Part shown: positions 1 to 64,000 of the stretch, one piece after another
How the letters are laid out: the number at the start of each line of letters is the position of its first letter
Numbering within the stretch: position 1 is the stretch's first letter
From: Macrostomum lignano
Lineage: Eukaryota
DNA length: 64,000 bases
Assembly (NCBI GenBank): GCA_002269645.1
Contig: NIVC01000677.1
Location: forward strand, 186,001 to 250,000
Direction: 5' to 3'
Position numbers and translations under genes: made by a program
The notes under the pieces: model-generated
Seen by the model: the letters and a program-made list of their open reading frames with translations, nothing else
Told to the model about the DNA's origin: nothing
Database searches by the model: none

Positions 1-568
1 CCCCGTCCCGAACCCTAATCCCGACCCCGAACCCCGATAACCCCGAAGTAAGCAGTAGCATGATATAAAAAGTGGTATTGACGGCTACTTACGACTATTA
101 GCCTGTTCAGACTTTCAGTTCAACTTAAAATTAATGTGAAATTAATTTAAGGCAGGTTGCATTTCTTTTGTTTTCTTTTTCCAATAGTGAATCAAATAGT
201 GAACTCAAGGTTCGAAAACCACTATTTATTCAGTATATTATTCAATTCCATCGATTACGAATACGAAATACGAACTAACGAACTTACGAACTCAACGGTT
301 GTGTTCATTGTGCAACAATTTTGATGTGTTTGATGTGTGAAACATCATGTGCCTCTTTCTCTGCAGAGGTGGAAGCTATCTTATCAATCAATAATCAATC
401 TCTCTTTTTCTTAATCTCGTTTACTTAGTCTTTGGTGGCATTGCCATTGATGCACGTTGACGCTAGTAAACACTAAAATAATCTGAATTCTCATGTCATC
501 TAATCTAAATGATCAGACTACCAAGTGATAATAAAATATAGAACGCGAGTCACTTTGCAGTCTCTGGC

Positions 569-1531
569 TCAACGAATATGGCATACAGCTAATCGAATTT
601 GTCTCGCAAGAACATTAACTTGCTGAGCGATGAGCTGAAAAGGATGCAGCGTTCCTTGCGCTTTAGAAAACCGGCAGCACTGAAGGCGCACTCTGGTGGG
701 ACAGATGATGCTGGGGCAGTGAGGTGAAGCTGCCAGCTCTGGAAGATTAGCGGAGTTCTGCTTCCAGAATTCGCTGACTGCTACCTGAAAATTCTGCTGC
801 GCCAGACTCCTGTACAGAGAAAGCTGATCAGCTGCTCTGCGCCTCGCTTCCTTCTTCCTCGCGTCTCCTCTGGCGCCGGAGTTCGATGCACTCGCAGTCG
901 CATTGCACTCCTGAGTGGTAATTCCAGATAATCTGCAGAACTGCAAAAACTTGCATCCAGAGCTGTCTTCAGTACCCGAAATGACATTATCGTGCATCTC
1001 CTCGGTAGCGGCCATTGTATTTGCGCTGCTGGCATCAGCAGCGGCATCTTGCCCAGAAAGCTCCTGCTCAAGGCTCCAGATGACCTCACTCTTGAGATGG
1101 TTTTGGATGTCCACCATGTCACCCAGGTTTAGATGAGGCGATGCGACGATGGTATTGTCTAGAAAAGCAGCGGTCTTGTAGAACAAGATGTTGAAGTCTT
1201 TGCACTCAAACGTGTACTTGTTCAGCTGCTCCATAAGACGCCTCCGAATGGATCGATCGACGCCGTCAACATCAGCAGAAAGAAATTGCCGCAGACCATA
1301 GAGGACGACATTCTAATTCATAAGGATTTTTTCGTAGTTCTATGGGAATTCAGAAAATTTTCGAAACCCCGAAAACCCCGAAATCCCGGTCCAAAATCCC
1401 GTCCCGAACCCCGATCCCGAACATTTATCGGGAACCCCGAACCCCATCCCGAACATTCACCGGGACCCCGAACCCCGACCCCTAATCCCGACCCCGAACC
1501 CCGACCTAACCCCGAACCCCGAACACCCCTA
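569..1531 (-). mobile_element. Internally deleted hAT-family DNA transposon (C-terminal transposase remnant plus one terminus)
   Basis: ORF 569-1234 contains FWKQNSANLPELAA. A frameshift then gives LTAPASSVPPECAFSAAGFLKRKERC..LSKLMFLRDKFD*, a hAT C-terminal dimerisation motif. Read on the minus strand from 1531, the terminus is TAGGGGTGTTCGGGG (hAT-like TIR), followed by CCCCGA-type subterminal repeats (1365-1530). Similar repeats occur at 1-47; the other end is probably outside the window. Confidence 0.7.
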
Positions 1532-2040
1532 TTGTTGAAGCATCCACCCAGATAGCAAGCATCCACCCAGATAGCTTGCAAGTATCCACCCAGATGGCAA
1601 GCATCCTGCAGATAGCAAGCATCCCCCAGATATTGTAGAAGCATCCTGCAGATAGCAAGCATCCCCCAGATATTGTAGAAGCATCCTGCAGATAGCAAGC
1701 ATCCCCCAGATATTGTAGAAGCATCCTGCAGATAGCAAGCATCCCCCAGATATTGTAGAAGCATCCTGCAGATAGCAAGCATCCCCCAGATATTGTAGAA
1801 GCATCCTGCAGATAGCAAGCATCCCCCAGATATTGTAGAAGCATCCTGCAGATAGCAAGCATCCCCCAGATATTGTAGAAGCATCCTGCAGATAGCAAGC
1901 ATCCCCCAGATATTGTAGAAGCATCCTGCAGATAGCAAGCATCCCCCAGATATTGTAGAAGCATCCTGCAGATAGCAAGCACCCCCAGATATTGTAGAAG
2001 CATCCACCCAGATAGCAAGCATCCTGCAGATAGCAAGAAT
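1532..2040. repeat. 40-bp minisatellite (GCATCCTGCAGATAGCAAGCATCCCCCAGATATTGTAGAA), about 10 near-perfect copies plus degenerate edges
   Basis: Tandem unit read directly; it explains the repetitive ORFs 1318-2049, 1506-2186 and 1529-1978. Confidence 0.95.
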
Positions 2041-2054
2041 CCCATGCATGTAGC

Positions 2055-2965
2055 CAAGCTTATCAAGCGCAGTAATCCTTTGTAATTGCCAAGTGCAATA
2101 ACCCTTGATTTATCAAGTGCAGAAATCCTTGGTTTATCAAGTGCAATATTTCTTGGTTTATCAAGTGCAATATTCCTTATTATCAAAGTGCAATAATCCT
2201 TGGTTTATCAAGCGCAGTAATCCTTAGCTTATCAAGTGCAGTAATTCTTAGCTTATCAAGTGCACTAATCCTTAGTTTATCAAGCACAATAATATTTGGT
2301 TTATCAAGTGCAATATTCCTTGGTTTATCAAGTGCAATAATCCTTGGCTTATCAAGTGCAGTAATCCTTCGATTATCAAGTGCAGTAATCAGTGACTTAT
2401 CAAGTGCAGTAATCCTTGGCTTATCAAGTGCTATAAACCTTGGCTTATCAAGTGCAATATTCCTTGGTTTATCAAGTGCAATAATCCTTGGTTTATCAAG
2501 TGCAATATTCCTTGGTTTATCTAGTGCAATATTCCTTATAATCAAAGTGCAATAATCCGCAGTAATCCTTGGCTTATCAAGTGCAGTAATCGTTAGTTTA
2601 TCAAGTGCAATAATATTTGGTTATCAAGTGCAATAATACTTGGCTTATCAAGTGCAGTAATCCTTCGATTATCAAGTGCAGTAATCAGTGGCTTATCAAG
2701 TGCAGTAATCAGTGGCTTATCAAGTGCAGTAATCCTTGGCTTATCAAGTGCAGTAATCCTTGGTTTATCAAGTGCAGTAATCGTTAGTTTATCAAGTGCA
2801 ATAATATTTGGTTTATCAAGTGCAGTAATCCTTGGTTTATCAAGTGCAGTAATCGTTAGTTTATCAAGTGCAATAATATTTGGTTTATCAAGCGCAGTAA
2901 TCCTTAGTTTATCAAGTGCAATAATTTTTTGTTTATCAAGTGCAGTAATCCTTGGTTTATCTAGC
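2055..2965. repeat. 24-bp minisatellite (TTATCAAGTGCAGTAATCCTTGGY), about 37 variant copies
   Basis: Tandem unit read directly; the minus strand translates as (ITALDKPR)n. Confidence 0.95.
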
Positions 2966-3049
2966 ATCATAATCCAGGTCTTTTTAATTAGTCTTTTAAT
3001 AAAAGCTTTCAATAATAAATTTATGCTACTTTTATTTTTTATTACACTT

Positions 3050-3110
3050 CTAAGATTCGAACCCAGGTTGCTGCATTAGCAATCCAGTGTGTTTACATCT
3101 AGGCTAGCTC
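3050..3110 (-). mobile_element. tRNA-derived SINE head fragment
   Basis: Minus strand TAGCCTAGATGTAAA...GGGTTCGAATCT gives A-box- and B-box-like motifs, without an intact cloverleaf. Confidence 0.45.
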
Positions 3111-5019
3111 TCATTGAAATTATAAATGAATTTGTAGCACTTATAATTTAACACTCACACCAAGTCAATTGAGTAAGTCACACGAAGCAGTTATATGACA
3201 TAATCAATTTATTAGGCAAGTCAGTACCAGTCTCTATTAAAGTTAGCAATATGGTTACGCAATATAAATCAAGAATTGTGCTATGCTTTCACACTGCGTT
3301 TTCAATACTGTGACGCAATTCAAATCGGTGTCAAAATTCAGCCAGTACACAGACTGAATAAATAAAAAGCCTGATGTGATGCAATCTACTCGTATTTCAG
3401 AATCAGAATTCAACCAGTCAGTTTTTTCTCTAGCATCCTTACAATGCATTTCAAGTCGAAAGAGCTGCTTGACCTTTGCAAAAAAGCATGTTTTTCGAAT
3501 ATTTAATCCCTTTAGCATTGACCAATTTCTTAGCCACGATGCATGTACCGTCACGGGAAAATTTCTGATCAAACAGTGCAAGTTCGAAGAAAATCGGTTG
3601 AGCCGTTTTTGCTAAAATCGATCGCATACCTAGATAGAAAGCTTAGTCTCAATGTCCAACTGCTGGTCATATGCGGAGGGTGTTCCAAGTGGGGTCTGGC
3701 TTTTGCACTTTCGAGCGTGCGCGGGTGTTGGCGGATGTTGCGTTGTGCCCTTTCTATTGTTGTGCAAAGCCGGATCGCAACCCTAGTTTTCCAGCGGACG
3801 AGCAATGTGATGGCGTCAGTTAACTGGCCGGACTGACTTCGGACTCGGAGCGTGGGATCGCGTCAAAGAGGCTTGGTCAGCCCGTCCCTATGGCACAAAT
3901 CGAACCCAGCCAGTCCCACAAATAAGTAAGAAACGCGACTCACTCTCGACTTCAACACAACAGCGGCAACGGCGGTGGCAGGGGCGGATTCTCTCAAATT
4001 CTGGCAGTGCAACTTCTAAGCAGAGATTGATGTTTAGTTCAGTTGTTGCGGTGGTAGTTGCTGAGCCTAGCTCATGCAAACATATATATATATTTGCGCT
4101 AGCTGGTTAAGCCTCGGGGTTGGGCCCAGCTAGCCAAAACTACAAAAACCGCAACTTACAGACCCGACGGGGTAGTGATTAGCGAAAACTAGCATCTAAT
4201 TACTTGGCTGGGCAGCCAGCCAATCGCCAGAAAGGGGGGTGGGGCGGCGCGCGTAAACAACTGACGGGGGAAAAAGTGCAGTGACGGGTGCACTGACTGC
4301 AAGCCCGACATGGCTAAGCAGTGCAGATGCACCCCGACACAACACTATCCTCTTGTGTGCAAGCGACCGTCCCTCTCCGCCTGCTGAGGGTTTTTAATGC
4401 CGCCTTGGTTTGAGTGTTGGCTCTGTGTTCCCGATCTCGCTAGCTGTGAAGTTATGAGCCGAGTACGCAAACGAGACGAGTATTTGCAAATTGGAAGTAG
4501 AAAAACACACGCGAACTCTTTATTAAATTGAATTCACTCAGTCAGCATAAATTACAAGAGTGAGATTAGGGGTGGGTGCCGCACTGGCCAACAGAGAGAA
4601 ATTGAGTTAGGTAACTCCAGCCCCCGACGCTGGGGTGGCAAGGGTGCACTAGAACTAAAACTCAAACAACAAATAATAGTAATCTGAGTGAACTATTAAG
4701 TGGCCAATGCCATACGCATAACTAAGCTATCTGACACTAGCTATTTATTAATTTTAATAGCTGCTTCCCTCGTGTTCCTCACCATTCGGGTTCTCACGTC
4801 ATGTTCCTCCTCAGGAGGAAATTTTCTGACTTTTCTGCCCCCCCCCCTTGGCATTCACACTTGGAATGCACAGAGAAAACTTTGCTTAATGTTAAAAATT
4901 TTCTTGTTTGAACCTAATTTATGAAAAAAAATTATAATCCATCGCCCTGAATATGACTAATCTAGGTCGAAACGCATAGGAAATAAAAATAAATGTTGAT
5001 AACACCAGTCATTTTTCTA

Positions 5020-6450
5020 TTGCTTTTAACGGTAGGGCGCAAAAAAGCCCGTGGCGCTGATTCTGGCCGGTGACACCCCGGAGGAGCGCAGGAATGAATT
5101 GCGCGACTTCTTCGCCGGCATCGTGAACGCGCCTGCGTCGCCGCTGCCCACCAGCTTTTCGCTCCCACTGGACACACTGCTCCTAGCTGAGGAGGACTTC
5201 TGCACAAACCCAGTCACCAAGGAGGACGTTGTGCTGTTCGCTCGGAAATCACCAGGCGGCAAGGCGCTCGGCTCCGCTGTGTGGCCTTCCAGGTCGCAAG
5301 CGTCATGAACCGCGTGCTCGCCGGCGCCCCTGCATCCACCGAGTGGACTGTCGCGCACATCGTGCTGATCCCGAAGAAGGCAGGGACAACGCGGAAAGAA
5401 GACCACCGCGGGATCTCGCTGATGTCCTGCACCGCGAAGCTCTTCAACCGGCTGCTGCTTGATCGTCTGCAGTCTGTGCTGGACCCGTACCTGCGGGGGT
5501 ACGAGCAGAACGGACTCCGGTCGCAACGCGGTACAGTGACACAGATCCTCGCACTCCGCAGTGTCATCGAGGAGGCGCGCATCCGCCAGTCTACGCTGAT
5601 CATTGTCTTCGTTGACTTTCGAAAGGCGTTTGACTCGGTGTTGAGAGACGCGCTTACCTTCGTCCTTCGAGCATAACGAGTCCCGCAGCAGCTAATCGAC
5701 GCTGTCGATACTGCGATACTCGAGCTGCTGTGGTGACGGCGGACGGCCTGTCTGACCTGTTCGACACCTCATCAGGAGTTCTGCAGGGCGACGCGCTAGC
5801 GCCGTTCCTCTTCGTGCTGCTGCTGGACTGGGTTCACCTACCTCGGCGGTCTGGTACTCCACGTGGTGAAAGTCCTCCGGCGGCGCAGAGGACTTGCCTG
5901 GACGACCTTCCGTTCGATCCGAGCCGTCCCTCAGTCCGAAGCGCTGCCCGACCGCCAGACAGCTCGGCTGTGGTAGGTGATGGTCGAAACCATCCTGCTA
6001 TACAACGCCGAGACGTGGACGCTGACGGCTACGCTAGAGCGGCAGCTGGACTCGGCACACCCAGGGCTGCTCCGTGCGGCCTTTCGAGCTGACGAGAGCG
6101 TCGAGACCGAGGCCCTGTACGATCGGGCCAAGCTGCGGCGCCCGTCCATCATCCTGCGCCGGCGGCGACTTCAACTGGCGGACCACGTGATCCGGGCCGA
6201 GGGCTACTGCCCCCAACCTGTTCAGGACGTCCTGCTGCTCACCTTGCAGGGTCCGTTCAGGCGGGGTCAGGCCCGAACCCGTCGATATGTGGACTGCCTG
6301 CTGTGCGAAGCAGGGGCGCCCGACACTGCCAATGGGGCGAACTTTGTCCGCTCTCAGGCTCTGCGGCGCTCCATCTGACACGCCCTGCTCTCACTGGGAC
6401 GCTGCATGCGAGCTGCGTATTTTGTTGGTGCTGTTGTTTGTTTTACAGTT
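5020..6450 (+). mobile_element. Degenerate 5'-truncated RTE-like non-LTR retrotransposon (reverse transcriptase pseudogene)
   Basis: RT motifs across broken frames: IVLIPKK, RGISLMSCTAKLFNRLLLDR, FVDFRKAFDSV, GVLQGDALAPFLF, RRRRLQLADH. It ends in a TTG-rich tail and is homologous to the copy at 50200-57040. Confidence 0.9.
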
Positions 6451-6565
6451 CCAATTCAGAAAAGGCCTTAATAACGAGTGCGTCCTTCGCGAGCAAGATA
6501 GAAATTCTTCGCGGCATCCCTTGAGGAAGACTTTTGGCGCAGGCTTGGCGCAGTTTCATGACAAT

Positions 6566-6759
6566 GGGCCGTATGCAGAAAGCTTGGTCCAGACTAGCTA
6601 GTCCGGACTTGGGTAGTTCAGTCTATTGTCTATGGTCTAGCTACCCTAGTTCTGTCTATAGTAGACCAGTCTAACTTTGTGTTTCTGCATACCAAATCCA
6701 AGTCCAGACTAGCTTTTCAAGACCGGAATACCCTAGACAGAGCTTTCTGCATACGGCCC
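6566..6759. mobile_element. MITE with GGGCCGTATGCAGAAAGCT terminal inverted repeats (PIF/Harbinger-like)
   Basis: 19-bp perfect TIRs at 6566 and 6759, flanked by CAAT / ATTG. TSD type unclear. Confidence 0.7.
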
Positions 6760-8267
6760 ATTGTGTGGCTCTTTACACTCTCAAAGGAAGGTCCAAGAGA
6801 AGCTACTTACTGGCGCAAAGGGCGGCGACTTCAATGTAATTGAGTATAGCTACAGATTATACCGGAAAAAATCATTAAAGATTTTAAGACGAGTATAAAC
6901 TCCTCTGATTGATTTTAACAAAAAACGTCACACTCGGCAATATGTTAAAGTGTCCACCCCAAGTTAAATTGGTCAACAAATGTGAGCTTTAATCCAACTC
7001 TAGCTATAACTCACCAGCCTAAGCCAGGGCCTTGTGACGCAAATCACCCTCATGGTTGACAAGAGAACCGCAGGCGTGGCGTGAATTGCGGCACTTGTGG
7101 CTGACGCCTGAGAAAAGTTGACCAGTGGTTCAGGGTGGAGACTTGGTGGGTGCAAACTGAATAAAGAGCGTACATACCTAACGGTGGAAAAGTTTCTGTA
7201 CCAGAAATTGATAATTCGTCTGAATGTTTTCCTTTGCTTCAGTTTCTCGCTTAGATGCCATTTGGATATCGAAAACTGATCGGCTCCTGAGTCCGCGATG
7301 TTGAGCTTTTTAATCGCTTTTACGAGCGTAATAACCGAGTGCTCACTGCTTCAGATGAGTTCCATGCAAGGATTTTAGAGTGATGAGCTGTTCATCATCG
7401 GGCTCGTGTGAATTCGAGATGCATCAAAGGCATCAACAGAATGAAGATCTGTCTGTCATCCGTGTGATTCCTTCGATTTTCTCTGAATGATCAGCAGGTA
7501 TCCGGTCCGGTTTGAATGATAAGCTTGTCTTAAATTTAATCGCTCAAAATCCATTCACTGAGCCTACCTCATTTGGATTCCAAGTTGCGCAAAAAATCAA
7601 GCCAAATGAACAAAAATATGGATAAGAAACTGACAGATGGCGATCCCACCATGCAGTTATACGAAGAGCGTAATATAAGAAGCCGAGAGAGTAGCAATTT
7701 ATTCAATAAAAATTTCAATTTACTGATTGGCAACTGTCAGAGAAGCATGCAGAATGGGTATTGAGCTACTTGAGTAAACTAAATTAGTGGCCATATATTT
7801 GTCTAAATAAACCCTTGGCCCACAACTCATTGAACACCGCAAACTAAGCAGTAGATAGATTTCAATCAAGGCAGATTGATTAAACGGTAGAAAAATCACC
7901 CAGCACGATAAAAGGAAAGCTAGAAAAACATCTTGAATATGCATCATTGTGTAGTACTTACTCTTCTAATATCTGTGAAAAACCATTATGGTGGCACAAT
8001 TGAAACAGCTTTCAAACCATTCCACCAAAACTGAGTTATAGAATTCCAGTTTGTACTGCGTTTGTACTACTTGTCATTTACATGTACGCGAAGTGGGTCT
8101 AAACGGCAGAAAGCAACCATTTTCCTTGTAAATTAAAATTGAGCTAATTTTTTTATAATTTAACCAAACTTGGCCACTGGATCAGCTAGTAGTATAGTTA
8201 GTATAGTGAGCAATATTGAGTAAGCAATGCATGGTTAGCATTATTGAAATCATCCTAGTAAGAGCGT

Positions 8268-11200
8268 CTAAGACTCCAGCGAGTCCACAATTTTCTGCAG
8301 GGATTCTACAGCTGCCTTCGCTGTCGGCCTGGAGTCTGGAGTGCCGCTCCAGCAGCTCTCCATCAGGTCCCACAGCTGGTCGGACATGTTGGGCAGCCGC
8401 GTCGGCCTGCAGTCCAGGGCGCCGGCGAGCAGGATGGCTCCGACACTGGGCATGATCTCGACGTACTCCGGGTGGCGCTTTCCCGTGCCTTCGCTGTGGA
8501 TTTAAATCAATGGCATCTCGCATCAATGGCTCGAGAATCTCTGCTTGCTCGTCCGCTACCTCAGGGCTACCGGAAGAGTGATCACCCACCTCTTGGACTC
8601 TCCAGGGCGACTGCGCTGCAAGATATCTGGCATTCCAACTGTCTGCAGCGGCCCCTCAGGCAGTGTAGAATTCCTCACGAGCTATTACCCCCTAATAATA
8701 ATTTACCCCATTACCTAATAACATCGCGCAATCTTTTTTGAACTTACAAAAGATACCAAAGAGCGATTCCAAGACTGAAGACGTCCGCGCTCGTGTGGTA
8801 GCTCTCGCCTCGGACCAGCTCAGGCGCAAGGTAGATTGGCGTTCCAACTAAGGTTCGGTTTACAAAGCCTGTACTCTTCACGAGTCCGAAGTCCGACAGC
8901 TTCACTTGTCTTAAATCTTCACTCACCTTAGGGTTTGTAAGGGTTTGTGGGCTGTTAAAATCATAAAAAACAGTCGGTCCACTCTCAAAAAAATGCTTAC
9001 GAGGACGTTGGCGAGTTTCACGTCTCTGTGAATCAGCTCGCTCGAGTGAAGGAACTGAAGGGCCTTCGCCAGCTCCAAGCCGATCTTCAGGCGCTGTCGA
9101 ACAGGCAGCCTGTGGCGCTGCATCAGATTCCAGGCGTCGCAGCACATCAGCTCCATGTAGATCTCTACTGTCCATCGCTTCTCATCAGGTTTGCTTTTGT
9201 GGAGCCTCACGCCGACTACGTGCACGAGATTATCATGCTCGAGAACGCTGGAATGTAACAACTTCTCATGCTATTATGAGAACTAGAAGTTATGCGATCG
9301 AAATATGTGCACTATATCTACTCAAGTATAGTAACTTACCTGCTGTGGTACACTTCCGTTGCGATATCGTCAAGACTAGGCTCGTCGGATACGATTCTCT
9401 TGGCCGCTAGCGCTGGCTCTCCGCTCTCGTTCAAAACTCGGAACACCTCACCTTGAGCTCCGGATCCGAGATTTCCTTCCGTGTCGATTCGGAACCCGCG
9501 GTACTTGTACTTGGAGATAACATCCATCGTAAGCATATGCAGTCGAGCAACTCGCGGGTATAGAGTCTTGATCTCGGATCGCTCCTTCTCGGTCAGCTTC
9601 ATACAGCTTTCGACTAGTTGCTCCGATGAAGCAATGTTGTCAAGAAACTCTCTGTGCTGCTTTTCGAACCATTCTTTCAGCGAGGTGATGAGGCACTCGA
9701 CAAGATTTTCTTTGCTGATTGTACCTGAAACAAATGAAGACAAACAGCTGATTGTGCAATGGTAGCCTAGATAATTTAATTGAAAAGCGAGTAGTTCGAC
9801 CGTTTATACCATAGAAAATGACAATGTCTGACATACAAAATATATTACTAACCTAGATACTTTTCTGCCTGATATTCCTTCCACTTTTGATCCTGGATCG
9901 GTGTGGAGATTGACAGAACGAGACCTGGATTTCTTACCATCTGTCTCACGAAATGCTTTATCCTGAATATTATAACATTCAAAGGACCCAATAAGAAGTC
10001 CTTTGACGACAACGAGTAGCCTTCGAGAAGCGTCTTCTTTAACACCTGGTACGCGGGCGTCTGTTCCACATCCTTTTCGTACTCTGCACTTTCTGCTTTA
10101 AGTCGTCGAATTCCTGTAGGCACAATCTCAGAGCTTTAAGTCGTCGAATTCCTGTAGGCACAATCTCAGATTTGAGGAAGTCGCAGAATGACGCAATATT
10201 CTGTCGTTGATGAGAGCATGAATCTCATCGACGCACTTCTTCTCAATGTCTTTCTGAGACATATCGGCTGAAATCACCGATTCCGAGTACTTCAGCGCTC
10301 TGACTTCGTCGAGAATGAGCGGCTTTCTTTCGGCGAAGAATAGACCTGCTTGTCTCAACAGCTCGTCTCGATTTTTCTCCACGATGCTCTTAGACTGCTG
10401 GTGGATCTCCTGCTCCAGGCTCTTGATTTGGTAGAGCGCCTTCTTCTTGCGCAAGTTCGACTCTTTGATGTTGGTGGCCTTGTCCATGAACAGTGTGAGA
10501 ATCTCGCTTTGAATGCGCCTCAGGCCACCACCAGAACTCACGATGAGGTTTCGAAATTGATCCTGAGCGAACTTGAGAATTCTCGTCTTGACCTCCTCGA
10601 ATCGTCTGACCCACTTTGAGTTCTCCATCTCCTTGAGAGCCTCAGGGTCGAGCTTGTTCTTCTTGATCATGAGTTCCTTTTTGCGACGGAATCGCCTCAC
10701 TTCCCAACACGAGACGCAAAGGAACTTGTTGCATGTGTCTCTGGTTTCGTTCGGGCTGATGTAGCCGAGACGCTGCAGCTTGGAGAAGACGCGCTCAGCC
10801 TTCTCTTCTTCAATCTCCTGCGCTGGTCGATTGGCTTCCTGCTCTGTGTCTTTCGAGACATCCATCTTAGTGACAAGATAGAACACCTCAGCGCCAAGCA
10901 CCGTTTTCTTAATCGTGGTTAAGTCCTTTTGGACCTGCAGTTTTAATATTCAATGCAAGAATATTGTCAAAGTTTATATTTACAGTTTTATCGTACTCAT
11001 ATATACACAGAATTCTTCTTAGGTGTTAGCTACTAGAAGCGAAAAAAGTAATAACTTCTACTTTGAATATACCAGCTCAGACAACAGCTAACTTTTTACT
11101 TTTTGGATACATATGCTCTCTCTGTTGACTATACTATGCAGTAGAAAACAGTAAAGAATGGGAAGTAGAAAAACACGTCGGGTTTTCCCTGAATGCTTCC

Positions 11201-12445
11201 ATTTCAATAACCAGCATCGATTGTCCTACGGTAGTACCGCACTGCAAGTGTCAGTTCATTGATAGAATTATGCCAGTTTGTAATGGAACTCACGGCAACG
11301 GTGATGCCCGAGTTCGAGTCGATGACGTAGATGATGATCGGTAGAAACGAGTCGATCGCCCCCAGCGTCAGCGAGTCCAGAGACGAGTTCTCGTTCAGTC
11401 CTGGCGAGTCGATGATGTCGATGCCGTGTCGCAGGAACTCGCACTTGATGCCGGCCTCGACAGTCGAGCTGATGAGCTCATCATTCTCGCGGTCCTCGTC
11501 CTTCAGCTTGACGAGGTCCTCCTCGATTGTCGGCTTCTCGAGGTACTGGACGTCTCCGATCTGCTCGCCGGTCTTGGATCGCACGAGCACGTAGATTCGG
11601 TCGGAGTAGGTGAGCCGGGTGACTCGGGCGGTGCACGGGGACTGCGACTGGGCCACGAAGGTGCCGCCTGCGAATATCGAGCGCATTTTTTGTTATGAAA
11701 TTATACATTGTCCTGGTTTTACTGGCTCAAAGATACTCATCAGCTACCGGATTTTCTTTCAAGTGAAATCTAAGAATCAAATCTAAAGTGTGGACAGGGA
11801 TTTCTAGAAGTTTGTCTTCAATTTGAGGAGAATATTATTCTCCAAATAAAATAGTATTTTTTTTAATGAAGATTTGGGCATTAATGCTTGTCAACGCATT
11901 GGGAAAAATTTTGCTAGTTTAGCTCAGATAATCTGTGTTCTTATTGGGTGAATATCCTTTGAGAGGAAAATTAACATTCATCTATATCTTGTATACTACT
12001 GGAAGTAGACAACAATTTGCTGTTCCTTCTTAGCAAATCTAAATGGATTTTATCTAAAAAACATTGAAGTGATGATAAAAGATATTGACAGCACTTGAAT
12101 TTTTTAGCAGAAGTTAAACAGCTGCTCACCAAGCAGTTCATTGATGAAGGAGCTCTTGCCCGACTTGGTCTGGCCAACAATGATGATGCACGGCTTGCTG
12201 CTGTCACTGGAACCCGTCTGGTTGCCCCTGTACAGCTGGTTGACCTTTTGCCTCACGGGTTCAAACTTTAGCGACTCTTGCAACTTTGCTGAGAATTCCG
12301 GAGACAAAGCCTTGGAAAAGCTCTCCGTTAACAGTCTCTGTGTAGTGTCCAGGTGCTCTTTGATCAGGTCCCGGTTGCTTCGGAATTCGGCAATCTCCTC
12401 GTCCAGAAAGCCGCTCGGCTGCGCCTCCGCTTGCGAGATGGCCAT
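8268..12445 (-). CDS. DSTYK-like dynamin-family GTPase-protein kinase, paralog A (exon 3 frameshifted: pseudogene, truncated allele or assembly error)
   Basis: Exons 12445-12130, 11667-11294, 10934-9853, 9724-9340, 9247-9001, 8926-8748, 8493-8268, all GT-AG with the same intron phases as B and C. GTPase motifs GQTKSGKS, DSPG, TKMD. Kinase motifs GSGAQG, AAK, HRDVKLAN, DFG, GTPIYLAPE. The frame is broken at 10089-10197. Confidence 0.85.
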
Positions 12446-14694
12446 GGCGGCTTTTCTGCAGCTTCAAGTCTCAGTTTGGGTCGCGCAGAGGCTCCTGGCA
12501 CTTCTTGTAGCCTGGAGAGGCAGTGCTTTGTATTCGTGCCCTCGTACGCAGCCAAAAGTGTCTGCCTACTCCCTGGCCACACCAGTGTACGCTTGGCTGG
12601 CTGGGCCGCGAAGGCTTCTCTCTCTATTGGCTCGTATTTGAACTCCGCTTCTGCACGGCAGATTGCTGAGGCAGCCGTTTGCAGTGCAGTTCATTCCGAA
12701 AAAGAAAACAAGCCTTCCAATTCTCTCTCACTCTATTAGCCTGTGCGTTTTTGCTGCGTATCTGTGCGCACCATCTTTGCGATACCCATTTGCCGAACGA
12801 GCTCTCTAGGTGTGCGCTGCAGTGCTGCGCTATCCTACCCTATCTCTGATGTTAACTGCCCAGCAGTTGTTGGAGTAACATTTATAGCTTTATTTAAAGC
12901 TGATGTCAGTGCCTTAGCAAGCATTTAATTCAACATGCAAGCAGTTCTTTTAGAGCAAAGTAGAACTTTGAATAAAAATATTGAGAATTTTTATCCTCGT
13001 CTTCTTATAAGATAGACCTTTTATAATACAAACAATAGTCATTATTAGATGCATATATTACAAGAAATGTAAATTTAATGGACGCCATAATGCAATTTTC
13101 CCATCAACCTGTTTTTAGCTTCACCTTCTGTTTTTGAGATCGGCTAAAGGCTGCTGTTTTGAGTTCGCATCAAAACTAGAATTTATCTAAACGCGGTGCA
13201 TTTAGACTCAGCTCGTTTTAGAATTTTTTCCTTTCCGAACACTAGATGGAACGGCACTTGCTGAGCGCAATATGCAACTGCTTCCGGAGCTCGGGAAGTT
13301 CCGGTTGGCTAAATACTGCAGCTATTTCCCCTGTTCCGCTGGCAATCAGTCTCTCGACAGGGGAGAGTGGAGCCTGGCTCTGTGAGTCAGCTTTAGCGGA
13401 AGCCCGTTCGCATGGCAGGGAGATGGGTGCGATATGGACAGCGAGCCATTCTCGGGATACAAAGTTTTTCTAAGCCAAGCCGATAGCCGAACTGCTGTAT
13501 AGAATAGGGAATGACACACGGAGTCGTCGCTGGGGCGGATGTCAGCCATTTCGAGGCTAATTAGCATAATTATTCCACAAATCGTTCGGCCATTTTAGCG
13601 CGCAGGCGCGAGCAGAAATCGCCTTAACTTTCGCTCCCAACTGACTCTGGTAGGGGGGGGGGACACGCGTGGGAGCGGGAGAAGGGAAGAGATATCGGGC
13701 CAGAGTCAGGGCCCGCCCAGCCGACCTCCAATTGGGATGGTGATCATCGGGCGATGGATCGCTTCCGCTTTGGGGAGGACGGTTTCGGTGAAAGCAGTTA
13801 TCTGGGCAACATGTGGCCGCGCAGGGGCGCGCAGTCCTCTTGGGCCTGGATTACGGGAGCCAAATCCCCCCCCCCCTATCTCTAGTCCCACACGCTGCAG
13901 TGTAGAATAAGTTGAATAAGAAGAGCCCTGGGGGATGAGAGGAAGCCGCCAAGCCGCCAATAGCAGCTGGCCCGCGAGGCTATAAAAGATGGAGAATCGA
14001 GCTGGGTTGGGACTCGCGCTTGTCAACTGCTGAGACCGTCTGTCGCGCCGGAATCATGTTTACTTGGACAGAGCGTAAGTTTTTATATCGGCGTAGCATA
14101 CTTGTATTATTCAAAACAGGCAGTGGCTGACCTTGATATGTCAAGTTTTTCTGTTCGGCCGTCGCCGACACAGGCCTTATAGTAGGTGCGGGAGTCGTTG
14201 AGACCCCCATCTAAAAGCGCTAGATACCAGAGAATCTTGGCACATCAGACTGCAGCTACGTTACTCTACGGAATTCATTTTCCTATGCATATACTCGATG
14301 CTTACTACTGGCAGTAAGGATACATATTTCGATCGCTGCTACCTATAATCCCGGGGATGATTTCTGTTTGTCATTGCTATATGCCTTCTAACGGCTCTAT
14401 AGCTTCATTTATAATTTAAACAGGAAATGCAGTTTTCAAGCTTCGCTCTGCATCTGTAAGTTTTTGAATTGAAGTGGAGCAACAAATTGGCACCTGCAGC
14501 AGGTGTGCAGCTGAGAGGCCAGTCAAATACCGATGGCAGGCTTTGATAGGCACTGCCCCCGCTAACTGCCCGATAAGGTGCAGTTTCGCTGTAAACAATC
14601 CATCAGGCTGCAGGTTAATAGATGCTTAGAAAAATTGTTCAAATCTTGCTCGCTCGGCAAGAAGTTTGTTATCCGCGCAGCAGCCGAAGTCAAG

Positions 14695-17600
14695 ATGGCT
14701 CAGGCCAGCTCCAATGCCGTCCAGGAGGACCGGGACTTCCTGTCCAGGGAGATCAAGCGATTCTACGCCAATCGGGACCAGCTCAGAAAGACTCTGCAAG
14801 AGACACAGGAGTTCGTCGAGACCAGGTTCGCGCAGAATCTGTCAGCCGAGTTCTCCAGTCTGGTCATGCAGAACCTGCAGTTGGACAGCGTGTGGCAGCT
14901 TGTCAACCGGCTCTTCAACGGGCACCGCGGCGGCTCCGATGGCAGCAGCCGGCCGTGCATCATCATCGCTGGCCAGACCAAGTCCGGCAAGAGCTCCTTC
15001 ATTAACGAGCTGCTAGGTTGGTAGTCAAAGCAGCCGGACCTTAATGTCCTGGTCTTGATTTTGTTAAAATCAAAAAATCGTTTGTATCTTTACGAATCTC
15101 TTCATTCTTATTCTCGTTTTTGGGCTCAGTTTTTAACAAAAAATTAATAATAATTGATTACACCTGGCCGAACGGGCAGATGTGCAACCGACAGCTCAGC
15201 CGCAGCTATTGCGCGGCGCATCTGAAGGCTGCGTACGGCTGTTCAGTCCAAGGACTGGGGGGTCGCCACACACAGCCTCAATTACCCCAGCTAATGCTGG
15301 CACCCATTTTACAGCTGGGTGAACTGAAGCAATGCAGAGTTAAGTGTCTTGGTCAAGGTCAAAAATTGTTCCGAGTGGGTCGAGAATCGAACCCCCGACC
15401 ATTCAGTCGCGAGTCCAACACTCTAACCACCAGGCTACAACCCCAACTACAACTTAACCTGTTTTTCTTCCTATTTACACTATAGAATTACAAAATGTTA
15501 GCTAATCCCAAAGTTTCTTATTTTAATAAACATTTTTGTTAAAAATTAACAAAATAAAATAATCGAATATGCAGGGTGGCCCAGGTAACGCGCCTGATTT
15601 AAAGTAAAACGTTAATAACTTTTGTTATTTGCAACCAACGCGCCTGACAAAAGTTATTAACGTTTTAAATCAGGCACGTTACGTGGGCCACCCTGTATAA
15701 ATTGTGCACCCAACAAGCGCAATTCGCGTTAGTCTTCTGTTATCCAAGCCAGTTCTACAAGAAAATGAATAATTACTGCCTAGTATTTGGCTCTAATGTT
15801 ACTATGCTCGCATTCATTACTAAAACTGTATTGCTATTTAATAGACTTTTGACAGCACAGAGACTTTTCGGATAAGACATGACAAACTGCACAGTGTATT
15901 TGTAAATTCCCTGGATGCCCCTAGGCGGCACCTTCGTGGCCCAGTCGCAGTCCCCGTGCACCGCCCGAGTCACCCGGCTCACCTACTCCGACCGAATCTA
16001 CGTGCTCGTGCGATCCAAGACCGGCGAGCAGATCGGAGACGTCCAGTACCTCGAGAAGCCGACAATCGAGGAGGACCTCGTCAAGCTGAAGGACGAGGAC
16101 CGCGAGAATGATGAGCTCATCAGCTCGACTGTCGAGGCCGGCATCAAGTGCGAGTTCCTGCGACACGGCATCGACATCATCGACTCGCCAGGACTGAACG
16201 AGAACTCGTCTCTGGACTCGCTGACGCTGGGGGCGATCGACTCGTTTCTACCGATCATCATCTACGTCATCGACTCGAATTCAGGCGTTACAGTTGCTGT
16301 AAGAATGTTTCGTGATGTACTTTGATTGCATCGCATATCAAGCTGTTTACCTAGTAATTTTTCTCAACCCCTAGGTTCAGAAGGATCTGCAAACCATTCA
16401 GAAAACAGCTTCGGGAGCAGAAATTCTCTATCTAATCACCAAGATGGATGTCGCGGATCACCTTGCCGCTGAGATGGGTCGTGAGGTGGCAGAGATGGAA
16501 GCTGAAAAGGCCGATCATGTTTTCTCCAAGCTTCAGCGCCTTGGATATATTAGCAAGGATGCCACGAGGCAGTCGTGCAGGAAGTTCTTGTGCGTCTCCT
16601 GCTGGGAGGTGCGGCGATTCAGGCGTAAGAAGGAGATGATTGAGAAGAAGATGAAAAAGTCAAAGACTGCCGAATCCGGTGAGAAGCTGATGTCTGATCT
16701 CGTGAAGGAAATGGAGAACTCAAAATGGGTCCGGCAATTCGAAGAAGTAAAGCGACGAATCCTTCAATTTGCTCAAGATCAGTTCAAAAACCTGATTGTT
16801 GGAGCCGGAAGTAGCCTCAGGGCTGTGCACTGCCAGATTCTCACAATGTTCATGGACAAGGCCCACGACATTAAAGAGTCGAACCAGCGCAAGAAGAAGG
16901 CGCTCTACCAAATCAAGAGCCTGGAGCATGAGATCCACCAGCAGTCTAAGAGCATCGTGGAGCGACACCGCGGCGAGTTCCTGGCTCAGGCAAACAGATT
17001 TTTCGCAGAGAAGAAGCCTCTAATTCTCGATGAGGTGCGATCGATGAGCTATTCGGATTCGGTTATTTCTGAGGGCATGTCTCAGAGGGACATTGAGAAG
17101 AAGTGCATAGAAGAGATTCACACTCTCATTAATGACAGAATAATAGCAACTTTCAGCGACTTCTTGAGGGATAATGTTTTGAGAACTTGCTTCACAGACT
17201 TCGATGATCTTAAGGAAAAGGTTGCAGAGTACGAGAAGGACGTAGAGCAGACACCAGCCTACCAGGTGCTGAAGAAGACACTGCTCGAGGGCTACTCCTT
17301 GTCGTCCAAAGCAATCGTGCGCGGATCTGTGACCTGCTTCATTCGAAACATCGGAAGCACTTTGCGGGCACTGTTGAAGCATCCGGACATCTTCTTGGGC
17401 AAGGCTGTCCAGCACCACAAGTGGAAGGAGCATCAAGCTAGTCAATACCTTAGTAAGTCTTGCACCTTTATGCGCGTACACCTTTTTGAATGCGAACACG
17501 CCCAAATTTATTTTCTTTACAACGTCTAAATTTCAGAAAACATTGACAGAGAAAAGCTTGTCGCCTGTCTTGTATCCAGCATTGGCGAGTGGTTCGACAA

Positions 17601-19377
17601 GAGGCACTCCGACTTTTTGCACTCGATGAGCTACTCGGAAGTGCTCGTTGAGAAGTCGTATCGAATGACTGACCGCGAGCGCAAGGAAATCATCAAACTG
17701 TCGCCGATTGTGGCTCTCCTGCACATGAACGCCTTTGCCATCATCACTCGATACAAGTTTCGCAATCACCGGCTGGACCTGGACAACTGTCTGGGCTCTG
17801 GGGCCCAGGGCCGAGTCTACACAGTACTCTCGCCAACCGGAGAGCCCGTGATGGCAGCCAAGAAGATTGTCACCAACCGGGCCGGGCTGGAGGAAATCGC
17901 GGCCGAGGCCTACTACAGCAGGTGTGCGGGGATTTGAAATGCACTGTTCGTATTACAGCAGCAGAATAGCTCGGGCCAAACTACCTGGGTTCGATTACGA
18001 GTCCAGCCACAGTAATTTGGGGTTCGAGCATGGAAATTGTGACCCGAGGCGGGGACTTGACTTGCCGATTTTTGTCCATGAGGACCAATAACCAAGATAC
18101 TCAAGGGCTGAGCTGTTGTTGAGTTATAACTAGCTGCTTGCCTCCTAGCTAGCTGCGGGTGGACTGTCTTATTCGGCCAAACAGCCCCTCCATGCAATGC
18201 ATTAGCCTCAAGCGAAATCCTAGAGCTAAAATCTGAAGTCTGACTGTCATCACCCTTGCAGCGTTCTCGAGCATCCGAACATCGTTCGGGTTGTTGGCAC
18301 TGTGCTGCTTGAGAATGCCAAGCATAATGGCCAGTGGTCCGTTGAGTTATACATGGAGCTGATGCACTGCGACGCCCTCACCCTGATGGAGCAGCAGCGA
18401 CTGAGTTTGGCTAAAAGACTCTGGCTTGGGTTGCAGATTTCCAAGGCGCTGGAGTTTCTCCACTCCAGCCAGCTGATTCACCGCGATGTGAAACTGGCAA
18501 ACCTTCTGGTAAGAAGTACTGTTTAAAAGTGCCAAAAAGGTTCGATGGAATTAGGTTTAATTGATTCTTGGTGTGGTTAAAGAAAGTTGTGTTGCTATTC
18601 AACTTTTTGCGCATCTGTGCAGCTTGGCAGACTTTTAGTTGCCAACGGCAACTGCAAAATGGCCGAATGCCAGTGTTTTCCAACTATCTCTCAATGTGTT
18701 CTTACTGCCACTTGCAGGTAAACTCAGAGGCAACGGTAGCCAAGCTCTCAGACTTCGGCTTGCTAAAAGGCCAGGGTCTCGTTGGTCACACTCTGGTCGG
18801 CACTCCAATCTACTTGTCGCCGGAGCTGGTGCGGCGCGAGAACTACGGGGTCAGCACAGACATTTTTAGTTTAGGCATCGCCCTGTGGTATCTTGTGTAA
18901 GTTGGGTGTTCGACTGAGTCTACAGTATCAAAGTCTCATGACTCGAGCTAAGTTAGAGTCTCAGATGCACTTTTGTTTATTAAAAAAATTCGTTTGGTTC
19001 GTTCGGTGAAATACTACGGGATATCAGCACTCCCGACATACTACTGGATGATCCAGCATATTTCAACGTTCATAGATACACGTAAAGGATTAAAATACGA
19101 CTTAAACTTCCTTGAAGTCATTTTCCTCAAAAAACACTGCAGCGAGGGCAGCGGCCAGCATCATCCTGACTACGTGACCAACCTGAAGACCGTCGAAGAG
19201 GTGCTCGCTGCCACCTCGGAGCGCGGCTGCCGGCCTAACCGGCTGCCTGAAGCCTCCGACCAGCTGTGGCAGCTCATGGTCCGCTGCTGGGACGAGACGC
19301 CGGCCAAGCGACCGACAGCTGGGCAAGTTTCGGCCAGCCTGGAGGCTATCATAAAAGCACTGGAAGCTGGCCAGTGA
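14695..19377 (+). CDS. DSTYK-like dynamin-family GTPase-protein kinase, paralog B (intact, about 939 aa)
   Basis: Exons 14695-15016, 15925-16298, 16375-17452, 17537-17921, 18262-18508, 18718-18896, 19143-19377 sum to 2820 nt in frame. G1 GQTKSGKS, G3 DSPG, G4 TKMD. Kinase GSGAQG, AAKK, HRDVKLAN, DFG, GTPIYLSPE. C-terminal RP.RLP..SDQLWQLM..CW resembles DSTYK. Confidence 0.9.
15150..15444 (-). mobile_element. tRNA-derived CORE-like SINE (family 1) in intron 1 of paralog B
   Basis: Minus strand has a GGGGTTGTAGCCTGGTGGTTAGAG...GGTTCGATT head, then CCTTGACCAAGACACTTAACTCTGCATTGCTTCAGTTCACCCAGCTGTAAAATGGG, which resembles the MIR CORE. Further copies at 24331, 27325 and 29406. Confidence 0.85.
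15572..15695. mobile_element. 124-bp palindromic Tc1/mariner-type MITE
   Basis: TIR CAGGGTGGCCCA.GTAACG.GCCTGATTTAAA with its inverse ending CCACCCTG|TA. The element is almost entirely a hairpin. Confidence 0.8.
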
Positions 19378-20300
19378 CTTTACAACCAAGGCTGTGCCTA
19401 CCTTGGATTCGCTACTTATAAAGTCGTGATTTTTGACCAATAAAATAATAAACTGCATTGTTATTTAGTTGTATGAGTAGAGAATATTTTTGAAGCAATC
19501 TTGGCGTGCTGCATGCTGATGCGAATGGAAACTTGAGCACCCGACCAAACTGACTCCTATCTAGTAACAAATTCTGAGACAGTCCATCCCATCCGGGTCC
19601 AACGGTCCATCCTTTGGGCTCATAATAAATAATTCTTGACTGAGAATGCCAGTCTTAGTCCAATAAGAGTCGAATAATACGTAGCCTAATGGTCCAAAAC
19701 ATACTTCACTACAGTCAGGACCTTTTTACCCTTCGTATGTTTTCAAATCGTTCGGCTCGGCAGGAACAGCTAAAATCCATCTAACTACGAGTGTAGCGTG
19801 AATTGCATGATGAAGCAAAATTTGTTTTGCTGAGACCGTAAATTTAAGTTCCACTGAAAACTCTAGAAGTGTATCAAGTAACGCTGCAGTGCATACTTGC
19901 AATGTCATTACTTTCTTTGCTCATATTTTTCGTTTTTAAAGTCGATGATTTTCATTACAATTTCGTTGAAATTATTTTTCACTAGTATTGTTTGAAATAT
20001 TTGATGAAATTGCTATTCAGACTGCGTCCAAGATGACGCTCCGATGGATAGCACTGCGATAAAGAGTTTATTTCAATATATTATGAATAATGAGCTAAGT
20101 TGGACGCAGAGCAATGAATATTTCGCGTCAAACTTTCTTTTGCAGTCTTTTACGCTATGTAGTAATAAACCTACAAGCCTACAAGCTTCAAGTTGCTTGC
20201 CTGAGATTGCTGAATCCTGTTTACTAAGGAGCTATACTGTAGATAAGATATGTGTAGTATATACGTTACCATTTCGAGTCGAATCTCTTTGCAGAGGAAA

Positions 20301-20330
20301 GAGAGAGAGAGAGAGAGACGGAGAGAGAGA
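20301..20330. repeat. (GA)n microsatellite
   Basis: GAGAGAGA run read directly. Confidence 0.9.
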
Positions 20331-20514
20331 GGGTCGGAGCTGGTGTGCGTTGAGTTGCACAGAACACATCTTGGTGTACACTATAGCTACCTGTCTCCGA
20401 ACCCTTTCTCTCAATCTGACAAGCTAACAGCAGCAACAATATCTGCCCCATACAGTGTACGGCAATTTTATGCATTATCTCTCTCACCTGCCTGCACAGA
20501 TCGACAAGCAGCAA

Positions 20515-23500
20515 ATGGCACAGCTATCAAACTATCTCGATCAGTTTTTGCTTAATCGTCAGAGGCTGGCCAATGCGCTTGATGAAGTGCGTTGTCTAGT
20601 GGAAGAGGCGAGGCAGATAGTAGCTGCGACATCAGCTAAGCGGTTGGAGGCGGTTGCGAGCGAGGTGGAGAAACTGCTGAGGCTGAGGGGGCGGCGTGGC
20701 AGACAAGGCGATGCGGAGTGTCGCGTCTGCTTGTTGATTGTCGGCCAGACTAAGGCCGGCAAGAGCAGCTTCATCAATGAGCTGCTGGGTGAGGAGACTG
20801 GGTACTGAGTGCTTATTGGGGCAAAGTTAATATCCTAGTTCAGCACAAAACTAAAGTATAGATACGCTCGTAAAAGAACAGCTACGTAGGTACCGTAAGG
20901 ACCCTGTCCATAGAAGAAATGTCAGCTCGAGCACCGAGTGCAATTGATAACTTGCCAGACCAGTCGGCTTGATGGGAACACAGAGAAATCCCATCCTAGA
21001 AACGCCGATTTCAGCGACACAATTCTGAGCGAATTCTGAGACTGGGAGCTCAAGGGAGGGACCTGACTGCGGTGTCCCAGCGATTTCAGTCGACCTGTTC
21101 CGAGCTTTACTTTTGTCTCCGTATCGGTTAAATCGCCTTTCATAACTTTTAAAGAATATTGATTCTGAAACACGCTACATCAATCCTCTGTCCAGGCCAG
21201 CAGGTGTTGGCCCAGTCGCAGCATCCGTGCACAAGCCAAGTGGTGCGGATCGTGCACTCAGCGGAGCCCTTCGACAGTCCCATTGAAGATCCCGAAGCCA
21301 ATGGCGAGCTCTCGCCGGCGGTCATCGGGCGGCCCAGCGAGTTTCTTCTGGCTAGCGGCCTGGATCTGGTGGACACGCCGGGCCTCAATGAGAACGCGCG
21401 ATTGGACGAGCTCACATTGAGTGCGGTGGATGCCTTCCTGCCTCTGGTTGTCTACGTTATCAATGCCAACAATGGCGTGAGCCGCATGGTGAGGGTTCTG
21501 TTTCTGTTCACATTTCCACTAAAATAACTACGCTAAAGTCACAAGCTGCAAATTGCGAGTCTATTTCAGTAATTTACTCTCGATTTAAACCCACAGGTCG
21601 AAGCCGACATTGTCAATCTGCAGACCAGGGTAGGCGGCCCGGACAAGTTATTTTACCTGGCCACGCACATGGATATTGATGATGGCGACATCTCGGCCGG
21701 GTGCGGCCGCACCAGAGAGACACTGGAGCGAGAGAAGCTACAGCGCCTGCTCGCGGGACTCCGGCGGTTAGGCTGCATCATCGAACCGGAATCTGGGAAG
21801 CCAGTGGATTATGGCAAAAATCAGTATCATAATCAGCACAGTAGCCAGCAGGTATCAGAGCCGCCATGTTCGGATCAATTTTGCTGCATTTCCAGCCGCA
21901 TCGTGGCCACAGTTAGACGGCGCCACCGACGCCAGCAGCTCCGCATGAAGCAGCTGACGATAGCTAGCGATGACGAGGCCCGCTGGCTGGAGGCCTTCCA
22001 GTTGGCGAAGTCGTCGCTTTCTTCATTCGCGAAACGTCGTCTGACTGAACTTCCGCTAGAGGCAGCCACCAGCCTCCGTCGAGCCCTGCTGGATTACTTG
22101 CACAAGGACCTGGATGAGGCGGCCTCCTTGGCTAGCGAGGAGGCCTGCTACAGGCGGCGACTGACTCTTCTGGACGCCGGGCACGCGGCGGTTTGCCTTC
22201 TAGCCGACTCAGAGTCCGCGGCATCCGGTGCAGCGACCGCACGCAATCTGGTTCGATGGCTGACTGCAGCACTGAAGCAACGGTGTAGCGAGTTGGCGAA
22301 GGCATCAGCCGGAGCTGCGGAGTCTCCTTCCAGATTGGAGCTACTAGACAGTTTAACCGACCGGATTGGCGGCGACTTCGACTTCGCTCTGCCTCGACTG
22401 GCCGACTGTTTCCAGCGCGGCGTGTCGCTGGCTAAGCAAGTTGAAGAAGCGGCTGGTGGCGAGGGCCCGCAGAAACTCGTGCCGGCCGCCACAGAAGGAT
22501 TCCGTGTGCCGGAGCGGAGCCTGCGGCGCCAATTGGCGGAACTGTTGCTTGATGATGGCTGCAAGCCGCCGAAAGGATTGTCAAGGCTGCGACTACGACC
22601 GAAGGTGCCATCGAGGGATGCAGATTTGAGACGGCTGAATGTGGAGGAGTTTCTTGGTGAGGAAGTGACAACTGTGTGTACTCAAAATTATTTAATAAAA
22701 GCACTCTGCCGTATTGTATAGTCAGTAAAACTCAGTATGCACTGTAATATTTTGGGTTTTTGAGCCTAAATAGCCAGTTCAGATTAGAACTGGCACCCAG
22801 AGTAGGAGTTTGCTTGGAAAATGGGATGGAAGCTATCTGATAGCATCTAATATCTGAGCAAAGTACAATGTAACCAACTCATACGTTTAAAGTAATTTTT
22901 TTAGCATATCGCTGAAAAGGAACTGAAAACTGCTAGAAAGCCAGCACTGATGCAGATCACTGCTACTCAACCGCAGGAAAGCTCAAACTGAATAAACTGG
23001 CCGACCGAGTCCTGCAGGACCTTCGCCGCTGGTTTGAAGAGCTGCACAGAGGAATTCTGGCGGCAGTGCAGGCCGCTGAAGACCGGGTCCAGCTCGACCT
23101 TCGAACAGCGATGGACAGACGGCGTCTCAGTCTGGCTCTGCTGCCGCTATGCTTGAAGATAAGTCTACAGCTGGACAGCGTCGCGACCGAGTACGGAGAA
23201 CTGCAGCTCTGCGGAGGCGAATCCGACGAATGGAAGCTGGTGGCATCCGGGTCTCAAGGCAGCAAGCTTTACCGCTGCGGCGGAGACCTGGCCGTCAAGG
23301 AGATGATGCTCAGCGACAGACAGCTGGGCGAGATTGCTCCCGGATTGCACGTCAGTCGGTAGGTGGCAATTTTCACTTGCCAATGCCTAGGCGGCCCATT
23401 TGACTTTATTAAAGCGCCTGAAACTCAGCTTTAAGTGCAGAATAAAGGCATGGACAGCTGAAGTACAGCTAAAAGGACCACCGTACACACTCTCAAGGTG

Positions 23501-25554
23501 TGAAAATTTCGCTACAAACCAGTGTTTTTTTACAAAATGCATCAGTGAGAAAGGAAGAAGGATAGATAGAAACATTTTGTTAGTGCAATAAATTACATCA
23601 TACCGAAAACTATATCAAATATCTGTAAATCTTAAACATCAAGCAACGCATTATCGCATACAAAATCCTCCATTTGTCATATTTAAAGAGTAAAACTCTG
23701 CATGCATACAGCATAAGTTGAACAAAGCAAGAAGGAAGCATAAAAATGGTAAAATAAACCTAATGAATTGACAAAAAAGAAAACTGTAATCTTTTGAATC
23801 CGGTATTGGCAAAATTCTCAGTGCTACTATCGTGATCCCGGAATTATGCCTGTATTTACGAGCACTTGTAAAAGATCAGAGGGTACTTAAATGTACTAAG
23901 TTCTTGATGTCTTGATAACTTTAAAAAATACGATCTACTTCGTGTATGAAATGATGTTAAAGCCACTTGAGCTTGCATATTTTTAGCGGACTGCGCGTTA
24001 AACGCGTCCGACTCTCGCCCCACGCGACCCCCGGTTCGATTCCGTGCGCGGCCAATTGCCTGGGGGTCGTCATGATGGCCAACCCCCGCAGAGAGTGTAC
24101 ATGCCTGACGATTAGAAAGTCAAAGGGCCGCTGTACACCCTGTGTTAGCGTGTGTATGAGTGGGCGCCTGCGTACAGTATGGGCGCGCTTGCATGTGCTC
24201 AGGACTCAGCGGGATGGGCAGAATCGTCTCAGCACTGGTTGTGTGGGACGATGTCGCCGAATTCATTGCGCCGGGGTGCCCCCAGCCCCCCAACGAGTAT
24301 TTAGATGTATTTATTTGAGGCATAGGCAAGGGGGTTGTAGCCTAGTGGTTAGAGCGCCGGATTCGCGACTGAAAGGTCGGGGGTTCGATTCTTAACCACT
24401 CGGAACATTTTGTGTCCTTGAGAGAGACACAACTCTGCAGTACTTCAGTTCACCCAGCTGTAAATTCTTTAAAATCAGCATTAGCTGGGGTAACTGAGGG
24501 TGTGCGAGGCGACCCCCAATCTTTGTACTGAACAGCCGTACGCAGTCCTCAGATGCTCCGCGCAATAGCTGCGGCTGAGCTGTCGGTTGCGCATATGGCC
24601 CAAAAGGCAGGTGTAATAACTTATTAATTAATATTATTAAATTATAGGCAGCAACTGATCAGAACCTAAATTTAACTGTTTATCAAATTTTCTCAACGCT
24701 TTCAACGATTCCTCATTGGAATGAGCTAACAAATTTTGCTTTACTTCTAATTTCCAAATACAGTGAAATGAACGAGAATCTAGTCCACATCGCTGGCCTG
24801 CGGTTGTACAGACTGACCGCACCTGATGTCTGGAGACTGCAGTTGTACATGCCATTCATGGCTGACGGCCGCAATCTGCTGGATTTCCTGGCCCTGCAAC
24901 CCTCGCTGCGAAAGCGGCTGGCCGTTGGCTTGGCAACAGCGGACGCGCTGGCGAAGCTGCACTCGGAGAGCCGACTGGCGCACGGAAATCTGCACGCCGC
25001 CAATGTGTTTGTAAGCAGGAAGCGGGGAGGTCGGGCAAGGAACAGTTGAAGTTGATTGCTTTGAGTTTTTGAAGGCAAAATGAAGTTTTTGTTGGAAAAC
25101 CATCTCAGGTGATTCGGTCGGGCACCGAGTCGGCGGTGGTGAAGCTGTCCGACCTCGGCCAGCAATTGTTGCCAGACAAGGAGTTGCCAGATGGCTCTAA
25201 ACCACCAGGCTGCATGCTCTTCAGTCAGTTGGTTAGCCAAGATGTCTGCTGTTTGGGACGGATTCTACAGAGTCTGACGTGAGTTCGTCACCGTTGCATG
25301 TGATGATTTCCTTCGATGCTATTAGGCTTGGTAACGTTTCATTTTCATTTTTAATCAGATCTGGTCCTGCAGTACACGCAGTGCCAGTGGACTTCGAGCT
25401 GACAGCAGAAGCATCAGCTGATCTGGACCGCCTTCTGCTGGAGTGCCAGCCGGATCCCCTGGCACCAGCGGGCTACACGGAGTCGAGCTGCAGCCTGACA
25501 GCTGGCCAAGTAGCTAACCGGTTGCGAGCCCTGCTGCCAACGCCTGCGGACTGA
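20515..25554 (+). CDS. DSTYK-like GTPase-pseudokinase, paralog C (about 873 aa)
   Basis: Exons 20515-20788, 21196-21488, 21597-22656, 22977-23358, 24764-25010, 25109-25278, 25359-25554 sum to 2622 nt in frame, with the same intron phases as A and B. GTPase motifs GQTKAGKS, DTPG, THMD. In the kinase, HRD is replaced by HGN, DFG by DLG, the alphaC Glu is replaced and there is no APE motif. Confidence 0.85.
23984..24318 (+). mobile_element. tRNA-derived SINE (family 2)
   Basis: A-box-like TAGCGGACTGCG and B-box GGTTCGATTCC. The central ATGGCCAACCCC...GTGTACATGCCT.ACGAT...AGGGCCGCTGTACAC block is shared with 43215-43540. Confidence 0.7.
24331..24640 (+). mobile_element. CORE-like SINE (family 1), full length
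   Basis: Same head, core and 3' region as 15150-15444; ends in an AT-rich tail. Confidence 0.85.
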
Positions 25555-25639
25555 TATTCAGCTACAGAGTTCTTGCGAGCTTGTACCAGCTGCCACAGCC
25601 GTTGCTAGCTTGCTGCCGTTATCGTGGCTTACTACTGTC

Positions 25640-26340
25640 AATAAGATTCTTCGTGTCCTCCCTGTCCCCACCTCGTGTCCTCCCTGTCCCCACATCGTGT
25701 CCTCCCTGTCCCCACCTCGTGTCCTCCCTGTCCCCACCTCGTGTCCTCCCTGTCCCCACCTCGTGTCCTCCCTGTCCCCACCTCGTGTCCTCCCTGTCCC
25801 CACCTCGTGTCCTCTCTGTCCCCACATCGTGTCCTCCCTGTCCCCACCTCGTGTCCTCTCTGTCCCCACCTCGTGTCTTCCCTATCCCCACCGATCGTGT
25901 CCTCTCCATCTCACCGTGTCCTCTCCGTCCCACCCTGTGTCCTCTCCGTCCCACCCTGTGTCCTCTCCGTCCCACCCTGTGTCCTCTCCGTCCCACCCTG
26001 TGTCCTCTCCGTCCCACCCTGTGTCCTCTCCGTCCCACCCTGTGTCCTCTCCGTCCCACCCTGTGTCCTCTCCGTCCCACCCTGTGTCCTCTCCGTCCCA
26101 CCCTGTGTCCTCTCCGTCCCACCCTGTGTCCTCTCCGTCCCACCCTGTGTCCTCTCCGTCCCACCCTGTGTCCTCTCCGTCCCACCCTGTGTCCTCTCCG
26201 TCCCACCCTGTGTCCTCTCCGTCCCACCCTGTGTCCTCTCCGTCCCACCCTGTGTCCTCTCCGTCCCACCCTGTGTCCTCTCCGTCCCACCCTGTGTCCT
26301 CTCCGTCCCAACCTGTGTCCTCCCTGTCCCCTCGTGTCCT
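25640..26340. repeat. Pyrimidine-rich minisatellite: 22-bp units (CTCGTGTCCTCCCTGTCCCCAC) followed by about 18 perfect 21-bp units (CCTGTGTCCTCTCCGTCCCAC)
   Basis: Read directly; accounts for all ORFs called between 25558 and 26395. Confidence 0.95.
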
Positions 26341-27324
26341 CCTTTTGACACGAAGTACAGCGTATTCTATGCTATGCCAAAATAAAGTAATTTAGATGTG
26401 CTTTCATTTTTAGTTTCAATTATCGTGCAGCCAAGTTTTCTCTGTTATATGTACTTTTATGCGCGAACTCTGTGGCTTGTGACGTCATAGTCATAGAGTA
26501 TTCATTCAACGTCGTGCTTACCTCACAAAAGCTTCTCGTGCAACCTTAATTGAGACTATATGAAGACAGCCGATGCTGGAAAATGACTTCATCAGATAGA
26601 AAAACTCGTTCACCGTGATCTACAAAATGTTTTCTGTATAGAAAATAGTCATGGCCTGCTCAGCAGGCCAAAGCCGCAAGCTACGGTTATGTAGACTTAT
26701 TTTTCGAAACAGCATCGTAATAATTCGCAAGCCATAGACCATGAGCTATGGCCTGCAGAGCAGGCCACCCGCATCCTCGGGGTTAAACAGTTGACAATGC
26801 AAGAATCAGGTTGGTAGCTCTGTATGGCATAAGCTACTGCAAAGCAATAATTGGAACTGGACAACCAAGAGCATGGGTGTGGCAGCCTTTTGTGTATCGT
26901 ATGTAGAGCTTATCGAAATGTTTTCGTCGTATCTTCCCTTTTCTAATGTCTCTAAGACGGAGAATTCTTCCTAATCAACTAGATGGCTTCCCAATGCAGT
27001 CGCAGTCGAGCACGCGCCCAGGCAAAGCAATGGCAGGACTGCAGGTCTGCAGCTCAGCCGCGCCCAAAATCCCAGTTCACGGACGTACAAAGCGGCACGC
27101 GAGCCGCCTGAGAAGGGTGGATCAATTCGGTTCATCTGCAGCGTCGACAGCTGAATTCGAACCGTTGAAAGACTCGAATAGAAGAAGACAATCTCTAGAA
27201 AAGCTAATTAGCATTGGTTGATTACTGAATTTTTGCAGTGCGTACCAATGCGTGTCGTTCAAACTTGACTGTATCGGATTCAGGCATAAGTGTTAATGGA
27301 TTTTACCGTATAGATTAATGGACA

Positions 27325-27490
27325 GGGGTTGTAGCCTAGTGGTTAGAGCGTCAGACTCGCGATTGAAAGGTCGGGGGTTCGATTCTCGACCCACTCGGAA
27401 CAATTTGTGTCTTTGAGCAAGACACTTAACACTTAAATGAGCTGTTGGTTGCACATCTGCTCATTAAGGCAGGTGAAATCAATTACGAGC
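27325..27490 (+). mobile_element. CORE-like SINE (family 1), internally deleted
   Basis: Intact head GGGGTTGTAGCCTAGTGGTTAGAGCG...GGTTCGATTCT, joined to the family 3' end. Confidence 0.8.
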
Positions 27491-28086
27491 TACTATTAAA
27501 ACAATAATTATACACAAATCAAATCATAGAGCCAAAATTTTCGTCAGCTTAAAGAGAGAAAAATTTCAAACTGCCTGGCGAAAAAAAAGACTACGATCTT
27601 TTTCTAATGGTGTTTGTTTCAATATTGTCGATTAGATTTCTGAAATGCACTTTCCTTATCGACTATTTCGGTTAATCTCCGGATGGTAAATCCCCTTCTG
27701 TGTTTCTCACAAACTATCTCAGCCAATCAGTATGGGTTGACGAACTTGATTGGGCAATGCCTCTTTCTGCTTCTATACATACAAGACTTGCTCCGCACCG
27801 TTTGAGAGGCATTTTGCAGCCCTAACCTGGTCAGATGTCTATATCCAAATCAATGTAACCAATCGATTCACTTAGCCAGCTAGGTAAAAGTAACACACCT
27901 GCTATGGCTTATGTCATTTGCGGTAAATTCAGCTCTATAGTAATAATATTGTTAGGAAGCATCTGTCAGATGGTCGTCTGCGAAATGCCAGCTAAGGCGT
28001 GTAAGTAAAACACGAGTCTCAATTTGAATAAACAAGTCCCAATGCCATAATGTAGAGCAGGAATTGTTCACCCCGCCAACAATTAG

Positions 28087-30469
28087 GCTTCAAAGCGCCG
28101 ATCAGCAGGGAAGCCCTTTCATCCGGCATCATCGGAAACAGCAACCCGCCAGCCAATGCTAGCGACGTGTCCGTCTACAAGAGTGAGGAATTCTGCCTGT
28201 TCCATCTGAACTCGAGCTACTACCTCACTTGGGCTCAGGCTAGAGACTTTTGCGCCCTGTACAATGCCACCCTGCCAATGATGAGAACTGCCTACGGCTG
28301 GCAGCGGCTGCGAATCTACATTGAAAACCGACGCTTCTGGACGGGCTTCGTTCGCACTGGCAGCTCCGAGTGGACTTGGCAGTCCGGCAGCGACTTCGAC
28401 GGCTCGCTGGCCACGGAGGACTTCGTGAAGACTGGGAACACTACGGGGATCGAGTGGAGCAAATCGGAGCCCAGCTACTCCTACTGCGTCGAGAACTGCA
28501 CCATGGTCAGCTACGATGGCAACTTGGCGGATTATCCGTGCGAAAATGTTCCACCCTGGGACTCCTGCGCCGAGCCAGCCGATGTGGTGCTTGCAGTGTG
28601 TCACAGGTCTGACATAGAAGGTAATGCATGTGTGACTGGAGTCTGGAGCTGTTCGTACAGGCTGCTTAGTGAGCGAATGCTTGAGTTAATTTAATTCAAA
28701 GTAACGTTTTAGCTTTCCCTTCCCACCTTACTTAAGTTGCAATTGATTGAATAGAATTTGTTGGTCAGAACCTCTGATTCATATCTCCTTAGTGAGCGGA
28801 ATCATGTTAGGTGCTGGGCTCCTGATGTACAGGTATCTACGACATAGCGTTAAATAAACTCATAAATTGACTTCAACACACAATGCAAATCAATGCAAAT
28901 CACACTAACATTCAATATCGATCGTGAAATTCCAGTCTGTCGGTACACCAGTAATCCGCCAGCAATCCCAACGCCACACGACTACTACATCATAGTTGGA
29001 GCCACGTTTGCCGGTAAGTTTTGACACACATTGTCGCAGGCCTTGAGCACACGTGAGCATTCAAAAACAGTTTCTAGGATTGACCGCATGCCTTCAAATG
29101 AGCCATCGGTACGAAAATAGCGTAGCAGCAAGTGAATCTGGTGTCTGCTTGGAGTTCGGACTGAGGTTAATTGCATGGCTGGCATTTTTTATTGAGTTTA
29201 CTCATTTTTCTTTTGCATGTAAATATGTGGGAAAGGCAAGTACTGGCCTTTAAGGCAATCATTGGTACAGGAGCTACGAGTATAGTCCTTGGAAATAGGG
29301 AGGCAGAAGCTTTGCACATAGGCGAATTCAGACCATAGACAACATCTTCCGGATCGGATTATGCTATGGGCACACGCGCCTATTTTCAATGGCTATAGCC
29401 TAATGGAGTGGTAGCCTCGTGGTTAGAGCATCGGACTCACGACTGAAAGGTCGGGGGTTCGATTTGAGTGGAGCAAGACACTTACCTCTCTGCATTGCTT
29501 CGGTTCAGCCAACTGTACGCTCGTAAAATTGGTGCTAGCATTAGCTGGGGTCATTGTGGGTGTGTGTGGCGACCGGGGCGCTTTCATTAGGCCGAAAGTT
29601 CACTTCACCGAAAATCACTCTCTTTCACTAGGCCGAAATTTCACTAGGCCGAAACTTCACTAGGCCGAAACTTCACATCGCCAAAATAGCTAGCACGATC
29701 TTTCATGAGGCCAAAATTTCACTAGGCTAAAATTTCACAACGTCCAAAAAATCATTTTAGCAGCGTCTTTCACTAGGCCGAAACTTCACTATTCCGAAAC
29801 TTCACTATTCCAAAACTTCACTAGGCCGAAACTTTACTAGGCCGAAACTTAACATTGCCGAAAAATCATTTAGTGGCCTCTTTCACATAGTCCGAAACTT
29901 ATGAAAGAGCGTGCTAGCTATTTCGGCAATTTGAAGTTTTGGCCTAGTGAAATTTCAGCCTAGCAAACCTCCCCCCCCCCTGGCGGGGGACACCCCAGTC
30001 CTTGGATGGAAGGACAGCCGTACGCAGCCTTCAGTAGCTGCGGCTGAGCTGTTGGTTGCACATTTGGCCCTTCGGTATGTTCGGTAAGGATGTTCCTTCG
30101 GTATGCGTTGCACGATCTACATGTAGCCACTAGAGATCGGTGCAATTAGATGGTTGGCTTTTGTGGGACATACGGTATATGCATAAATCATTTCGGCTTA
30201 CCTCACTTATCTCACAGAATCAGCTTAGAAATGTAATATTCTTATTTATGACTTCCTAATAATCAGCTATTATCATTATTATTTTTTGCACAGCCCTCAT
30301 CGGCTGCGCAGGCGCCGTTCTCGGCGTCCGATTGATAGTGAAGACGCTGGAGCGCCGTGATCAGCCTGACAGTGACAGCCAGCAGGCAGCCGAGGGCCGG
30401 AAGCTGCGCAAGCAGCAGCGCAGGCGAGCCGAGCAGGAAGGCGGCCAGGAGCTGGGCTTTGCGAGCTAA
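28087..30469 (+). CDS. Type I membrane protein with a C-type lectin domain (5' exons not located)
   Basis: Exons 28087-28620 (TWAQARDFC, FWTG, WTW, WSKSEPS..ENC, DYPC), 28936-29013 and 30294-30469 join in frame. This gives TM YYIIVGATFAALIGCAGAVLGVRLIV and a basic/acidic tail ending GFAS*. Confidence 0.75.
29406..30075 (+). mobile_element. Family-1 SINE split by a foldback MITE (29575-29980) built from 16-bp TTCACTAGGCCGAAAC repeats
   Basis: SINE head and core at 29406-29574, SINE 3' part resuming near 29990. The insert has GGGG...CCCC ends and inverted subterminal blocks (about 29655-29709 vs 29902-29955). Confidence 0.7.
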
Positions 30470-33400
30470 TGCTTCAGGCAAAAGTGCGCCAGCGCGAGTG
30501 CGACCGCTTCGCTTGGCAACAACTGATCTTATCAACAATATCTGAAGGTCTGTGAAGATCTGAAGAACAATGTCTGTTGCGCCCGTCTGTTCTGTTCTGA
30601 ATCTTATTGCGAGTATAGAAATTTACGGATGTCTGAAATTTCCTATTGCACATACTTCGGTACGCTCGCGTGGACTCGTGATTATTAAAGCGCCCGCGGT
30701 TAAGGAATCTTCGGTCTGCAATCCATTCACAACTGTTTATTATTCCAATGCTTTATCCCCTCCCTGACTCTTACACGCCGCGCATAAAACAGTTTCCTGC
30801 CTATGGAAACATAAAAAAAAATTATACCTAATCCGCTGCAAGGTGCAGCCGCTGCAATTGCATGTCGCATCAACCACAGGCTGCGAACAGCTTATAGCAT
30901 CATAAACAGTTTTGTGATTAATTTTAGAGTCGCAACTCTGACCTTCTCTGGCAGTTGCTTTTCTAATACAGCAGAGCGTAATTTTCAACTCGCTCAGCAG
31001 GTCATACATGTACATGTGATGTAGACTACAGAAAAGTCCTTGAAAGTGACGCAAGCCAATTACTCCAGGGGACGACAGAGTAGCCCAGCAGTTAAGGCGT
31101 CGTACTCACTCGCCAAAGTACTTTGAAGTATATCCAGATTCGATTTTGTGCCAATTATGTGCGTCTTTACGCAGAGCGCGGATCGCCTATTCGCGTGTCG
31201 TATTTGCAGAAAAAATTGACGAGGGGCTTGTATTGCAAGTCACGCCTATTAGGGCCAAAACCCCGAGCAGTAAAAGGCAAAAAGCGCGCACAAGTATAGT
31301 GTGACCATGGTGCTCAATGGTCAGGGGAATGGGCCTGACTGTCTACCTCCTGTTTGGCTGTGGGTCGACTGTCGCCTTGATTTGCGGCAGCGCCCACAGC
31401 CCCACCGCGAACTAAGACTCTCGGCAAGACGCGGATGACCTGCTGGCTCTGCTTTCGAGACCAGCCGAAGAGCCTGACGCCTGCAGGCAGGACAACCTGC
31501 CGGCTGCAGCAGCTGTAGTCTGGCTGTCTGTCAATACCAACAAGAAGACGACGTTGCTGACGGTTACTGGCAAACCTCGGTGTCGATGCGCGTGGGGAGG
31601 TTGGCCTTCATGCTGCCTCGCTGCACGAAGTTTGCGCACGTACATTACCTCTCGCTGGTCTTGTGCCAGATGAGGTCGCTTTCGACCAAAACCCCAGAAA
31701 GTTCACGTCGAAAGAAGAAAACTTCACAACACTCACAGCGCCGAAATTTCACAACGCCAAAGAGCATGAGCCGACCGACAGATAATTAACACCAGAAACT
31801 TGAAATGCAGCATCTTTTACGAGTCTATTAAAATATTATGTCGGTGTTGCTGTGTATAAAATTTCTATATTTTAGACGTAGAGAGCGATTGGCCGATTGT
31901 CCCCGTGAGAAGGTAATTAGCTTATTATAATTACGCTTAGATGGATGCAAATAGCCGTCTTGTAGGCAACTATACTATGCTAGCCTAATTTGGACAGGAT
32001 AAATAATGCATGCACATTATAATAATTCGGGCTTTTGAATTTCGGTCTTGATGTGATACATAACAGTATGTACGAGCGTATAATGTTTGCGAAATATTTT
32101 ACAGGTATTTTCGGTGTTGGGAAATTTCGGCCTTGTGGTCTTATAAGAGAGACCCACGGGTTATTCTGCTTGATTAATTCTGCGCATTTGTGTACAAATA
32201 ATCTTTCGCCAGGGCTGTAATATTTTGTCGTTAGGCCCCTAAAATGCAAAAGAGTATCAGAAAGAGTATCTAGTGCGTTAGTTTGTATGGGTAAACTCCC
32301 AATCCGACCTAAGCGAACCTACAATACAGTCTAAAATCACCGCACATTTTCTTTGGTTGCAGTTAAGGAAACCTTAGGCCTAATCGCCTCCCATAGAGGG
32401 CGCTTGCTAAGGAAGCCTCCCACCAGTTCCGTAAAATTTTCAAACTTAATTGGGCGCGAATTTGAAGGCCAGTGATTTTAAAACGTGGGGCCGCTGGCCA
32501 GCGCGCGTGGTCAGTACCAGCTCAGCTCAGCTCAGAATCCATTATTAATTTATTGTCATTGCTCAAACTGAAATTTAAGGCTTCATGACTAGAATTTAAA
32601 CATGTTTTGTTATAGTATAATAAATAATTACTTTATAACCTTAGCTTACTTAATAGCAATGTCCTAAAATGTATTATAGCCTAATTAATTATAGAATATT
32701 GTAAATCACAATCACTAGGCGTAGCTAGGCCCCCAGCAGTTCTGGGAGATGGCAGGGAAGAGGTAGCTGCCCTTGCTTTTGTTTTTGAAATTGATGTATT
32801 TTTCAAAATCTATTCCTGAGCCTATTTAAGGTTAGGCCTAGTTAGACCTTTCATTTTGAAAACTATTTATTTTTTTTGTATATTAGGCCTTATATTAGGC
32901 AGGGCCCTACTAGGGGGGCCTAACCCCGAGGCTAGGTCCCCTAATGTCTAAGTCTAGGCCTAACTTATGTCTAAGGTTTTTAATCTTTTTTATAGTTGTT
33001 TAAACAAAAAACTAAAATTTTTGTTTTAGATTTGTGATTTAATAGGCCTAGGGCTTAATTTTACTTGCATGGATAAAAGCACCATCTTTTTTAAAATTGA
33101 TCAAATGCTAAAAATTACTTTTGTATTGTTAATTGTATTGTAATTAATATTGACTTTTATTACAAAGCCAATGCCATGTTTTCAATGTTGACCTTGTCAT
33201 AGGGTTTGCTTTCCTCTTTATTTATGAATCTTTATGTGACAGGCCTTCTGGCTCTGTCTTTCTAAACTTCTAACTATTAGTGTTTATTAAATATCCTACA
33301 AGCTGCCACCAAGTTGTTACAGGGGTTTTGGCTCTATAAAATTTCACCTTTATGCCACCAAAGTTGTCGTAGGGCTGATTCTTCCTTCTAAATAATATCT

Positions 33401-34690
33401 CACTAATTCTACTGCTGACACCAAAGTTGTAATAGGCATACTTGTTCTTACTGAAATTATCCCTCTGCTGACACCAAATCTTGCCTTCATGTTTTTTCCT
33501 GTTTCTTAGAATTTCATTTGAATATTCTGGTAGCGTCTGATGTAGTGTTTTATGTATTAGTCTGGTAGCATCTTTGTATGGCCTAGGCGGTCTAGTACCG
33601 GTACATGAACTTATTAGATTGTCCTAGTCGGGCGCTCACTGGGATTAGAGGGTCATAGCACAACTCTCTGAATCTCCCTTTGTAATATTTTCCTAATCCC
33701 TTCTCTTAGTAAGTTTCTGAGCACTGTCACTCCCTTTTTCCTTAAAATAACTAACTCAACAAGATTTCAAAGTTTATCTGAGAATATAGAACGAACCAAT
33801 ATTATAGCGCACAAATATTTCGAGAGCAAGAAAAGGTTACTTTTATTTGGCAAAAATCACTCGTATATATACTGTTTTAGACGACTATGTTTATAACAAA
33901 AATATTTATCAATAATATTTTGCGTGGTAAAACAAATGTTGAAATTAGTTTCTAGTTTGTGCGCGAATTTAACATGGTTATAAATCGGCTAATTTACATG
34001 TATGAATCGTAATAGGCATTTTATTAGGCACAAAGAATAGTAAAGGTAATTAACAGAAACATATACTAGCACATTTAAGTCATTAAGTTGTAGGCCCTTC
34101 AGCTTCAAGTACTAGGGTTGACTAAAATTTCAAATCCCATTAAATGCTACTAATATTATAGTAATGTTTTAATTTCTTCTCTTTATTCAGGCCTAGGCCT
34201 ACTAATCCTTGCTATAATATTTATATATATTTAATATTATAGGCCTACTACTATAGTCAGAATAGGCTTATATACTAGGCCTAGGCCTAGTACTGGTAGC
34301 CATAGTTTGGAAATTGACACATTAGTATTTCTTAGCGTACAACAAAGTGAAAGGTACTTGCCGTTTTTTAATGTATATCAGCGTATATACCAATGTATGA
34401 CATAGGCTAATAGAAATATTTTATGTCAATCCACACTCTAGATCATTTGTATATGCCCAAATATTTGGGCATGTATTGGCCTTGCACAATAAAATTAGGC
34501 ATGCACAGTTGGCATGCATCACTCCTAAGAAAATAGTTGTCCTTGTGTGCATACCTGGTGTGCACTTTGTAGAAGCATGCATTAAAGTTAGCATCAGGGG
34601 GGTTGCGCATATATGTTTATGGTCATGTGGAATTTTAGTTAAATTACAATGTAATAGTTAACAATTACCTAAAGTATGCTACCATGACAA

Positions 34691-34990
34691 CATACATGCA
34701 CAACAGTCGGCCAAGTTGGCCAATCTGGCCGACCTATTTGGCGGCCAATCAAGGAAGTTGCAAAAATTCCTAACCGAAAAAATACCAAAGTAGTAGTACT
34801 AAGTATCTGACGAGGCATTTCGACCTAATAAGAAAGTCATTAGTTACTCCTGCCGTTTACCCAAAGTTGCATTAATTTTGCTTTGGGGTTTTTTTACATG
34901 TAAGTCACATTTTTTGGCCAAAAACTATGTTGCATTTTTGTTAACACTAAGTCGCATGGCCAACCGAATGTTGGAGGTTGCGCATGTATG
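34691..34990. mobile_element. hAT-type MITE, 300 bp
   Basis: TIR CATACATGCACAAC / GTTGCGCATGTATG, with an 8-bp TSD CATGACAA on both sides. Homologous to 57948-58238. Confidence 0.9.
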
Positions 34991-35635
34991 CATGACAAGA
35001 ACCACTAGAAGTTACCATTGTATTAATGTATTTATCAATAACACATTTCTTTATTTTCTAAATTTAACCACCTTAGTATTTGCACTGCAAGTTCGTTACT
35101 TTATTTAGATAGTATTTGTTTTAAGTGTTGACCATAAAAATAACTGTCTCACTAATTTATATAGTCACCATAACAATAATAACTGCCTTTTCTTATTTGC
35201 AACCTATATATTTATAAGGTATCTTGTAGGAATAAGATAAGTACGAAACATTTAATTGAATATAAAATATTGTAAAATTTTTGGTCTAGGCATGATTTGT
35301 AATCATGAAAAAAATAGAAAATAATGCCAATGCAGCATAATAAAATGCTATAAACATAGTAAGTGTTTATAAATATATAGAAAATGTATAAACATTTTTA
35401 GAAAAATATATTTTCAACATTTATTTAACCAATTTTTGTTTTATTATATTTTATTAGCTTTTATCCTTTATCTTTTAATAAGAAAAAAATCAAATATAAC
35501 TGAAGTTGCTGAAACTTTTTAGTGCCAATAACTCACATTGGTAATCATGCTAAACTGCTAAAAAATTTCTAATACACACAAGCCTCATGGCTAGTATGTG
35601 TAAGCATTTGGTATGCACACTATTAGCTAAAAATA

Positions 35636-36593
35636 CAAGGGCTATCCAAAAAGTAGTGTTACTTTTCACTATGTCTCTTGTTTTGCTAATCCAAATAACA
35701 TCATTTTGCTCAGATTTATAGTAGCAACTCTTTTCTTTATGTTAACTTTAACATTATTAAAAACAGACAATAGAAACAAAAGTTATAAACTAAAATGTAG
35801 CAAGACCTGGACAATAGACTTACAATAAGTAAGCAAGTTAATAAAAATTCAAAGTGGTAGCTGACAAATGGGTAACTGGCTGTGGGGAATGCTGCAAAAT
35901 GACTGCGGTAAATGACTGCAATAGACCCATGAGCCAATGAAAGTTAAGCATAAATCTTTGCTCAATTGTCTCCCATCCCACAAAAGGTATATATCACACT
36001 CCTTTGAGCAACACTTGAATGCACATCCAGGAATTTTAGTGCTGCAAACAGAGGAAACAAACAGCAATATAGTAGAAGCCCAGTTTGAAATATTTTGTTG
36101 CTTTAAAAGCCATATACTTTTCCAATTTTTTCTATAAATATATTTGTCACAGCAGCCTAACAAAGAAGTCTGAGTGCATTCTATCAAAAGTACTTTCGCT
36201 ACTTTTCGCTAACTTGCCAAATTACTGTAAGTCTATGATCAAGGTCCTGCTACATTTTAGTTTATAACTTTTGTTTCCATTGTCTGTTTTTAATGATGTT
36301 AAAGTTAATATAAAGAAAAGAGTTGCTGCTATAAATCTATGCAAAGATGTTATTTGGATCAGCAGAACAAGAGACATGCTTGGGTGCAATCTAGGGATTC
36401 ACCTAGCCATTTCTATTGGCAACACACACATGTAAGTTGCTGTTGGATAGAATAGTTAGTCACGTGACTGTTCTTAGTCAATAGCAACTTATATGTGTGT
36501 GTTGCCAATAGAAATGGCCAGGTGATTCCCAAGGTTGCGCATGTATAACAAGAGATATAGTGAAAAGTAACACTACTTTTTGGACAGCCCTTG
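35636..36593. mobile_element. Non-autonomous TA-flanked DNA element with long TIRs, carrying a nested hairpin MITE (about 36374-36546)
   Basis: CAAGGGCTATCCAAAAAGTAGTGTTACTTTTCACTAT is mirrored at 36547-36593, with TA on both flanks. The inner palindromic insert ends GTTGCGCATGTAT and is flanked by duplicated AACAAGAG. Confidence 0.7.
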
Positions 36594-37292
36594 TAAATAC
36601 TTTGGGCTACCTAGTATGGATAGATTCAAAAGTGGCATATGTTAAAGCATATATATACTTATTGTAAACATGTTTGAACAGTATTGTTTAGCCAGTTTAG
36701 GTCATCAAATCTATAATGACCATAATTGATCTTAATGAAGACTTTGAAGGCTCCTATAGAGCTAAACTTGAATTGTAATTAGTATTATTAGACAATTTAT
36801 ACTATTGAATATAAAAATAGGTATAAATTGTTATAAATTAAGTTAAATATATATATATGTATATATAATATAATATAATATATAATATATATATTTAATT
36901 ATTCATAATTTACATTTTTATTGGTCATAAAAGCATAATTTATGTAAATTCCAATTTCAAATTGTCTTGAAATCCCCAAAATACCCAAAATATATTGAAT
37001 TGTGATCTAACTAATCCCAAGTATTTTGATCCTATCTGACTTATTACACTATTACATATTATTAAACTGGGTTATTAAAATAAATTTCACATCAAGTTCA
37101 GATACAGTTTCTCATAGCTAATGAAGTGGACTAAAAGGAACTATTTTCTGGGGATTCTTCACTGTTGCTTGACATTTATCGCCAATTGGAGCAATGTAAA
37201 TATCAAATTAGAGTTATAACCTCTCTGCTTTTCTTCCAGCAAAAAGCGACTAGGAAAATACTTTAAAATAACAGCCGCAGAGTAGTGGAAGG

Positions 37293-40200
37293 ATGTCGCG
37301 CAAGTTCACATTTAAATCTTTTAAGTCAGGCGCCAGCGGTGACGCAGGCAATCGAAGTATATTGGACTTTACACTGACCTCGGATGCTGCTAGTAGCGAG
37401 CGGCCAGTAGGGCAGCAGAAGCAGACGTTAGTCAGCAAAGCAACGTCTAACGCATCCAGCTCAAAGCCAAGCAGTCTCGGCAATCCGTTTAAACTGGTGC
37501 CAACAGCCAAGGTGCCGCCAACTCCCGTGCACCATCAGCAACAGTCGGCCGGCGGAGAGGCCTCCCGGCCAACTCTGCTGTCAAGCGTCTATGCCAGAGA
37601 CTCACAGGTGGTGGACCTTCTTGCCAATCCAACATCCCAGCGGGCCCAGCAGCAGCTGTCCGCTTCAGACGCCGCGGCGATGCCTGAGCCGTCGGGCTAC
37701 GAAGATGACGCCGATTTCATCGACGATTTTGATGACGAATTCGACTTTCGAATGCCGCTATCCATCAATCGATCCGACGTGCTTTCGTCTACCACCCAGG
37801 CCGCGCCGACAACGCCCGCTACTTCGGCGGCTGCTGTTACTGCTGCCGCACCGACAGCCGCCGCCAATTCGTTGAAGACGGCATCGAACTTCCAGCCTGT
37901 CAGCGCTGGCAACCAGCAGCAGTTGGATGCCGACGATTCTCTGCCAACGCCAATTCCAAGCACCGGCCGCAAGCGCCAGCGAATTCAGTCGGATTCGGAT
38001 GACGACCAAAACGTCGGCGGCCATCGAATTGAGTTTCAAATTGACAACGACGACGACGATGATGACTTTGTTGTGGACGATGACTCCGCCGATGTGGTCG
38101 AGGAGGAGGACAACTCGCCGCCCGACAACAACGACAGTACAGGCGATGCGGAGATCCGCCTGACGAAGCGAGTGTACAAGTCGATGCGCGGCATCTGCGT
38201 GGCGGTTCGCGACTTGCCCTCCGGCCAGCTTTTCGACGCGTTCGGCCAGTCAGCTACGGACGTCTTCCGCCTGCTTGGAGAGCTGCGCGGCCATCCAGAC
38301 AGCGACGCGTCAGCTTCGACTTCAACCGTTGCTAAGCAACAGACGCCTAAAAGCGCGACAGAGGGTAAACAAAAGCCGAAGCCGGCTCAAGCGACCGCGG
38401 CTGCCGCCACCCTGCCAGAGCCGGAGCGGAAGCCGCTGTTCAAGCGGACCCGCGGCGCCATCGACTCCAGTGGACTGGACTTTGGCATCAACGCCTCATT
38501 TTCGATGACAGCGTCAGCTTCGGCCAGCTCTGTTGTTGGCGCATCTAAACCTGCGGTAGCTGCTGCCGTCGCTGATAAGCCGCCAATGCCGGCAATTCGT
38601 GCCTCGCTCGATTTCGACTGTCCAACCTCGAAGCCTTCGATGTTGTCAGTCAACTCGGCTGAGCCTCCCAAACCAAAAAAGACGCTGACAGCGGCCGAAG
38701 CCACCGCCGGCGATGACTACGTGCCGTTAGAGGCGCGTCAATCGAAATGGACCTCGGCCGTGGCTAACGCCGCCGTGCCCGCCCACGCCGGAGCCGCGGC
38801 CACGAAGCAGCCGGACCACTCGGCTGAATTCGGCGGCGAGGCCTATCCGCACTCGGACCGGGTGCGGCTCGCCTTCCGAGAGGTGTTCGGCTTGAAAGAG
38901 TTCCGTCGCAACCAGCTGCAGGCTATTAACGCCTGCTTGCTTGGCCACGACACGTTTGTGCTGATGCCTACGGGCGGCGGCAAGAGCCTGTGCTATCAGC
39001 TGCCAGCTGTTGTCACTGACGGCTGCACCGTGGTGGTGTCCCCTCTGCTGTCGCTCATCACCGATCAAGTTAATAAGCTGACGTCTCTAGGCATTAGAAC
39101 CTACCAGCTGACTGGAGACATATCGCCGCAGCAGCAGGATCAGGTGTTTGCCATGCTCACTAATTCTAGCGGCTGTCAGGTGCAGCTGTTATATGTGACG
39201 CCTGAAAAGATTAGCCAATCTGATAAACTGCAGCGGTGCTTCTCTGTTCTGTATCAGCGCGGCAAATTAGACAGATTTGTTATTGACGAGGCCCACTGCG
39301 TCAGCCAATGGGGCCACGATTTTAGGCAGGATTATCGAAATTTAAATCGGCTAAGAACTTCTTTTCCAAATGTGCCAATGATGGCTTTAACTGCGACGGC
39401 TACGCCTCAGGTAGGCCCTGTTGTGCTTCTAAATGTAGTGTATTATACTTACAGTAGTCCTATAAATTGTAAATAATAGTTTAATTACTTCGCTCAAAAC
39501 AGTGCGGCGAAATCTCAAGATACTAGATTAACTACATGTTAAGTTGTGACAAAATGGAGCGTCTACTCTGATTTCAGTTTTTAGGGTAGGTTAGGGTTAG
39601 GGACGAATGTTGGATTTAGGTTAGGGTTATTATGGTATGTTGTGTTTAGGTTGGGGTAGGTTGAATTTAGGTCAGAGTAGACTAGGTTTAGGGTAGGTTG
39701 GATTTAGATTAGAGTTAGGGTAGGTTAGGTTTAAATTAGAGTTAGGGTAGGTTGGGTTTAAATTAGAGTTAGGGTAGATTGTGCTTAGGTTAGGGTAGGT
39801 TGGGTTTAGGTTAGGGTAGGTTGGGTTTAGGTTAGGGTAGGTTGGGTTTAGGTTAGGGTAGGTTGGGTTTAGGTTAGGGTAGGTTGGGTTTAGGTTAGGG
39901 TAGGTTGGGTTTAGGTTGGGTTTAGGTTAGGGTAGGTTGGGTTTAGGTTAGGGTAGGTTGGGTTTAGGTTAGGGTAGGTTGGGTTTAGGTTAGGGTAGGT
40001 TGGGTTTAGGTTAGGGTAGGTTGGGTTTAGGTTGGGTTTAGGTTAGGGTAGGTTGGGTTTAGGTTAGGGTAGGTTGGGTTTAGGTTAGGGTAGGTTGGGT
40101 TTAGGTTAGGGTAGGTTGGGTTTAGGTTAGGGTAGGTTGGGTTTAGGTTAGGGTAGGTTGGGTTTAGGTTAGGGTAGGTTGGGTTTAGGTTAGGGTAGGT

Positions 40201-43200
40201 TGGGTTTAGGTTAGGGTAGGTTGGGTTTAGGTTAGGGTAGGTAGGGTTTAGGTTAGGGTAGACTGGGTTTAGGGTAGGTTGGATTTAAATTAGAGTTAGG
40301 GTTGGGTTTGGTTTTAGGTTAGAGTTAGGTAGGGTTTGGTTTAGGCAGGCTAAGGGTTGGGGTTTCGGTTGGCGAACAATTCGTTGCTGATGTGTCGGCA
40401 GTGAAATGCTTACTATAGATATATCTGTAGATACTCGTATACAGTCATGCACAAAAGTAAGTACACCCCAAGCAAAAATAGAGAAAAACGGTTATAATTT
40501 CTGAACCGTCAGCTCTATTACGACAAAACTGCATCACAATGATCCTTATTGACTGGCGCTTATTTTGACACATCAAGCTTTGAAAAACTCTTTGTGGCTA
40601 AGGAGCTGTGGCCAAAAATGCTCAAACACACCTGTGCAAAAGTAAGTACACCCTGCCCTTCACTACTAGTATAACCTCCTCTGTGCAAATGCGAGCCACC
40701 ACAAGTACATTGCCAGCCGCCTCACTGCCTGTTACATCACCAGCGACTTTAGTCCTGCTCGCCCCTGCCCTCAATCGGCTCAGCTACTGGTTTTCATGCT
40801 ACTATAAAGCTCATGTGCACTGCAGCCGCTTCGTCATTGACTTGATACACGCCAGGACAATGCCAAGAGGCCAGGAGCTGTCAGTTCAGTTAAGAAATCG
40901 CATTGTAGCAGCTCACAATAGTGGCGATGGCTACAAGCGGATATCTGCTGCCTTCAATGTGCATGTATCAACGGTTAGGCACATCATCGCAAAGTACAAA
41001 CAGCATGGCACCACAGCATCTCTGCCTCGCAGTGGCCGGCTGAGCAAAATTTCAGCTCGCGCGCTGCGCAAACTCACGCAAGAGGTCAGCCAAAACCCGA
41101 ATGCAACATCAGGTGAGCTGCAGCAGATGCTGAATGCAGCTGGCTTATTGCCGCACAGGACTACTGTTCGCCGAGCCCTAAACCGCGTGGGCCTCCGCAG
41201 CTGCATTCCAAGAAAAAAGCCTCTGCTGCAGCAGCGACATCGCGATGCCAGGCTGCAGTTCGCTAATGCGATGCTGAGCAAGCCGGACAGCTACTGGCAG
41301 TCAGTGCTTTGGACTGATGAAACCAAGATTGAGCTGTTCGGCAGGAATGAGAAACAGTGCGTGTGGCACAAGCCGAACACCTCATTTGAGCAGAAACACC
41401 TGAAGCCGACAGTCAAGCACGGAGGCGGCAGCATCATGCTGTGGGTCTGCTTTGCAGCTGCTGGCACCGGCAGGCTGATGCACATCACCGAGAAGATGAA
41501 TTCGGCCGTGTATCAGCAGATCCTTGACGAAAACCTGCAGTCATCAGTGCATGACCTCGGTCTTGGACGAGCTTGGACACTGCAGCAGGACAATGACCCC
41601 AAGCACACGAGCGCTGCAACTCGGCGATGGCTGCAGCAGAGGCGCATCAAGGTCATGGAGTGGCCAAGCCAGAGCCCTGACCTGAATCCGATCGAGATGC
41701 TGTGGACGGATCTCAAGAAGATGGTTCACGCAAGGAAGCCGAAGAATCTGCGGGAATTGGCCGAATTCTGCATCGAGGAGTGGCGGAAAGTGCCTGCTGA
41801 GAGGTGCGCTGCGCTGGTGAATGGCTACCGCAAGCGGCTCTTGGCTGTGGTGGCTGCACGAGGCGGAGCTACAAAGTATTAAGACAGGGTGTACTTACTT
41901 TTGCACAGGTGTGTTTGAGCATTTTTGGCCACAGCTCCTTAGCCACAAAGAGTTTTTCAAAGCTTGATGTGTCAAAATAAGCGCCAGTCAATAAGGATCA
42001 TTGTGATGCAGTTTTGTCGTAATAGAGCTGACGGTTCAGTAATTATAACCGTTTTTCTCAATTTTTGCTTGGGGTGTACTTACTTTTGTGCATGACTGTA
42101 TAGTAGATGTGTGGATATATAATTCAATATGCCCCCCGCAGGTTCGCCTGGACATCGAGAAGCAGCTGGGCCTGCGTAAACAGGACACTAAATGGTTTAC
42201 TTCGTCGTTTAATAGGCCCAACCTGCGCTACCAAGTCGAACAGAAGAGAGGCACTAAAAGCGTTGACCAAGTAATTGAAACTATTAATAAATCGTATCGC
42301 AGCCAGAGCGGCATTGTCTATTGCCTGTCTAGGAAAGAGTGCGAGCAGGTGGCCACCGCCCTGTGCAAGGCGGGCATCAAGGCCCGGCCCTATCACGCCG
42401 GCCTGTCCGATACCAAGAGGCGCGAAGTGCTGCAAGACTGGCTGCAGGAGGCCACTTGTAAAGTTGTGTGCGCCACCATAGCATTCGGCATGGGCATTGA
42501 TAAGGCCGACGTTCGATTCGTCATTCACTATTCCTTGCCGAAGTCTATCGAAGGCTTCTACCAGGAGGCTGGCCGAGCTGGCCGAGACGGCCGGCCGTCC
42601 ACCTGCCTGCTGCTGTTCTGCTATTCGGACAAAGTCCGTCTGCAGCGCCTCATCGAAGGCGAACAGGGCGGCAGTTTTGAGACCCGGCAGATCCATCACA
42701 GCAACCTGAACAGCATGGTGTCCTACTGCATTAACGTCACCGACTGTAGGCGAGCCCAGCTGTTAACTTACTTTGGCGAGTATTTCGACAAATCCGATTG
42801 CGACGCTATGCGTGGCTGCGCCTGCGACAACTGCAATAATAGGGCCGAGTTCGAAGAGCGCGACTTTACTAAACAGGCCACCACTGTTGTTGATCTGGTG
42901 CGCCAATTGCTGGAGAGCCAGCGGATTAAACTGGCGCCCGGCCAGCTCGTGCAGTTCTTTAGGCGGCTGCAGAATGCCCGGCTGACTAGCCTGGGCCTCA
43001 CTAGTCACGCCATGTACGGCAGTCTCAGCCACATTAACACCTCCGATATGGAGCGCCTAGTGCGCAAGCTAATCTGCGATCAGTACCTGGCTGAGGAGCT
43101 GGTATCCCAGGGCGACCACGTATTCACCTATGCCGTGCCTGGCCCGCGCTCTGCCCTGCTGCAGCAGCCCGGTCACCGGTTTCTGCTGGCAATCAAGGTA

Positions 43201-44374
43201 AGGAAGAGTTGTCTGTTGCGGTACCCCCTGAAGGTTTGGGTATTTGCATTACTGCTCCATTCCGCCCACTCCCCTGAGCAGGCACACAAGCGCGCGGATA
43301 CACAGGTACACATTCACACAGGAGTGTACAGCGGCCCTAACTTTATTTATTTATCGTTAGGCATGTACACTTCACAAGTGCCTTGGGGTTGGCCATGAAG
43401 CTTGGTGTTAATTGCTTGAGCAAACCCAAGTCGAAATTCCAATTTTTAGCTCCAAATTAGTGTGAATGTGACTGCACTTGGAATCGAGCCTGCGCCGCTA
43501 GTACATAAGAGCGCCGCGCTACACCACCGGGCTACGGTACCCCCCCCCCCTATTAGCGATACTCACTCAACATTAATCGTTAATCGCGATAAAGCTAACG
43601 AGCTTAACAATCACAGGCCCTAGTAGGACTCTGACTTATGGATATGAAAAAACTAAGCGAAAAATCCTACTGATCAGTGTGTGCAACCTAAGACCCCGTC
43701 GCTTATAATTATCCCCGACGCCGCAGGTGTCCAACCGAGCCGCGGCAGCCAATCAGGACGACAAGAAGCCAATGGACAAGTACGCCCAGGCCAAGGAGAG
43801 CTGCTTGAACGATTTAACCAAGATAGCCAAAGAGTTGGCCATGGACAAGGGCGTGAAGAACTACACTAACGTGTTCCCTACTGAGTGCCTGCGCGAGATT
43901 GCCGAGCGCCTGCCAACCACGGTGACAGAATTGCTAACCATCACCGGCATGACCCAAGCCAAGGTGGAAAATCTTGGCGCTGATAAATTCCTAATCACTA
44001 CTCAGGACTACCTGCTGCTAACTGAGACTATGCGAGCCGAGGAGCGCGAGGCCGAGGAGAAGGCGCGAAGGCTGGCCGCCCAGTCCGCTCCAGTCGCCAT
44101 GTCCGCTAGCAGCTCCGGCGGCGGTGGCGCCAGCGGCAACCGGTCCAAGTACTTTGCCGGCCGGAAGTGGCGCAAAGGTCGGGGTGCCGGCAGGCAGCGA
44201 AAAACGGCGTCAACTTCCGGCGGCGGTGGCGCCAGTGCTTCCGGCAGCAGCTCGACTGGCGCTTCCGGTTCCGGCTGGTTGAGTAAAAAATCCGGCGTTG
44301 GCGCTGCTGGCAAGAAGCCGCAGTTTCTCAATTTAAAACAGGGTCGCGCATTTGCGGCCGCTGCCAGAAAATGA
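37293..44374 (+). CDS. BLM: Bloom syndrome RecQ helicase (about 1273 aa)
   Basis: Exons 37293-39410, 42142-43197, 43727-44374 are in frame (3822 nt). Motifs [72 protein letters not shown]. Also an RQC zinc motif (CRR...CDNC), an HRDC domain, a basic C-terminal NLS, a long disordered N-terminus and a BDHCT-like helix. Confidence 0.93.
39581..40365 (+). repeat. Telomere-like G-rich satellite, 21-bp unit TTAGGGTAGGTTGGGTTTAGG, in BLM intron 1
   Basis: Homogeneous core at about 39787-40250 with degenerate edges; read directly. Confidence 0.95.
40442..42098 (+). mobile_element. Intact Tc1-family (DD34E) transposon, 1657 bp, IR/DR type, in BLM intron 1
   Basis: 214-bp TIRs (40442-40655, 41885-42098), each with a repeated GCA(C)AAAAGTAAGTACACCC direct repeat, and TA TSDs on both sides. 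Confidence 0.96.
40860..41882 (+). CDS. Tc1 transposase, 340 aa, uninterrupted
   Basis: Starts [11 protein letters not shown] region, SGRL (GRPR-like), [14 protein letters not shown] and SPDLNPIE, with exactly 34 residues between the second D and E. Confidence 0.95.
   Translation: MPRGQELSVQLRNRIVAAHNSGDGYKRISAAFNVHVSTVRHIIAKYKQHGTTASLPRSGRLSKISARALRKLTQEVSQNPNATSGELQQMLNAAGLLPHRTTVRRALNRVGLRSCIPRKKPLLQQRHRDARLQFANAMLSKPDSYWQSVLWTDETKIELFGRNEKQCVWHKPNTSFEQKHLKPTVKHGGGSIMLWVCFAAAGTGRLMHITEKMNSAVYQQILDENLQSSVHDLGLGRAWTLQQDNDPKHTSAATRRWLQQRRIKVMEWPSQSPDLNPIEMLWTDLKKMVHARKPKNLRELAEFCIEEWRKVPAERCAALVNGYRKRLLAVVAARGGATKY
43215..43540 (-). mobile_element. tRNA-derived SINE related to family 2, in BLM intron 2
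   Basis: Minus strand TAGCCCGGTGG...GGCTCGATTCC head; the central block matches 24068-24230. Confidence 0.7.
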
Positions 44375-47300
44375 ATTGTGTTTCTGGTTGCATTTCCTGA
44401 GAATTAGAAGCAATATTCCCTGGCTGTACATTATCGAATTTAAGTGTTCCCTTAACTGATGACTTAGCAAACATACAAATGTATTATCAATCGAAATTTG
44501 GGTCTGCCTTAAAAATTTTCCACAAATATGATTTGTTCCCAGCAATCCTTTTAGTCAAAGCCTCGAGCAGTATGTTTCAAACAAATATTTGAAATTGCCC
44601 GAAACAAATACTGCTAATCTGGATATTATAAATGGCTATGAAAAAAACAATCAAATCTTGTTCTAGATTTGAAATATTTTCTATAATTAAGCATTATGAA
44701 ATTATGCATTTGTAGTGCTAACTTACCATCTGATTCTCAAGAATTCCCAGCATTTCTTACTCAGCCCGTTAGTTTAAAAGCATTTTTGCATCTCAGTCTC
44801 CATCAAACCTATTTCGTGCTTTTTTGTCTCAGATTTATACACTCGCTTTCTGTTGCTTGTTCTGTTCATGCTTCCTGCCATTTTTATTCAATTTCTGTAA
44901 TTTAAAACAGGTGTAAAGTTTTTATCGCTATTTAATCTAATGTGATTTTTGGTCTTGCTAGCTAACTCGTTTATTACGTTCAAGTCGGTCTTTGCTGCTA
45001 TTTTAAATTCAATTCACATTTAGAACATTTAGCTCCGTTTAATCATCAAAATCTTGCTAAACAATATTGCATTTATAATTGATGCGGTGATGTTAGATTC
45101 ATCTTGTTTCCTGTATTGCTAGGTTTAATTCTTAACGGGAGACTGCTAATTTGATTCGGTTGCCTCGAACCGCATACTCTAACATCTCTACTTTCTATCT
45201 TGTGTGTTTTCATTCATTACTCACATAATGCCTCGTAGAAACAAACTGTAATTTTGTCAATTTATTACATGCTTAGGCCAAAAAATTAATATTTCAAAAT
45301 AAAAATTCTTACAGACTAAAAAACTACAGCTTGTCAGTAAGACTGATATTTAAAAGTATTTGAATGAGATTTGAATGTTGAAATTAAATTTAAAGCTTTT
45401 GACGTGATTGATCATAGAATGAATCAACAATTCTGAAAAAGTCGAAATCGACTTTTCAAAAAAGCGGTGTAGTATGGCTACTTACTACAATACAAATAAG
45501 ACTTGCTCCCAGAGTTAAAACTTTTACGCTACTGCAGACTTTCAAAGTTTAGGAGCTTGATCATCCCCTCAAACGCGCTAGGTTAGGGTAAGTATGTATT
45601 ATACATGCACCTGTATCTATGTCAAGGAGCACTTTTGTGCAGTCAGTCAATACTTGACAAAGAGGACGATGTACACGTATGGTCATTTATAAACACAAAT
45701 GCATAGTTTTTAACGGGGTGGGAACCAAGGACCACTGTATATAGGGTATAGTTATATACAGTGGTCCTTGGTGGGAACCCTGGCTAGGAAAACAGGCCTT
45801 GGTAGTACTATAATTCTTACCAAATTTATCTAAAACTAAAAGTTGTGAAGAAAAAAATTTCTGTAACTTTACAGATGTTTCTATTGCAAGCACTGTTTGA
45901 ATAATTTAATCTGTTGACGTAGCTAAATTATGTTATAGTGTAATAATATTTTAATTTCTGTTTCTACGAACTACGGTCTACAAAAAATACAACTGTGACT
46001 TGTGAGCGATTGAAAAATGTAGAAATACTTGCAGTTAAGTTAGTTATTTCGATTCTGTATTTTGATTTCTTACTAACCACTGCAACTCATCATCAAACGT
46101 GGTTCACGTATGCATTGCTTGTTAATCTTATCAGCATTAGGAAATCATTTAATGAAACTCGCATAATTTTTTACTGTTACTAGGCCCCTACCATTTAATT
46201 TATTGGGTCTATTAGACCTAGGGCCTGTTTAATAGTTGCATTTTTTCATCATATATTATGTAATTATGCACCATGACTATAATTTTATATACTCTAGTAT
46301 TAGTATAGACCTATTATCACCCATAGTCAGGAAGATGGCCTTTTTACAGAAAATTCGACGCAAAAGGGGGTTGGACGTGTGCTGCGCTGGCGCATTCTGG
46401 CGAAAAAAGGCAAGGGAGAAAAATCTGGTGCAGTATGGTGCAAAACAAAAAAATTAGCCCAATTTTGTACAAGAAAAAAACTTCCAACAAGACAATATTT
46501 TCTTTAACAGAAAATTAGCATGTAGAATTTCTGTTTATTAGCACTTTTTGCTTGCTGGTGTATTGATGGCTTTTTAATTAATTAATGTTAACATTGCATT
46601 TTCTATGAATCAGATTCAAATACAAGTTTTACTGCCAAATTATTTTTTTCAAATAGAAAATTACTGATTTTTGCATTTTCTAAAGTTGCAGTAGGGCCTA
46701 TAGGGGTAGGGCGCAAGCAAACTTTTTCAATAAGAAAAGTTCTGGCGCATAGCACAAACAAACTTTTATAATAAGATTTTCTTGGTGCATGGCACAATCA
46801 ACTTTTTTTATAAGATTCATTCCAGTGCAGGCATGCCATGATCCTGAATATGGATTGTCACTTGTGTATTATTATTGTATGCAGGGCCTATGGTATGGCC
46901 AAATGATAGGCCCTAAAAATTCAGGTTAGATGGCTCACTTTGCTTAGAAAATAAATAAAGAGGCTGAAAATCAACATAGGCCCTATAGGTTTTTAAAATG
47001 CATTTGGCAAGGCAATACCTAACAAAACTTGCCCTATTGCTGCATTGTTAGGTATATTGTTTAAAACCCATAGTCCAGATTGGATCATGCTACATGCATG
47101 CTTGAATCAAAATTGAATAGTTACAAATGCATGCCAAAAAATTAAGTGCATGTCTACACTCTTAAATCTAGGCTGGTAGGCCTACCAGACTCTGGATGGT
47201 ATACATGTATGCTGGAATTTTCCGGCGTACAAAGGGACCTAGATTACACCATTGGTGTACAACTTCGCATACAAAGGGGCCTGGCATGCCCTCTTAGTGT

Positions 47301-49039
47301 GCAGCTTGGCATATAGAGATTGCCAAGACTAGCAGGTGGGACCAAAAGTTCCAAGTCCCAACAATCAATCTACATGTACATAATTAACATACAAAAATAA
47401 TTAAATTTGCATTTGTCGTAGTCTCAATGTACATAGTTACAATAACTAAATTTTGATCAGAAAAAATAGTTGGCACGCGACCTTTACAAAAAAATAGAAA
47501 ACTAAATTTAAAAAACCGGGCCTAACTTTTGTAGGAAAGTAAAAGTAAAACAAAAATAGTTAAAATGAACTAGTTCCCTACAGTTTGGTAAAAAGATTTT
47601 CAGTTTTAGCATATAAGTTGTTAAAATATTAAAATTTTGCAAGTTTTTTATTTTAGTTGTAATTTGTAATTTTTAATTTTGGCATCTTTTTGTATGGGAT
47701 AAAAAGTTCGTTGGCATACATTGGCATGCATGAGCTATGGAAGCAATTTTCATTCTGGCATACAGTGGTACACAATCTTGACCCTGGGGCTGGTATTGCA
47801 GCAAAAAATGACCTTTTTTAGCATTGCGATAGTAAATGGCCTTTTTGCCTTATATAGAAGATTATTACTCACTAGGCCTATTCAGCTAATAATTTGGCTA
47901 ATTATTCATCTTTCTTGCTTATTGTATTATTTATTGTAGAAAATCAATATGCTAAAACATTTTTTCAAGGACTACTTAAGAAGAAAGACTGAATAGGGCC
48001 CATTCCAAGTTTGTGGAAAAATTTTTGAAGGCTAAATTATGCAATTGTGCCTTGTATAAACAGATTGATAAAATGAGTAGATTTTTTGCTCAGGATATAC
48101 AGTTTCATATGCTTTTTTGATTGCTGCATGGGCTTTTATTTATTCCTTCCAGAATACAAAAAATGACTTTAATGCCTTTCAATATGAAATCTTTACTTCT
48201 TTTTGGCAGTAAAAAGCAACATATACCACATTTATTAACCAGTAAAATAAGTAATGCTCATAGTCAGTTCAATTAGCTAACCTTTTGACTTTGAAATTAA
48301 GTCAATGCCAAGAAACAAGAGGATTCTTTTAGGTTATTAGGTAAAAATAGGGTACAGAAAGTAATATATTTATGAAATGCAATTGGAAACAAGTAGATGC
48401 ATAGTGCATATTAGAAATAATTAGAGATTTGAAATATTGACTGGACAAAAGCTCTAATCTAAATTCCACTAAAGCTATTGCAAGAAAGATATAAAGACAA
48501 TTTTGGGCAGTTGCTATCAAAATGAAAACATAAATAATGTAAACTCATTCTAAGAACATCACAAAAAACAATTGAATTTCACAGATCAGTAAAAATAAAA
48601 TTGCTTAAAAAACTATACACAAATAAAAATTTTAATGATAATTAGCAATATTCAAACAAAAATTAATTCATGGAAACAAAATATAGTATGGTATATTTAT
48701 TAAGCAGATTATGAGACTTTAAGAATTGACTGTTGCTTTGAAGAATATTTATCTATTCAAGGATCATGTCACAATTGGGCCACCATAATCCCAACCCACC
48801 TTAAAGTTTAGTCTTTGAACTAATAGACATCAAAAACTCCATTGTACAATTAAAACAATATAGAAGTAGAATTTATTATTAAAGTTATCCTAGAAACTAA
48901 TTCTGTCAATGACATTGAATGGGTCTCAACAGATCCATTTCAGTTCTTAACTTTTTTTCAGGCGACCCTAATTTATTCACTTGCCTGATTTTTTAATGCT
49001 CGCAACCCCTTAATAGTCAATATAATGCATCATTAAGTA

Positions 49040-50008
49040 CTTCGAGTGTGTCATAAGTAATGTCACTGATGTGAAAACAAACGAACTTGCAATCGCAGAT
49101 GAACAAAACTGTACCACTCAACAACATAGAGTCCCCCAATATCAATCACCTTCTGGCAGTGCTCATACAGCTTGTCCACCTCAGCCTGCAGGTGTTTTTC
49201 CTCCAACTGCCATAACCAGTGCAACGCGGCCTGTTTTACATCTTCATGGTTTGCGAAACTCTTCTTGGAAAAGTCAGCCTTCAGCCATTTGAACAGGAAT
49301 CTCTTGCAAAAGTTGAAGTCTGGGCTGTAGGGACTGTCAGAGCATATTCACTCGCCGTGCAGGCAGAAAATTCGAAACAGCCTTCAGGTGTGCAGCCGTG
49401 CGGTGTCCATCTGCCACAGAACCTCGTCCAGGTGACATGGATTTGACCGGAGAGTGCACCAGAGGTCCCCAGTGTGCCGGAAAAAGTCGATAAAGTACTG
49501 GCCATTGACCTTGGTGTTCGGTGGAGTTGTGCAGATGGAGACTCGTTTGTTTGGCGTGAAGGCTACCAGCAGCATGGTCTTCTTGTCCGAGATGGACTTC
49601 CTAGTCACCATCGGCCTGGAGTCCCCAGCTCCCAACCAGCAGCGATTGTCTGCCTTGCTGCCCTTGCCATCCAGGTGGAGCCAGCTTTCATCCTCAGCAA
49701 CCAGGCAGTTTAGGATGTCATTCAAGCCCCGGCTGCTGAACACCTTGCGAATCTGCTTGGTGCAGGCGTCTTGTCGAGATTCATGGTGATTTTTGTTCGC
49801 TGCATGGACGATTTTTCATCGCGTTGCACTTGCTAAATCTGCTTGGCGTATTCTTGCGATAGCTTGGGCCATAAACAACCTATGCACGTCTCAAATGCAC
49901 TGGTATTGCTTCACTAAGTATACTTTGCAGCTACACTACCCACAAGTCCATGTGCCTACATATTTTAGACAGAGGCCTGCAGTGACATTACTTATGACAC
50001 ACCCGAAG
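49040..50008 (-). mobile_element. Internally deleted mariner transposon, 969 bp
   Basis: 29-bp TIRs CTTCG(A/G)GTGTGTCATAAGTAATGTCACTG with TA TSDs. Broken transposase with LVAEDESW, QMDTARLH and YSPDFNFCKRFLFKWLK. Confidence 0.88.
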
Positions 50009-51987
50009 TATGATGTACTCACACATTTCTTAGTGCTGCGACCCCAAGAAAATGGTCACGCAACCCACAGGTTGAGAACAACTGGTCTAACTTATCTGCA
50101 ACTTGGGCTTGCTGACTTAGTAGTACCCCACACTTTGTAGCTCTCTTGCTCTGAAATGATAGCAATGCAAGCTAAGTTATAACATCAACATGTAATATAG
50201 CATTAACCGATGATGCAACCGGCTCAACGTGGGCAGCCGGTCTGGCAGGACGACCCCGCGATTCAGGCAGCGAGGGAAGATCTGGAGAGGCTCCGCTTGA
50301 GCAGGCGACCAACCCGCGAGGCAGAGGCAGCTCTGGTGGCTGTCTACCTGCAGCGCCAACAAGCGGCTGTCGATGAAACCATTTAGGCTGTCTCTGCCGC
50401 TGGGCCCGATGCCAGAGGGCGCGTGGCCTGGTCCGCCATCAACGCTCTGACGGGGCGAAAGCGGCGCAATCCGCTGAACCTGGCTGGTGACACTCCGGAT
50501 GAGCGCAGGAATGAGCTGCGCGAGTTCTTCGCCGCCATCGTCAACGCGCCGTCACCCCCGCTGCCAGACAGTCTGACACTGCCGCCGGAGACGCCGTTGC
50601 CGGCAGAGGAGAGTTTCAGCGTAGCCCCAGTCAACGCAGCCGACGTTGTCAAGCTCGCCCAGCAGTCACCGGGCGGGAAAGCGCTGGGTCCGGACGAGGT
50701 GCCCATCGAGGCGCTGCGCATCCCCTGTGTGGCCGCTGAGGTCGCCAGAGTGATGAACCGCGTGCTCTTCGGTGAGGCGGCGCCCAACGAATGGACCACG
50801 GCGCACATCGTCGCTGTTCCAAAGAAGCCGGGCACCACTATGCTTGAAGACCATCGAGGCATCTGCCTTCAGTCCTGTGCAGCGAAGCTGTTCAACCGGA
50901 TGCTGCTTTCGCGGTTGCAGCCAGTGCTGGATCCGTACCTGCGCCCAGAGCAGAACGGGTTCCGGCCCCATCGCGGCACAGTGGCGCAGATCCTGGCTCT
51001 TCGCCGAGTCATCGAGGAGGCGCGGATTCACCAGTCGATCCTGATTCTAATCTTTATCGATTTCAAGAAGGCATTCGACTCGGTTGTCAGAGCCGTGCTT
51101 CCAATGGTGCTCCGCGCGTACAACGTGCCTGAGCAGCTGATCTCCGCCATCATGGCGATGTACCGTGATACGTCAGCTGCTGTGACAACACCGGACGGCC
51201 TATCGGACTCCTTTAAGACATCCTCCGGAGTGCTTCAGGGAGATACGCTGGCGCCGTTCCTGTTCGTCCTGGTGCTCGACTGGGTGCTGCGGACTGCTCT
51301 ACCTACCGACGACGACGGCTTTCTGCTGCGGCGACGCGTGGGTCGACGTCAACCGGAGAAGCGGCTCAGCGTGCTTGGCTACGCCGACGACCTCGCCCTG
51401 CTGTCTTCGACCGTCGAGGGCGCCCAACGGCAGCTGGACAGGCTAGTTGCCGTTGCGGCGAGCGTCGGCCTGGTGGTCAACACGCAGAAGACCGTTGTGC
51501 TCTGCGTGCCGGACGACATCGAGGCTGAAATTTTCTGCCGAGGCGCTGACGGGCAGGCGACCGAGCTGCCGCGATGTCAGCAGTTCGTCTACCTCGGCGG
51601 TCTGGTTCCAGACGCTCGCGAGGACCTGCGACGCCACCGCGGGCTTGCCTGGGCTGCCTTTCGTTCTGTGAGGGCAGTCCTGCAGTCCGAGGCCCTACCG
51701 GACCGCCAGAGGGCGGCGCTGTTCCAGGCGGTGATCGAGACCGTCCTGCTCTACAACGCCGAGACCTAGACGCTGAGGGACTCACTCAAACAGCAAGTCG
51801 ATGCGGCGCACGCTGGCCTGCTGCGCGTCGCCTTCAACATCGGTGTCGAGCGAGTCAACAACGCGGCACTCTATCGCCGCGCTGGCCTGCCACGTCCAAG
51901 CGATCTACTGCGCCGTCGGCGACTCCAGCTCGCAGGCCATCTCATCCGCGCCGAGTCGTACTGCCCACAGCCGGTGCAGGAGGTGCT

Positions 51988-54900
51988 TTTTTCTTCTTCT
52001 TCTTCGGGGCGCCTCCGTTCCGGCTAGGCCGATCTGGAGGGGGGCGTGGACCCCGAGGGGAGCCGCCCCATGCTGCGTAGTAGTCCGACGATGGCCTCCG
52101 GGGACCCCATCAGGTCGCTCGGGGCCAGGCCGCTTCTTCTCCGGAAGTGGTCACCGCGGGGGCAGTGGAGGAGCAGATGTTCAGCCGAGTCCTCCGCGCC
52201 GCAATCGGGGCAGGCGGGGGACTGTTCCAAGCCCAGGCGGTGTCTGGTGCTAAAGTTGATGGTGCTGGCGCCGGACCGGAGCTGGTTGACCAGGACCTGG
52301 AGACGTCTGGGGAGGCTCGTCGGCGGCTGCAGTCTCGGCGGCAGGATTCTGGCGTCCAGCTTTCTGCGAGAGCGACGAGCGGCTGCCCTTGCCGCGTCAA
52401 GCTCGATCGGCACCGCCTGTTGGTCGAGCCCGGCCGCGTTGGCGGCGGCGCGGTCGGCCGCCTCGTTGCCGGCGACCCCGCAGTGGGATGGCACCCAAGC
52501 GAAGTGAACAGGGCGGTCCATGGCGATCAGGTTGAGGAGTTTACTCCAGCAGTCCGCGGCAACTGAGTTTTGCTGGCACAGGGGTCCGGCGCTGAGCGCC
52601 TGGATGGCGCTGAGGCTGTCCGTGGCGATAGTTATAGCGCCCGTGGGCGGCGCCGGGTGGCAGGCGATGTCTAAGGCCTCCCTGATGGCGCAGAGTTCTG
52701 TGGTAAAGCTGCTGCAGAGCGCGCCAGCCGCGACGAGGCGGGCGTCGTTGTCCGGTAGCCACTGGGCGATCGCCGCACCGCCTCCGTTCGTGAAACCGCC
52801 AGCCGCGGATCCGTCCGTCCAGATGACGTGTCCGGAGGTCTCCAGTGGGCCGACGATTTGCCTGGCGATGTTGGCTTTCATGGCCGCCGGCATGTCGCGG
52901 CTGATAACCTTGCTGAGCGAGACATCGAACTGGACGCGGCCGGCCTCGGCCACTTCCCAAGGTGGGGGGCCGAGGGGTCGGTGGGCCCGGGGCGTCCTGT
53001 CCAATACCTCGCAACATTCTAGCTCCCACGCCGCGCGCCTCCAGCAGCCGCGGAATCGACGTCGGGCGTCGAGGTCCCTGTCCGGGAGGCGCTGATTGAC
53101 CCCCTCGGCCTGATTCGGCCGGTTGGCGGCTTCGAAGGCGCGGTTTTTGAGGCGCGGGGTGTTGACCGCTGTCGCGGTGCTCTGCGATGGCGATCCGTCC
53201 GGGAGGCGAGCCATCCGCTCCCTCAGCGTGCACGCGCGTTCGATGGCCACGTGGCTGAGGGGCGGCAGCTCGGCGATGCTAAGGAGATTTTCAGTGCGGG
53301 CCGTGGATATGCAGCCAGTAATCAGGCGCGCGCATGCGTTCTGCTGGCGCTCGACTAGGAGCCTGGTGCTCGGTGCCGCTCCCGCGAGCCATACGCCGCT
53401 GCCGTAGTCCGCCACAGCTCGGATAGTGGCAACGTAAACGGTGCGGAGGATGCTCTGCGTCGCGCCCGTTTGCCGGTGTGCGATGGCCTGCAGTGGGCGC
53501 CTTCTGGCAGCCATGCGGCGGCGGGTATCTTTGGCGTGCTCCGCGAACCCAAGGTGGTCGTCGAATTTGACGCCGAGGAAGACCGGGTTGGGCTCGAAAC
53601 GAAGCTCGCTGCCGCCGATGCTGAGTTTGACTCTGGTCTTGCCGCGGTTCTCGTTGGGGCTCAGCGTGAAAGTGCTGTAACTGCACTTCCCAGTGCTGAG
53701 CACGACCTTGTTCTGGTCGCACCAGCGGGCCACGGAGTCCAGAGCCGGTTGCACGGTGTGCCCGCAGCTTTCGATGTCCGTGTGGCGCGCCAGGATGGCC
53801 GAGTCGTCGGCATACAGACTGATCTCGGCTTCCGGCGATGCTTCCGCGATGGCAGTTGGCAGGTCGTTGACGTAGACCAGCCAAAGCAGAGGGGCGATCA
53901 CCGAGCCTTGGGGCAGGCCTTCCCGAAAGATGCGCTCTCTGCTGAGGCTATTGCCGAATCGGACGCGCGCTCTCCTGTCGCTGAGAAAGCTGTTGATCCA
54001 GCGCAGGACGCAGGCGGGGACTCCCAGCTTCTCGAGCTTGCAGATCAGGGACTTCCGCCACACCTTATCGTAGGCTCTGCTGAAGTCGAGTAAACAGAGG
54101 ATCGCTCTAAGCGCGGGAGTCTCTTCCAGCCCGTCGAAGATAAGCTGGGCAATGCGGGCGATCTGCTCTTCGCACGAGCGTCCTTTGCGGAAACCGGCTT
54201 GGACTTTGCTGAGAGTGCCCTTGGATTCCAGCAGGAAGTTCAGCCTTTGGTGCACCAGCCGTTCCGCGACCTTGGCAATGCAGCTGGTGAGGGCGACAGG
54301 GCGATACGAGCCCGGGTCGTCAGCCGGTTTGCCGCGTTTCGGGATCGGGATGATAATCGCCCTGCGCCACTGGTGGGGGCAGTGTCCGCTGAGCCAGGCC
54401 TTGTTGATCAGGTCAAGTAGTCGCTGCTCGGTCTGTTCGGGGAGACGCTTGAGCATCTCGTTGGACACTCCGTCCGGGCCGGGGCTCTTCCTGGATTTCA
54501 GCGACCTCAGGGCCTGCTTAAGTTCCACGGCGGAGAAGGCGCCACAGATCTGCTGTTTGTGGTCGGGCTCGCAGCAGCGCGCTTTGATGGCGGCATAGGC
54601 GCGCCTGTTGACCCCGCGGTCCGACCTCCTGCGCTCCACGCGAGACACGTCCGCGTACAGGGTGCAGAAGGCATCCGCTTTCTCCTTGTCCGTGACCGCA
54701 GTCCTCTGCCGGCGGCATCTGGTCTCATCGGCCGGGATGGCAAGGGCCGCGTTGGGGGGAGGCGGCGGGGGTTCGCCCCGCATCGCCCGGGCCAGACCGA
54801 AAAGGTCGCTGTTGACGGACAGCTCGGCGACTCGTTCGTCCCAGAAGCGGAGCTTCTCGGCCTTGATCGTCTCATCAGCGCGGCGTCTGGCGAGGTGGTA

Positions 54901-56837
54901 CGCCGAGATGTCTTCCACCGTCTTGGTCTGCTCGGCCTTTTTTCGCGCGGCGCTGCACTGGTTGCAGGCGGCGGCACACGTTTCGGTCCAGAAAGGTTTG
55001 CCGGTGTTGCGACGCGCGCCGCGCGGGATACTGCCGGTCGCTGCTGCGAGGATGATGTCGCAGAGCTGTTGGTGGTCCGCGTCCGTGCTCGATTTCTGCG
55101 CGGTGGTGATGCCTTGCAAAGCCTCCTCCTCCGCGTCCAGTCGGGCCGCGTAGGACGTCCAGTCCGCTTTCGCGTAGCTCCACTGGGCCTGTCGTTGGAG
55201 ACGTTTTGCCTGCTTGTCTCTGGAGAGGGTGAAGGTAATAGGCAGGTGGTCGCTTCCGAGGTCCTCGGAGGTGCTCCACGACGTCCTGACGTAGGCGGCA
55301 AGATCGCCGGAGCACCAGGTGATATCCGGGCAGCTCAGGCCGCCTGTCGCCGGGTTGGTCCGCGTGTGGGCATCCTCGCGGTTGCCAAGGTGGAGGCCCC
55401 GGTCGCTAGCCCACCCCTCGATGCTGTCTCCTCTCTCGTCCTCAGGTTGGTGGCTGTCCCAGTGTCCATGGCCATTGAAATCGCCGGCAATCACCGTGCG
55501 GGGCGCGACCGGTATGTCTGACCAGGCTGGGAGCCAGTTGTCCTCCGCACGCTGGTTGCTATTGGGCAGAGCGTAGACCGTCACCAATTGGATCTGGCCA
55601 ATGGCAGCCGGGCAGATGGTCACCGCCGCGTAGTCGAGCAGGCTGCCCTTGCTGGCTTCAGGGTTCTTGAAGGGGACGTCATCGCGAACCAGGATCAGCA
55701 CTCCTCCCCTCCCCGTCGGGCGCTGTTTGTTTTTGCAGTTTTTTGGCTTTCGGCCGTTCGGGGCAGGTTCGGCGTCGCCCTCAGGTTGAGGAGGGGGCGG
55801 CGGGTCGGGCCGGCTGGCTCCCCCGGCGGGTCGGGGGGCTTGAGCGTTCCGACGCTGAGCTGGGGGCTGGTTCGCGTGTCTACAGCACGGGCCTTCGAAT
55901 GACACTGGGTATTGCTTGATGGTAGCGAGGCCGCTGCATTTGAGGTGGAGCCACCCGCTGCAGTTGGTGCACTGGACGCTGTAGCTGTTCCTGCGGATGG
56001 CCTTGCTGCAGTCCGAACAGTGCCACCGGCCTGCTTTCTTGTTGGCCGGCCCGCTCTCCAACGCTCTCCGCGCTTCCGGCGGGTCCGGAGGAGTGCGGAC
56101 CGGAGGGTCGTCAGATGGGGCAGGCCACGGGAGATCACGGTTGGAGCAGGCGGAGCGGCCACTTCTGCAGCCGTTGCACCAGCCGGTCTTGTCCTGGGGC
56201 CATCGGAGGCGGCACCTAGGACGAGTGAGGCGGCGGGTGGTCGGAGCCTCCTCTCCAACAGGCATTCCATCGTTAGTTCTCTGGGTGGTATTCGCGGTGG
56301 CGGCGGGCTCGGGATCGTGTTTGGCCTCGCCGTCTTTCCGGGCCGCCACGTGGTAGCCCTGTGGCGGGTGGAAGGCCGCTCCTGGGCGAAGCTTGGTCTC
56401 CTGGAGCAGGACAGCGACGGGTTGGGTGCGGGCAAGTCTTGCGGCTAGCTCCGTGCGGCGGGCCTGCAGTCCGTTGCAATTGAACTGGAGGACCTGGAGT
56501 TCTGGGCCGGACCTGTGTCCCCTTCCTCGCTTTTTGCTGCTTCTGGTCTGGTGGGGCGGAGCTGTAACGTTACTGTCGCCTCCGCGTAGACGGAGAACCC
56601 GATGCAGGTTGGCGTTGTCATCTGGGGCGGCCGGAGGGTCGTCGTTGACTCGGTTGGAATTTTCGCAGCATCCCCGTAAAGAGCGACATTTCGTCATCCG
56701 GTAGGGCGAATTACAGTCTCCGGAGTCCAGGGGCGCGTCGTGGACGCAGTCGCATGCCACAGGAGGTTGATGGCCCTCCTGCACCGAACCCTCAGCCGGC
56801 CCGATCGGGGTATCGGTCCGCTTTACCATTCGGTCCC
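51988..56837 (-). mobile_element. Full-length single-ORF Ingi-like non-LTR retrotransposon, 4850 bp
   Basis: 12-bp TSD GCAGGAGGTGCT (51976-51987 and 56838-56849), a 3' (GAA)n+A tail, and one uninterrupted ORF. Confidence 0.93.
52024..56829 (-). CDS. Retrotransposon polyprotein, 1601 aa: leader-LRLRGG / APE endonuclease with inserted PHD finger / RT / RNase H / CCHC zinc finger
   Basis: APE motifs VLQFNCNGL, LLQETK, IAGDFNGH, DITW, SDH. RT motifs LDFSRAYDKV, GLPQGSVIAP, YADD. RNase H motifs WTDGS, TDSLS, WVPSHCGVAGNEAAD. C-terminal CPDC...HLLLHC. Confidence 0.95.
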   Translation of the reverse strand: MVKRTDTPIGPAEGSVQEGHQPPVACDCVHDAPLDSGDCNSPYRMTKCRSLRGCCENSNRVNDDPPAAPDDNANLHRVLRLRGGDSNVTAPPHQTRSSKKRGRGHRSGPELQVLQFNCNGLQARRTELAARLARTQPVAVLLQETKLRPGAAFHPPQGYHVAARKDGEAKHDPEPAATANTTQRTNDGMPVGEEAPTTRRLTRPRCRLRWPQDKTGWCNGCRSGRSACSNRDLPWPAPSDDPPVRTPPDPPEARRALESGPANKKAGRWHCSDCSKAIRRNSYSVQCTNCSGWLHLKCSGLATIKQYPVSFEGPCCRHANQPPAQRRNAQAPRPAGGASRPDPPPPPQPEGDAEPAPNGRKPKNCKNKQRPTGRGGVLILVRDDVPFKNPEASKGSLLDYAAVTICPAAIGQIQLVTVYALPNSNQRAEDNWLPAWSDIPVAPRTVIAGDFNGHGHWDSHQPEDERGDSIEGWASDRGLHLGNREDAHTRTNPATGGLSCPDITWCSGDLAAYVRTSWSTSEDLGSDHLPITFTLSRDKQAKRLQRQAQWSYAKADWTSYAARLDAEEEALQGITTAQKSSTDADHQQLCDIILAAATGSIPRGARRNTGKPFWTETCAAACNQCSAARKKAEQTKTVEDISAYHLARRRADETIKAEKLRFWDERVAELSVNSDLFGLARAMRGEPPPPPPNAALAIPADETRCRRQRTAVTDKEKADAFCTLYADVSRVERRRSDRGVNRRAYAAIKARCCEPDHKQQICGAFSAVELKQALRSLKSRKSPGPDGVSNEMLKRLPEQTEQRLLDLINKAWLSGHCPHQWRRAIIIPIPKRGKPADDPGSYRPVALTSCIAKVAERLVHQRLNFLLESKGTLSKVQAGFRKGRSCEEQIARIAQLIFDGLEETPALRAILCLLDFSRAYDKVWRKSLICKLEKLGVPACVLRWINSFLSDRRARVRFGNSLSRERIFREGLPQGSVIAPLLWLVYVNDLPTAIAEASPEAEISLYADDSAILARHTDIESCGHTVQPALDSVARWCDQNKVVLSTGKCSYSTFTLSPNENRGKTRVKLSIGGSELRFEPNPVFLGVKFDDHLGFAEHAKDTRRRMAARRRPLQAIAHRQTGATQSILRTVYVATIRAVADYGSGVWLAGAAPSTRLLVERQQNACARLITGCISTARTENLLSIAELPPLSHVAIERACTLRERMARLPDGSPSQSTATAVNTPRLKNRAFEAANRPNQAEGVNQRLPDRDLDARRRFRGCWRRAAWELECCEVLDRTPRAHRPLGPPPWEVAEAGRVQFDVSLSKVISRDMPAAMKANIARQIVGPLETSGHVIWTDGSAAGGFTNGGGAAIAQWLPDNDARLVAAGALCSSFTTELCAIREALDIACHPAPPTGAITIATDSLSAIQALSAGPLCQQNSVAADCWSKLLNLIAMDRPVHFAWVPSHCGVAGNEAADRAAANAAGLDQQAVPIELDAARAAARRSRRKLDARILPPRLQPPTSLPRRLQVLVNQLRSGASTINFSTRHRLGLEQSPACPDCGAEDSAEHLLLHCPRGDHFRRRSGLAPSDLMGSPEAIVGLLRSMGRLPSGSTPPSRSA

Positions 56838-57947
56838 GCAGGAGGTGCTGCTGCTCACGCTGCAGGCACCCTACCGGCGAGGCACCCTACCTACTTGGCG
56901 TTACGTCGACTGTCTGCTGGCTGACGCCGGCGCCCCGGACACTGCCGTTGCGCGGCCTTTGTTCGCGCCCAAGCCATGAAGCGCGCCCTGTGGCGCTGAC
57001 TTTTGCCATCCTGACAGCGTATTTTGTTGTTGTTGTTGCATAAATCGCATTAGCATAAATATGTCGGATAAGCATAGATGCAATTAATAACCCTGAAAAT
57101 TAGAAAAAAAACATACTTGATGCAGTTTGTTGCTATGTACTTTGTCAAAAGCTAGGAAACATATTAGGAGGATCAATGGGATATAGTCAAACTGCTTCAC
57201 TTTCATTGAGGTCATGTGGCCAATGTGATTTATAGACACCCATGACTTTAAAATTGCCTGAAATAGTTATAAAGAAATGAAAGTATATTCTCATATTGGA
57301 ACATTCATGTTCATCCTTGGGAAATCCAAAGTCTATTGTCTTCTTATGCTTAGTATAATTCCTTTTGCAACCTAGTATGCAGCATTTAGTTGGCATCAAA
57401 CAATTTGCTTAGCAATTAGTTGACACCCAGAATTTCAAAGTGCTAAAATGTGGATCTAAAATATCAATATATTTTACCTGTTGCAGCTGAATTATTATGG
57501 CCTACTAAATTTTAGAAGACCAAGAAATATAATAGTGAATATGAAATGCAATTAAATAATAATTTAATACTTATTTTTTAGCTATACAATCCTTAAAAAG
57601 TATATTCATTATATACTAAGGATAGAATGATGATTATAACTATAAATAAAATATAGAATTATTTTCATAAGAAATATATAGAGGCATGGAGCCTTAATAT
57701 GCAACATTTTGACTTGCAATATATTGTTCAACCTAAAATAAAAGTATTAAGCCACTTTGGCCACATTACTCTTTATTACTTTCTTAAACTGTTTACTAAG
57801 AAAAATAATTGGAAAAGTCAATTTTGAATAACAATTTTATTTATCTAAACCATGTCTGCAACTATTGGCATTGGTAGTTAGGTAAGTAGTTAGGCAGGTA
57901 GGCTATTGAAAACTCTATAACTTTCTCATAGTTTATAGCAATAGGTA

Positions 57948-58238
57948 CATACATGCACAACAGTCGGCCGAGTCGGCTGACCAATTTGGCAGCCAACCAA
58001 TCAATGTAAGTCACAAAAATGCCCACCTGAATAAATACCCAAGTAGTACTAAGTAGATAACAAGACATTTTGCCTTAATAAGACAATCATAGTTACTCCT
58101 GCCGTTTACCCAAAGTTGAGTTAATTTTGCTTTAGTGTTTCTTTTACATGTAAGTTGCATTTTTGGCCAAAAACGACGTCACTTTTTGTTAAAACTAAGT
58201 TGCACGGCTGACCAAATTTTGGAGGTTGCGCATGTATG
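57948..58238. mobile_element. hAT-type MITE, 291 bp (same family as 34691-34990)
   Basis: Same TIRs, with an 8-bp TSD AATAGGTA on both sides. Confidence 0.9.
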
Positions 58239-59369
58239 AATAGGTAGTTATTTAATTGTTATTGTCAACTATTTTCTTCTATATATCACTTCTAATAACT
58301 TTTATAAAAGTAAATCAATCATGTCATAGTTTTTACCTTTGCTTTGCTCAAAGGTAAAAATCTGGCATAAATATTCTAGCATATCTATTGTCTTCTTCAG
58401 TATGGCTAGGATATTACAATAGAATAAAAACAATTCTAATAAATAGATGTCATTGGTTTGATATCTAGTGCTTCATTAAAAATCAATTTGCTAATTATTG
58501 TTTTTGGCTACTATAGTTGACTATCATATTTTATAGACTTATAATAAGTTTTTTTTAAATGACTTCAAATTTTCTGACTATTGACTTTTTGTTTAGATCT
58601 TTTGTTTAGCTAGGCAGTGTTTTTACCAGAAAGTTGATACAAATTTGCATTAAAGTGCACTTTATGGATAAGAATTCTAAAGTCAAGATGCATAATTTTT
58701 CCTACAAAGATATATTAGAAATAGTTGTTTTTAGTTCTTGTAAAAAGGCACTGAATAGAAACATATTAAAAAACCAAAATGCTACCTTTTTATCTCAAAT
58801 TTCCCAAATCGGTTGTCATCATATTATTGTAATTAGCAAGTAGCAAAAACACTAGACTAATTATAAACATAAAGTACTCTGAAATGAAATGTCTCAAGTA
58901 GACAAAGTGACCTGGACAGAAAGTGTTCAAATTGCAATAACATTTTACATCTTGGTTTTTAAATCAGCTGGCATCAGTGATAAAAGTCACAATCTACCCT
59001 TTATTTTGCTAAGCCTCTGACTCCATGCTTATAGTACAGGTAGGATGGGATCCAGATCCTATCTGATCCCAAAAATGCTGATTTCATCGAGCCAACATTT
59101 ATGCTTATAAGTTAGATAGAGATCCTAATCCCACTCTTGAAATCCCAATAGTTATACAATCATCGATACTATTGAAATACTGATTGAAATTAAATATGAA
59201 TTACCAGAATATATGGCACTTATATATCATGTTGATGTGCTATGACACAGACACCTAGAGGGAATTGTATTCTTACATAATCCTGTTCATGCCGGCCGCA
59301 GTGCAGGCTAGAGCAGCTTTAATAAAGTACACAGCCTGCACCCTTGCTTTCACTCTGTAACCAGTCAGT

Positions 59370-62300
59370 ATGGCTATGCGCACCAACCTGCGACAGCAGT
59401 TGCTTAAAGAACAGGCTCAGCAGCAGCCTCAACAACAGCAGCCGCAGCAGCAGCAGCAGCAACCGCAGTTTGCCCGACCAGCATGGCCAGTCACTGCGCA
59501 ATCGGCAGCTCCTGTCAGTCTGGCTGGCGGCGCATCTTTCAGCCGTTTGGAAAACCCAACGCCCTATCACCTGGCCCAGCAGCAGCAGCAGCAGCAGCAG
59601 CTCAATCAGAGCACACCTAGCAGTGCCGCCGCCGCCTCCAGTCCGGTCGAGTCGCCTGAAAACTCGGCCGACTCAGCCGATTTACAATTGCCCAACGACA
59701 TGGACATGGACTTGGATATTAGCGATCTGTTGGGCGATGATAGCGACTTTGCTCATCTGTCTTCTACTGCACCCGTATGTACTCCTCGCTTGCTGTTTGT
59801 TCACCTTTGCATCGCTTCATTGATTTCATTCTGTTGTCTGCACTAGTGTGGTAGGGGGATGGTTCATGTGTCGCGGCAGTAAAGCTCAAGGATGATTTAG
59901 TATCACGGAAATTAACGTCAGCGATTATTGGGATCGCTGGAGTGAATCTTTGTGATGTCTGGGAAATATTGGGATCACGGGAAGTGTATATTGATTGGGA
60001 TCACGGGAAGTGTATATTGATTGGGATCACTGGAAGTGTATATTGATTAAGATCACGGGAAGTGTATATTGATTGGGATCACTGGAAGTGTATATTGATT
60101 GGGATCACGGAAAGTGAATACCTGATTTAGATTGGCATCACGGGAAGTGAATACCTGGGATAGATTGGGATCACGGGAAGTGAATACCTGGGATAGATTG
60201 GGATCACGGGAAGTGAATACCCGAGGTTGATGGGGGCCAGGGAATTTAATATCTGTGGGGGGTTCGGGAAGCGAAGTTAGTGTCATTTGAGATCATGAAC
60301 CCAGAGTCTCGGACTCAGAGAGTTTTTTGGAATCGCGAATACGGAAGTGAACAATTGAATCAAGCTGCTTCATCTCCCCCCCCCAGAATCCGGCTCACTT
60401 CCCGATCAGCTCCGGCCAGACATTCAGCGGTTTTACCGGCCTCCGCGACGGCGACGGCGACGGCAGCGACCCTCCATCGGTCATGGAAGCAAAGCCGTCG
60501 ACATCCGCGCCAGCGAGCACGCATCTGTTTCTGACCGGCGGGTCCCGGCTCTCCGCTCACCAGCTCCAGCAGCAGCAGCAGCAACAACAACAACAATCTT
60601 CGTTGGCGCCGGCCTCCCTGGGCTCGTCCGATTCCCGTGCCGCTTCGGTTGCCTCCTCGCTGGCCACCGCCGGCGGGCCGCCACGCGACCGGTCTAAGAA
60701 GGACTCGCACAACCGGATCGAGCGGAAGCGTCGAGAGAATATTAATCATCAGATTGCCGAGCTCGGCGAAATTCTGCCGAGGGGCTACTTTCAGGATAGG
60801 TGAGTTCATTTGATTGCATTCCGTTTTTTTGTCTAATGAGTAAGCTGTCGGCTTGTTGACACAACTTGACAAAAGTTGCTACTTTGATTCTGTTCACTGC
60901 GATTAGCTAATTTACATGTATATAATCAACAACAGTCATGTACAAATACTATTTTCTAGTCAAGCTCAAGGTTCTATGAGCCAAATTATCTATGGCCTGA
61001 TCCGTTTATGACCTAGGCTGTCCTTAACCCGATCTGTCAATGACCCAGGCTGTCTATGATCCAAGCTGGCTGTCTATGATTCAGGCTGTCTATGACCCGA
61101 TCTGTCTATGATCCAGGCTGTCTATGACCCGATCTGTCTATGATCCAGACTGTCTATGACCCGATCTGTCTATGATCCAGACTGTCTATGACCCGATCTG
61201 TCTATGATTCAGGCTGTCTATGACCCGATCTGTCTATGATCCAGGCTGTCTATGACCCGATCTGTCTATGATCCAGGCTGTCTATGACCCGATCTGTCTA
61301 TGATTCAGGCTGTCTATGACTCGATCTGTCTATGATCCAGGCTGTCTATGACCCGATCTGTCTATGATCCAGGCTGTCTATGACCCGATCTGTCTATGAT
61401 TCAGGCTGTCTATGACTCGATCTGTCTATGATTCAGGCTGTCTATGAAGCGTATCTGTCAATGATTCAGGCTGTCTATGAGCCGATCTGTCAAATGACCC
61501 AGGCTGTCTATGACCCGATCTGTCAAATGACCCAGGCTGTCTATGACCCGATCTGTCAAATGACCAAGGCTGTCTATGACCTGATCTGTCAAATGACCCA
61601 GGCTGTCTATGACCCGATCTGTCAAATGACCAAGGCTGTCTATGACCTGATCTGTCAAATGACCAAGGCTGTCTATGACCCGATATGCCTATGATGTGAT
61701 CTGTCTATTGCTGTATGTTAAGCGGGGCAAACTTAAAAGTTACTTTCGTAATTGACTAATTTTTTATACATTGCTGAAGACAACCGACTATGTTAAGTCC
61801 ATGCCAGAAGGGCGAGTCTCTCTTAGTATCTATAATAAATAACACAAGGAAAGCAGAGAGCCAGACAGTTCAGCATTCCGACAGTCTTGAAGCATAATAT
61901 CAAAGAGCCTGACTGTTTATGACCTCAGCTGTCTATGAGTTAAAGTAGTGTCTATGGCCTCAACTTTCTATGGCCAAGTGTCTATGACCCGAACTAATAA
62001 TAATTTGCCATCAAACAGTCCACCTCCAACACCAACCGACCCTTGAACCCTCCAGCGACTTGAAGAAGAACAAAGGAAACATCCTGAAGGCTTCGGTTGA
62101 CTATATCCGGGAACTACAGGCTGAACAGATGAAACTGTCGGATCGGGTGGCCCAGTCGGAGACGCGGGCGGAGAAACTGGACCAGCTGTCTCGGGCTCTG
62201 GCCATGCAGATTCAGGTCAGCTCACACTTATTGTGAAAGTCAGGCGTGTACTTTTACATTTGTCTTTGACCGCGATTGTTTAAATATGTATTATATTTGT

Positions 62301-63273
62301 TATATATTCTTAAGATATATTTGTTTTAACGTGACACCTCACTGATGTATCCATATTATCAGTGACACATGCAGCCATATTATCAGTGACACATGCAGCA
62401 TACAACACAGTGACACATGCAGCCATATTATCAGTGACACATGCAGCATACAGCCATATTGTCAGTGACACATGCAGCATACAGCCATATTGTCAGTGAC
62501 ACATGCAGCATACAGCCATATTGTCAGTGACACATGCAGCATACAGCCATATTGTCAGTGACACATGCAGCATACAGCCATATTATCAGTGACACATGCA
62601 GCATACAGCCATATTGTCAGTGACACATGCAGAATACAGCCATATTATCAGTGACACATGCAGCATACAGCCATATTATCAGTGACACATGCAGCATACA
62701 GCCATATTGTCAGTGACACATGCAGAATACAGCCATATTATCAGTGACACATGCAGCATACAGCCATATTGTCAGTGACACATGCAGCATACAACACAGT
62801 GACACATGCAGCATACAGCCATATTGTCAGTGACACATGCAGCATACAACACAGTGACACATGCAGCATACAGCCATATTGTCAGTGACACATGCAGCAT
62901 TCAGTGCTCCAGCAAGCTAACTGGCTAAGCTAATCTTGCCGCCCCTCCCCCACCCCATGCGCAGAACATGCAGCAGACCCTATCAACCCACGGAGTTCAG
63001 TACCAACAAGCCAACAGTCTAGACGAAGGCGTTGTTCACGGCCTCCTCAACTTCCTAGTGAGCTCGTCGCCGTCCTCGTCGACTCGCGTGAAAGCCGAGC
63101 CCACAACTGGCCTGCAGCAGCAGCAGCAACAGCCAGTGTCTGCAGAACTTGCTTCTAGCTCTGTTAGCACCGCCGCCGCTGTTGTCGACGCCACCGACTG
63201 TTTGGCGCTTGTCGACTCTGACCCGATGCTCGGCTTCTCCGATGCCAACAGTCCGCTGTTCTCCGACCAATAG
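59370..63273 (+). CDS. MITF: MiT/TFE-family bHLH-ZIP transcription factor (about 428 aa)
   Basis: Exons 59370-59774, 60387-60799, 62056-62215, 62965-63273 are in frame (1287 nt). MiT signatures RTNLRQQLLKEQ and RLENPTPYHL. bHLH KKDSHNRIERKRRENIN...NKGNILKASVDYIRELQ, followed by a zipper. Confidence 0.88.
59940..60230. repeat. About 26-bp minisatellite (TATTGATTGGGATCACGGGAAGTGTA) in MITF intron 1
   Basis: Tandem unit read directly. Confidence 0.9.
61005..61695. repeat. 32/33-bp minisatellite (TCTATGATCCAGGCTG-TCTATGACCCGATCTG; dimer of 16-mers) in MITF intron 2
   Basis: Tandem unit read directly; it shifts to a 33-bp variant in the 3' part. Confidence 0.93.
62350..62900. repeat. 31-bp minisatellite (CAGTGACACATGCAGCATACAGCCATATTGT), 19 core copies, in MITF intron 3
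   Basis: Tandem unit read and counted directly. Confidence 0.95.
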
Positions 63274-64000
63274 GAGGATTTTGATGTCCGCAAAGTGTCT
63301 CTTCAGACTGCTCGAAAATTACTCAGATTTGAGTCTCGCGTGCAAAAGAAGTGAAGGAAACCGCAATCTGTTTCTCTACCGCTCGGGCATTGTCTGTGCT
63401 CAGGTAGGTTTGTAAATATATATTTTTAAATATTGATTTCGTCTCCTAATTCTAAATCACCAAAATTATACTTTGCCAATGTTCTCGTTCAGCTGCCTAC
63501 TTATAGTAGCAGCAGTCTTAGAATTTGTACAGACAGTATTTTATCGCATATCGGTATGTATTTATTGTGGCTTGAGCTTGGCAAATCTATTAGATCTGTT
63601 GTGCACCTGTTTGGAAACAAAACCAACTGCTTTCTCTCGCAGAGATTAATCTCATTAAGCCCCATTTCGAATGTAGAAAATGCAATGCACCACTGTATGT
63701 TTTTACCTGCAGTTGGCGCTGCTCATTGCTGCTCATTTGTTATTCTTATCCAGCAATCCACAGTTTTTTGTGTTTATTGTCAATTTTTCTGTGTGTACAG
63801 TTGGTCAGAATTTGTAATTTCATTTTTAATAAAGCTTGCCTGACTCACTACATGATTTTGTACATTCTGTAAATATTGCGACTCGCTCACATGACAGCCA
63901 ACTTCTTTATCTAGCTCCAATATTAATCTGAGTTGAGATTTCTCTATCATTTATCCGTCACCTTTGCAATGCAGGTTTGTGCCTTTTTGGTCCTGTTTTT

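What the first reader, a model, noticed from the sequence alone, without database searches (positions are those of the whole stretch)
8268..25554. Cluster of three dynamin-like GTPase-kinase fusion genes: a divergent active pair plus a pseudokinase partner
Seen: three paralogs with the same 7-exon structure and intron phases (1,0,1,2,0,2), each encoding a P-loop GTPase, a long helical region and a C-terminal kinase. A and B are head-to-head with starts 2.25 kb apart, and C begins 1.1 kb after B. Established: dynamin/mitofusin/BDLP-type GTPases use G1 GxxxxGKS, G3 DxPG and G4 TKxD and oligomerise in a GTP-dependent way. GTPase-kinase fusions (ROCO/LRRK) and clustered kinase/pseudokinase pairs are recurrent designs in innate-immune signalling. 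Inference: a lineage-expanded DSTYK-like module in which GTP-driven assembly on membranes switches the kinases, with a dead-kinase subunit as sensor or regulator. I know of no description of such a locus but could not search.
Basis: partly seen in the sequence, partly recalled or inferred. Interest (0 to 1): 0.85.

Follow-up and report, generated by a model that had tools for sequence, protein, structure and literature searches.

The report
Flatworm cluster of dynamin-like GTPase–kinase genes
Three neighbouring flatworm genes each fuse a mitofusin/bacterial-dynamin-type GTPase to a protein kinase; they are divergent relatives of the human disease kinase DSTYK that keep the GTPase motifs vertebrate DSTYK has lost, which suggests what DSTYK's long uncharacterised half once was.

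Summary
The window is Macrostomum lignano DNA (contig NIVC01000677.1). All have seven exons with intron phases 1,0,1,2,0,2. Each encodes a P-loop GTPase, a roughly 400-residue helical stalk and a C-terminal kinase-like domain.

The N-terminal 660 residues match Pfam Dynamin_N. Their AlphaFold model finds Nostoc BDLP first, then IniA, mitofusins, other bacterial dynamin-like proteins and Fzo1.

The proteins are collinear with true DSTYK over their whole length (hhalign 98.8%, E 9e-17). They are not its orthologs. They form a Macrostomum-specific clade within a "DSTYK-like" group found in nemerteans, brachiopods, hemichordates, amphioxus and Nematostella. That group keeps the G1–G4 motifs; the vertebrate DSTYK sequences examined have lost them.

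- B is intact and looks catalytically competent in both domains.
- C keeps G1–G3 but is kinase-dead (HGN for HRD, no activation segment).
- A is frame-broken in exon 3 in this copy, with a stop at codon 499. A 98%-identical second locus carries an intact A.

Control of the kinase by GTP-driven assembly, and any immune role, are inferred, not shown. The genes are already in public annotation, but I found no paper linking DSTYK to a dynamin fold.

The parts
8268..12445 (-). Gene A: DSTYK-like dynamin-type GTPase–kinase with 7 exons (12445-12130, 11667-11294, 10934-9853, 9724-9340, 9247-9001, 8926-8748, 8493-8268). The sequence is of the active type, but the reading frame is broken in exon 3 in this copy.
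   Evidence: Splice-site model and translation. It is 100% identical to P0004 outside the lesion. NCBI annotates only a 374-aa kinase fragment here.
10088..10198 (-). Frame-disrupting lesion in A exon 3. There is a 1-bp deletion (~10198), a 36-nt tandem-duplicated segment 10170-10135 replacing 6 nt, and a 1-bp deletion (~10088). The premature TGA is at 10130-10128 (codon 499).
   Evidence: DNA alignments to B and to the intact copy L001. If both 1-bp deletions are restored, the frame reads through with SEIVPTGIRRLK in place of DG. The independent model P0006 shares a frameshift at the first site.
12446..14694 (.). 2.25-kb divergent intergenic region between the A and B start codons. It is a presumed bidirectional promoter region.
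   Evidence: Coordinates of the two start codons. Promoter function was not tested.
14695..19377 (+). Gene B: an intact 939-aa dynamin-type GTPase, helical stalk and kinase with 7 exons (14695-15016, 15925-16298, 16375-17452, 17537-17921, 18262-18508, 18718-18896, 19143-19377).
   Evidence: Translation is 100% identical to BOX15_Mlig014911g1. Pfam gives Dynamin_N 89-239 and Pkinase 675-925. All G1-G4 motifs and the kinase motifs (K700, HRD 793-795, DFG 814-816) are present. AF2 pLDDT is 79.
15925..16279 (+). Gene-conversion tract in B exon 2. These 355 nt are 100% identical to A 11667-11313. The tract starts at the first base of the exon. It encodes the segment running from switch I to G3.
   Evidence: dS is 0.09 here and saturated (>1) in all other exons. 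The flanking introns cannot be aligned.
11313..11667 (-). Partner of the conversion tract, in A exon 2.
20515..25554 (+). Gene C: an 873-aa dynamin-type GTPase, stalk and pseudokinase with 7 exons (20515-20788, 21196-21488, 21597-22656, 22977-23358, 24764-25010, 25109-25278, 25359-25554).
   Evidence: Model agrees with the C portions of UniRef P0002 and P0003 and with the 877-aa NCBI gene. G1 is GQTKAGKS, G2 PCT, G3 DTPG, G4 THMD. The kinase motifs are HGN, DLG, no APE segment and αC Glu replaced by Gly. Pfam finds no kinase. BLASTP against the B kinase gives 32% identity, E 1e-11.
20475..20500 (+). Polypyrimidine tract and AG acceptor (20499|20500), 15 nt upstream of the C start codon. Annotated B–C read-through models use it. 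It is a candidate spliced-leader trans-splice acceptor.
   Evidence: The junction ...RPTAGQ|IDKQQMAQLS in P0002 and P0003 maps to a donor at 19326|19327 and an acceptor at 20499|20500. The NCBI C model starts at 20503.

Best explanation
SHOWN. The region is a cluster of three old paralogs in the flatworm Macrostomum lignano. They belong to a GTPase-competent, 'DSTYK-like' branch of the DSTYK kinase family.

Each protein has four parts in order:
1. an N-terminal helical segment;
2. a dynamin-superfamily G domain of the BDLP/mitofusin type;
3. a roughly 400-residue helical neck and trunk;
4. a tyrosine-kinase-like protein kinase domain. It is joined directly to the last stalk helix (modelled helix 596-665 runs into kinase strand β1 at residue 670).

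B is intact, with complete G1-G4 and kinase catalytic motifs. A is of the same type, but its frame is broken in this copy of the locus; an intact A exists at a 98%-identical second locus. C keeps G1-G3, has His for Lys in G4, and has lost the kinase catalytic residues.

INFERRED mechanism. Like BDLP and the mitofusins, the N-terminal module binds GTP, dimerises through its G domains and changes hinge conformation or oligomerises, probably on a membrane. Because the kinase sits on the last stalk helix, assembly would bring kinase domains together. That would switch them on by trans-autophosphorylation or allostery.

C would join as a non-catalytic heterotypic partner. The precedents are the paired bacterial DLP1/DLP2 proteins and MFN1/MFN2. 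C would then tune or scaffold the B kinase. Annotated B–C read-through models suggest that B and C are co-transcribed. Concerted evolution of the switch I-to-G3 exon between A and B would keep their G domains mutually compatible.

The biological setting (organelle or membrane surveillance, or innate defence) is not known.
For: Identity and architecture:
- Pfam Dynamin_N and Pkinase hits.
- A profile of the N-terminal region against PDB sequences finds BDLP 2j68 at 8e-16, then Fzo1 and a Campylobacter DLP.
- The AF2 model (pLDDT 79) against PDB by Foldseek finds BDLP at 1e-15, then IniA, MFN2, SynDLP, Cj-DLP1/2, MFN1 and Fzo1.
- G1, G2 (P118, T120), G3 and G4 residues are invariant across the DSTYK-like homologs.
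- Kinase motif table.
- The full-length model shows a continuous stalk-to-kinase connection.

Family:
- The nearest relatives are named DSTYK or DSTYK-like in six phyla.
- hhalign against mammalian DSTYK gives 98.8%, E 9e-17, over 502 columns.
- BLASTP of the N-terminal region gives E 3e-21, and the kinase domain gives E 1e-37 to 1e-41 against DSTYK versus 1e-20 against PLK4.

Selection and expression:
- A versus B gives dN about 0.28 with saturated dS.
- B and C have intact ORFs and conserved splice sites.
- Public gene models contain B and C, and B–C fusions.
- Operons and spliced-leader trans-splicing are common in this species (PMC8629364).

Heterotypic logic:
- Mixed arrays of kinase-positive and kinase-undetectable members recur. 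Saccoglossus has five such genes in 23 kb, including a head-to-head pair.
- Predicted active and pseudokinase members share a contig or scaffold in Lingula and Branchiostoma.
- Bacterial DLP genes are typically paired in operons (abstract of PMC6104087, listed).
Against: - No biochemical or expression data were available. GTP binding, dimerisation, membrane binding, kinase activity and a B–C interaction are all untested.
- No transmembrane segment was found. The only candidate for a BDLP-like paddle is a low-confidence amphipathic loop at about residues 545-580.
- The interdomain geometry comes from a shallow 12-sequence alignment.
- The B–C intergenic distance is about 1.1 kb, with AATAAA signals 60-70 nt after the B stop. 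That is at the edge of the operon criterion used for this species. The fused models could be annotation artefacts.
- A is broken here, and C has a G4 substitution, so some members may be decaying.
- The tree is neighbour-joining on corrected p-distances. Long-branch effects on the placement of C cannot be excluded.
Confidence: 0.55

Rival explanations
1. The causal direction is reversed. These proteins are chiefly membrane-remodelling or tethering dynamin-like proteins (fusion, fission or repair of an organelle). The attached kinase regulates the remodeller itself, or marks local substrates, rather than being the output that the GTPase switches.
For: The whole BDLP-like neck and trunk is retained, not just a G domain. 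Canonical DSTYK phenotypes in the literature concern organelles. Examples are notochord vacuole fragmentation (PMC7012607), lysosome/mTORC1-TFEB (PMC6981171), autophagy and mitochondrial fitness (PMC9524203) and late endosomes (PMC11933320), all listed.
Against: No transmembrane anchor or clear paddle was found. In the vertebrate DSTYK sequences examined the kinase is the conserved part and the GTPase motifs are degenerate. That suggests the kinase is the indispensable output.
Confidence: 0.2
2. The cluster is an innate-immune sensor module. GTP-driven assembly on membranes activates the kinases, and the dead-kinase subunit C acts as the sensor or decoy.
For: Three features are typical of defence gene families: lineage-specific expansion, tandem arrays with frequent pseudogenisation, and repeated independent loss of kinase activity. 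They are seen. Vertebrate DSTYK has been reported to phosphorylate STING at late endosomes (PMC11933320). Other dynamin-superfamily proteins (GBP, IRG, Mx) are immune effectors (general knowledge).
Against: No expression or infection data exist for these genes, and no paper mentions their identifiers. dN/dS of about 0.2-0.3 between A and B indicates purifying rather than diversifying selection. Expansion could also reflect the duplicated M. lignano genome and ordinary tandem duplication.
Confidence: 0.15
3. This is a decaying duplicate cluster. Only B is functional. A (frame-broken) and C (kinase-dead, G4 variant) are relics with no partner role.
For: A has a premature stop at codon 499 here. 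The independent model P0006 is frameshifted at the same place. Pfam cannot recognise a kinase in C at all. In the second locus, L001, the B copy lacks exon 2.
Against: C keeps an 873-codon ORF across seven exons with all splice sites, and its G1-G3 motifs are intact although dS against B is saturated. That is not expected for a neutral relic. C is present in public gene models. An intact A exists (P0004). The single-base indels may be assembly errors, since L001 shows many of them.
Confidence: 0.15
4. The genes are ordinary DSTYK orthologs, and the apparent multiplicity comes only from the recent genome duplication or from retained haplotypes in M. lignano.
For: A second, 98%-identical copy of the whole locus exists (L001). 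Automated names call the proteins DSTYK.
Against: A, B and C differ from each other by 36-74% at the amino-acid level, with saturated dS, so they long pre-date the 98%-identical duplicate. Canonical DSTYK kinase domains are 60-70% identical from sponge to human, but B is only about 33% identical to them. In the tree, the flatworm genes sit with the GTPase-competent DSTYK-like proteins of other phyla, apart from canonical DSTYK.
Confidence: 0.02

Closest known systems
[quoted passage not shown]
   Same: The length and layout are the same: about 930 aa with the kinase at the C-terminus. The N-terminal ~550 residues are collinear and homologous (hhalign 98.8%, E 9e-17). The kinase domain is closer to DSTYK than to other kinases. 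Both C and vertebrate DSTYK have DLG in place of DFG.
   Different: They are not orthologs. Kinase identity is about 33%, against 60-70% among true orthologs. The flatworm proteins keep G1 GQTKSGKS, G3 DSPG and G4 TKMD. Vertebrate DSTYK has GQDCNVKC, VVAPC and VPKLE at those positions and gives no Dynamin_N hit. The flatworm genes are clustered and multi-copy, and one member is kinase-dead.
Bacterial dynamin-like protein BDLP (Nostoc punctiforme) and mitofusins/Fzo1
   Same: These are the best sequence and fold matches for residues ~1-660, covering the G domain and the helical neck and trunk. The G1-G4 motifs match, including the 'PCT' switch I threonine.
   Different: They have no C-terminal kinase. 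BDLP has a membrane paddle and mitofusins have transmembrane segments. Neither feature is evident here.
Paired bacterial DLPs (Campylobacter DLP1/DLP2) and the MFN1/MFN2 heterotypic pair
   Same: These are adjacent, co-expressed paralogous dynamin-like genes whose products act as hetero-oligomers (abstract of PMC6104087, listed). B and C are adjacent on the same strand and joined in annotated read-through models.
   Different: A B–C interaction is untested. The flatworm partners also differ in kinase competence.
ROCO proteins / LRRK1 and LRRK2
   Same: They share the design principle of a GTPase and a kinase in one polypeptide, with oligomerisation-linked regulation.
   Different: The GTPase class is different: ROC is Ras-like and comes with a COR domain. 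Here the Pfam Roc match is below threshold (E 0.012), no COR domain is found, and the fold is dynamin/BDLP. The fusions are independent.
Kinase/pseudokinase signalling pairs (for example RIPK3–MLKL)
   Same: An active kinase is encoded next to a catalytically dead paralog. The weak PDB matches of the C-terminal domain of C are all protein kinases, including MLKL.
   Different: There is no evidence that B phosphorylates or binds C. C is a full-length paralog of B, not a different effector.

Membership tests
Dynamin superfamily, BDLP/mitofusin clade | G1 P-loop GxxxxGK[ST] | tested here: met
   GQTKSGKS in A and B, GQTKAGKS in C. G93, G98, K99 and S100 are invariant among homologs.
Dynamin superfamily, BDLP/mitofusin clade | G2 switch I threonine | tested here: met
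   The 'PCT' motif (P118, T120) is invariant and aligns with the BDLP NPCTA motif.
Dynamin superfamily, BDLP/mitofusin clade | G3 DxxG | tested here: met
   DSPG in A and B, DTPG in C.
Dynamin superfamily, BDLP/mitofusin clade | G4 [NT]KxD | tested here: met
   TKMD in A and B. C has THMD (Lys replaced by His, Asp kept), so C only partly meets this feature.
Dynamin superfamily, BDLP/mitofusin clade | Pfam Dynamin_N above the gathering score | tested here: met
   B 68.7 bits, intact A (P0004) 70.8 bits, C 56.6 bits; the cut-off is 27.
Dynamin superfamily, BDLP/mitofusin clade | G domain embedded in helical neck and trunk bundles (BDLP-like fold) | tested here: met
   The AF2 model has pLDDT 79. 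Foldseek top hits are BDLP 2j69 and 2j68 (E 1e-15, about 720 aligned columns), then IniA, MFN1/2, SynDLP, Cj-DLP and Fzo1. TM-scores are low (0.3-0.5), as expected for hinged multi-domain proteins.
Dynamin superfamily, BDLP/mitofusin clade | Membrane-binding element (paddle or transmembrane segment) | tested here: inconclusive
   No convincing transmembrane segment was found. There is an amphipathic, low-pLDDT loop at about residues 545-580 at the stalk tip.
Dynamin superfamily, BDLP/mitofusin clade | GTP hydrolysis stimulated by G-domain dimerisation or assembly | not testable with these tools
   This needs biochemistry.
DSTYK family (broad sense) | C-terminal kinase domain closest to DSTYK kinases | tested here: met
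   The B kinase gives E 1e-37 to 1e-41 (about 33% identity) against fish, bird, insect and mite DSTYK, versus 1e-20 against PLK4. Public names for the closest relatives are DSTYK or DSTYK-like.
DSTYK family (broad sense) | Collinear homology of the ~640-residue non-kinase region | tested here: met
   hhalign 98.8%, E 9e-17, query 92-661 against DSTYK 109-638. BLASTP gives E 3e-21.
Canonical DSTYK orthogroup | Orthology: groups with DSTYK of other animals, kinase 60-70% identical, single copy | tested here: not met
   Kinase identity is about 33%. The tree places the genes in a flatworm-specific clade apart from vertebrate DSTYK. There are five or more paralog types in the species.
ROCO / LRRK | Ras-like ROC GTPase followed by a COR domain | tested here: not met
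   The Pfam Roc match is sub-threshold (E 0.012, 16 bits against a cut-off of 27), there is no COR hit, and the fold is dynamin-like.
Pseudokinase (gene C) | Loss of catalytic residues in a domain homologous to a kinase | tested here: met
   HRD is replaced by HGN, the catalytic-loop Lys by His, and the αC Glu by Gly. The activation segment and APE motif are missing. The β3 Lys is kept. Homology to the B kinase is 32% identity, E 1e-11.
Pseudokinase (gene C) | Retention of the bilobal kinase fold | not tested
   No structure was predicted for C. Pfam and PDB sequence searches give only marginal kinase hits.

The most novel reading that the evidence does not exclude
The DSTYK family began as a metazoan mechanochemical dynamin-like (BDLP/mitofusin-type) GTPase fused to a kinase. 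The invertebrate 'DSTYK-like' genes, including this flatworm trio, still work that way. In them, GTP-driven G-domain pairing of co-encoded active and kinase-dead subunits on an organelle membrane switches the kinase. Canonical DSTYK, the human CAKUT and SPG23 gene, would then be the pseudo-GTPase remnant of that machine. This would be a class of GTPase-gated kinase independent of ROCO/LRRK.
Probability: 0.3. Interest if true: 0.8.

Novelty: new variant of a known kind. Interest (0 to 1): 0.6.

Why it matters
DSTYK is a human disease gene, linked to urinary-tract malformation, spastic paraplegia SPG23 and scoliosis-like phenotypes in fish. None of the DSTYK papers I read or searched assigns a fold to its roughly 640-residue non-kinase region.

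The flatworm genes and their relatives in five other phyla show that this region is a full BDLP/mitofusin-type dynamin module. In these invertebrates it still carries every GTPase motif.

That gives a concrete and testable idea for how the family works: nucleotide- and assembly-dependent control of a kinase at membranes. It also fits the organelle-centred DSTYK phenotypes. M. lignano is a transgenic, RNAi-amenable model in which an intact version of the machine could be studied.

Clusters of active and kinase-dead members recur in a flatworm and in hemichordates. This suggests that heterotypic pairing is part of the design.

Tried and rejected
- **Word-indexed searches to reach vertebrate DSTYK.** Searches with B and with Saccoglossus P0056 never reached it, because too few 5-residue words are shared. 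I got there with a query typed from my memory of human DSTYK, and then used only the database sequences that came back.
- **Peng et al. 2006 ('Dusty protein kinases', PMC4277547).** The paper is not held in the library.
- **Expression data.** Searching the papers for Mlig014911, Mlig021056 and Mlig016260 gave no hits.
- **dN/dS between the two 98%-identical loci.** There are too few substitutions (B has 1 synonymous and 1 non-synonymous change in 1368 nt). The L001 copy is also riddled with single-base indels in the C exons, which look like assembly noise.
- **A cryptic small intron to rescue the A frame.** Rejected. The out-of-frame stretch is about 110 nt, and removing the duplicated segment alone does not restore the frame.
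- **ROCO/LRRK membership.** Rejected.
- **RNA genes.** Rfam and ARAGORN found nothing in the window.
- **Model coordinates.** They were not available to scripts. I could not measure the G-domain-to-kinase distance or map the paddle onto BDLP.

Full report
**Source and gene models.** The B protein is 100% identical to BOX15_Mlig014911g1 of the free-living flatworm Macrostomum lignano. It lies on contig NIVC01000677.1 of assembly GCA_002269645.1.

I rebuilt the three genes from ORF segments, tblastn and splice-site inspection.
- A is on the minus strand, 12445 to 8268.
- B is on the plus strand, 14695 to 19377, and encodes 939 aa.
- C is on the plus strand, 20515 to 25554, and encodes 873 aa.

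Each gene has seven exons with GT-AG introns and phases 1,0,1,2,0,2. Exon lengths are nearly the same in the three genes, while intron lengths differ freely. The A and B start codons are 2250 bp apart, head to head. C starts 1137 bp after the B stop.

Translating the spliced A exons gives a stop at codon 499. I aligned A exon 3 to B, and to a 98%-identical second copy of the locus (L001, contig NIVC01000921.1) that encodes the intact 926-aa protein P0004. The window has three lesions:
- a 1-bp deletion near 10198;
- a 36-nt tandem-duplicated segment (10170-10135) in place of 6 nt;
- a second 1-bp deletion near 10088.

NCBI's annotation of this contig accordingly calls only a 374-aa kinase fragment for A.

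Two caveats apply. The assembly has visible single-base indel noise, since the L001 copy shows five such indels in C exons 1-2. Also, restoring the two deleted bases in A gives an open frame with a 10-residue net insertion. On the other hand, the independent UniRef model P0006 is frameshifted at the same first site. Some real copies therefore probably carry the lesion.

The second locus is damaged in a reciprocal way. Its B copy lacks the segment corresponding to window 15784-16471, which holds exon 2 and the start of exon 3. It is annotated as a 653-aa kinase-only protein.

**What the N-terminal two-thirds is.** Pfam Dynamin_N scores 57-71 bits in the three proteins, against a cut-off of 27.

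A profile of the non-kinase region was searched against PDB sequences. It finds Nostoc BDLP (2j68) at 8e-16, then yeast Fzo1 and a Campylobacter DLP.

An AlphaFold2 model of B residues 1-662 has mean pLDDT 79 and pTM 0.60. It shows a G domain flanked by long helices. Foldseek against the PDB returns BDLP first (E 1e-15, about 720 aligned columns). IniA, MFN2, SynDLP, Cj-DLP1/2, MFN1 and Fzo1 follow, and only then Drp1, dynamin, OPA1 and Mx.

The motifs are as follows:

| Motif | A and B | C |
|---|---|---|
| G1 | GQTKSGKS | GQTKAGKS |
| G2 | PCT | PCT |
| G3 | DSPG | DTPG |
| G4 | TKMD | THMD |

These positions are invariant across the invertebrate homologs. I found no transmembrane segment. 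A low-confidence amphipathic loop at about residues 545-580 is the only candidate for a paddle.

**The kinase ends.** A (intact allele) and B have a glycine loop, the β3 lysine, the αC glutamate, HRDVKLAN, DFG and an APE-type segment. The nearest solved kinases are ABL, FAK and EGFR at about 1e-22, which fits a tyrosine-kinase-like dual-specificity enzyme.

C has HGNLHAAN and DLG, Gly for the αC Glu, and no activation segment. Pfam sees no kinase in C, and PDB sequence hits are marginal. Its C-terminal domain is nevertheless clearly homologous to the B kinase (32% identity, E 1e-11).

A fifth M. lignano type, P0009, is also kinase-dead (HQD, APFG) but has an A-like N-terminus. Loss of kinase activity has therefore happened at least twice in this species.

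The full-length B model has pLDDT 79 and pTM 0.68. Its last stalk helix (596-665) runs straight into kinase strand β1. No PDB entry matches both halves.

**Relation to DSTYK.** An exhaustive profile search with the non-kinase region gave 4440 hits at E ≤ 1e-3. The best full-length hits are 870-950 aa. [quoted passage not shown]

True DSTYK is very conserved in its kinase domain, at 60-70% identity to human in mites, insects, molluscs, annelids, an acoel and a sponge. It carries only kinase Pfam domains.

A profile-profile comparison of the flatworm non-kinase region with mammalian DSTYK gives 98.8% probability, E 9e-17, over 502 columns (92-661 against 109-638). Plain BLASTP gives E 3e-21. The two are therefore homologous along their whole length.

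In the vertebrate DSTYK sequences I aligned (human, marmot, a fish), the G motifs are degenerate: GQDCNVKC, VVAPC and VPKLE. Vertebrate DSTYK thus looks like a pseudo-GTPase fused to an active kinase. The flatworm genes look like a competent GTPase fused to an active or a dead kinase.

In a neighbour-joining tree of the non-kinase region, A, B, C, P0009 and P0010 are monophyletic (100/100 bootstraps). They sit with the kinase-active DSTYK-like proteins of other phyla. The predicted pseudokinase members of hemichordates, Lingula, amphioxus, nemerteans and Nematostella fall elsewhere. The pseudokinase state of C is therefore probably an independent, flatworm-specific loss. Given the crude method, that conclusion is tentative.

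**Age, selection and concerted evolution.** Between A and B, dS is saturated (>1) and dN is about 0.28. Both genes, including the kinase domain, have therefore been under purifying selection for a long time. C is much more diverged (dN 0.85).

Exon 2 is the striking exception. It is 100% identical between A and B for 355 nt, starting at the first base of the exon, with six differences in the last 19 nt. The flanking introns cannot be aligned, and the other exons are 56-69% identical. P0009 has the same exon-2 peptide.

This is a gene-conversion tract bounded by the edge of homology. It covers switch I through G3. I note, as speculation, that it would keep the G domains of the paralogs interchangeable if they pair.

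**Co-transcription of B and C.** The UniRef models P0002 and P0003 join B to C. The junction uses a donor inside the last B exon (19326|19327). The acceptor (20499|20500) lies behind a polypyrimidine tract, 15 nt upstream of the C start codon. NCBI's C model begins at 20503.

[quoted passage not shown] The published operon criterion is a repeat-adjusted spacing under 1 kb (PMC8629364). The roughly 1.1-kb B–C spacing is borderline. Co-transcription is plausible but not proven.

**Comparable loci elsewhere.** In Saccoglossus kowalevskii, five consecutive Dynamin_N genes occupy 23 kb, including a head-to-head pair. Three have detectable kinase domains and two do not.

Lingula and Branchiostoma each have a predicted active member and a predicted pseudokinase member on one contig or scaffold. 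Ptychodera and Glandiceps have five or more members on one chromosome.

In M. lignano the A-B-C locus is present at least twice at 98% identity. P0010 is a solitary paralog on another contig.

**Literature.** In the held library, no paper combines DSTYK with dynamin-like, mitofusin, BDLP, pseudoGTPase or a GTPase domain of its own. None combines it with an AlphaFold-based domain assignment either. Reviews of RIP kinases and the STING paper describe DSTYK only through its kinase domain. Published DSTYK phenotypes centre on vacuoles, lysosomes, autophagy, mitochondria and late endosomes. That is at least compatible with a dynamin-like ancestry.

**Verdict.** The locus is a lineage-specific cluster from a GTPase-competent branch of the DSTYK family. 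It has one intact, fully competent member (B), one kinase-dead member (C), and one member that is broken in this copy (A). The genes are already in public annotation, so they are not new as sequences. The architecture and its bearing on DSTYK appear undescribed. The proposed mechanism, an assembly-gated kinase with heterotypic partners, is a reasonable inference from the families involved. It remains untested, and the immune role is speculative.

Noticed in passing
window 15925-16279 (+) and 11667-11313 (-): Exon 2 of A and B is 100% identical for 355 nt, beginning exactly at the 3' splice site. The flanking introns cannot be aligned, and the other exons are only 56-69% identical. This is an exon-bounded gene-conversion tract covering switch I to G3. 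P0009 shares the same exon-2 peptide.
   Followed up: partly
window 19326-20500: Public models P0002 and P0003 splice from a donor inside the last B exon to an acceptor 15 nt upstream of the C start codon. This suggests B–C read-through transcription, or a spliced-leader acceptor in front of C.
   Followed up: partly
L001 (NIVC01000921.1), all 24152 bases: This is a second copy of the locus, about 98% identical. It has the opposite pattern of damage: A is intact, but the B copy lacks the segment corresponding to window 15784-16471 (exon 2 and the start of exon 3). C exons 1-2 carry several single-base indels that look like assembly noise.
   Followed up: partly
L004 (Saccoglossus kowalevskii GL016403.1) 19-23275: Five consecutive Dynamin_N genes lie within 23 kb, including a head-to-head pair. 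Three have a detectable kinase domain and two do not. Their spans (about 3.1-4.0 kb for 684-881 aa) suggest few or no introns, unlike the 7-exon flatworm genes.
   Followed up: no
protein P0009 (UniRef, M. lignano): A further paralog type has an A-like N-terminus, the shared exon-2 peptide and a second, independent dead kinase (HQD, APFG). Its genomic location was not found.
   Followed up: no
window 25653-26341: A 21-bp minisatellite (32 copies, 94% matches) lies about 100 bp after the C stop codon. It produces long spurious ORFs on both strands.
   Followed up: no
window 28167-28694 (+): An ORF with a C-type lectin domain (Pfam Lectin_C, 3.5e-08), probably one exon of a neighbouring gene.
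   Followed up: no
window 37293-44374 (+): A RecQ/BLM-like helicase gene (DEAD, Helicase_C, RecQ_Zn_bind, RQC and HRDC in successive ORFs). Between the ORF carrying the DEAD domain and the next one lie a Tc1/mariner (Sleeping-Beauty-like) transposase ORF (40608-41882) and a TTAGGG-like 21-bp minisatellite (39630-40345).
   Followed up: partly
window 50423-56829: A GC-rich (62-67%) non-LTR retrotransposon with an intact 1601-aa ORF (endonuclease, RT, RNase H) lies on the minus strand at 52024-56829. A separate RT fragment lies at 50423-51769 on the plus strand.
   Followed up: partly
window 1599-2961, 59968-60221, 60989-61708, 62416-62904: Several further minisatellite arrays with periods of 16-72 bp.
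   Followed up: no

What the first reader, a model, noticed from the sequence alone, without database searches (positions are those of the whole stretch)
20515..25554. Paralog C is an intact-frame GTPase-pseudokinase
Seen: the frame and all splice sites are preserved, but catalytic-loop HRDVKLAN becomes HGNLHAAN (catalytic Asp lost) and DFG becomes DLG. The alphaC Glu is lost (EIAAE to EIAPG), the Gly loop is degenerate (ASGSQGSK) and the GTPIYLxPE activation segment is absent; the beta3 Lys is kept (AVK). GTPase G1 and G3 are kept, but G4 TKMD becomes THMD. Established: loss of the HRD Asp marks a pseudokinase, and pseudokinases often regulate active paralogs allosterically or act as decoys. 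Inference: C is a maintained regulator or sensor for A/B, not a decaying copy.
Basis: partly seen in the sequence, partly recalled or inferred. Interest (0 to 1): 0.7.

Follow-up and report, generated by a model that had tools for sequence, protein, structure and literature searches.

The report
Flatworm DSTYK paralog with dead kinase
This is an expressed, intact seven-exon gene of the flatworm Macrostomum lignano: a fast-evolving extra copy of the little-understood kinase DSTYK that keeps its dynamin-like GTPase motifs but has lost the catalytic residues of its kinase domain. It is a real pseudokinase, but an ordinary lineage-specific one, and whether it is still under selection is unresolved.

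Summary
Window 20515-25554 (+) holds a seven-exon, 873-codon open frame (paralog C). All introns are GT-AG and in the same phases as active paralog B. C is GenBank BOX15_Mlig005846g1 of Macrostomum lignano, an RNA-seq-derived model identical to mine.

Pfam finds Dynamin_N but no kinase domain. An AlphaFold model of the C-terminal domain (pLDDT 77) still matches kinase folds.

The family is DSTYK, a dynamin-like GTPase, helical region and kinase. C is the earliest-branching, longest-branch M. lignano paralog, and I found no ortholog elsewhere.

- For maintenance: the long open frame, transcription, intact GTPase motifs, and only one indel, in frame, in exons 3-7.
- Against: between C and its duplicate-locus copy, dN/dS is 0.85 (25 nonsynonymous, 10 synonymous). 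That is indistinguishable from neutral and significantly above A and B (0.12-0.17). Only the GTPase part looks constrained (0.16).

Regulation of A/B is untested, and A is frame-broken in this assembly. GTPase-pseudokinase relatives recur across invertebrate DSTYK-like genes. Verdict: new member of a known kind, of modest interest.

The parts
20475..20499 (+). Polypyrimidine tract plus AG acceptor just upstream of the C start codon. It is probably the spliced-leader trans-splice (or cis-splice) acceptor that defines the mRNA 5' end.
   Evidence: The sequence is ttatctctctcacctgcctgcacag|atc. The GenBank partial CDS starts at 20503. Older ML2 gene models splice into exactly this acceptor, giving ...TAGQ|IDKQQM. 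The trans-splicing itself is inferred; no reads were seen.
20515..20788 (+). C exon 1: start codon, N-terminal helix and the GTPase G1 P-loop GQTKAGKSS (20743-20769).
   Evidence: The donor is G|GTGAGG, phase 1.
21196..21488 (+). C exon 2: GTPase G2 (HPCTS, 21222-21236) and G3 (DTPG, 21372-21383). It is about 30 residues shorter than in A/B.
21597..22656 (+). C exon 3: G4 variant THMD (21663-21674) and most of the helical middle region.
   Evidence: The middle region is only 20% identical to B.
22977..23358 (+). C exon 4: end of the helical region and the kinase-like N-lobe. It holds the Gly loop ASGSQGS (23243-23263), beta3 AVK (23291-23299), and alphaC EIAPG with the Glu lost (23330-23344).
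24764..25010 (+). C exon 5: beta4 through the catalytic loop HGNLHAAN (24981-25004). The catalytic Asp is Asn and the loop Lys is His, while the Mg-binding Asn is kept.
25109..25278 (+). C exon 6: DLG (25151-25159) with the Asp kept, a degenerate activation segment without GTPxYxxPE, and alphaF DVCCLGRIL (25241-25267).
   Evidence: The only C/C' indel in exons 3-7 is here and is 3 nt long.
25359..25554 (+). C exon 7: degenerate C-lobe end, with the CW..RP block deleted, and the stop codon.
14695..19377 (+). Paralog B (BOX15_Mlig014911g1): seven exons, 939 aa, Dynamin_N plus Pkinase, with all catalytic motifs intact. It is the active reference copy, 1.1 kb upstream of C on the same strand.
8268..12445 (-). 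Paralog A: seven exons with canonical kinase motifs, but the reading frame is broken in exon 3 (about 10190-10060) in this assembly.
   Evidence: No CDS is annotated for it in the part of the contig listed, window 10503-35554.

Best explanation
Paralog C is a transcribed, protein-coding, lineage-specific duplicate of the Macrostomum lignano DSTYK genes. Their ancestral architecture is an N-terminal dynamin-like GTPase, a long helical region and a C-terminal protein kinase.

In C the GTPase module is conserved. The helical region and the kinase domain have diverged rapidly, and the kinase has lost the residues needed for phosphotransfer. It keeps the bilobal fold and the three residues that usually hold nucleotide and metal: the beta3 Lys, the catalytic-loop Asn and the DxG Asp. 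So C is a GTPase-pseudokinase.

The most likely mode of action is inferred, not shown. C would work through its GTPase and scaffold, for example by GTP-dependent G-domain pairing with itself or with the active paralogs, and not by phosphorylating substrates.

Selection on C today is weak outside the GTPase domain. That fits a protein with few sequence constraints, or one whose constraint relaxed after the recent genome duplication.
For: Shown:
- Intact 873-codon frame with conserved splice sites and phases.
- Identity to an RNA-seq-derived GenBank model.
- Pfam Dynamin_N at 56.6 bits against a cut-off of 27, and no Pkinase hit at E <= 0.1.
- The isolated C-terminal domain gives only a sub-threshold PK_Tyr_Ser-Thr hit (18.9 bits against 23.1). 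All its weak PDB sequence hits are kinases or kinase-fold proteins.
- The AlphaFold2 domain model has pLDDT 77 and pTM 0.77, and gives more than 1900 Foldseek kinase matches at probability 1.0.
- K58, H151, N158, D175, G177 and D205 of the domain sit in invariant or near-invariant kinase columns, while the HRD Asp column holds Asn.
- Per-domain identity of C to B is 50% in the GTPase, 20% in the middle and 32% in the kinase. For another old paralog against B the values are 58, 37 and 53%.
- dN/dS between C and C' is 0.16 in the GTPase, 1.28 in the middle and 1.40 in the kinase-like part. GTPase against the rest gives Fisher p = 0.043.
- Exons 3-7 carry one indel, in frame, against eight events in introns 2-6, seven of them not multiples of 3.
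- In the NJ tree C is sister to the other M. lignano paralogs (100% bootstrap) inside the canonical DSTYK clade (86%), with branch length 1.09 against 0.60-0.74.
- The nearest non-flatworm relatives are all named DSTYK or DSTYK-like.
Against: - Overall dN/dS of 0.85 is statistically indistinguishable from 1. It is significantly above A and B, as expected for a copy that is drifting.
- No ortholog of C was found outside M. lignano, so there is no long-term dN/dS.
- The duplicate-locus copy C' carries 1-nt indels in exons 1-2. They are probably assembly errors: exon 2 has five indels and no substitutions, and the older ML2 models read these exons intact. They are not proven to be errors.
- The G4 Lys-to-His change is unique in the family, and its effect on GTP binding is unknown.
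- The full-length AlphaFold model was unusable (pLDDT 43).
- The domain model was guided by an alignment made of kinases.
- No expression level, protein evidence or interaction data were available.
Confidence: 0.6

Rival explanations
1. C is a decaying copy. It was functional for a long time but has been drifting neutrally since the recent genome duplication made it redundant. The frame is still open only because too few mutations have accumulated.
For: - dN/dS is 0.85 overall and at least 1.3 over the middle and kinase-like parts. Substitutions are spread evenly over codon positions (12:13:10), and the rate is significantly higher than in A and B.
- With 35 substitutions, the chance of acquiring no stop under neutrality is about 0.30, so the open frame since the duplication says little.
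- C' has frame-breaking indels in exons 1-2 as assembled and is annotated only from exon 3 onward.
Against: - The GTPase part shows 2 nonsynonymous to 4 synonymous changes (dN/dS 0.16).
- Exons 3-7 have a single, in-frame indel, against eight indel events in introns 2-6.
- The gene is transcribed and correctly spliced according to the RNA-seq-based annotation.
- The older ML2 models read exons 1-2 intact in C'-like haplotypes.
Confidence: 0.22
2. C is a dedicated allosteric regulator, decoy or sensor of the active paralogs A/B. It would act through kinase-pseudokinase pairing, as HER3 does with EGFR-family kinases or JAK JH2 does with JH1.
For: - C lies 1.1 kb downstream of B on the same strand, in one cluster.
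- Older gene models even join B and C into one transcript.
- The residue pattern is of the nucleotide-binding pseudokinase type: catalytic Asp to Asn, alphaC Glu lost, beta3 Lys and DxG Asp kept. From my own knowledge it recalls the HGN catalytic loop of JAK JH2 domains.
Against: - No interaction, co-expression or co-evolution evidence was obtainable.
- The pseudokinase part is the least constrained part of C (dN/dS 1.4). That is not what a conserved docking surface predicts, though an arms-race decoy could evolve fast.
- A is frame-broken in this locus, and B' is truncated in the duplicate locus.
Confidence: 0.13
3. C is still an active but atypical kinase that uses a non-canonical catalytic arrangement.
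For: The beta3 Lys, the catalytic-loop Asn and the DxG Asp are retained. From general knowledge, some proteins first labelled pseudokinases show weak activity.
Against: - The catalytic base Asp, the catalytic-loop Lys, the alphaC Glu, the first Gly of the Gly loop, the whole P+1/APE segment and the alphaH-alphaI Arg block are all lost together.
- The Pfam kinase models fall below threshold.
Confidence: 0.05

Closest known systems
DSTYK (dual serine/threonine and tyrosine protein kinase; 'Dusty', also called RIPK5 in databases)
   Same: - The nearest relatives outside Macrostomum are all named DSTYK or DSTYK-like. They come from Tubulanus, Ptychodera, Saccoglossus, Lingula, Branchiostoma and Nematostella.
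- They have the same length (about 900 aa) and the same order of Dynamin_N, helical region and kinase domain.
- C nests inside the canonical DSTYK clade.
   Different: - C has lost the catalytic kinase residues that canonical DSTYKs keep: HRDIK, D[FL]G and GTPxxxxPE.
- The reviews I could read describe DSTYK only by its kinase domain and say little is known of its function (PMC10492769, PMC9573974).
- None of the papers found links DSTYK to a dynamin-like GTPase domain.
DSTYK-like GTPase-pseudokinase paralogs of other invertebrates (e.g. Lingula XP_013414054, Lineus XP_064623290, Ptychodera XP_070553788/793/798, Glandiceps, Branchiostoma XP_019629833, Nematostella XP_032222785)
   Same: They have intact G1-G4 GTPase motifs, degenerate HRD, DFG and APE motifs, and weak or sub-threshold Pfam kinase scores.
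   Different: They form separate, older branches. C groups with the M. lignano kinase-active paralogs at 100% bootstrap, so its kinase degenerated independently. These relatives are, as far as I could find, uncharacterised.
Nucleotide-binding pseudokinase domains such as JAK JH2 and HER3/ErbB3 (comparison from my own knowledge, not tested here)
   Same: The catalytic Asp is replaced by Asn (an HGN- or HRN-type loop) and the alphaC Glu is lost or changed, while the beta3 Lys and the DxG Asp are retained. JAK2 and TYK2 JH2 structures are among the Foldseek matches.
   Different: There is no sequence relationship beyond the kinase superfamily. C also lacks the whole activation-segment P+1/APE block and is fused to a dynamin-like GTPase.
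ROCO proteins / LRRK2 (a GTPase and a kinase in one polypeptide)
   Same: They share the concept of a G domain and a kinase domain in one chain, with the G domain thought to control the kinase or scaffold. This is an analogy only.
   Different: The GTPase class differs: Roc is Ras-like, while here it is Pfam Dynamin_N. The domain order and the intervening domains also differ. C is not a member of this family.

Membership tests
DSTYK family | The closest relatives in other phyla are DSTYK proteins, and C falls inside their clade. | tested here: met
   The exhaustive phmmer search with C returns M. lignano paralogs first, then proteins named DSTYK or DSTYK-like. In the NJ tree the canonical-DSTYK clade that includes C has 86% bootstrap. 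This was an NJ tree only; no ML tree was made.
DSTYK family | Architecture: an N-terminal region, a long helical middle and a C-terminal 'dusty' kinase domain, about 900 aa in all. | tested here: met
   C is 873 aa and collinear with B, A' and the DSTYKs of other phyla over its whole length. Intron positions and phases are identical to B.
DSTYK family | A catalytically competent kinase domain (HRD, DFG, APE). | tested here: not met
   C has HGNLHAAN, DLG and no APE. It is therefore a degenerate member by descent, not a functional DSTYK kinase.
Pseudokinase | A protein-kinase fold is retained. | tested here: met
   The AlphaFold2 domain model has pLDDT 77 and pTM 0.77. Foldseek gives more than 1900 kinase matches at E <= 0.001, with TM-scores of 0.5-0.6. 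There is a sub-threshold Pfam PK_Tyr_Ser-Thr hit. Caveat: the input alignment consisted of kinases.
Pseudokinase | At least one of the essential catalytic residues (VAIK Lys, HRD Asp, DFG Asp) is missing. | tested here: met
   The HRD Asp is replaced by Asn, while the Lys and the DxG Asp are kept.
Pseudokinase | Lack of phosphotransfer activity. | not testable with these tools
   This needs an in vitro kinase assay.
Dynamin-superfamily GTPase | Pfam Dynamin_N above the gathering threshold, with G1 (GxxxxGKS), G2 Thr and G3 (DxxG) present. | tested here: met
   Dynamin_N scores 56.6 bits against a cut-off of 27. GQTKAGKSS, PCT and DTPG are present.
Dynamin-superfamily GTPase | The G4 motif (N/T)KxD. 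| tested here: inconclusive
   C has THMD: the Asp is kept and the Lys is replaced by His, uniquely among the 30 aligned family members. The consequence for guanine binding is unknown.
Maintained (selected) gene, as opposed to a pseudogene | dN/dS significantly below 1. | tested here: not met
   C against C' gives 0.85, with an interval of about 0.4-2.0. Only the GTPase segment is low (0.16, from six substitutions). The test covers only the short time since the duplication.
Maintained (selected) gene, as opposed to a pseudogene | Transcribed and correctly spliced. | tested here: met
   The evidence is indirect. The GenBank model is identical to mine and comes from a purely RNA-seq and transcriptome-based annotation. 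In that annotation, novel transcripts below 0.5 RPKM that did not overlap the de novo transcriptome were discarded. I did not inspect reads.

The most novel reading that the evidence does not exclude
DSTYK is ancestrally a dynamin-like GTPase fused to a kinase. Across invertebrates the kinase half has degenerated repeatedly while the GTPase half stays intact, and C is one independent case. This would imply that the conserved core activity of the family is GTP-driven assembly or membrane remodelling. The pseudokinase paralogs, such as C, would then co-assemble through their G domains with kinase-active paralogs and tune them.
Probability: 0.2. Interest if true: 0.6.

Novelty: new member of a known kind. 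Interest (0 to 1): 0.35.

Why it matters
DSTYK is a disease-linked human kinase. It is associated with urinary-tract malformations and with spastic paraplegia SPG23, as cited in PMC10492769. Its mechanism is poorly understood, and the reviews I could read describe only its kinase domain.

The flatworm cluster shows the family's full architecture with a canonical dynamin-type GTPase. It also provides a natural kinase-dead, GTPase-intact paralog next to active ones, in an animal where RNAi and transgenesis work.

That makes it possible to separate GTPase-dependent from kinase-dependent functions. For C itself the significance is modest. It is a lineage-specific, weakly constrained duplicate that is already present in GenBank as a hypothetical protein.

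Tried and rejected
1. Full-length AlphaFold2 of C with 12 M. lignano sequences gave pLDDT 43 and pTM 0.26, which is unusable. I did not use it for fold search.
2. The third word-indexed homolog search, run with a family profile, was swamped by generic kinases. It returned no further DSTYKs.
3. I looked for gene-level expression data by searching for Mlig005846 and sister IDs. The full-text library and the supplements of four M. lignano papers gave no hits.
4. I looked for C orthologs in other species and found none in either protein collection. This is uninformative, because no transcriptome-derived (Logan) proteins appear even for M. lignano's own A and B.
5. I considered whether C belongs to the older GTPase-pseudokinase DSTYK-like clades. 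I rejected this from the tree and from the hit order.
6. I considered whether the C' frameshifts show that the C type is a pseudogene. I judged them probable unpolished PacBio errors: exon 2 has five single-base indels and no substitutions, and the ML2 models read through these exons. This is not proven.
7. Rfam found nothing in the window.
8. The 2006 'Dusty' paper (PMC4277547) is not held in the library.


Full report
**What is there.** The window is genomic DNA of the flatworm Macrostomum lignano. Proteins I assembled from it match GenBank entries at 100% identity: BOX15_Mlig014911g1 (paralog B) and BOX15_Mlig005846g1 (paralog C). Both lie on contig NIVC01000677.1.

Three related genes form a cluster.
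- A lies on the minus strand at 12445-8268.
- B lies on the plus strand at 14695-19377.
- C lies on the plus strand at 20515-25554.

I rebuilt all three models from stop-free segments and splice sites. B is a clean seven-exon gene of 939 aa. C is a clean seven-exon gene of 873 aa. Its six introns are GT-AG and sit in the same phases as in B (1,0,1,2,0,2).

**Motif check.** Pfam finds Dynamin_N plus Pkinase in B. In C it finds Dynamin_N only, with no kinase hit at E <= 0.1.

- HRDVKLAN becomes HGNLHAAN.
- DFG becomes DLG.
- The alphaC Glu is lost (EIAPG).
- The Gly loop reads ASGSQGS.
- The beta3 Lys is kept.
- The GTPxYxxPE segment and the CW..RP block are gone.
- G1, G2 and G3 are kept.
- G4 TKMD becomes THMD.

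The G4 His is unique: all 28 other family members in the alignment have Lys there (only C and C' have His). C also keeps the catalytic-loop Asn and the DxG Asp, and it lacks about 30 residues between G2 and G3.

The isolated C-terminal domain still gives a sub-threshold PK_Tyr_Ser-Thr hit of 18.9 bits. Its weak PDB sequence hits are all kinases or kinase-fold proteins. An AlphaFold2 model of that domain has pLDDT 77 and pTM 0.77. It matches more than 1900 kinase structures, including JAK2 and TYK2 JH2. One caveat applies: the input alignment was made of kinases. The full-length model was unusable.

**Family.** The exhaustive search with C found only M. lignano proteins below E = 1e-30. The next hits are proteins of about 900 aa from nemerteans, hemichordates, a brachiopod, amphioxus and Nematostella. 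All of those I looked up are named DSTYK or DSTYK-like except two nemertean entries listed as 'uncharacterized protein'.

So these genes are DSTYK homologs. In invertebrates the family has a canonical dynamin-type G1-G4 in front of the kinase. I found no paper that links DSTYK to a dynamin-like GTPase domain.

Many invertebrate DSTYK-like paralogs keep the GTPase motifs but have degenerate HRD, DFG and APE motifs. The GTPase-pseudokinase architecture is therefore recurrent in this family.

In an NJ tree C is sister to all other M. lignano paralogs with 100% bootstrap. It sits inside the canonical DSTYK clade (86%) on a long branch, 1.09 against 0.60-0.74. Its kinase therefore degenerated independently of the older pseudokinase clades.

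A further M. lignano paralog on the same contig, BOX15_Mlig008353g1, has HQDVALSN and PFG. It is a second, younger kinase degeneration.

**Is it maintained?** Three lines argue for a real gene.
1. The frame. A random substitution in C creates a stop with probability 0.034, so the frame could not survive the divergence from A/B (about 28% identity) without selection.
2. Expression. The GenBank annotation of this assembly was built only from RNA-seq and transcript assemblies, with ORFs called by TransDecoder (PMC5730564). Its model for C is identical to mine. Its 5' end lies just after a polypyrimidine tract and AG acceptor at 20498-99. The older ML2 models use the same acceptor.
3. Domain pattern. 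C is 50% identical to B in the GTPase, 20% in the middle region and 32% in the kinase-like part. Another old paralog scores 58, 37 and 53% against B.

A duplicate locus, NIVC01000921.1 (L001/L002), is collinear with the window at 97-99% identity. It allows a direct selection test.

| Pair | Nonsynonymous | Synonymous | dN/dS |
|---|---|---|---|
| C vs C', whole gene | 25 | 10 | 0.85 (interval about 0.4-2.0) |
| C vs C', GTPase part | 2 | 4 | 0.16 |
| C vs C', middle region | 11 | 3 | 1.28 |
| C vs C', kinase-like part | 12 | 3 | 1.40 |
| A vs A' | 6 | 14 | 0.12 |
| B vs B' | 3 | 5 | 0.17 |

- The C/C' changes are spread 12:13:10 over the three codon positions.
- The difference between C and A+B is significant (Fisher p = 0.0025).
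- The difference between the GTPase part of C and the rest is marginal (p = 0.043).
- Exons 3-7 of C and C' differ by a single, in-frame indel. Introns 2-6 carry eight indel events, seven of them not multiples of 3.
- C' has single-base indels in exons 1-2. Exon 2 has five of them and no substitutions, which looks like unpolished long-read error. The older ML2 models with C'-type residues read those exons intact.

**Conclusion.** C is a genuine, expressed GTPase-pseudokinase of the DSTYK family. Long-term coding selection is clear. Recent constraint is detectable only on the GTPase part, and overall the gene cannot be told apart from neutral drift since the duplication. It is weakened a little because the pseudokinase part is the least constrained region of C. 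In addition, A is frame-broken in this locus and B' is truncated in the duplicate locus.

My preferred mechanism is that C acts through its GTPase and scaffold, possibly by G-domain pairing with the active paralogs. This is an inference from how dynamin-superfamily GTPases are known to work. It is not a result obtained here.

Noticed in passing
window 10060-10190 (minus strand, paralog A exon 3): Paralog A has a broken reading frame. Relative to the intact duplicate-locus copy A' (P0004), it carries two 1-nt deletions and a 38-bp tandem duplication, which give a stop after ...QEFDDLKL. Elsewhere A looks constrained (14 synonymous to 6 nonsynonymous changes against A'). No CDS is annotated for it in the part of this contig that was listed. 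This is either a very recent pseudogenisation or an assembly error.
   Followed up: partly
window 11669-11289 (A exon 2) and 15923-16303 (B exon 2): The second exons of the inverted paralogs A and B are 98.2% identical over 381 nt. Their other exons are 68-79% identical. This is a gene-conversion tract confined to exon 2, which encodes GTPase G2-G3.
   Followed up: partly
L001 about 4996 (corresponds to window 15783-16472): The duplicate locus lacks about 690 bp covering B exon 2 and the start of exon 3, so B' is annotated as a 653-aa, kinase-only protein. In the window A is broken and in the duplicate locus B' is broken, so the damage looks reciprocal, or this is an assembly collapse at the converted repeat.
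   Followed up: no
same contig NIVC01000677.1, outside the window (protein P0188, BOX15_Mlig008353g1): Another A-like DSTYK paralog has intact GTPase motifs but HQDVALSN instead of HRDVKLAN, PFG instead of DFG (metal-binding Asp lost), and GSAAQC in the Gly loop. It is a second, younger pseudokinase in the same genome.
   Followed up: partly
window 19326/19327 and 20498-20500: Older ML2 gene models (UniRef proteins P0002 and P0003) fuse B and C. They use a weak donor inside B's last exon and the acceptor just upstream of the C start codon. This hints at read-through or polycistronic transcription of B and C, or it is a prediction artefact.
   Followed up: no
proteins P0002 and P0003 compared with window C and L001 C': The C parts of the ML2 models are mosaics of C-type and C'-type variant residues. 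This indicates at least three C-type haplotypes or copies, with exchange among them.
   Followed up: partly
window 25653-26341: A 21-nt minisatellite of about 32 copies, 94% matching, starts 100 nt after the stop codon of C. It creates long spurious ORFs on both strands.
   Followed up: no
window 39630-40345: A 21-nt minisatellite built from TTAGGG-like units (TTAGGGTAGGTTGGGTTTAGG, about 33 copies). It is an interstitial telomere-like repeat.
   Followed up: no
window 52024-56829 (minus) and 50423-51769 (plus): A 1601-aa ORF whose translation looks like that of a non-LTR retrotransposon (reverse transcriptase and RNase H-like regions, judged by eye and not searched), plus a second reverse-transcriptase fragment. 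Together they account for the 62-67% GC block.
   Followed up: no
window 23359-24763 (C intron 4) and about 15140-15444 (B intron 1): A repeat of about 300 bp is shared in opposite orientations between an intron of C and an intron of B (about 84% identity, seen through the duplicate locus). It is probably a dispersed element.
   Followed up: no
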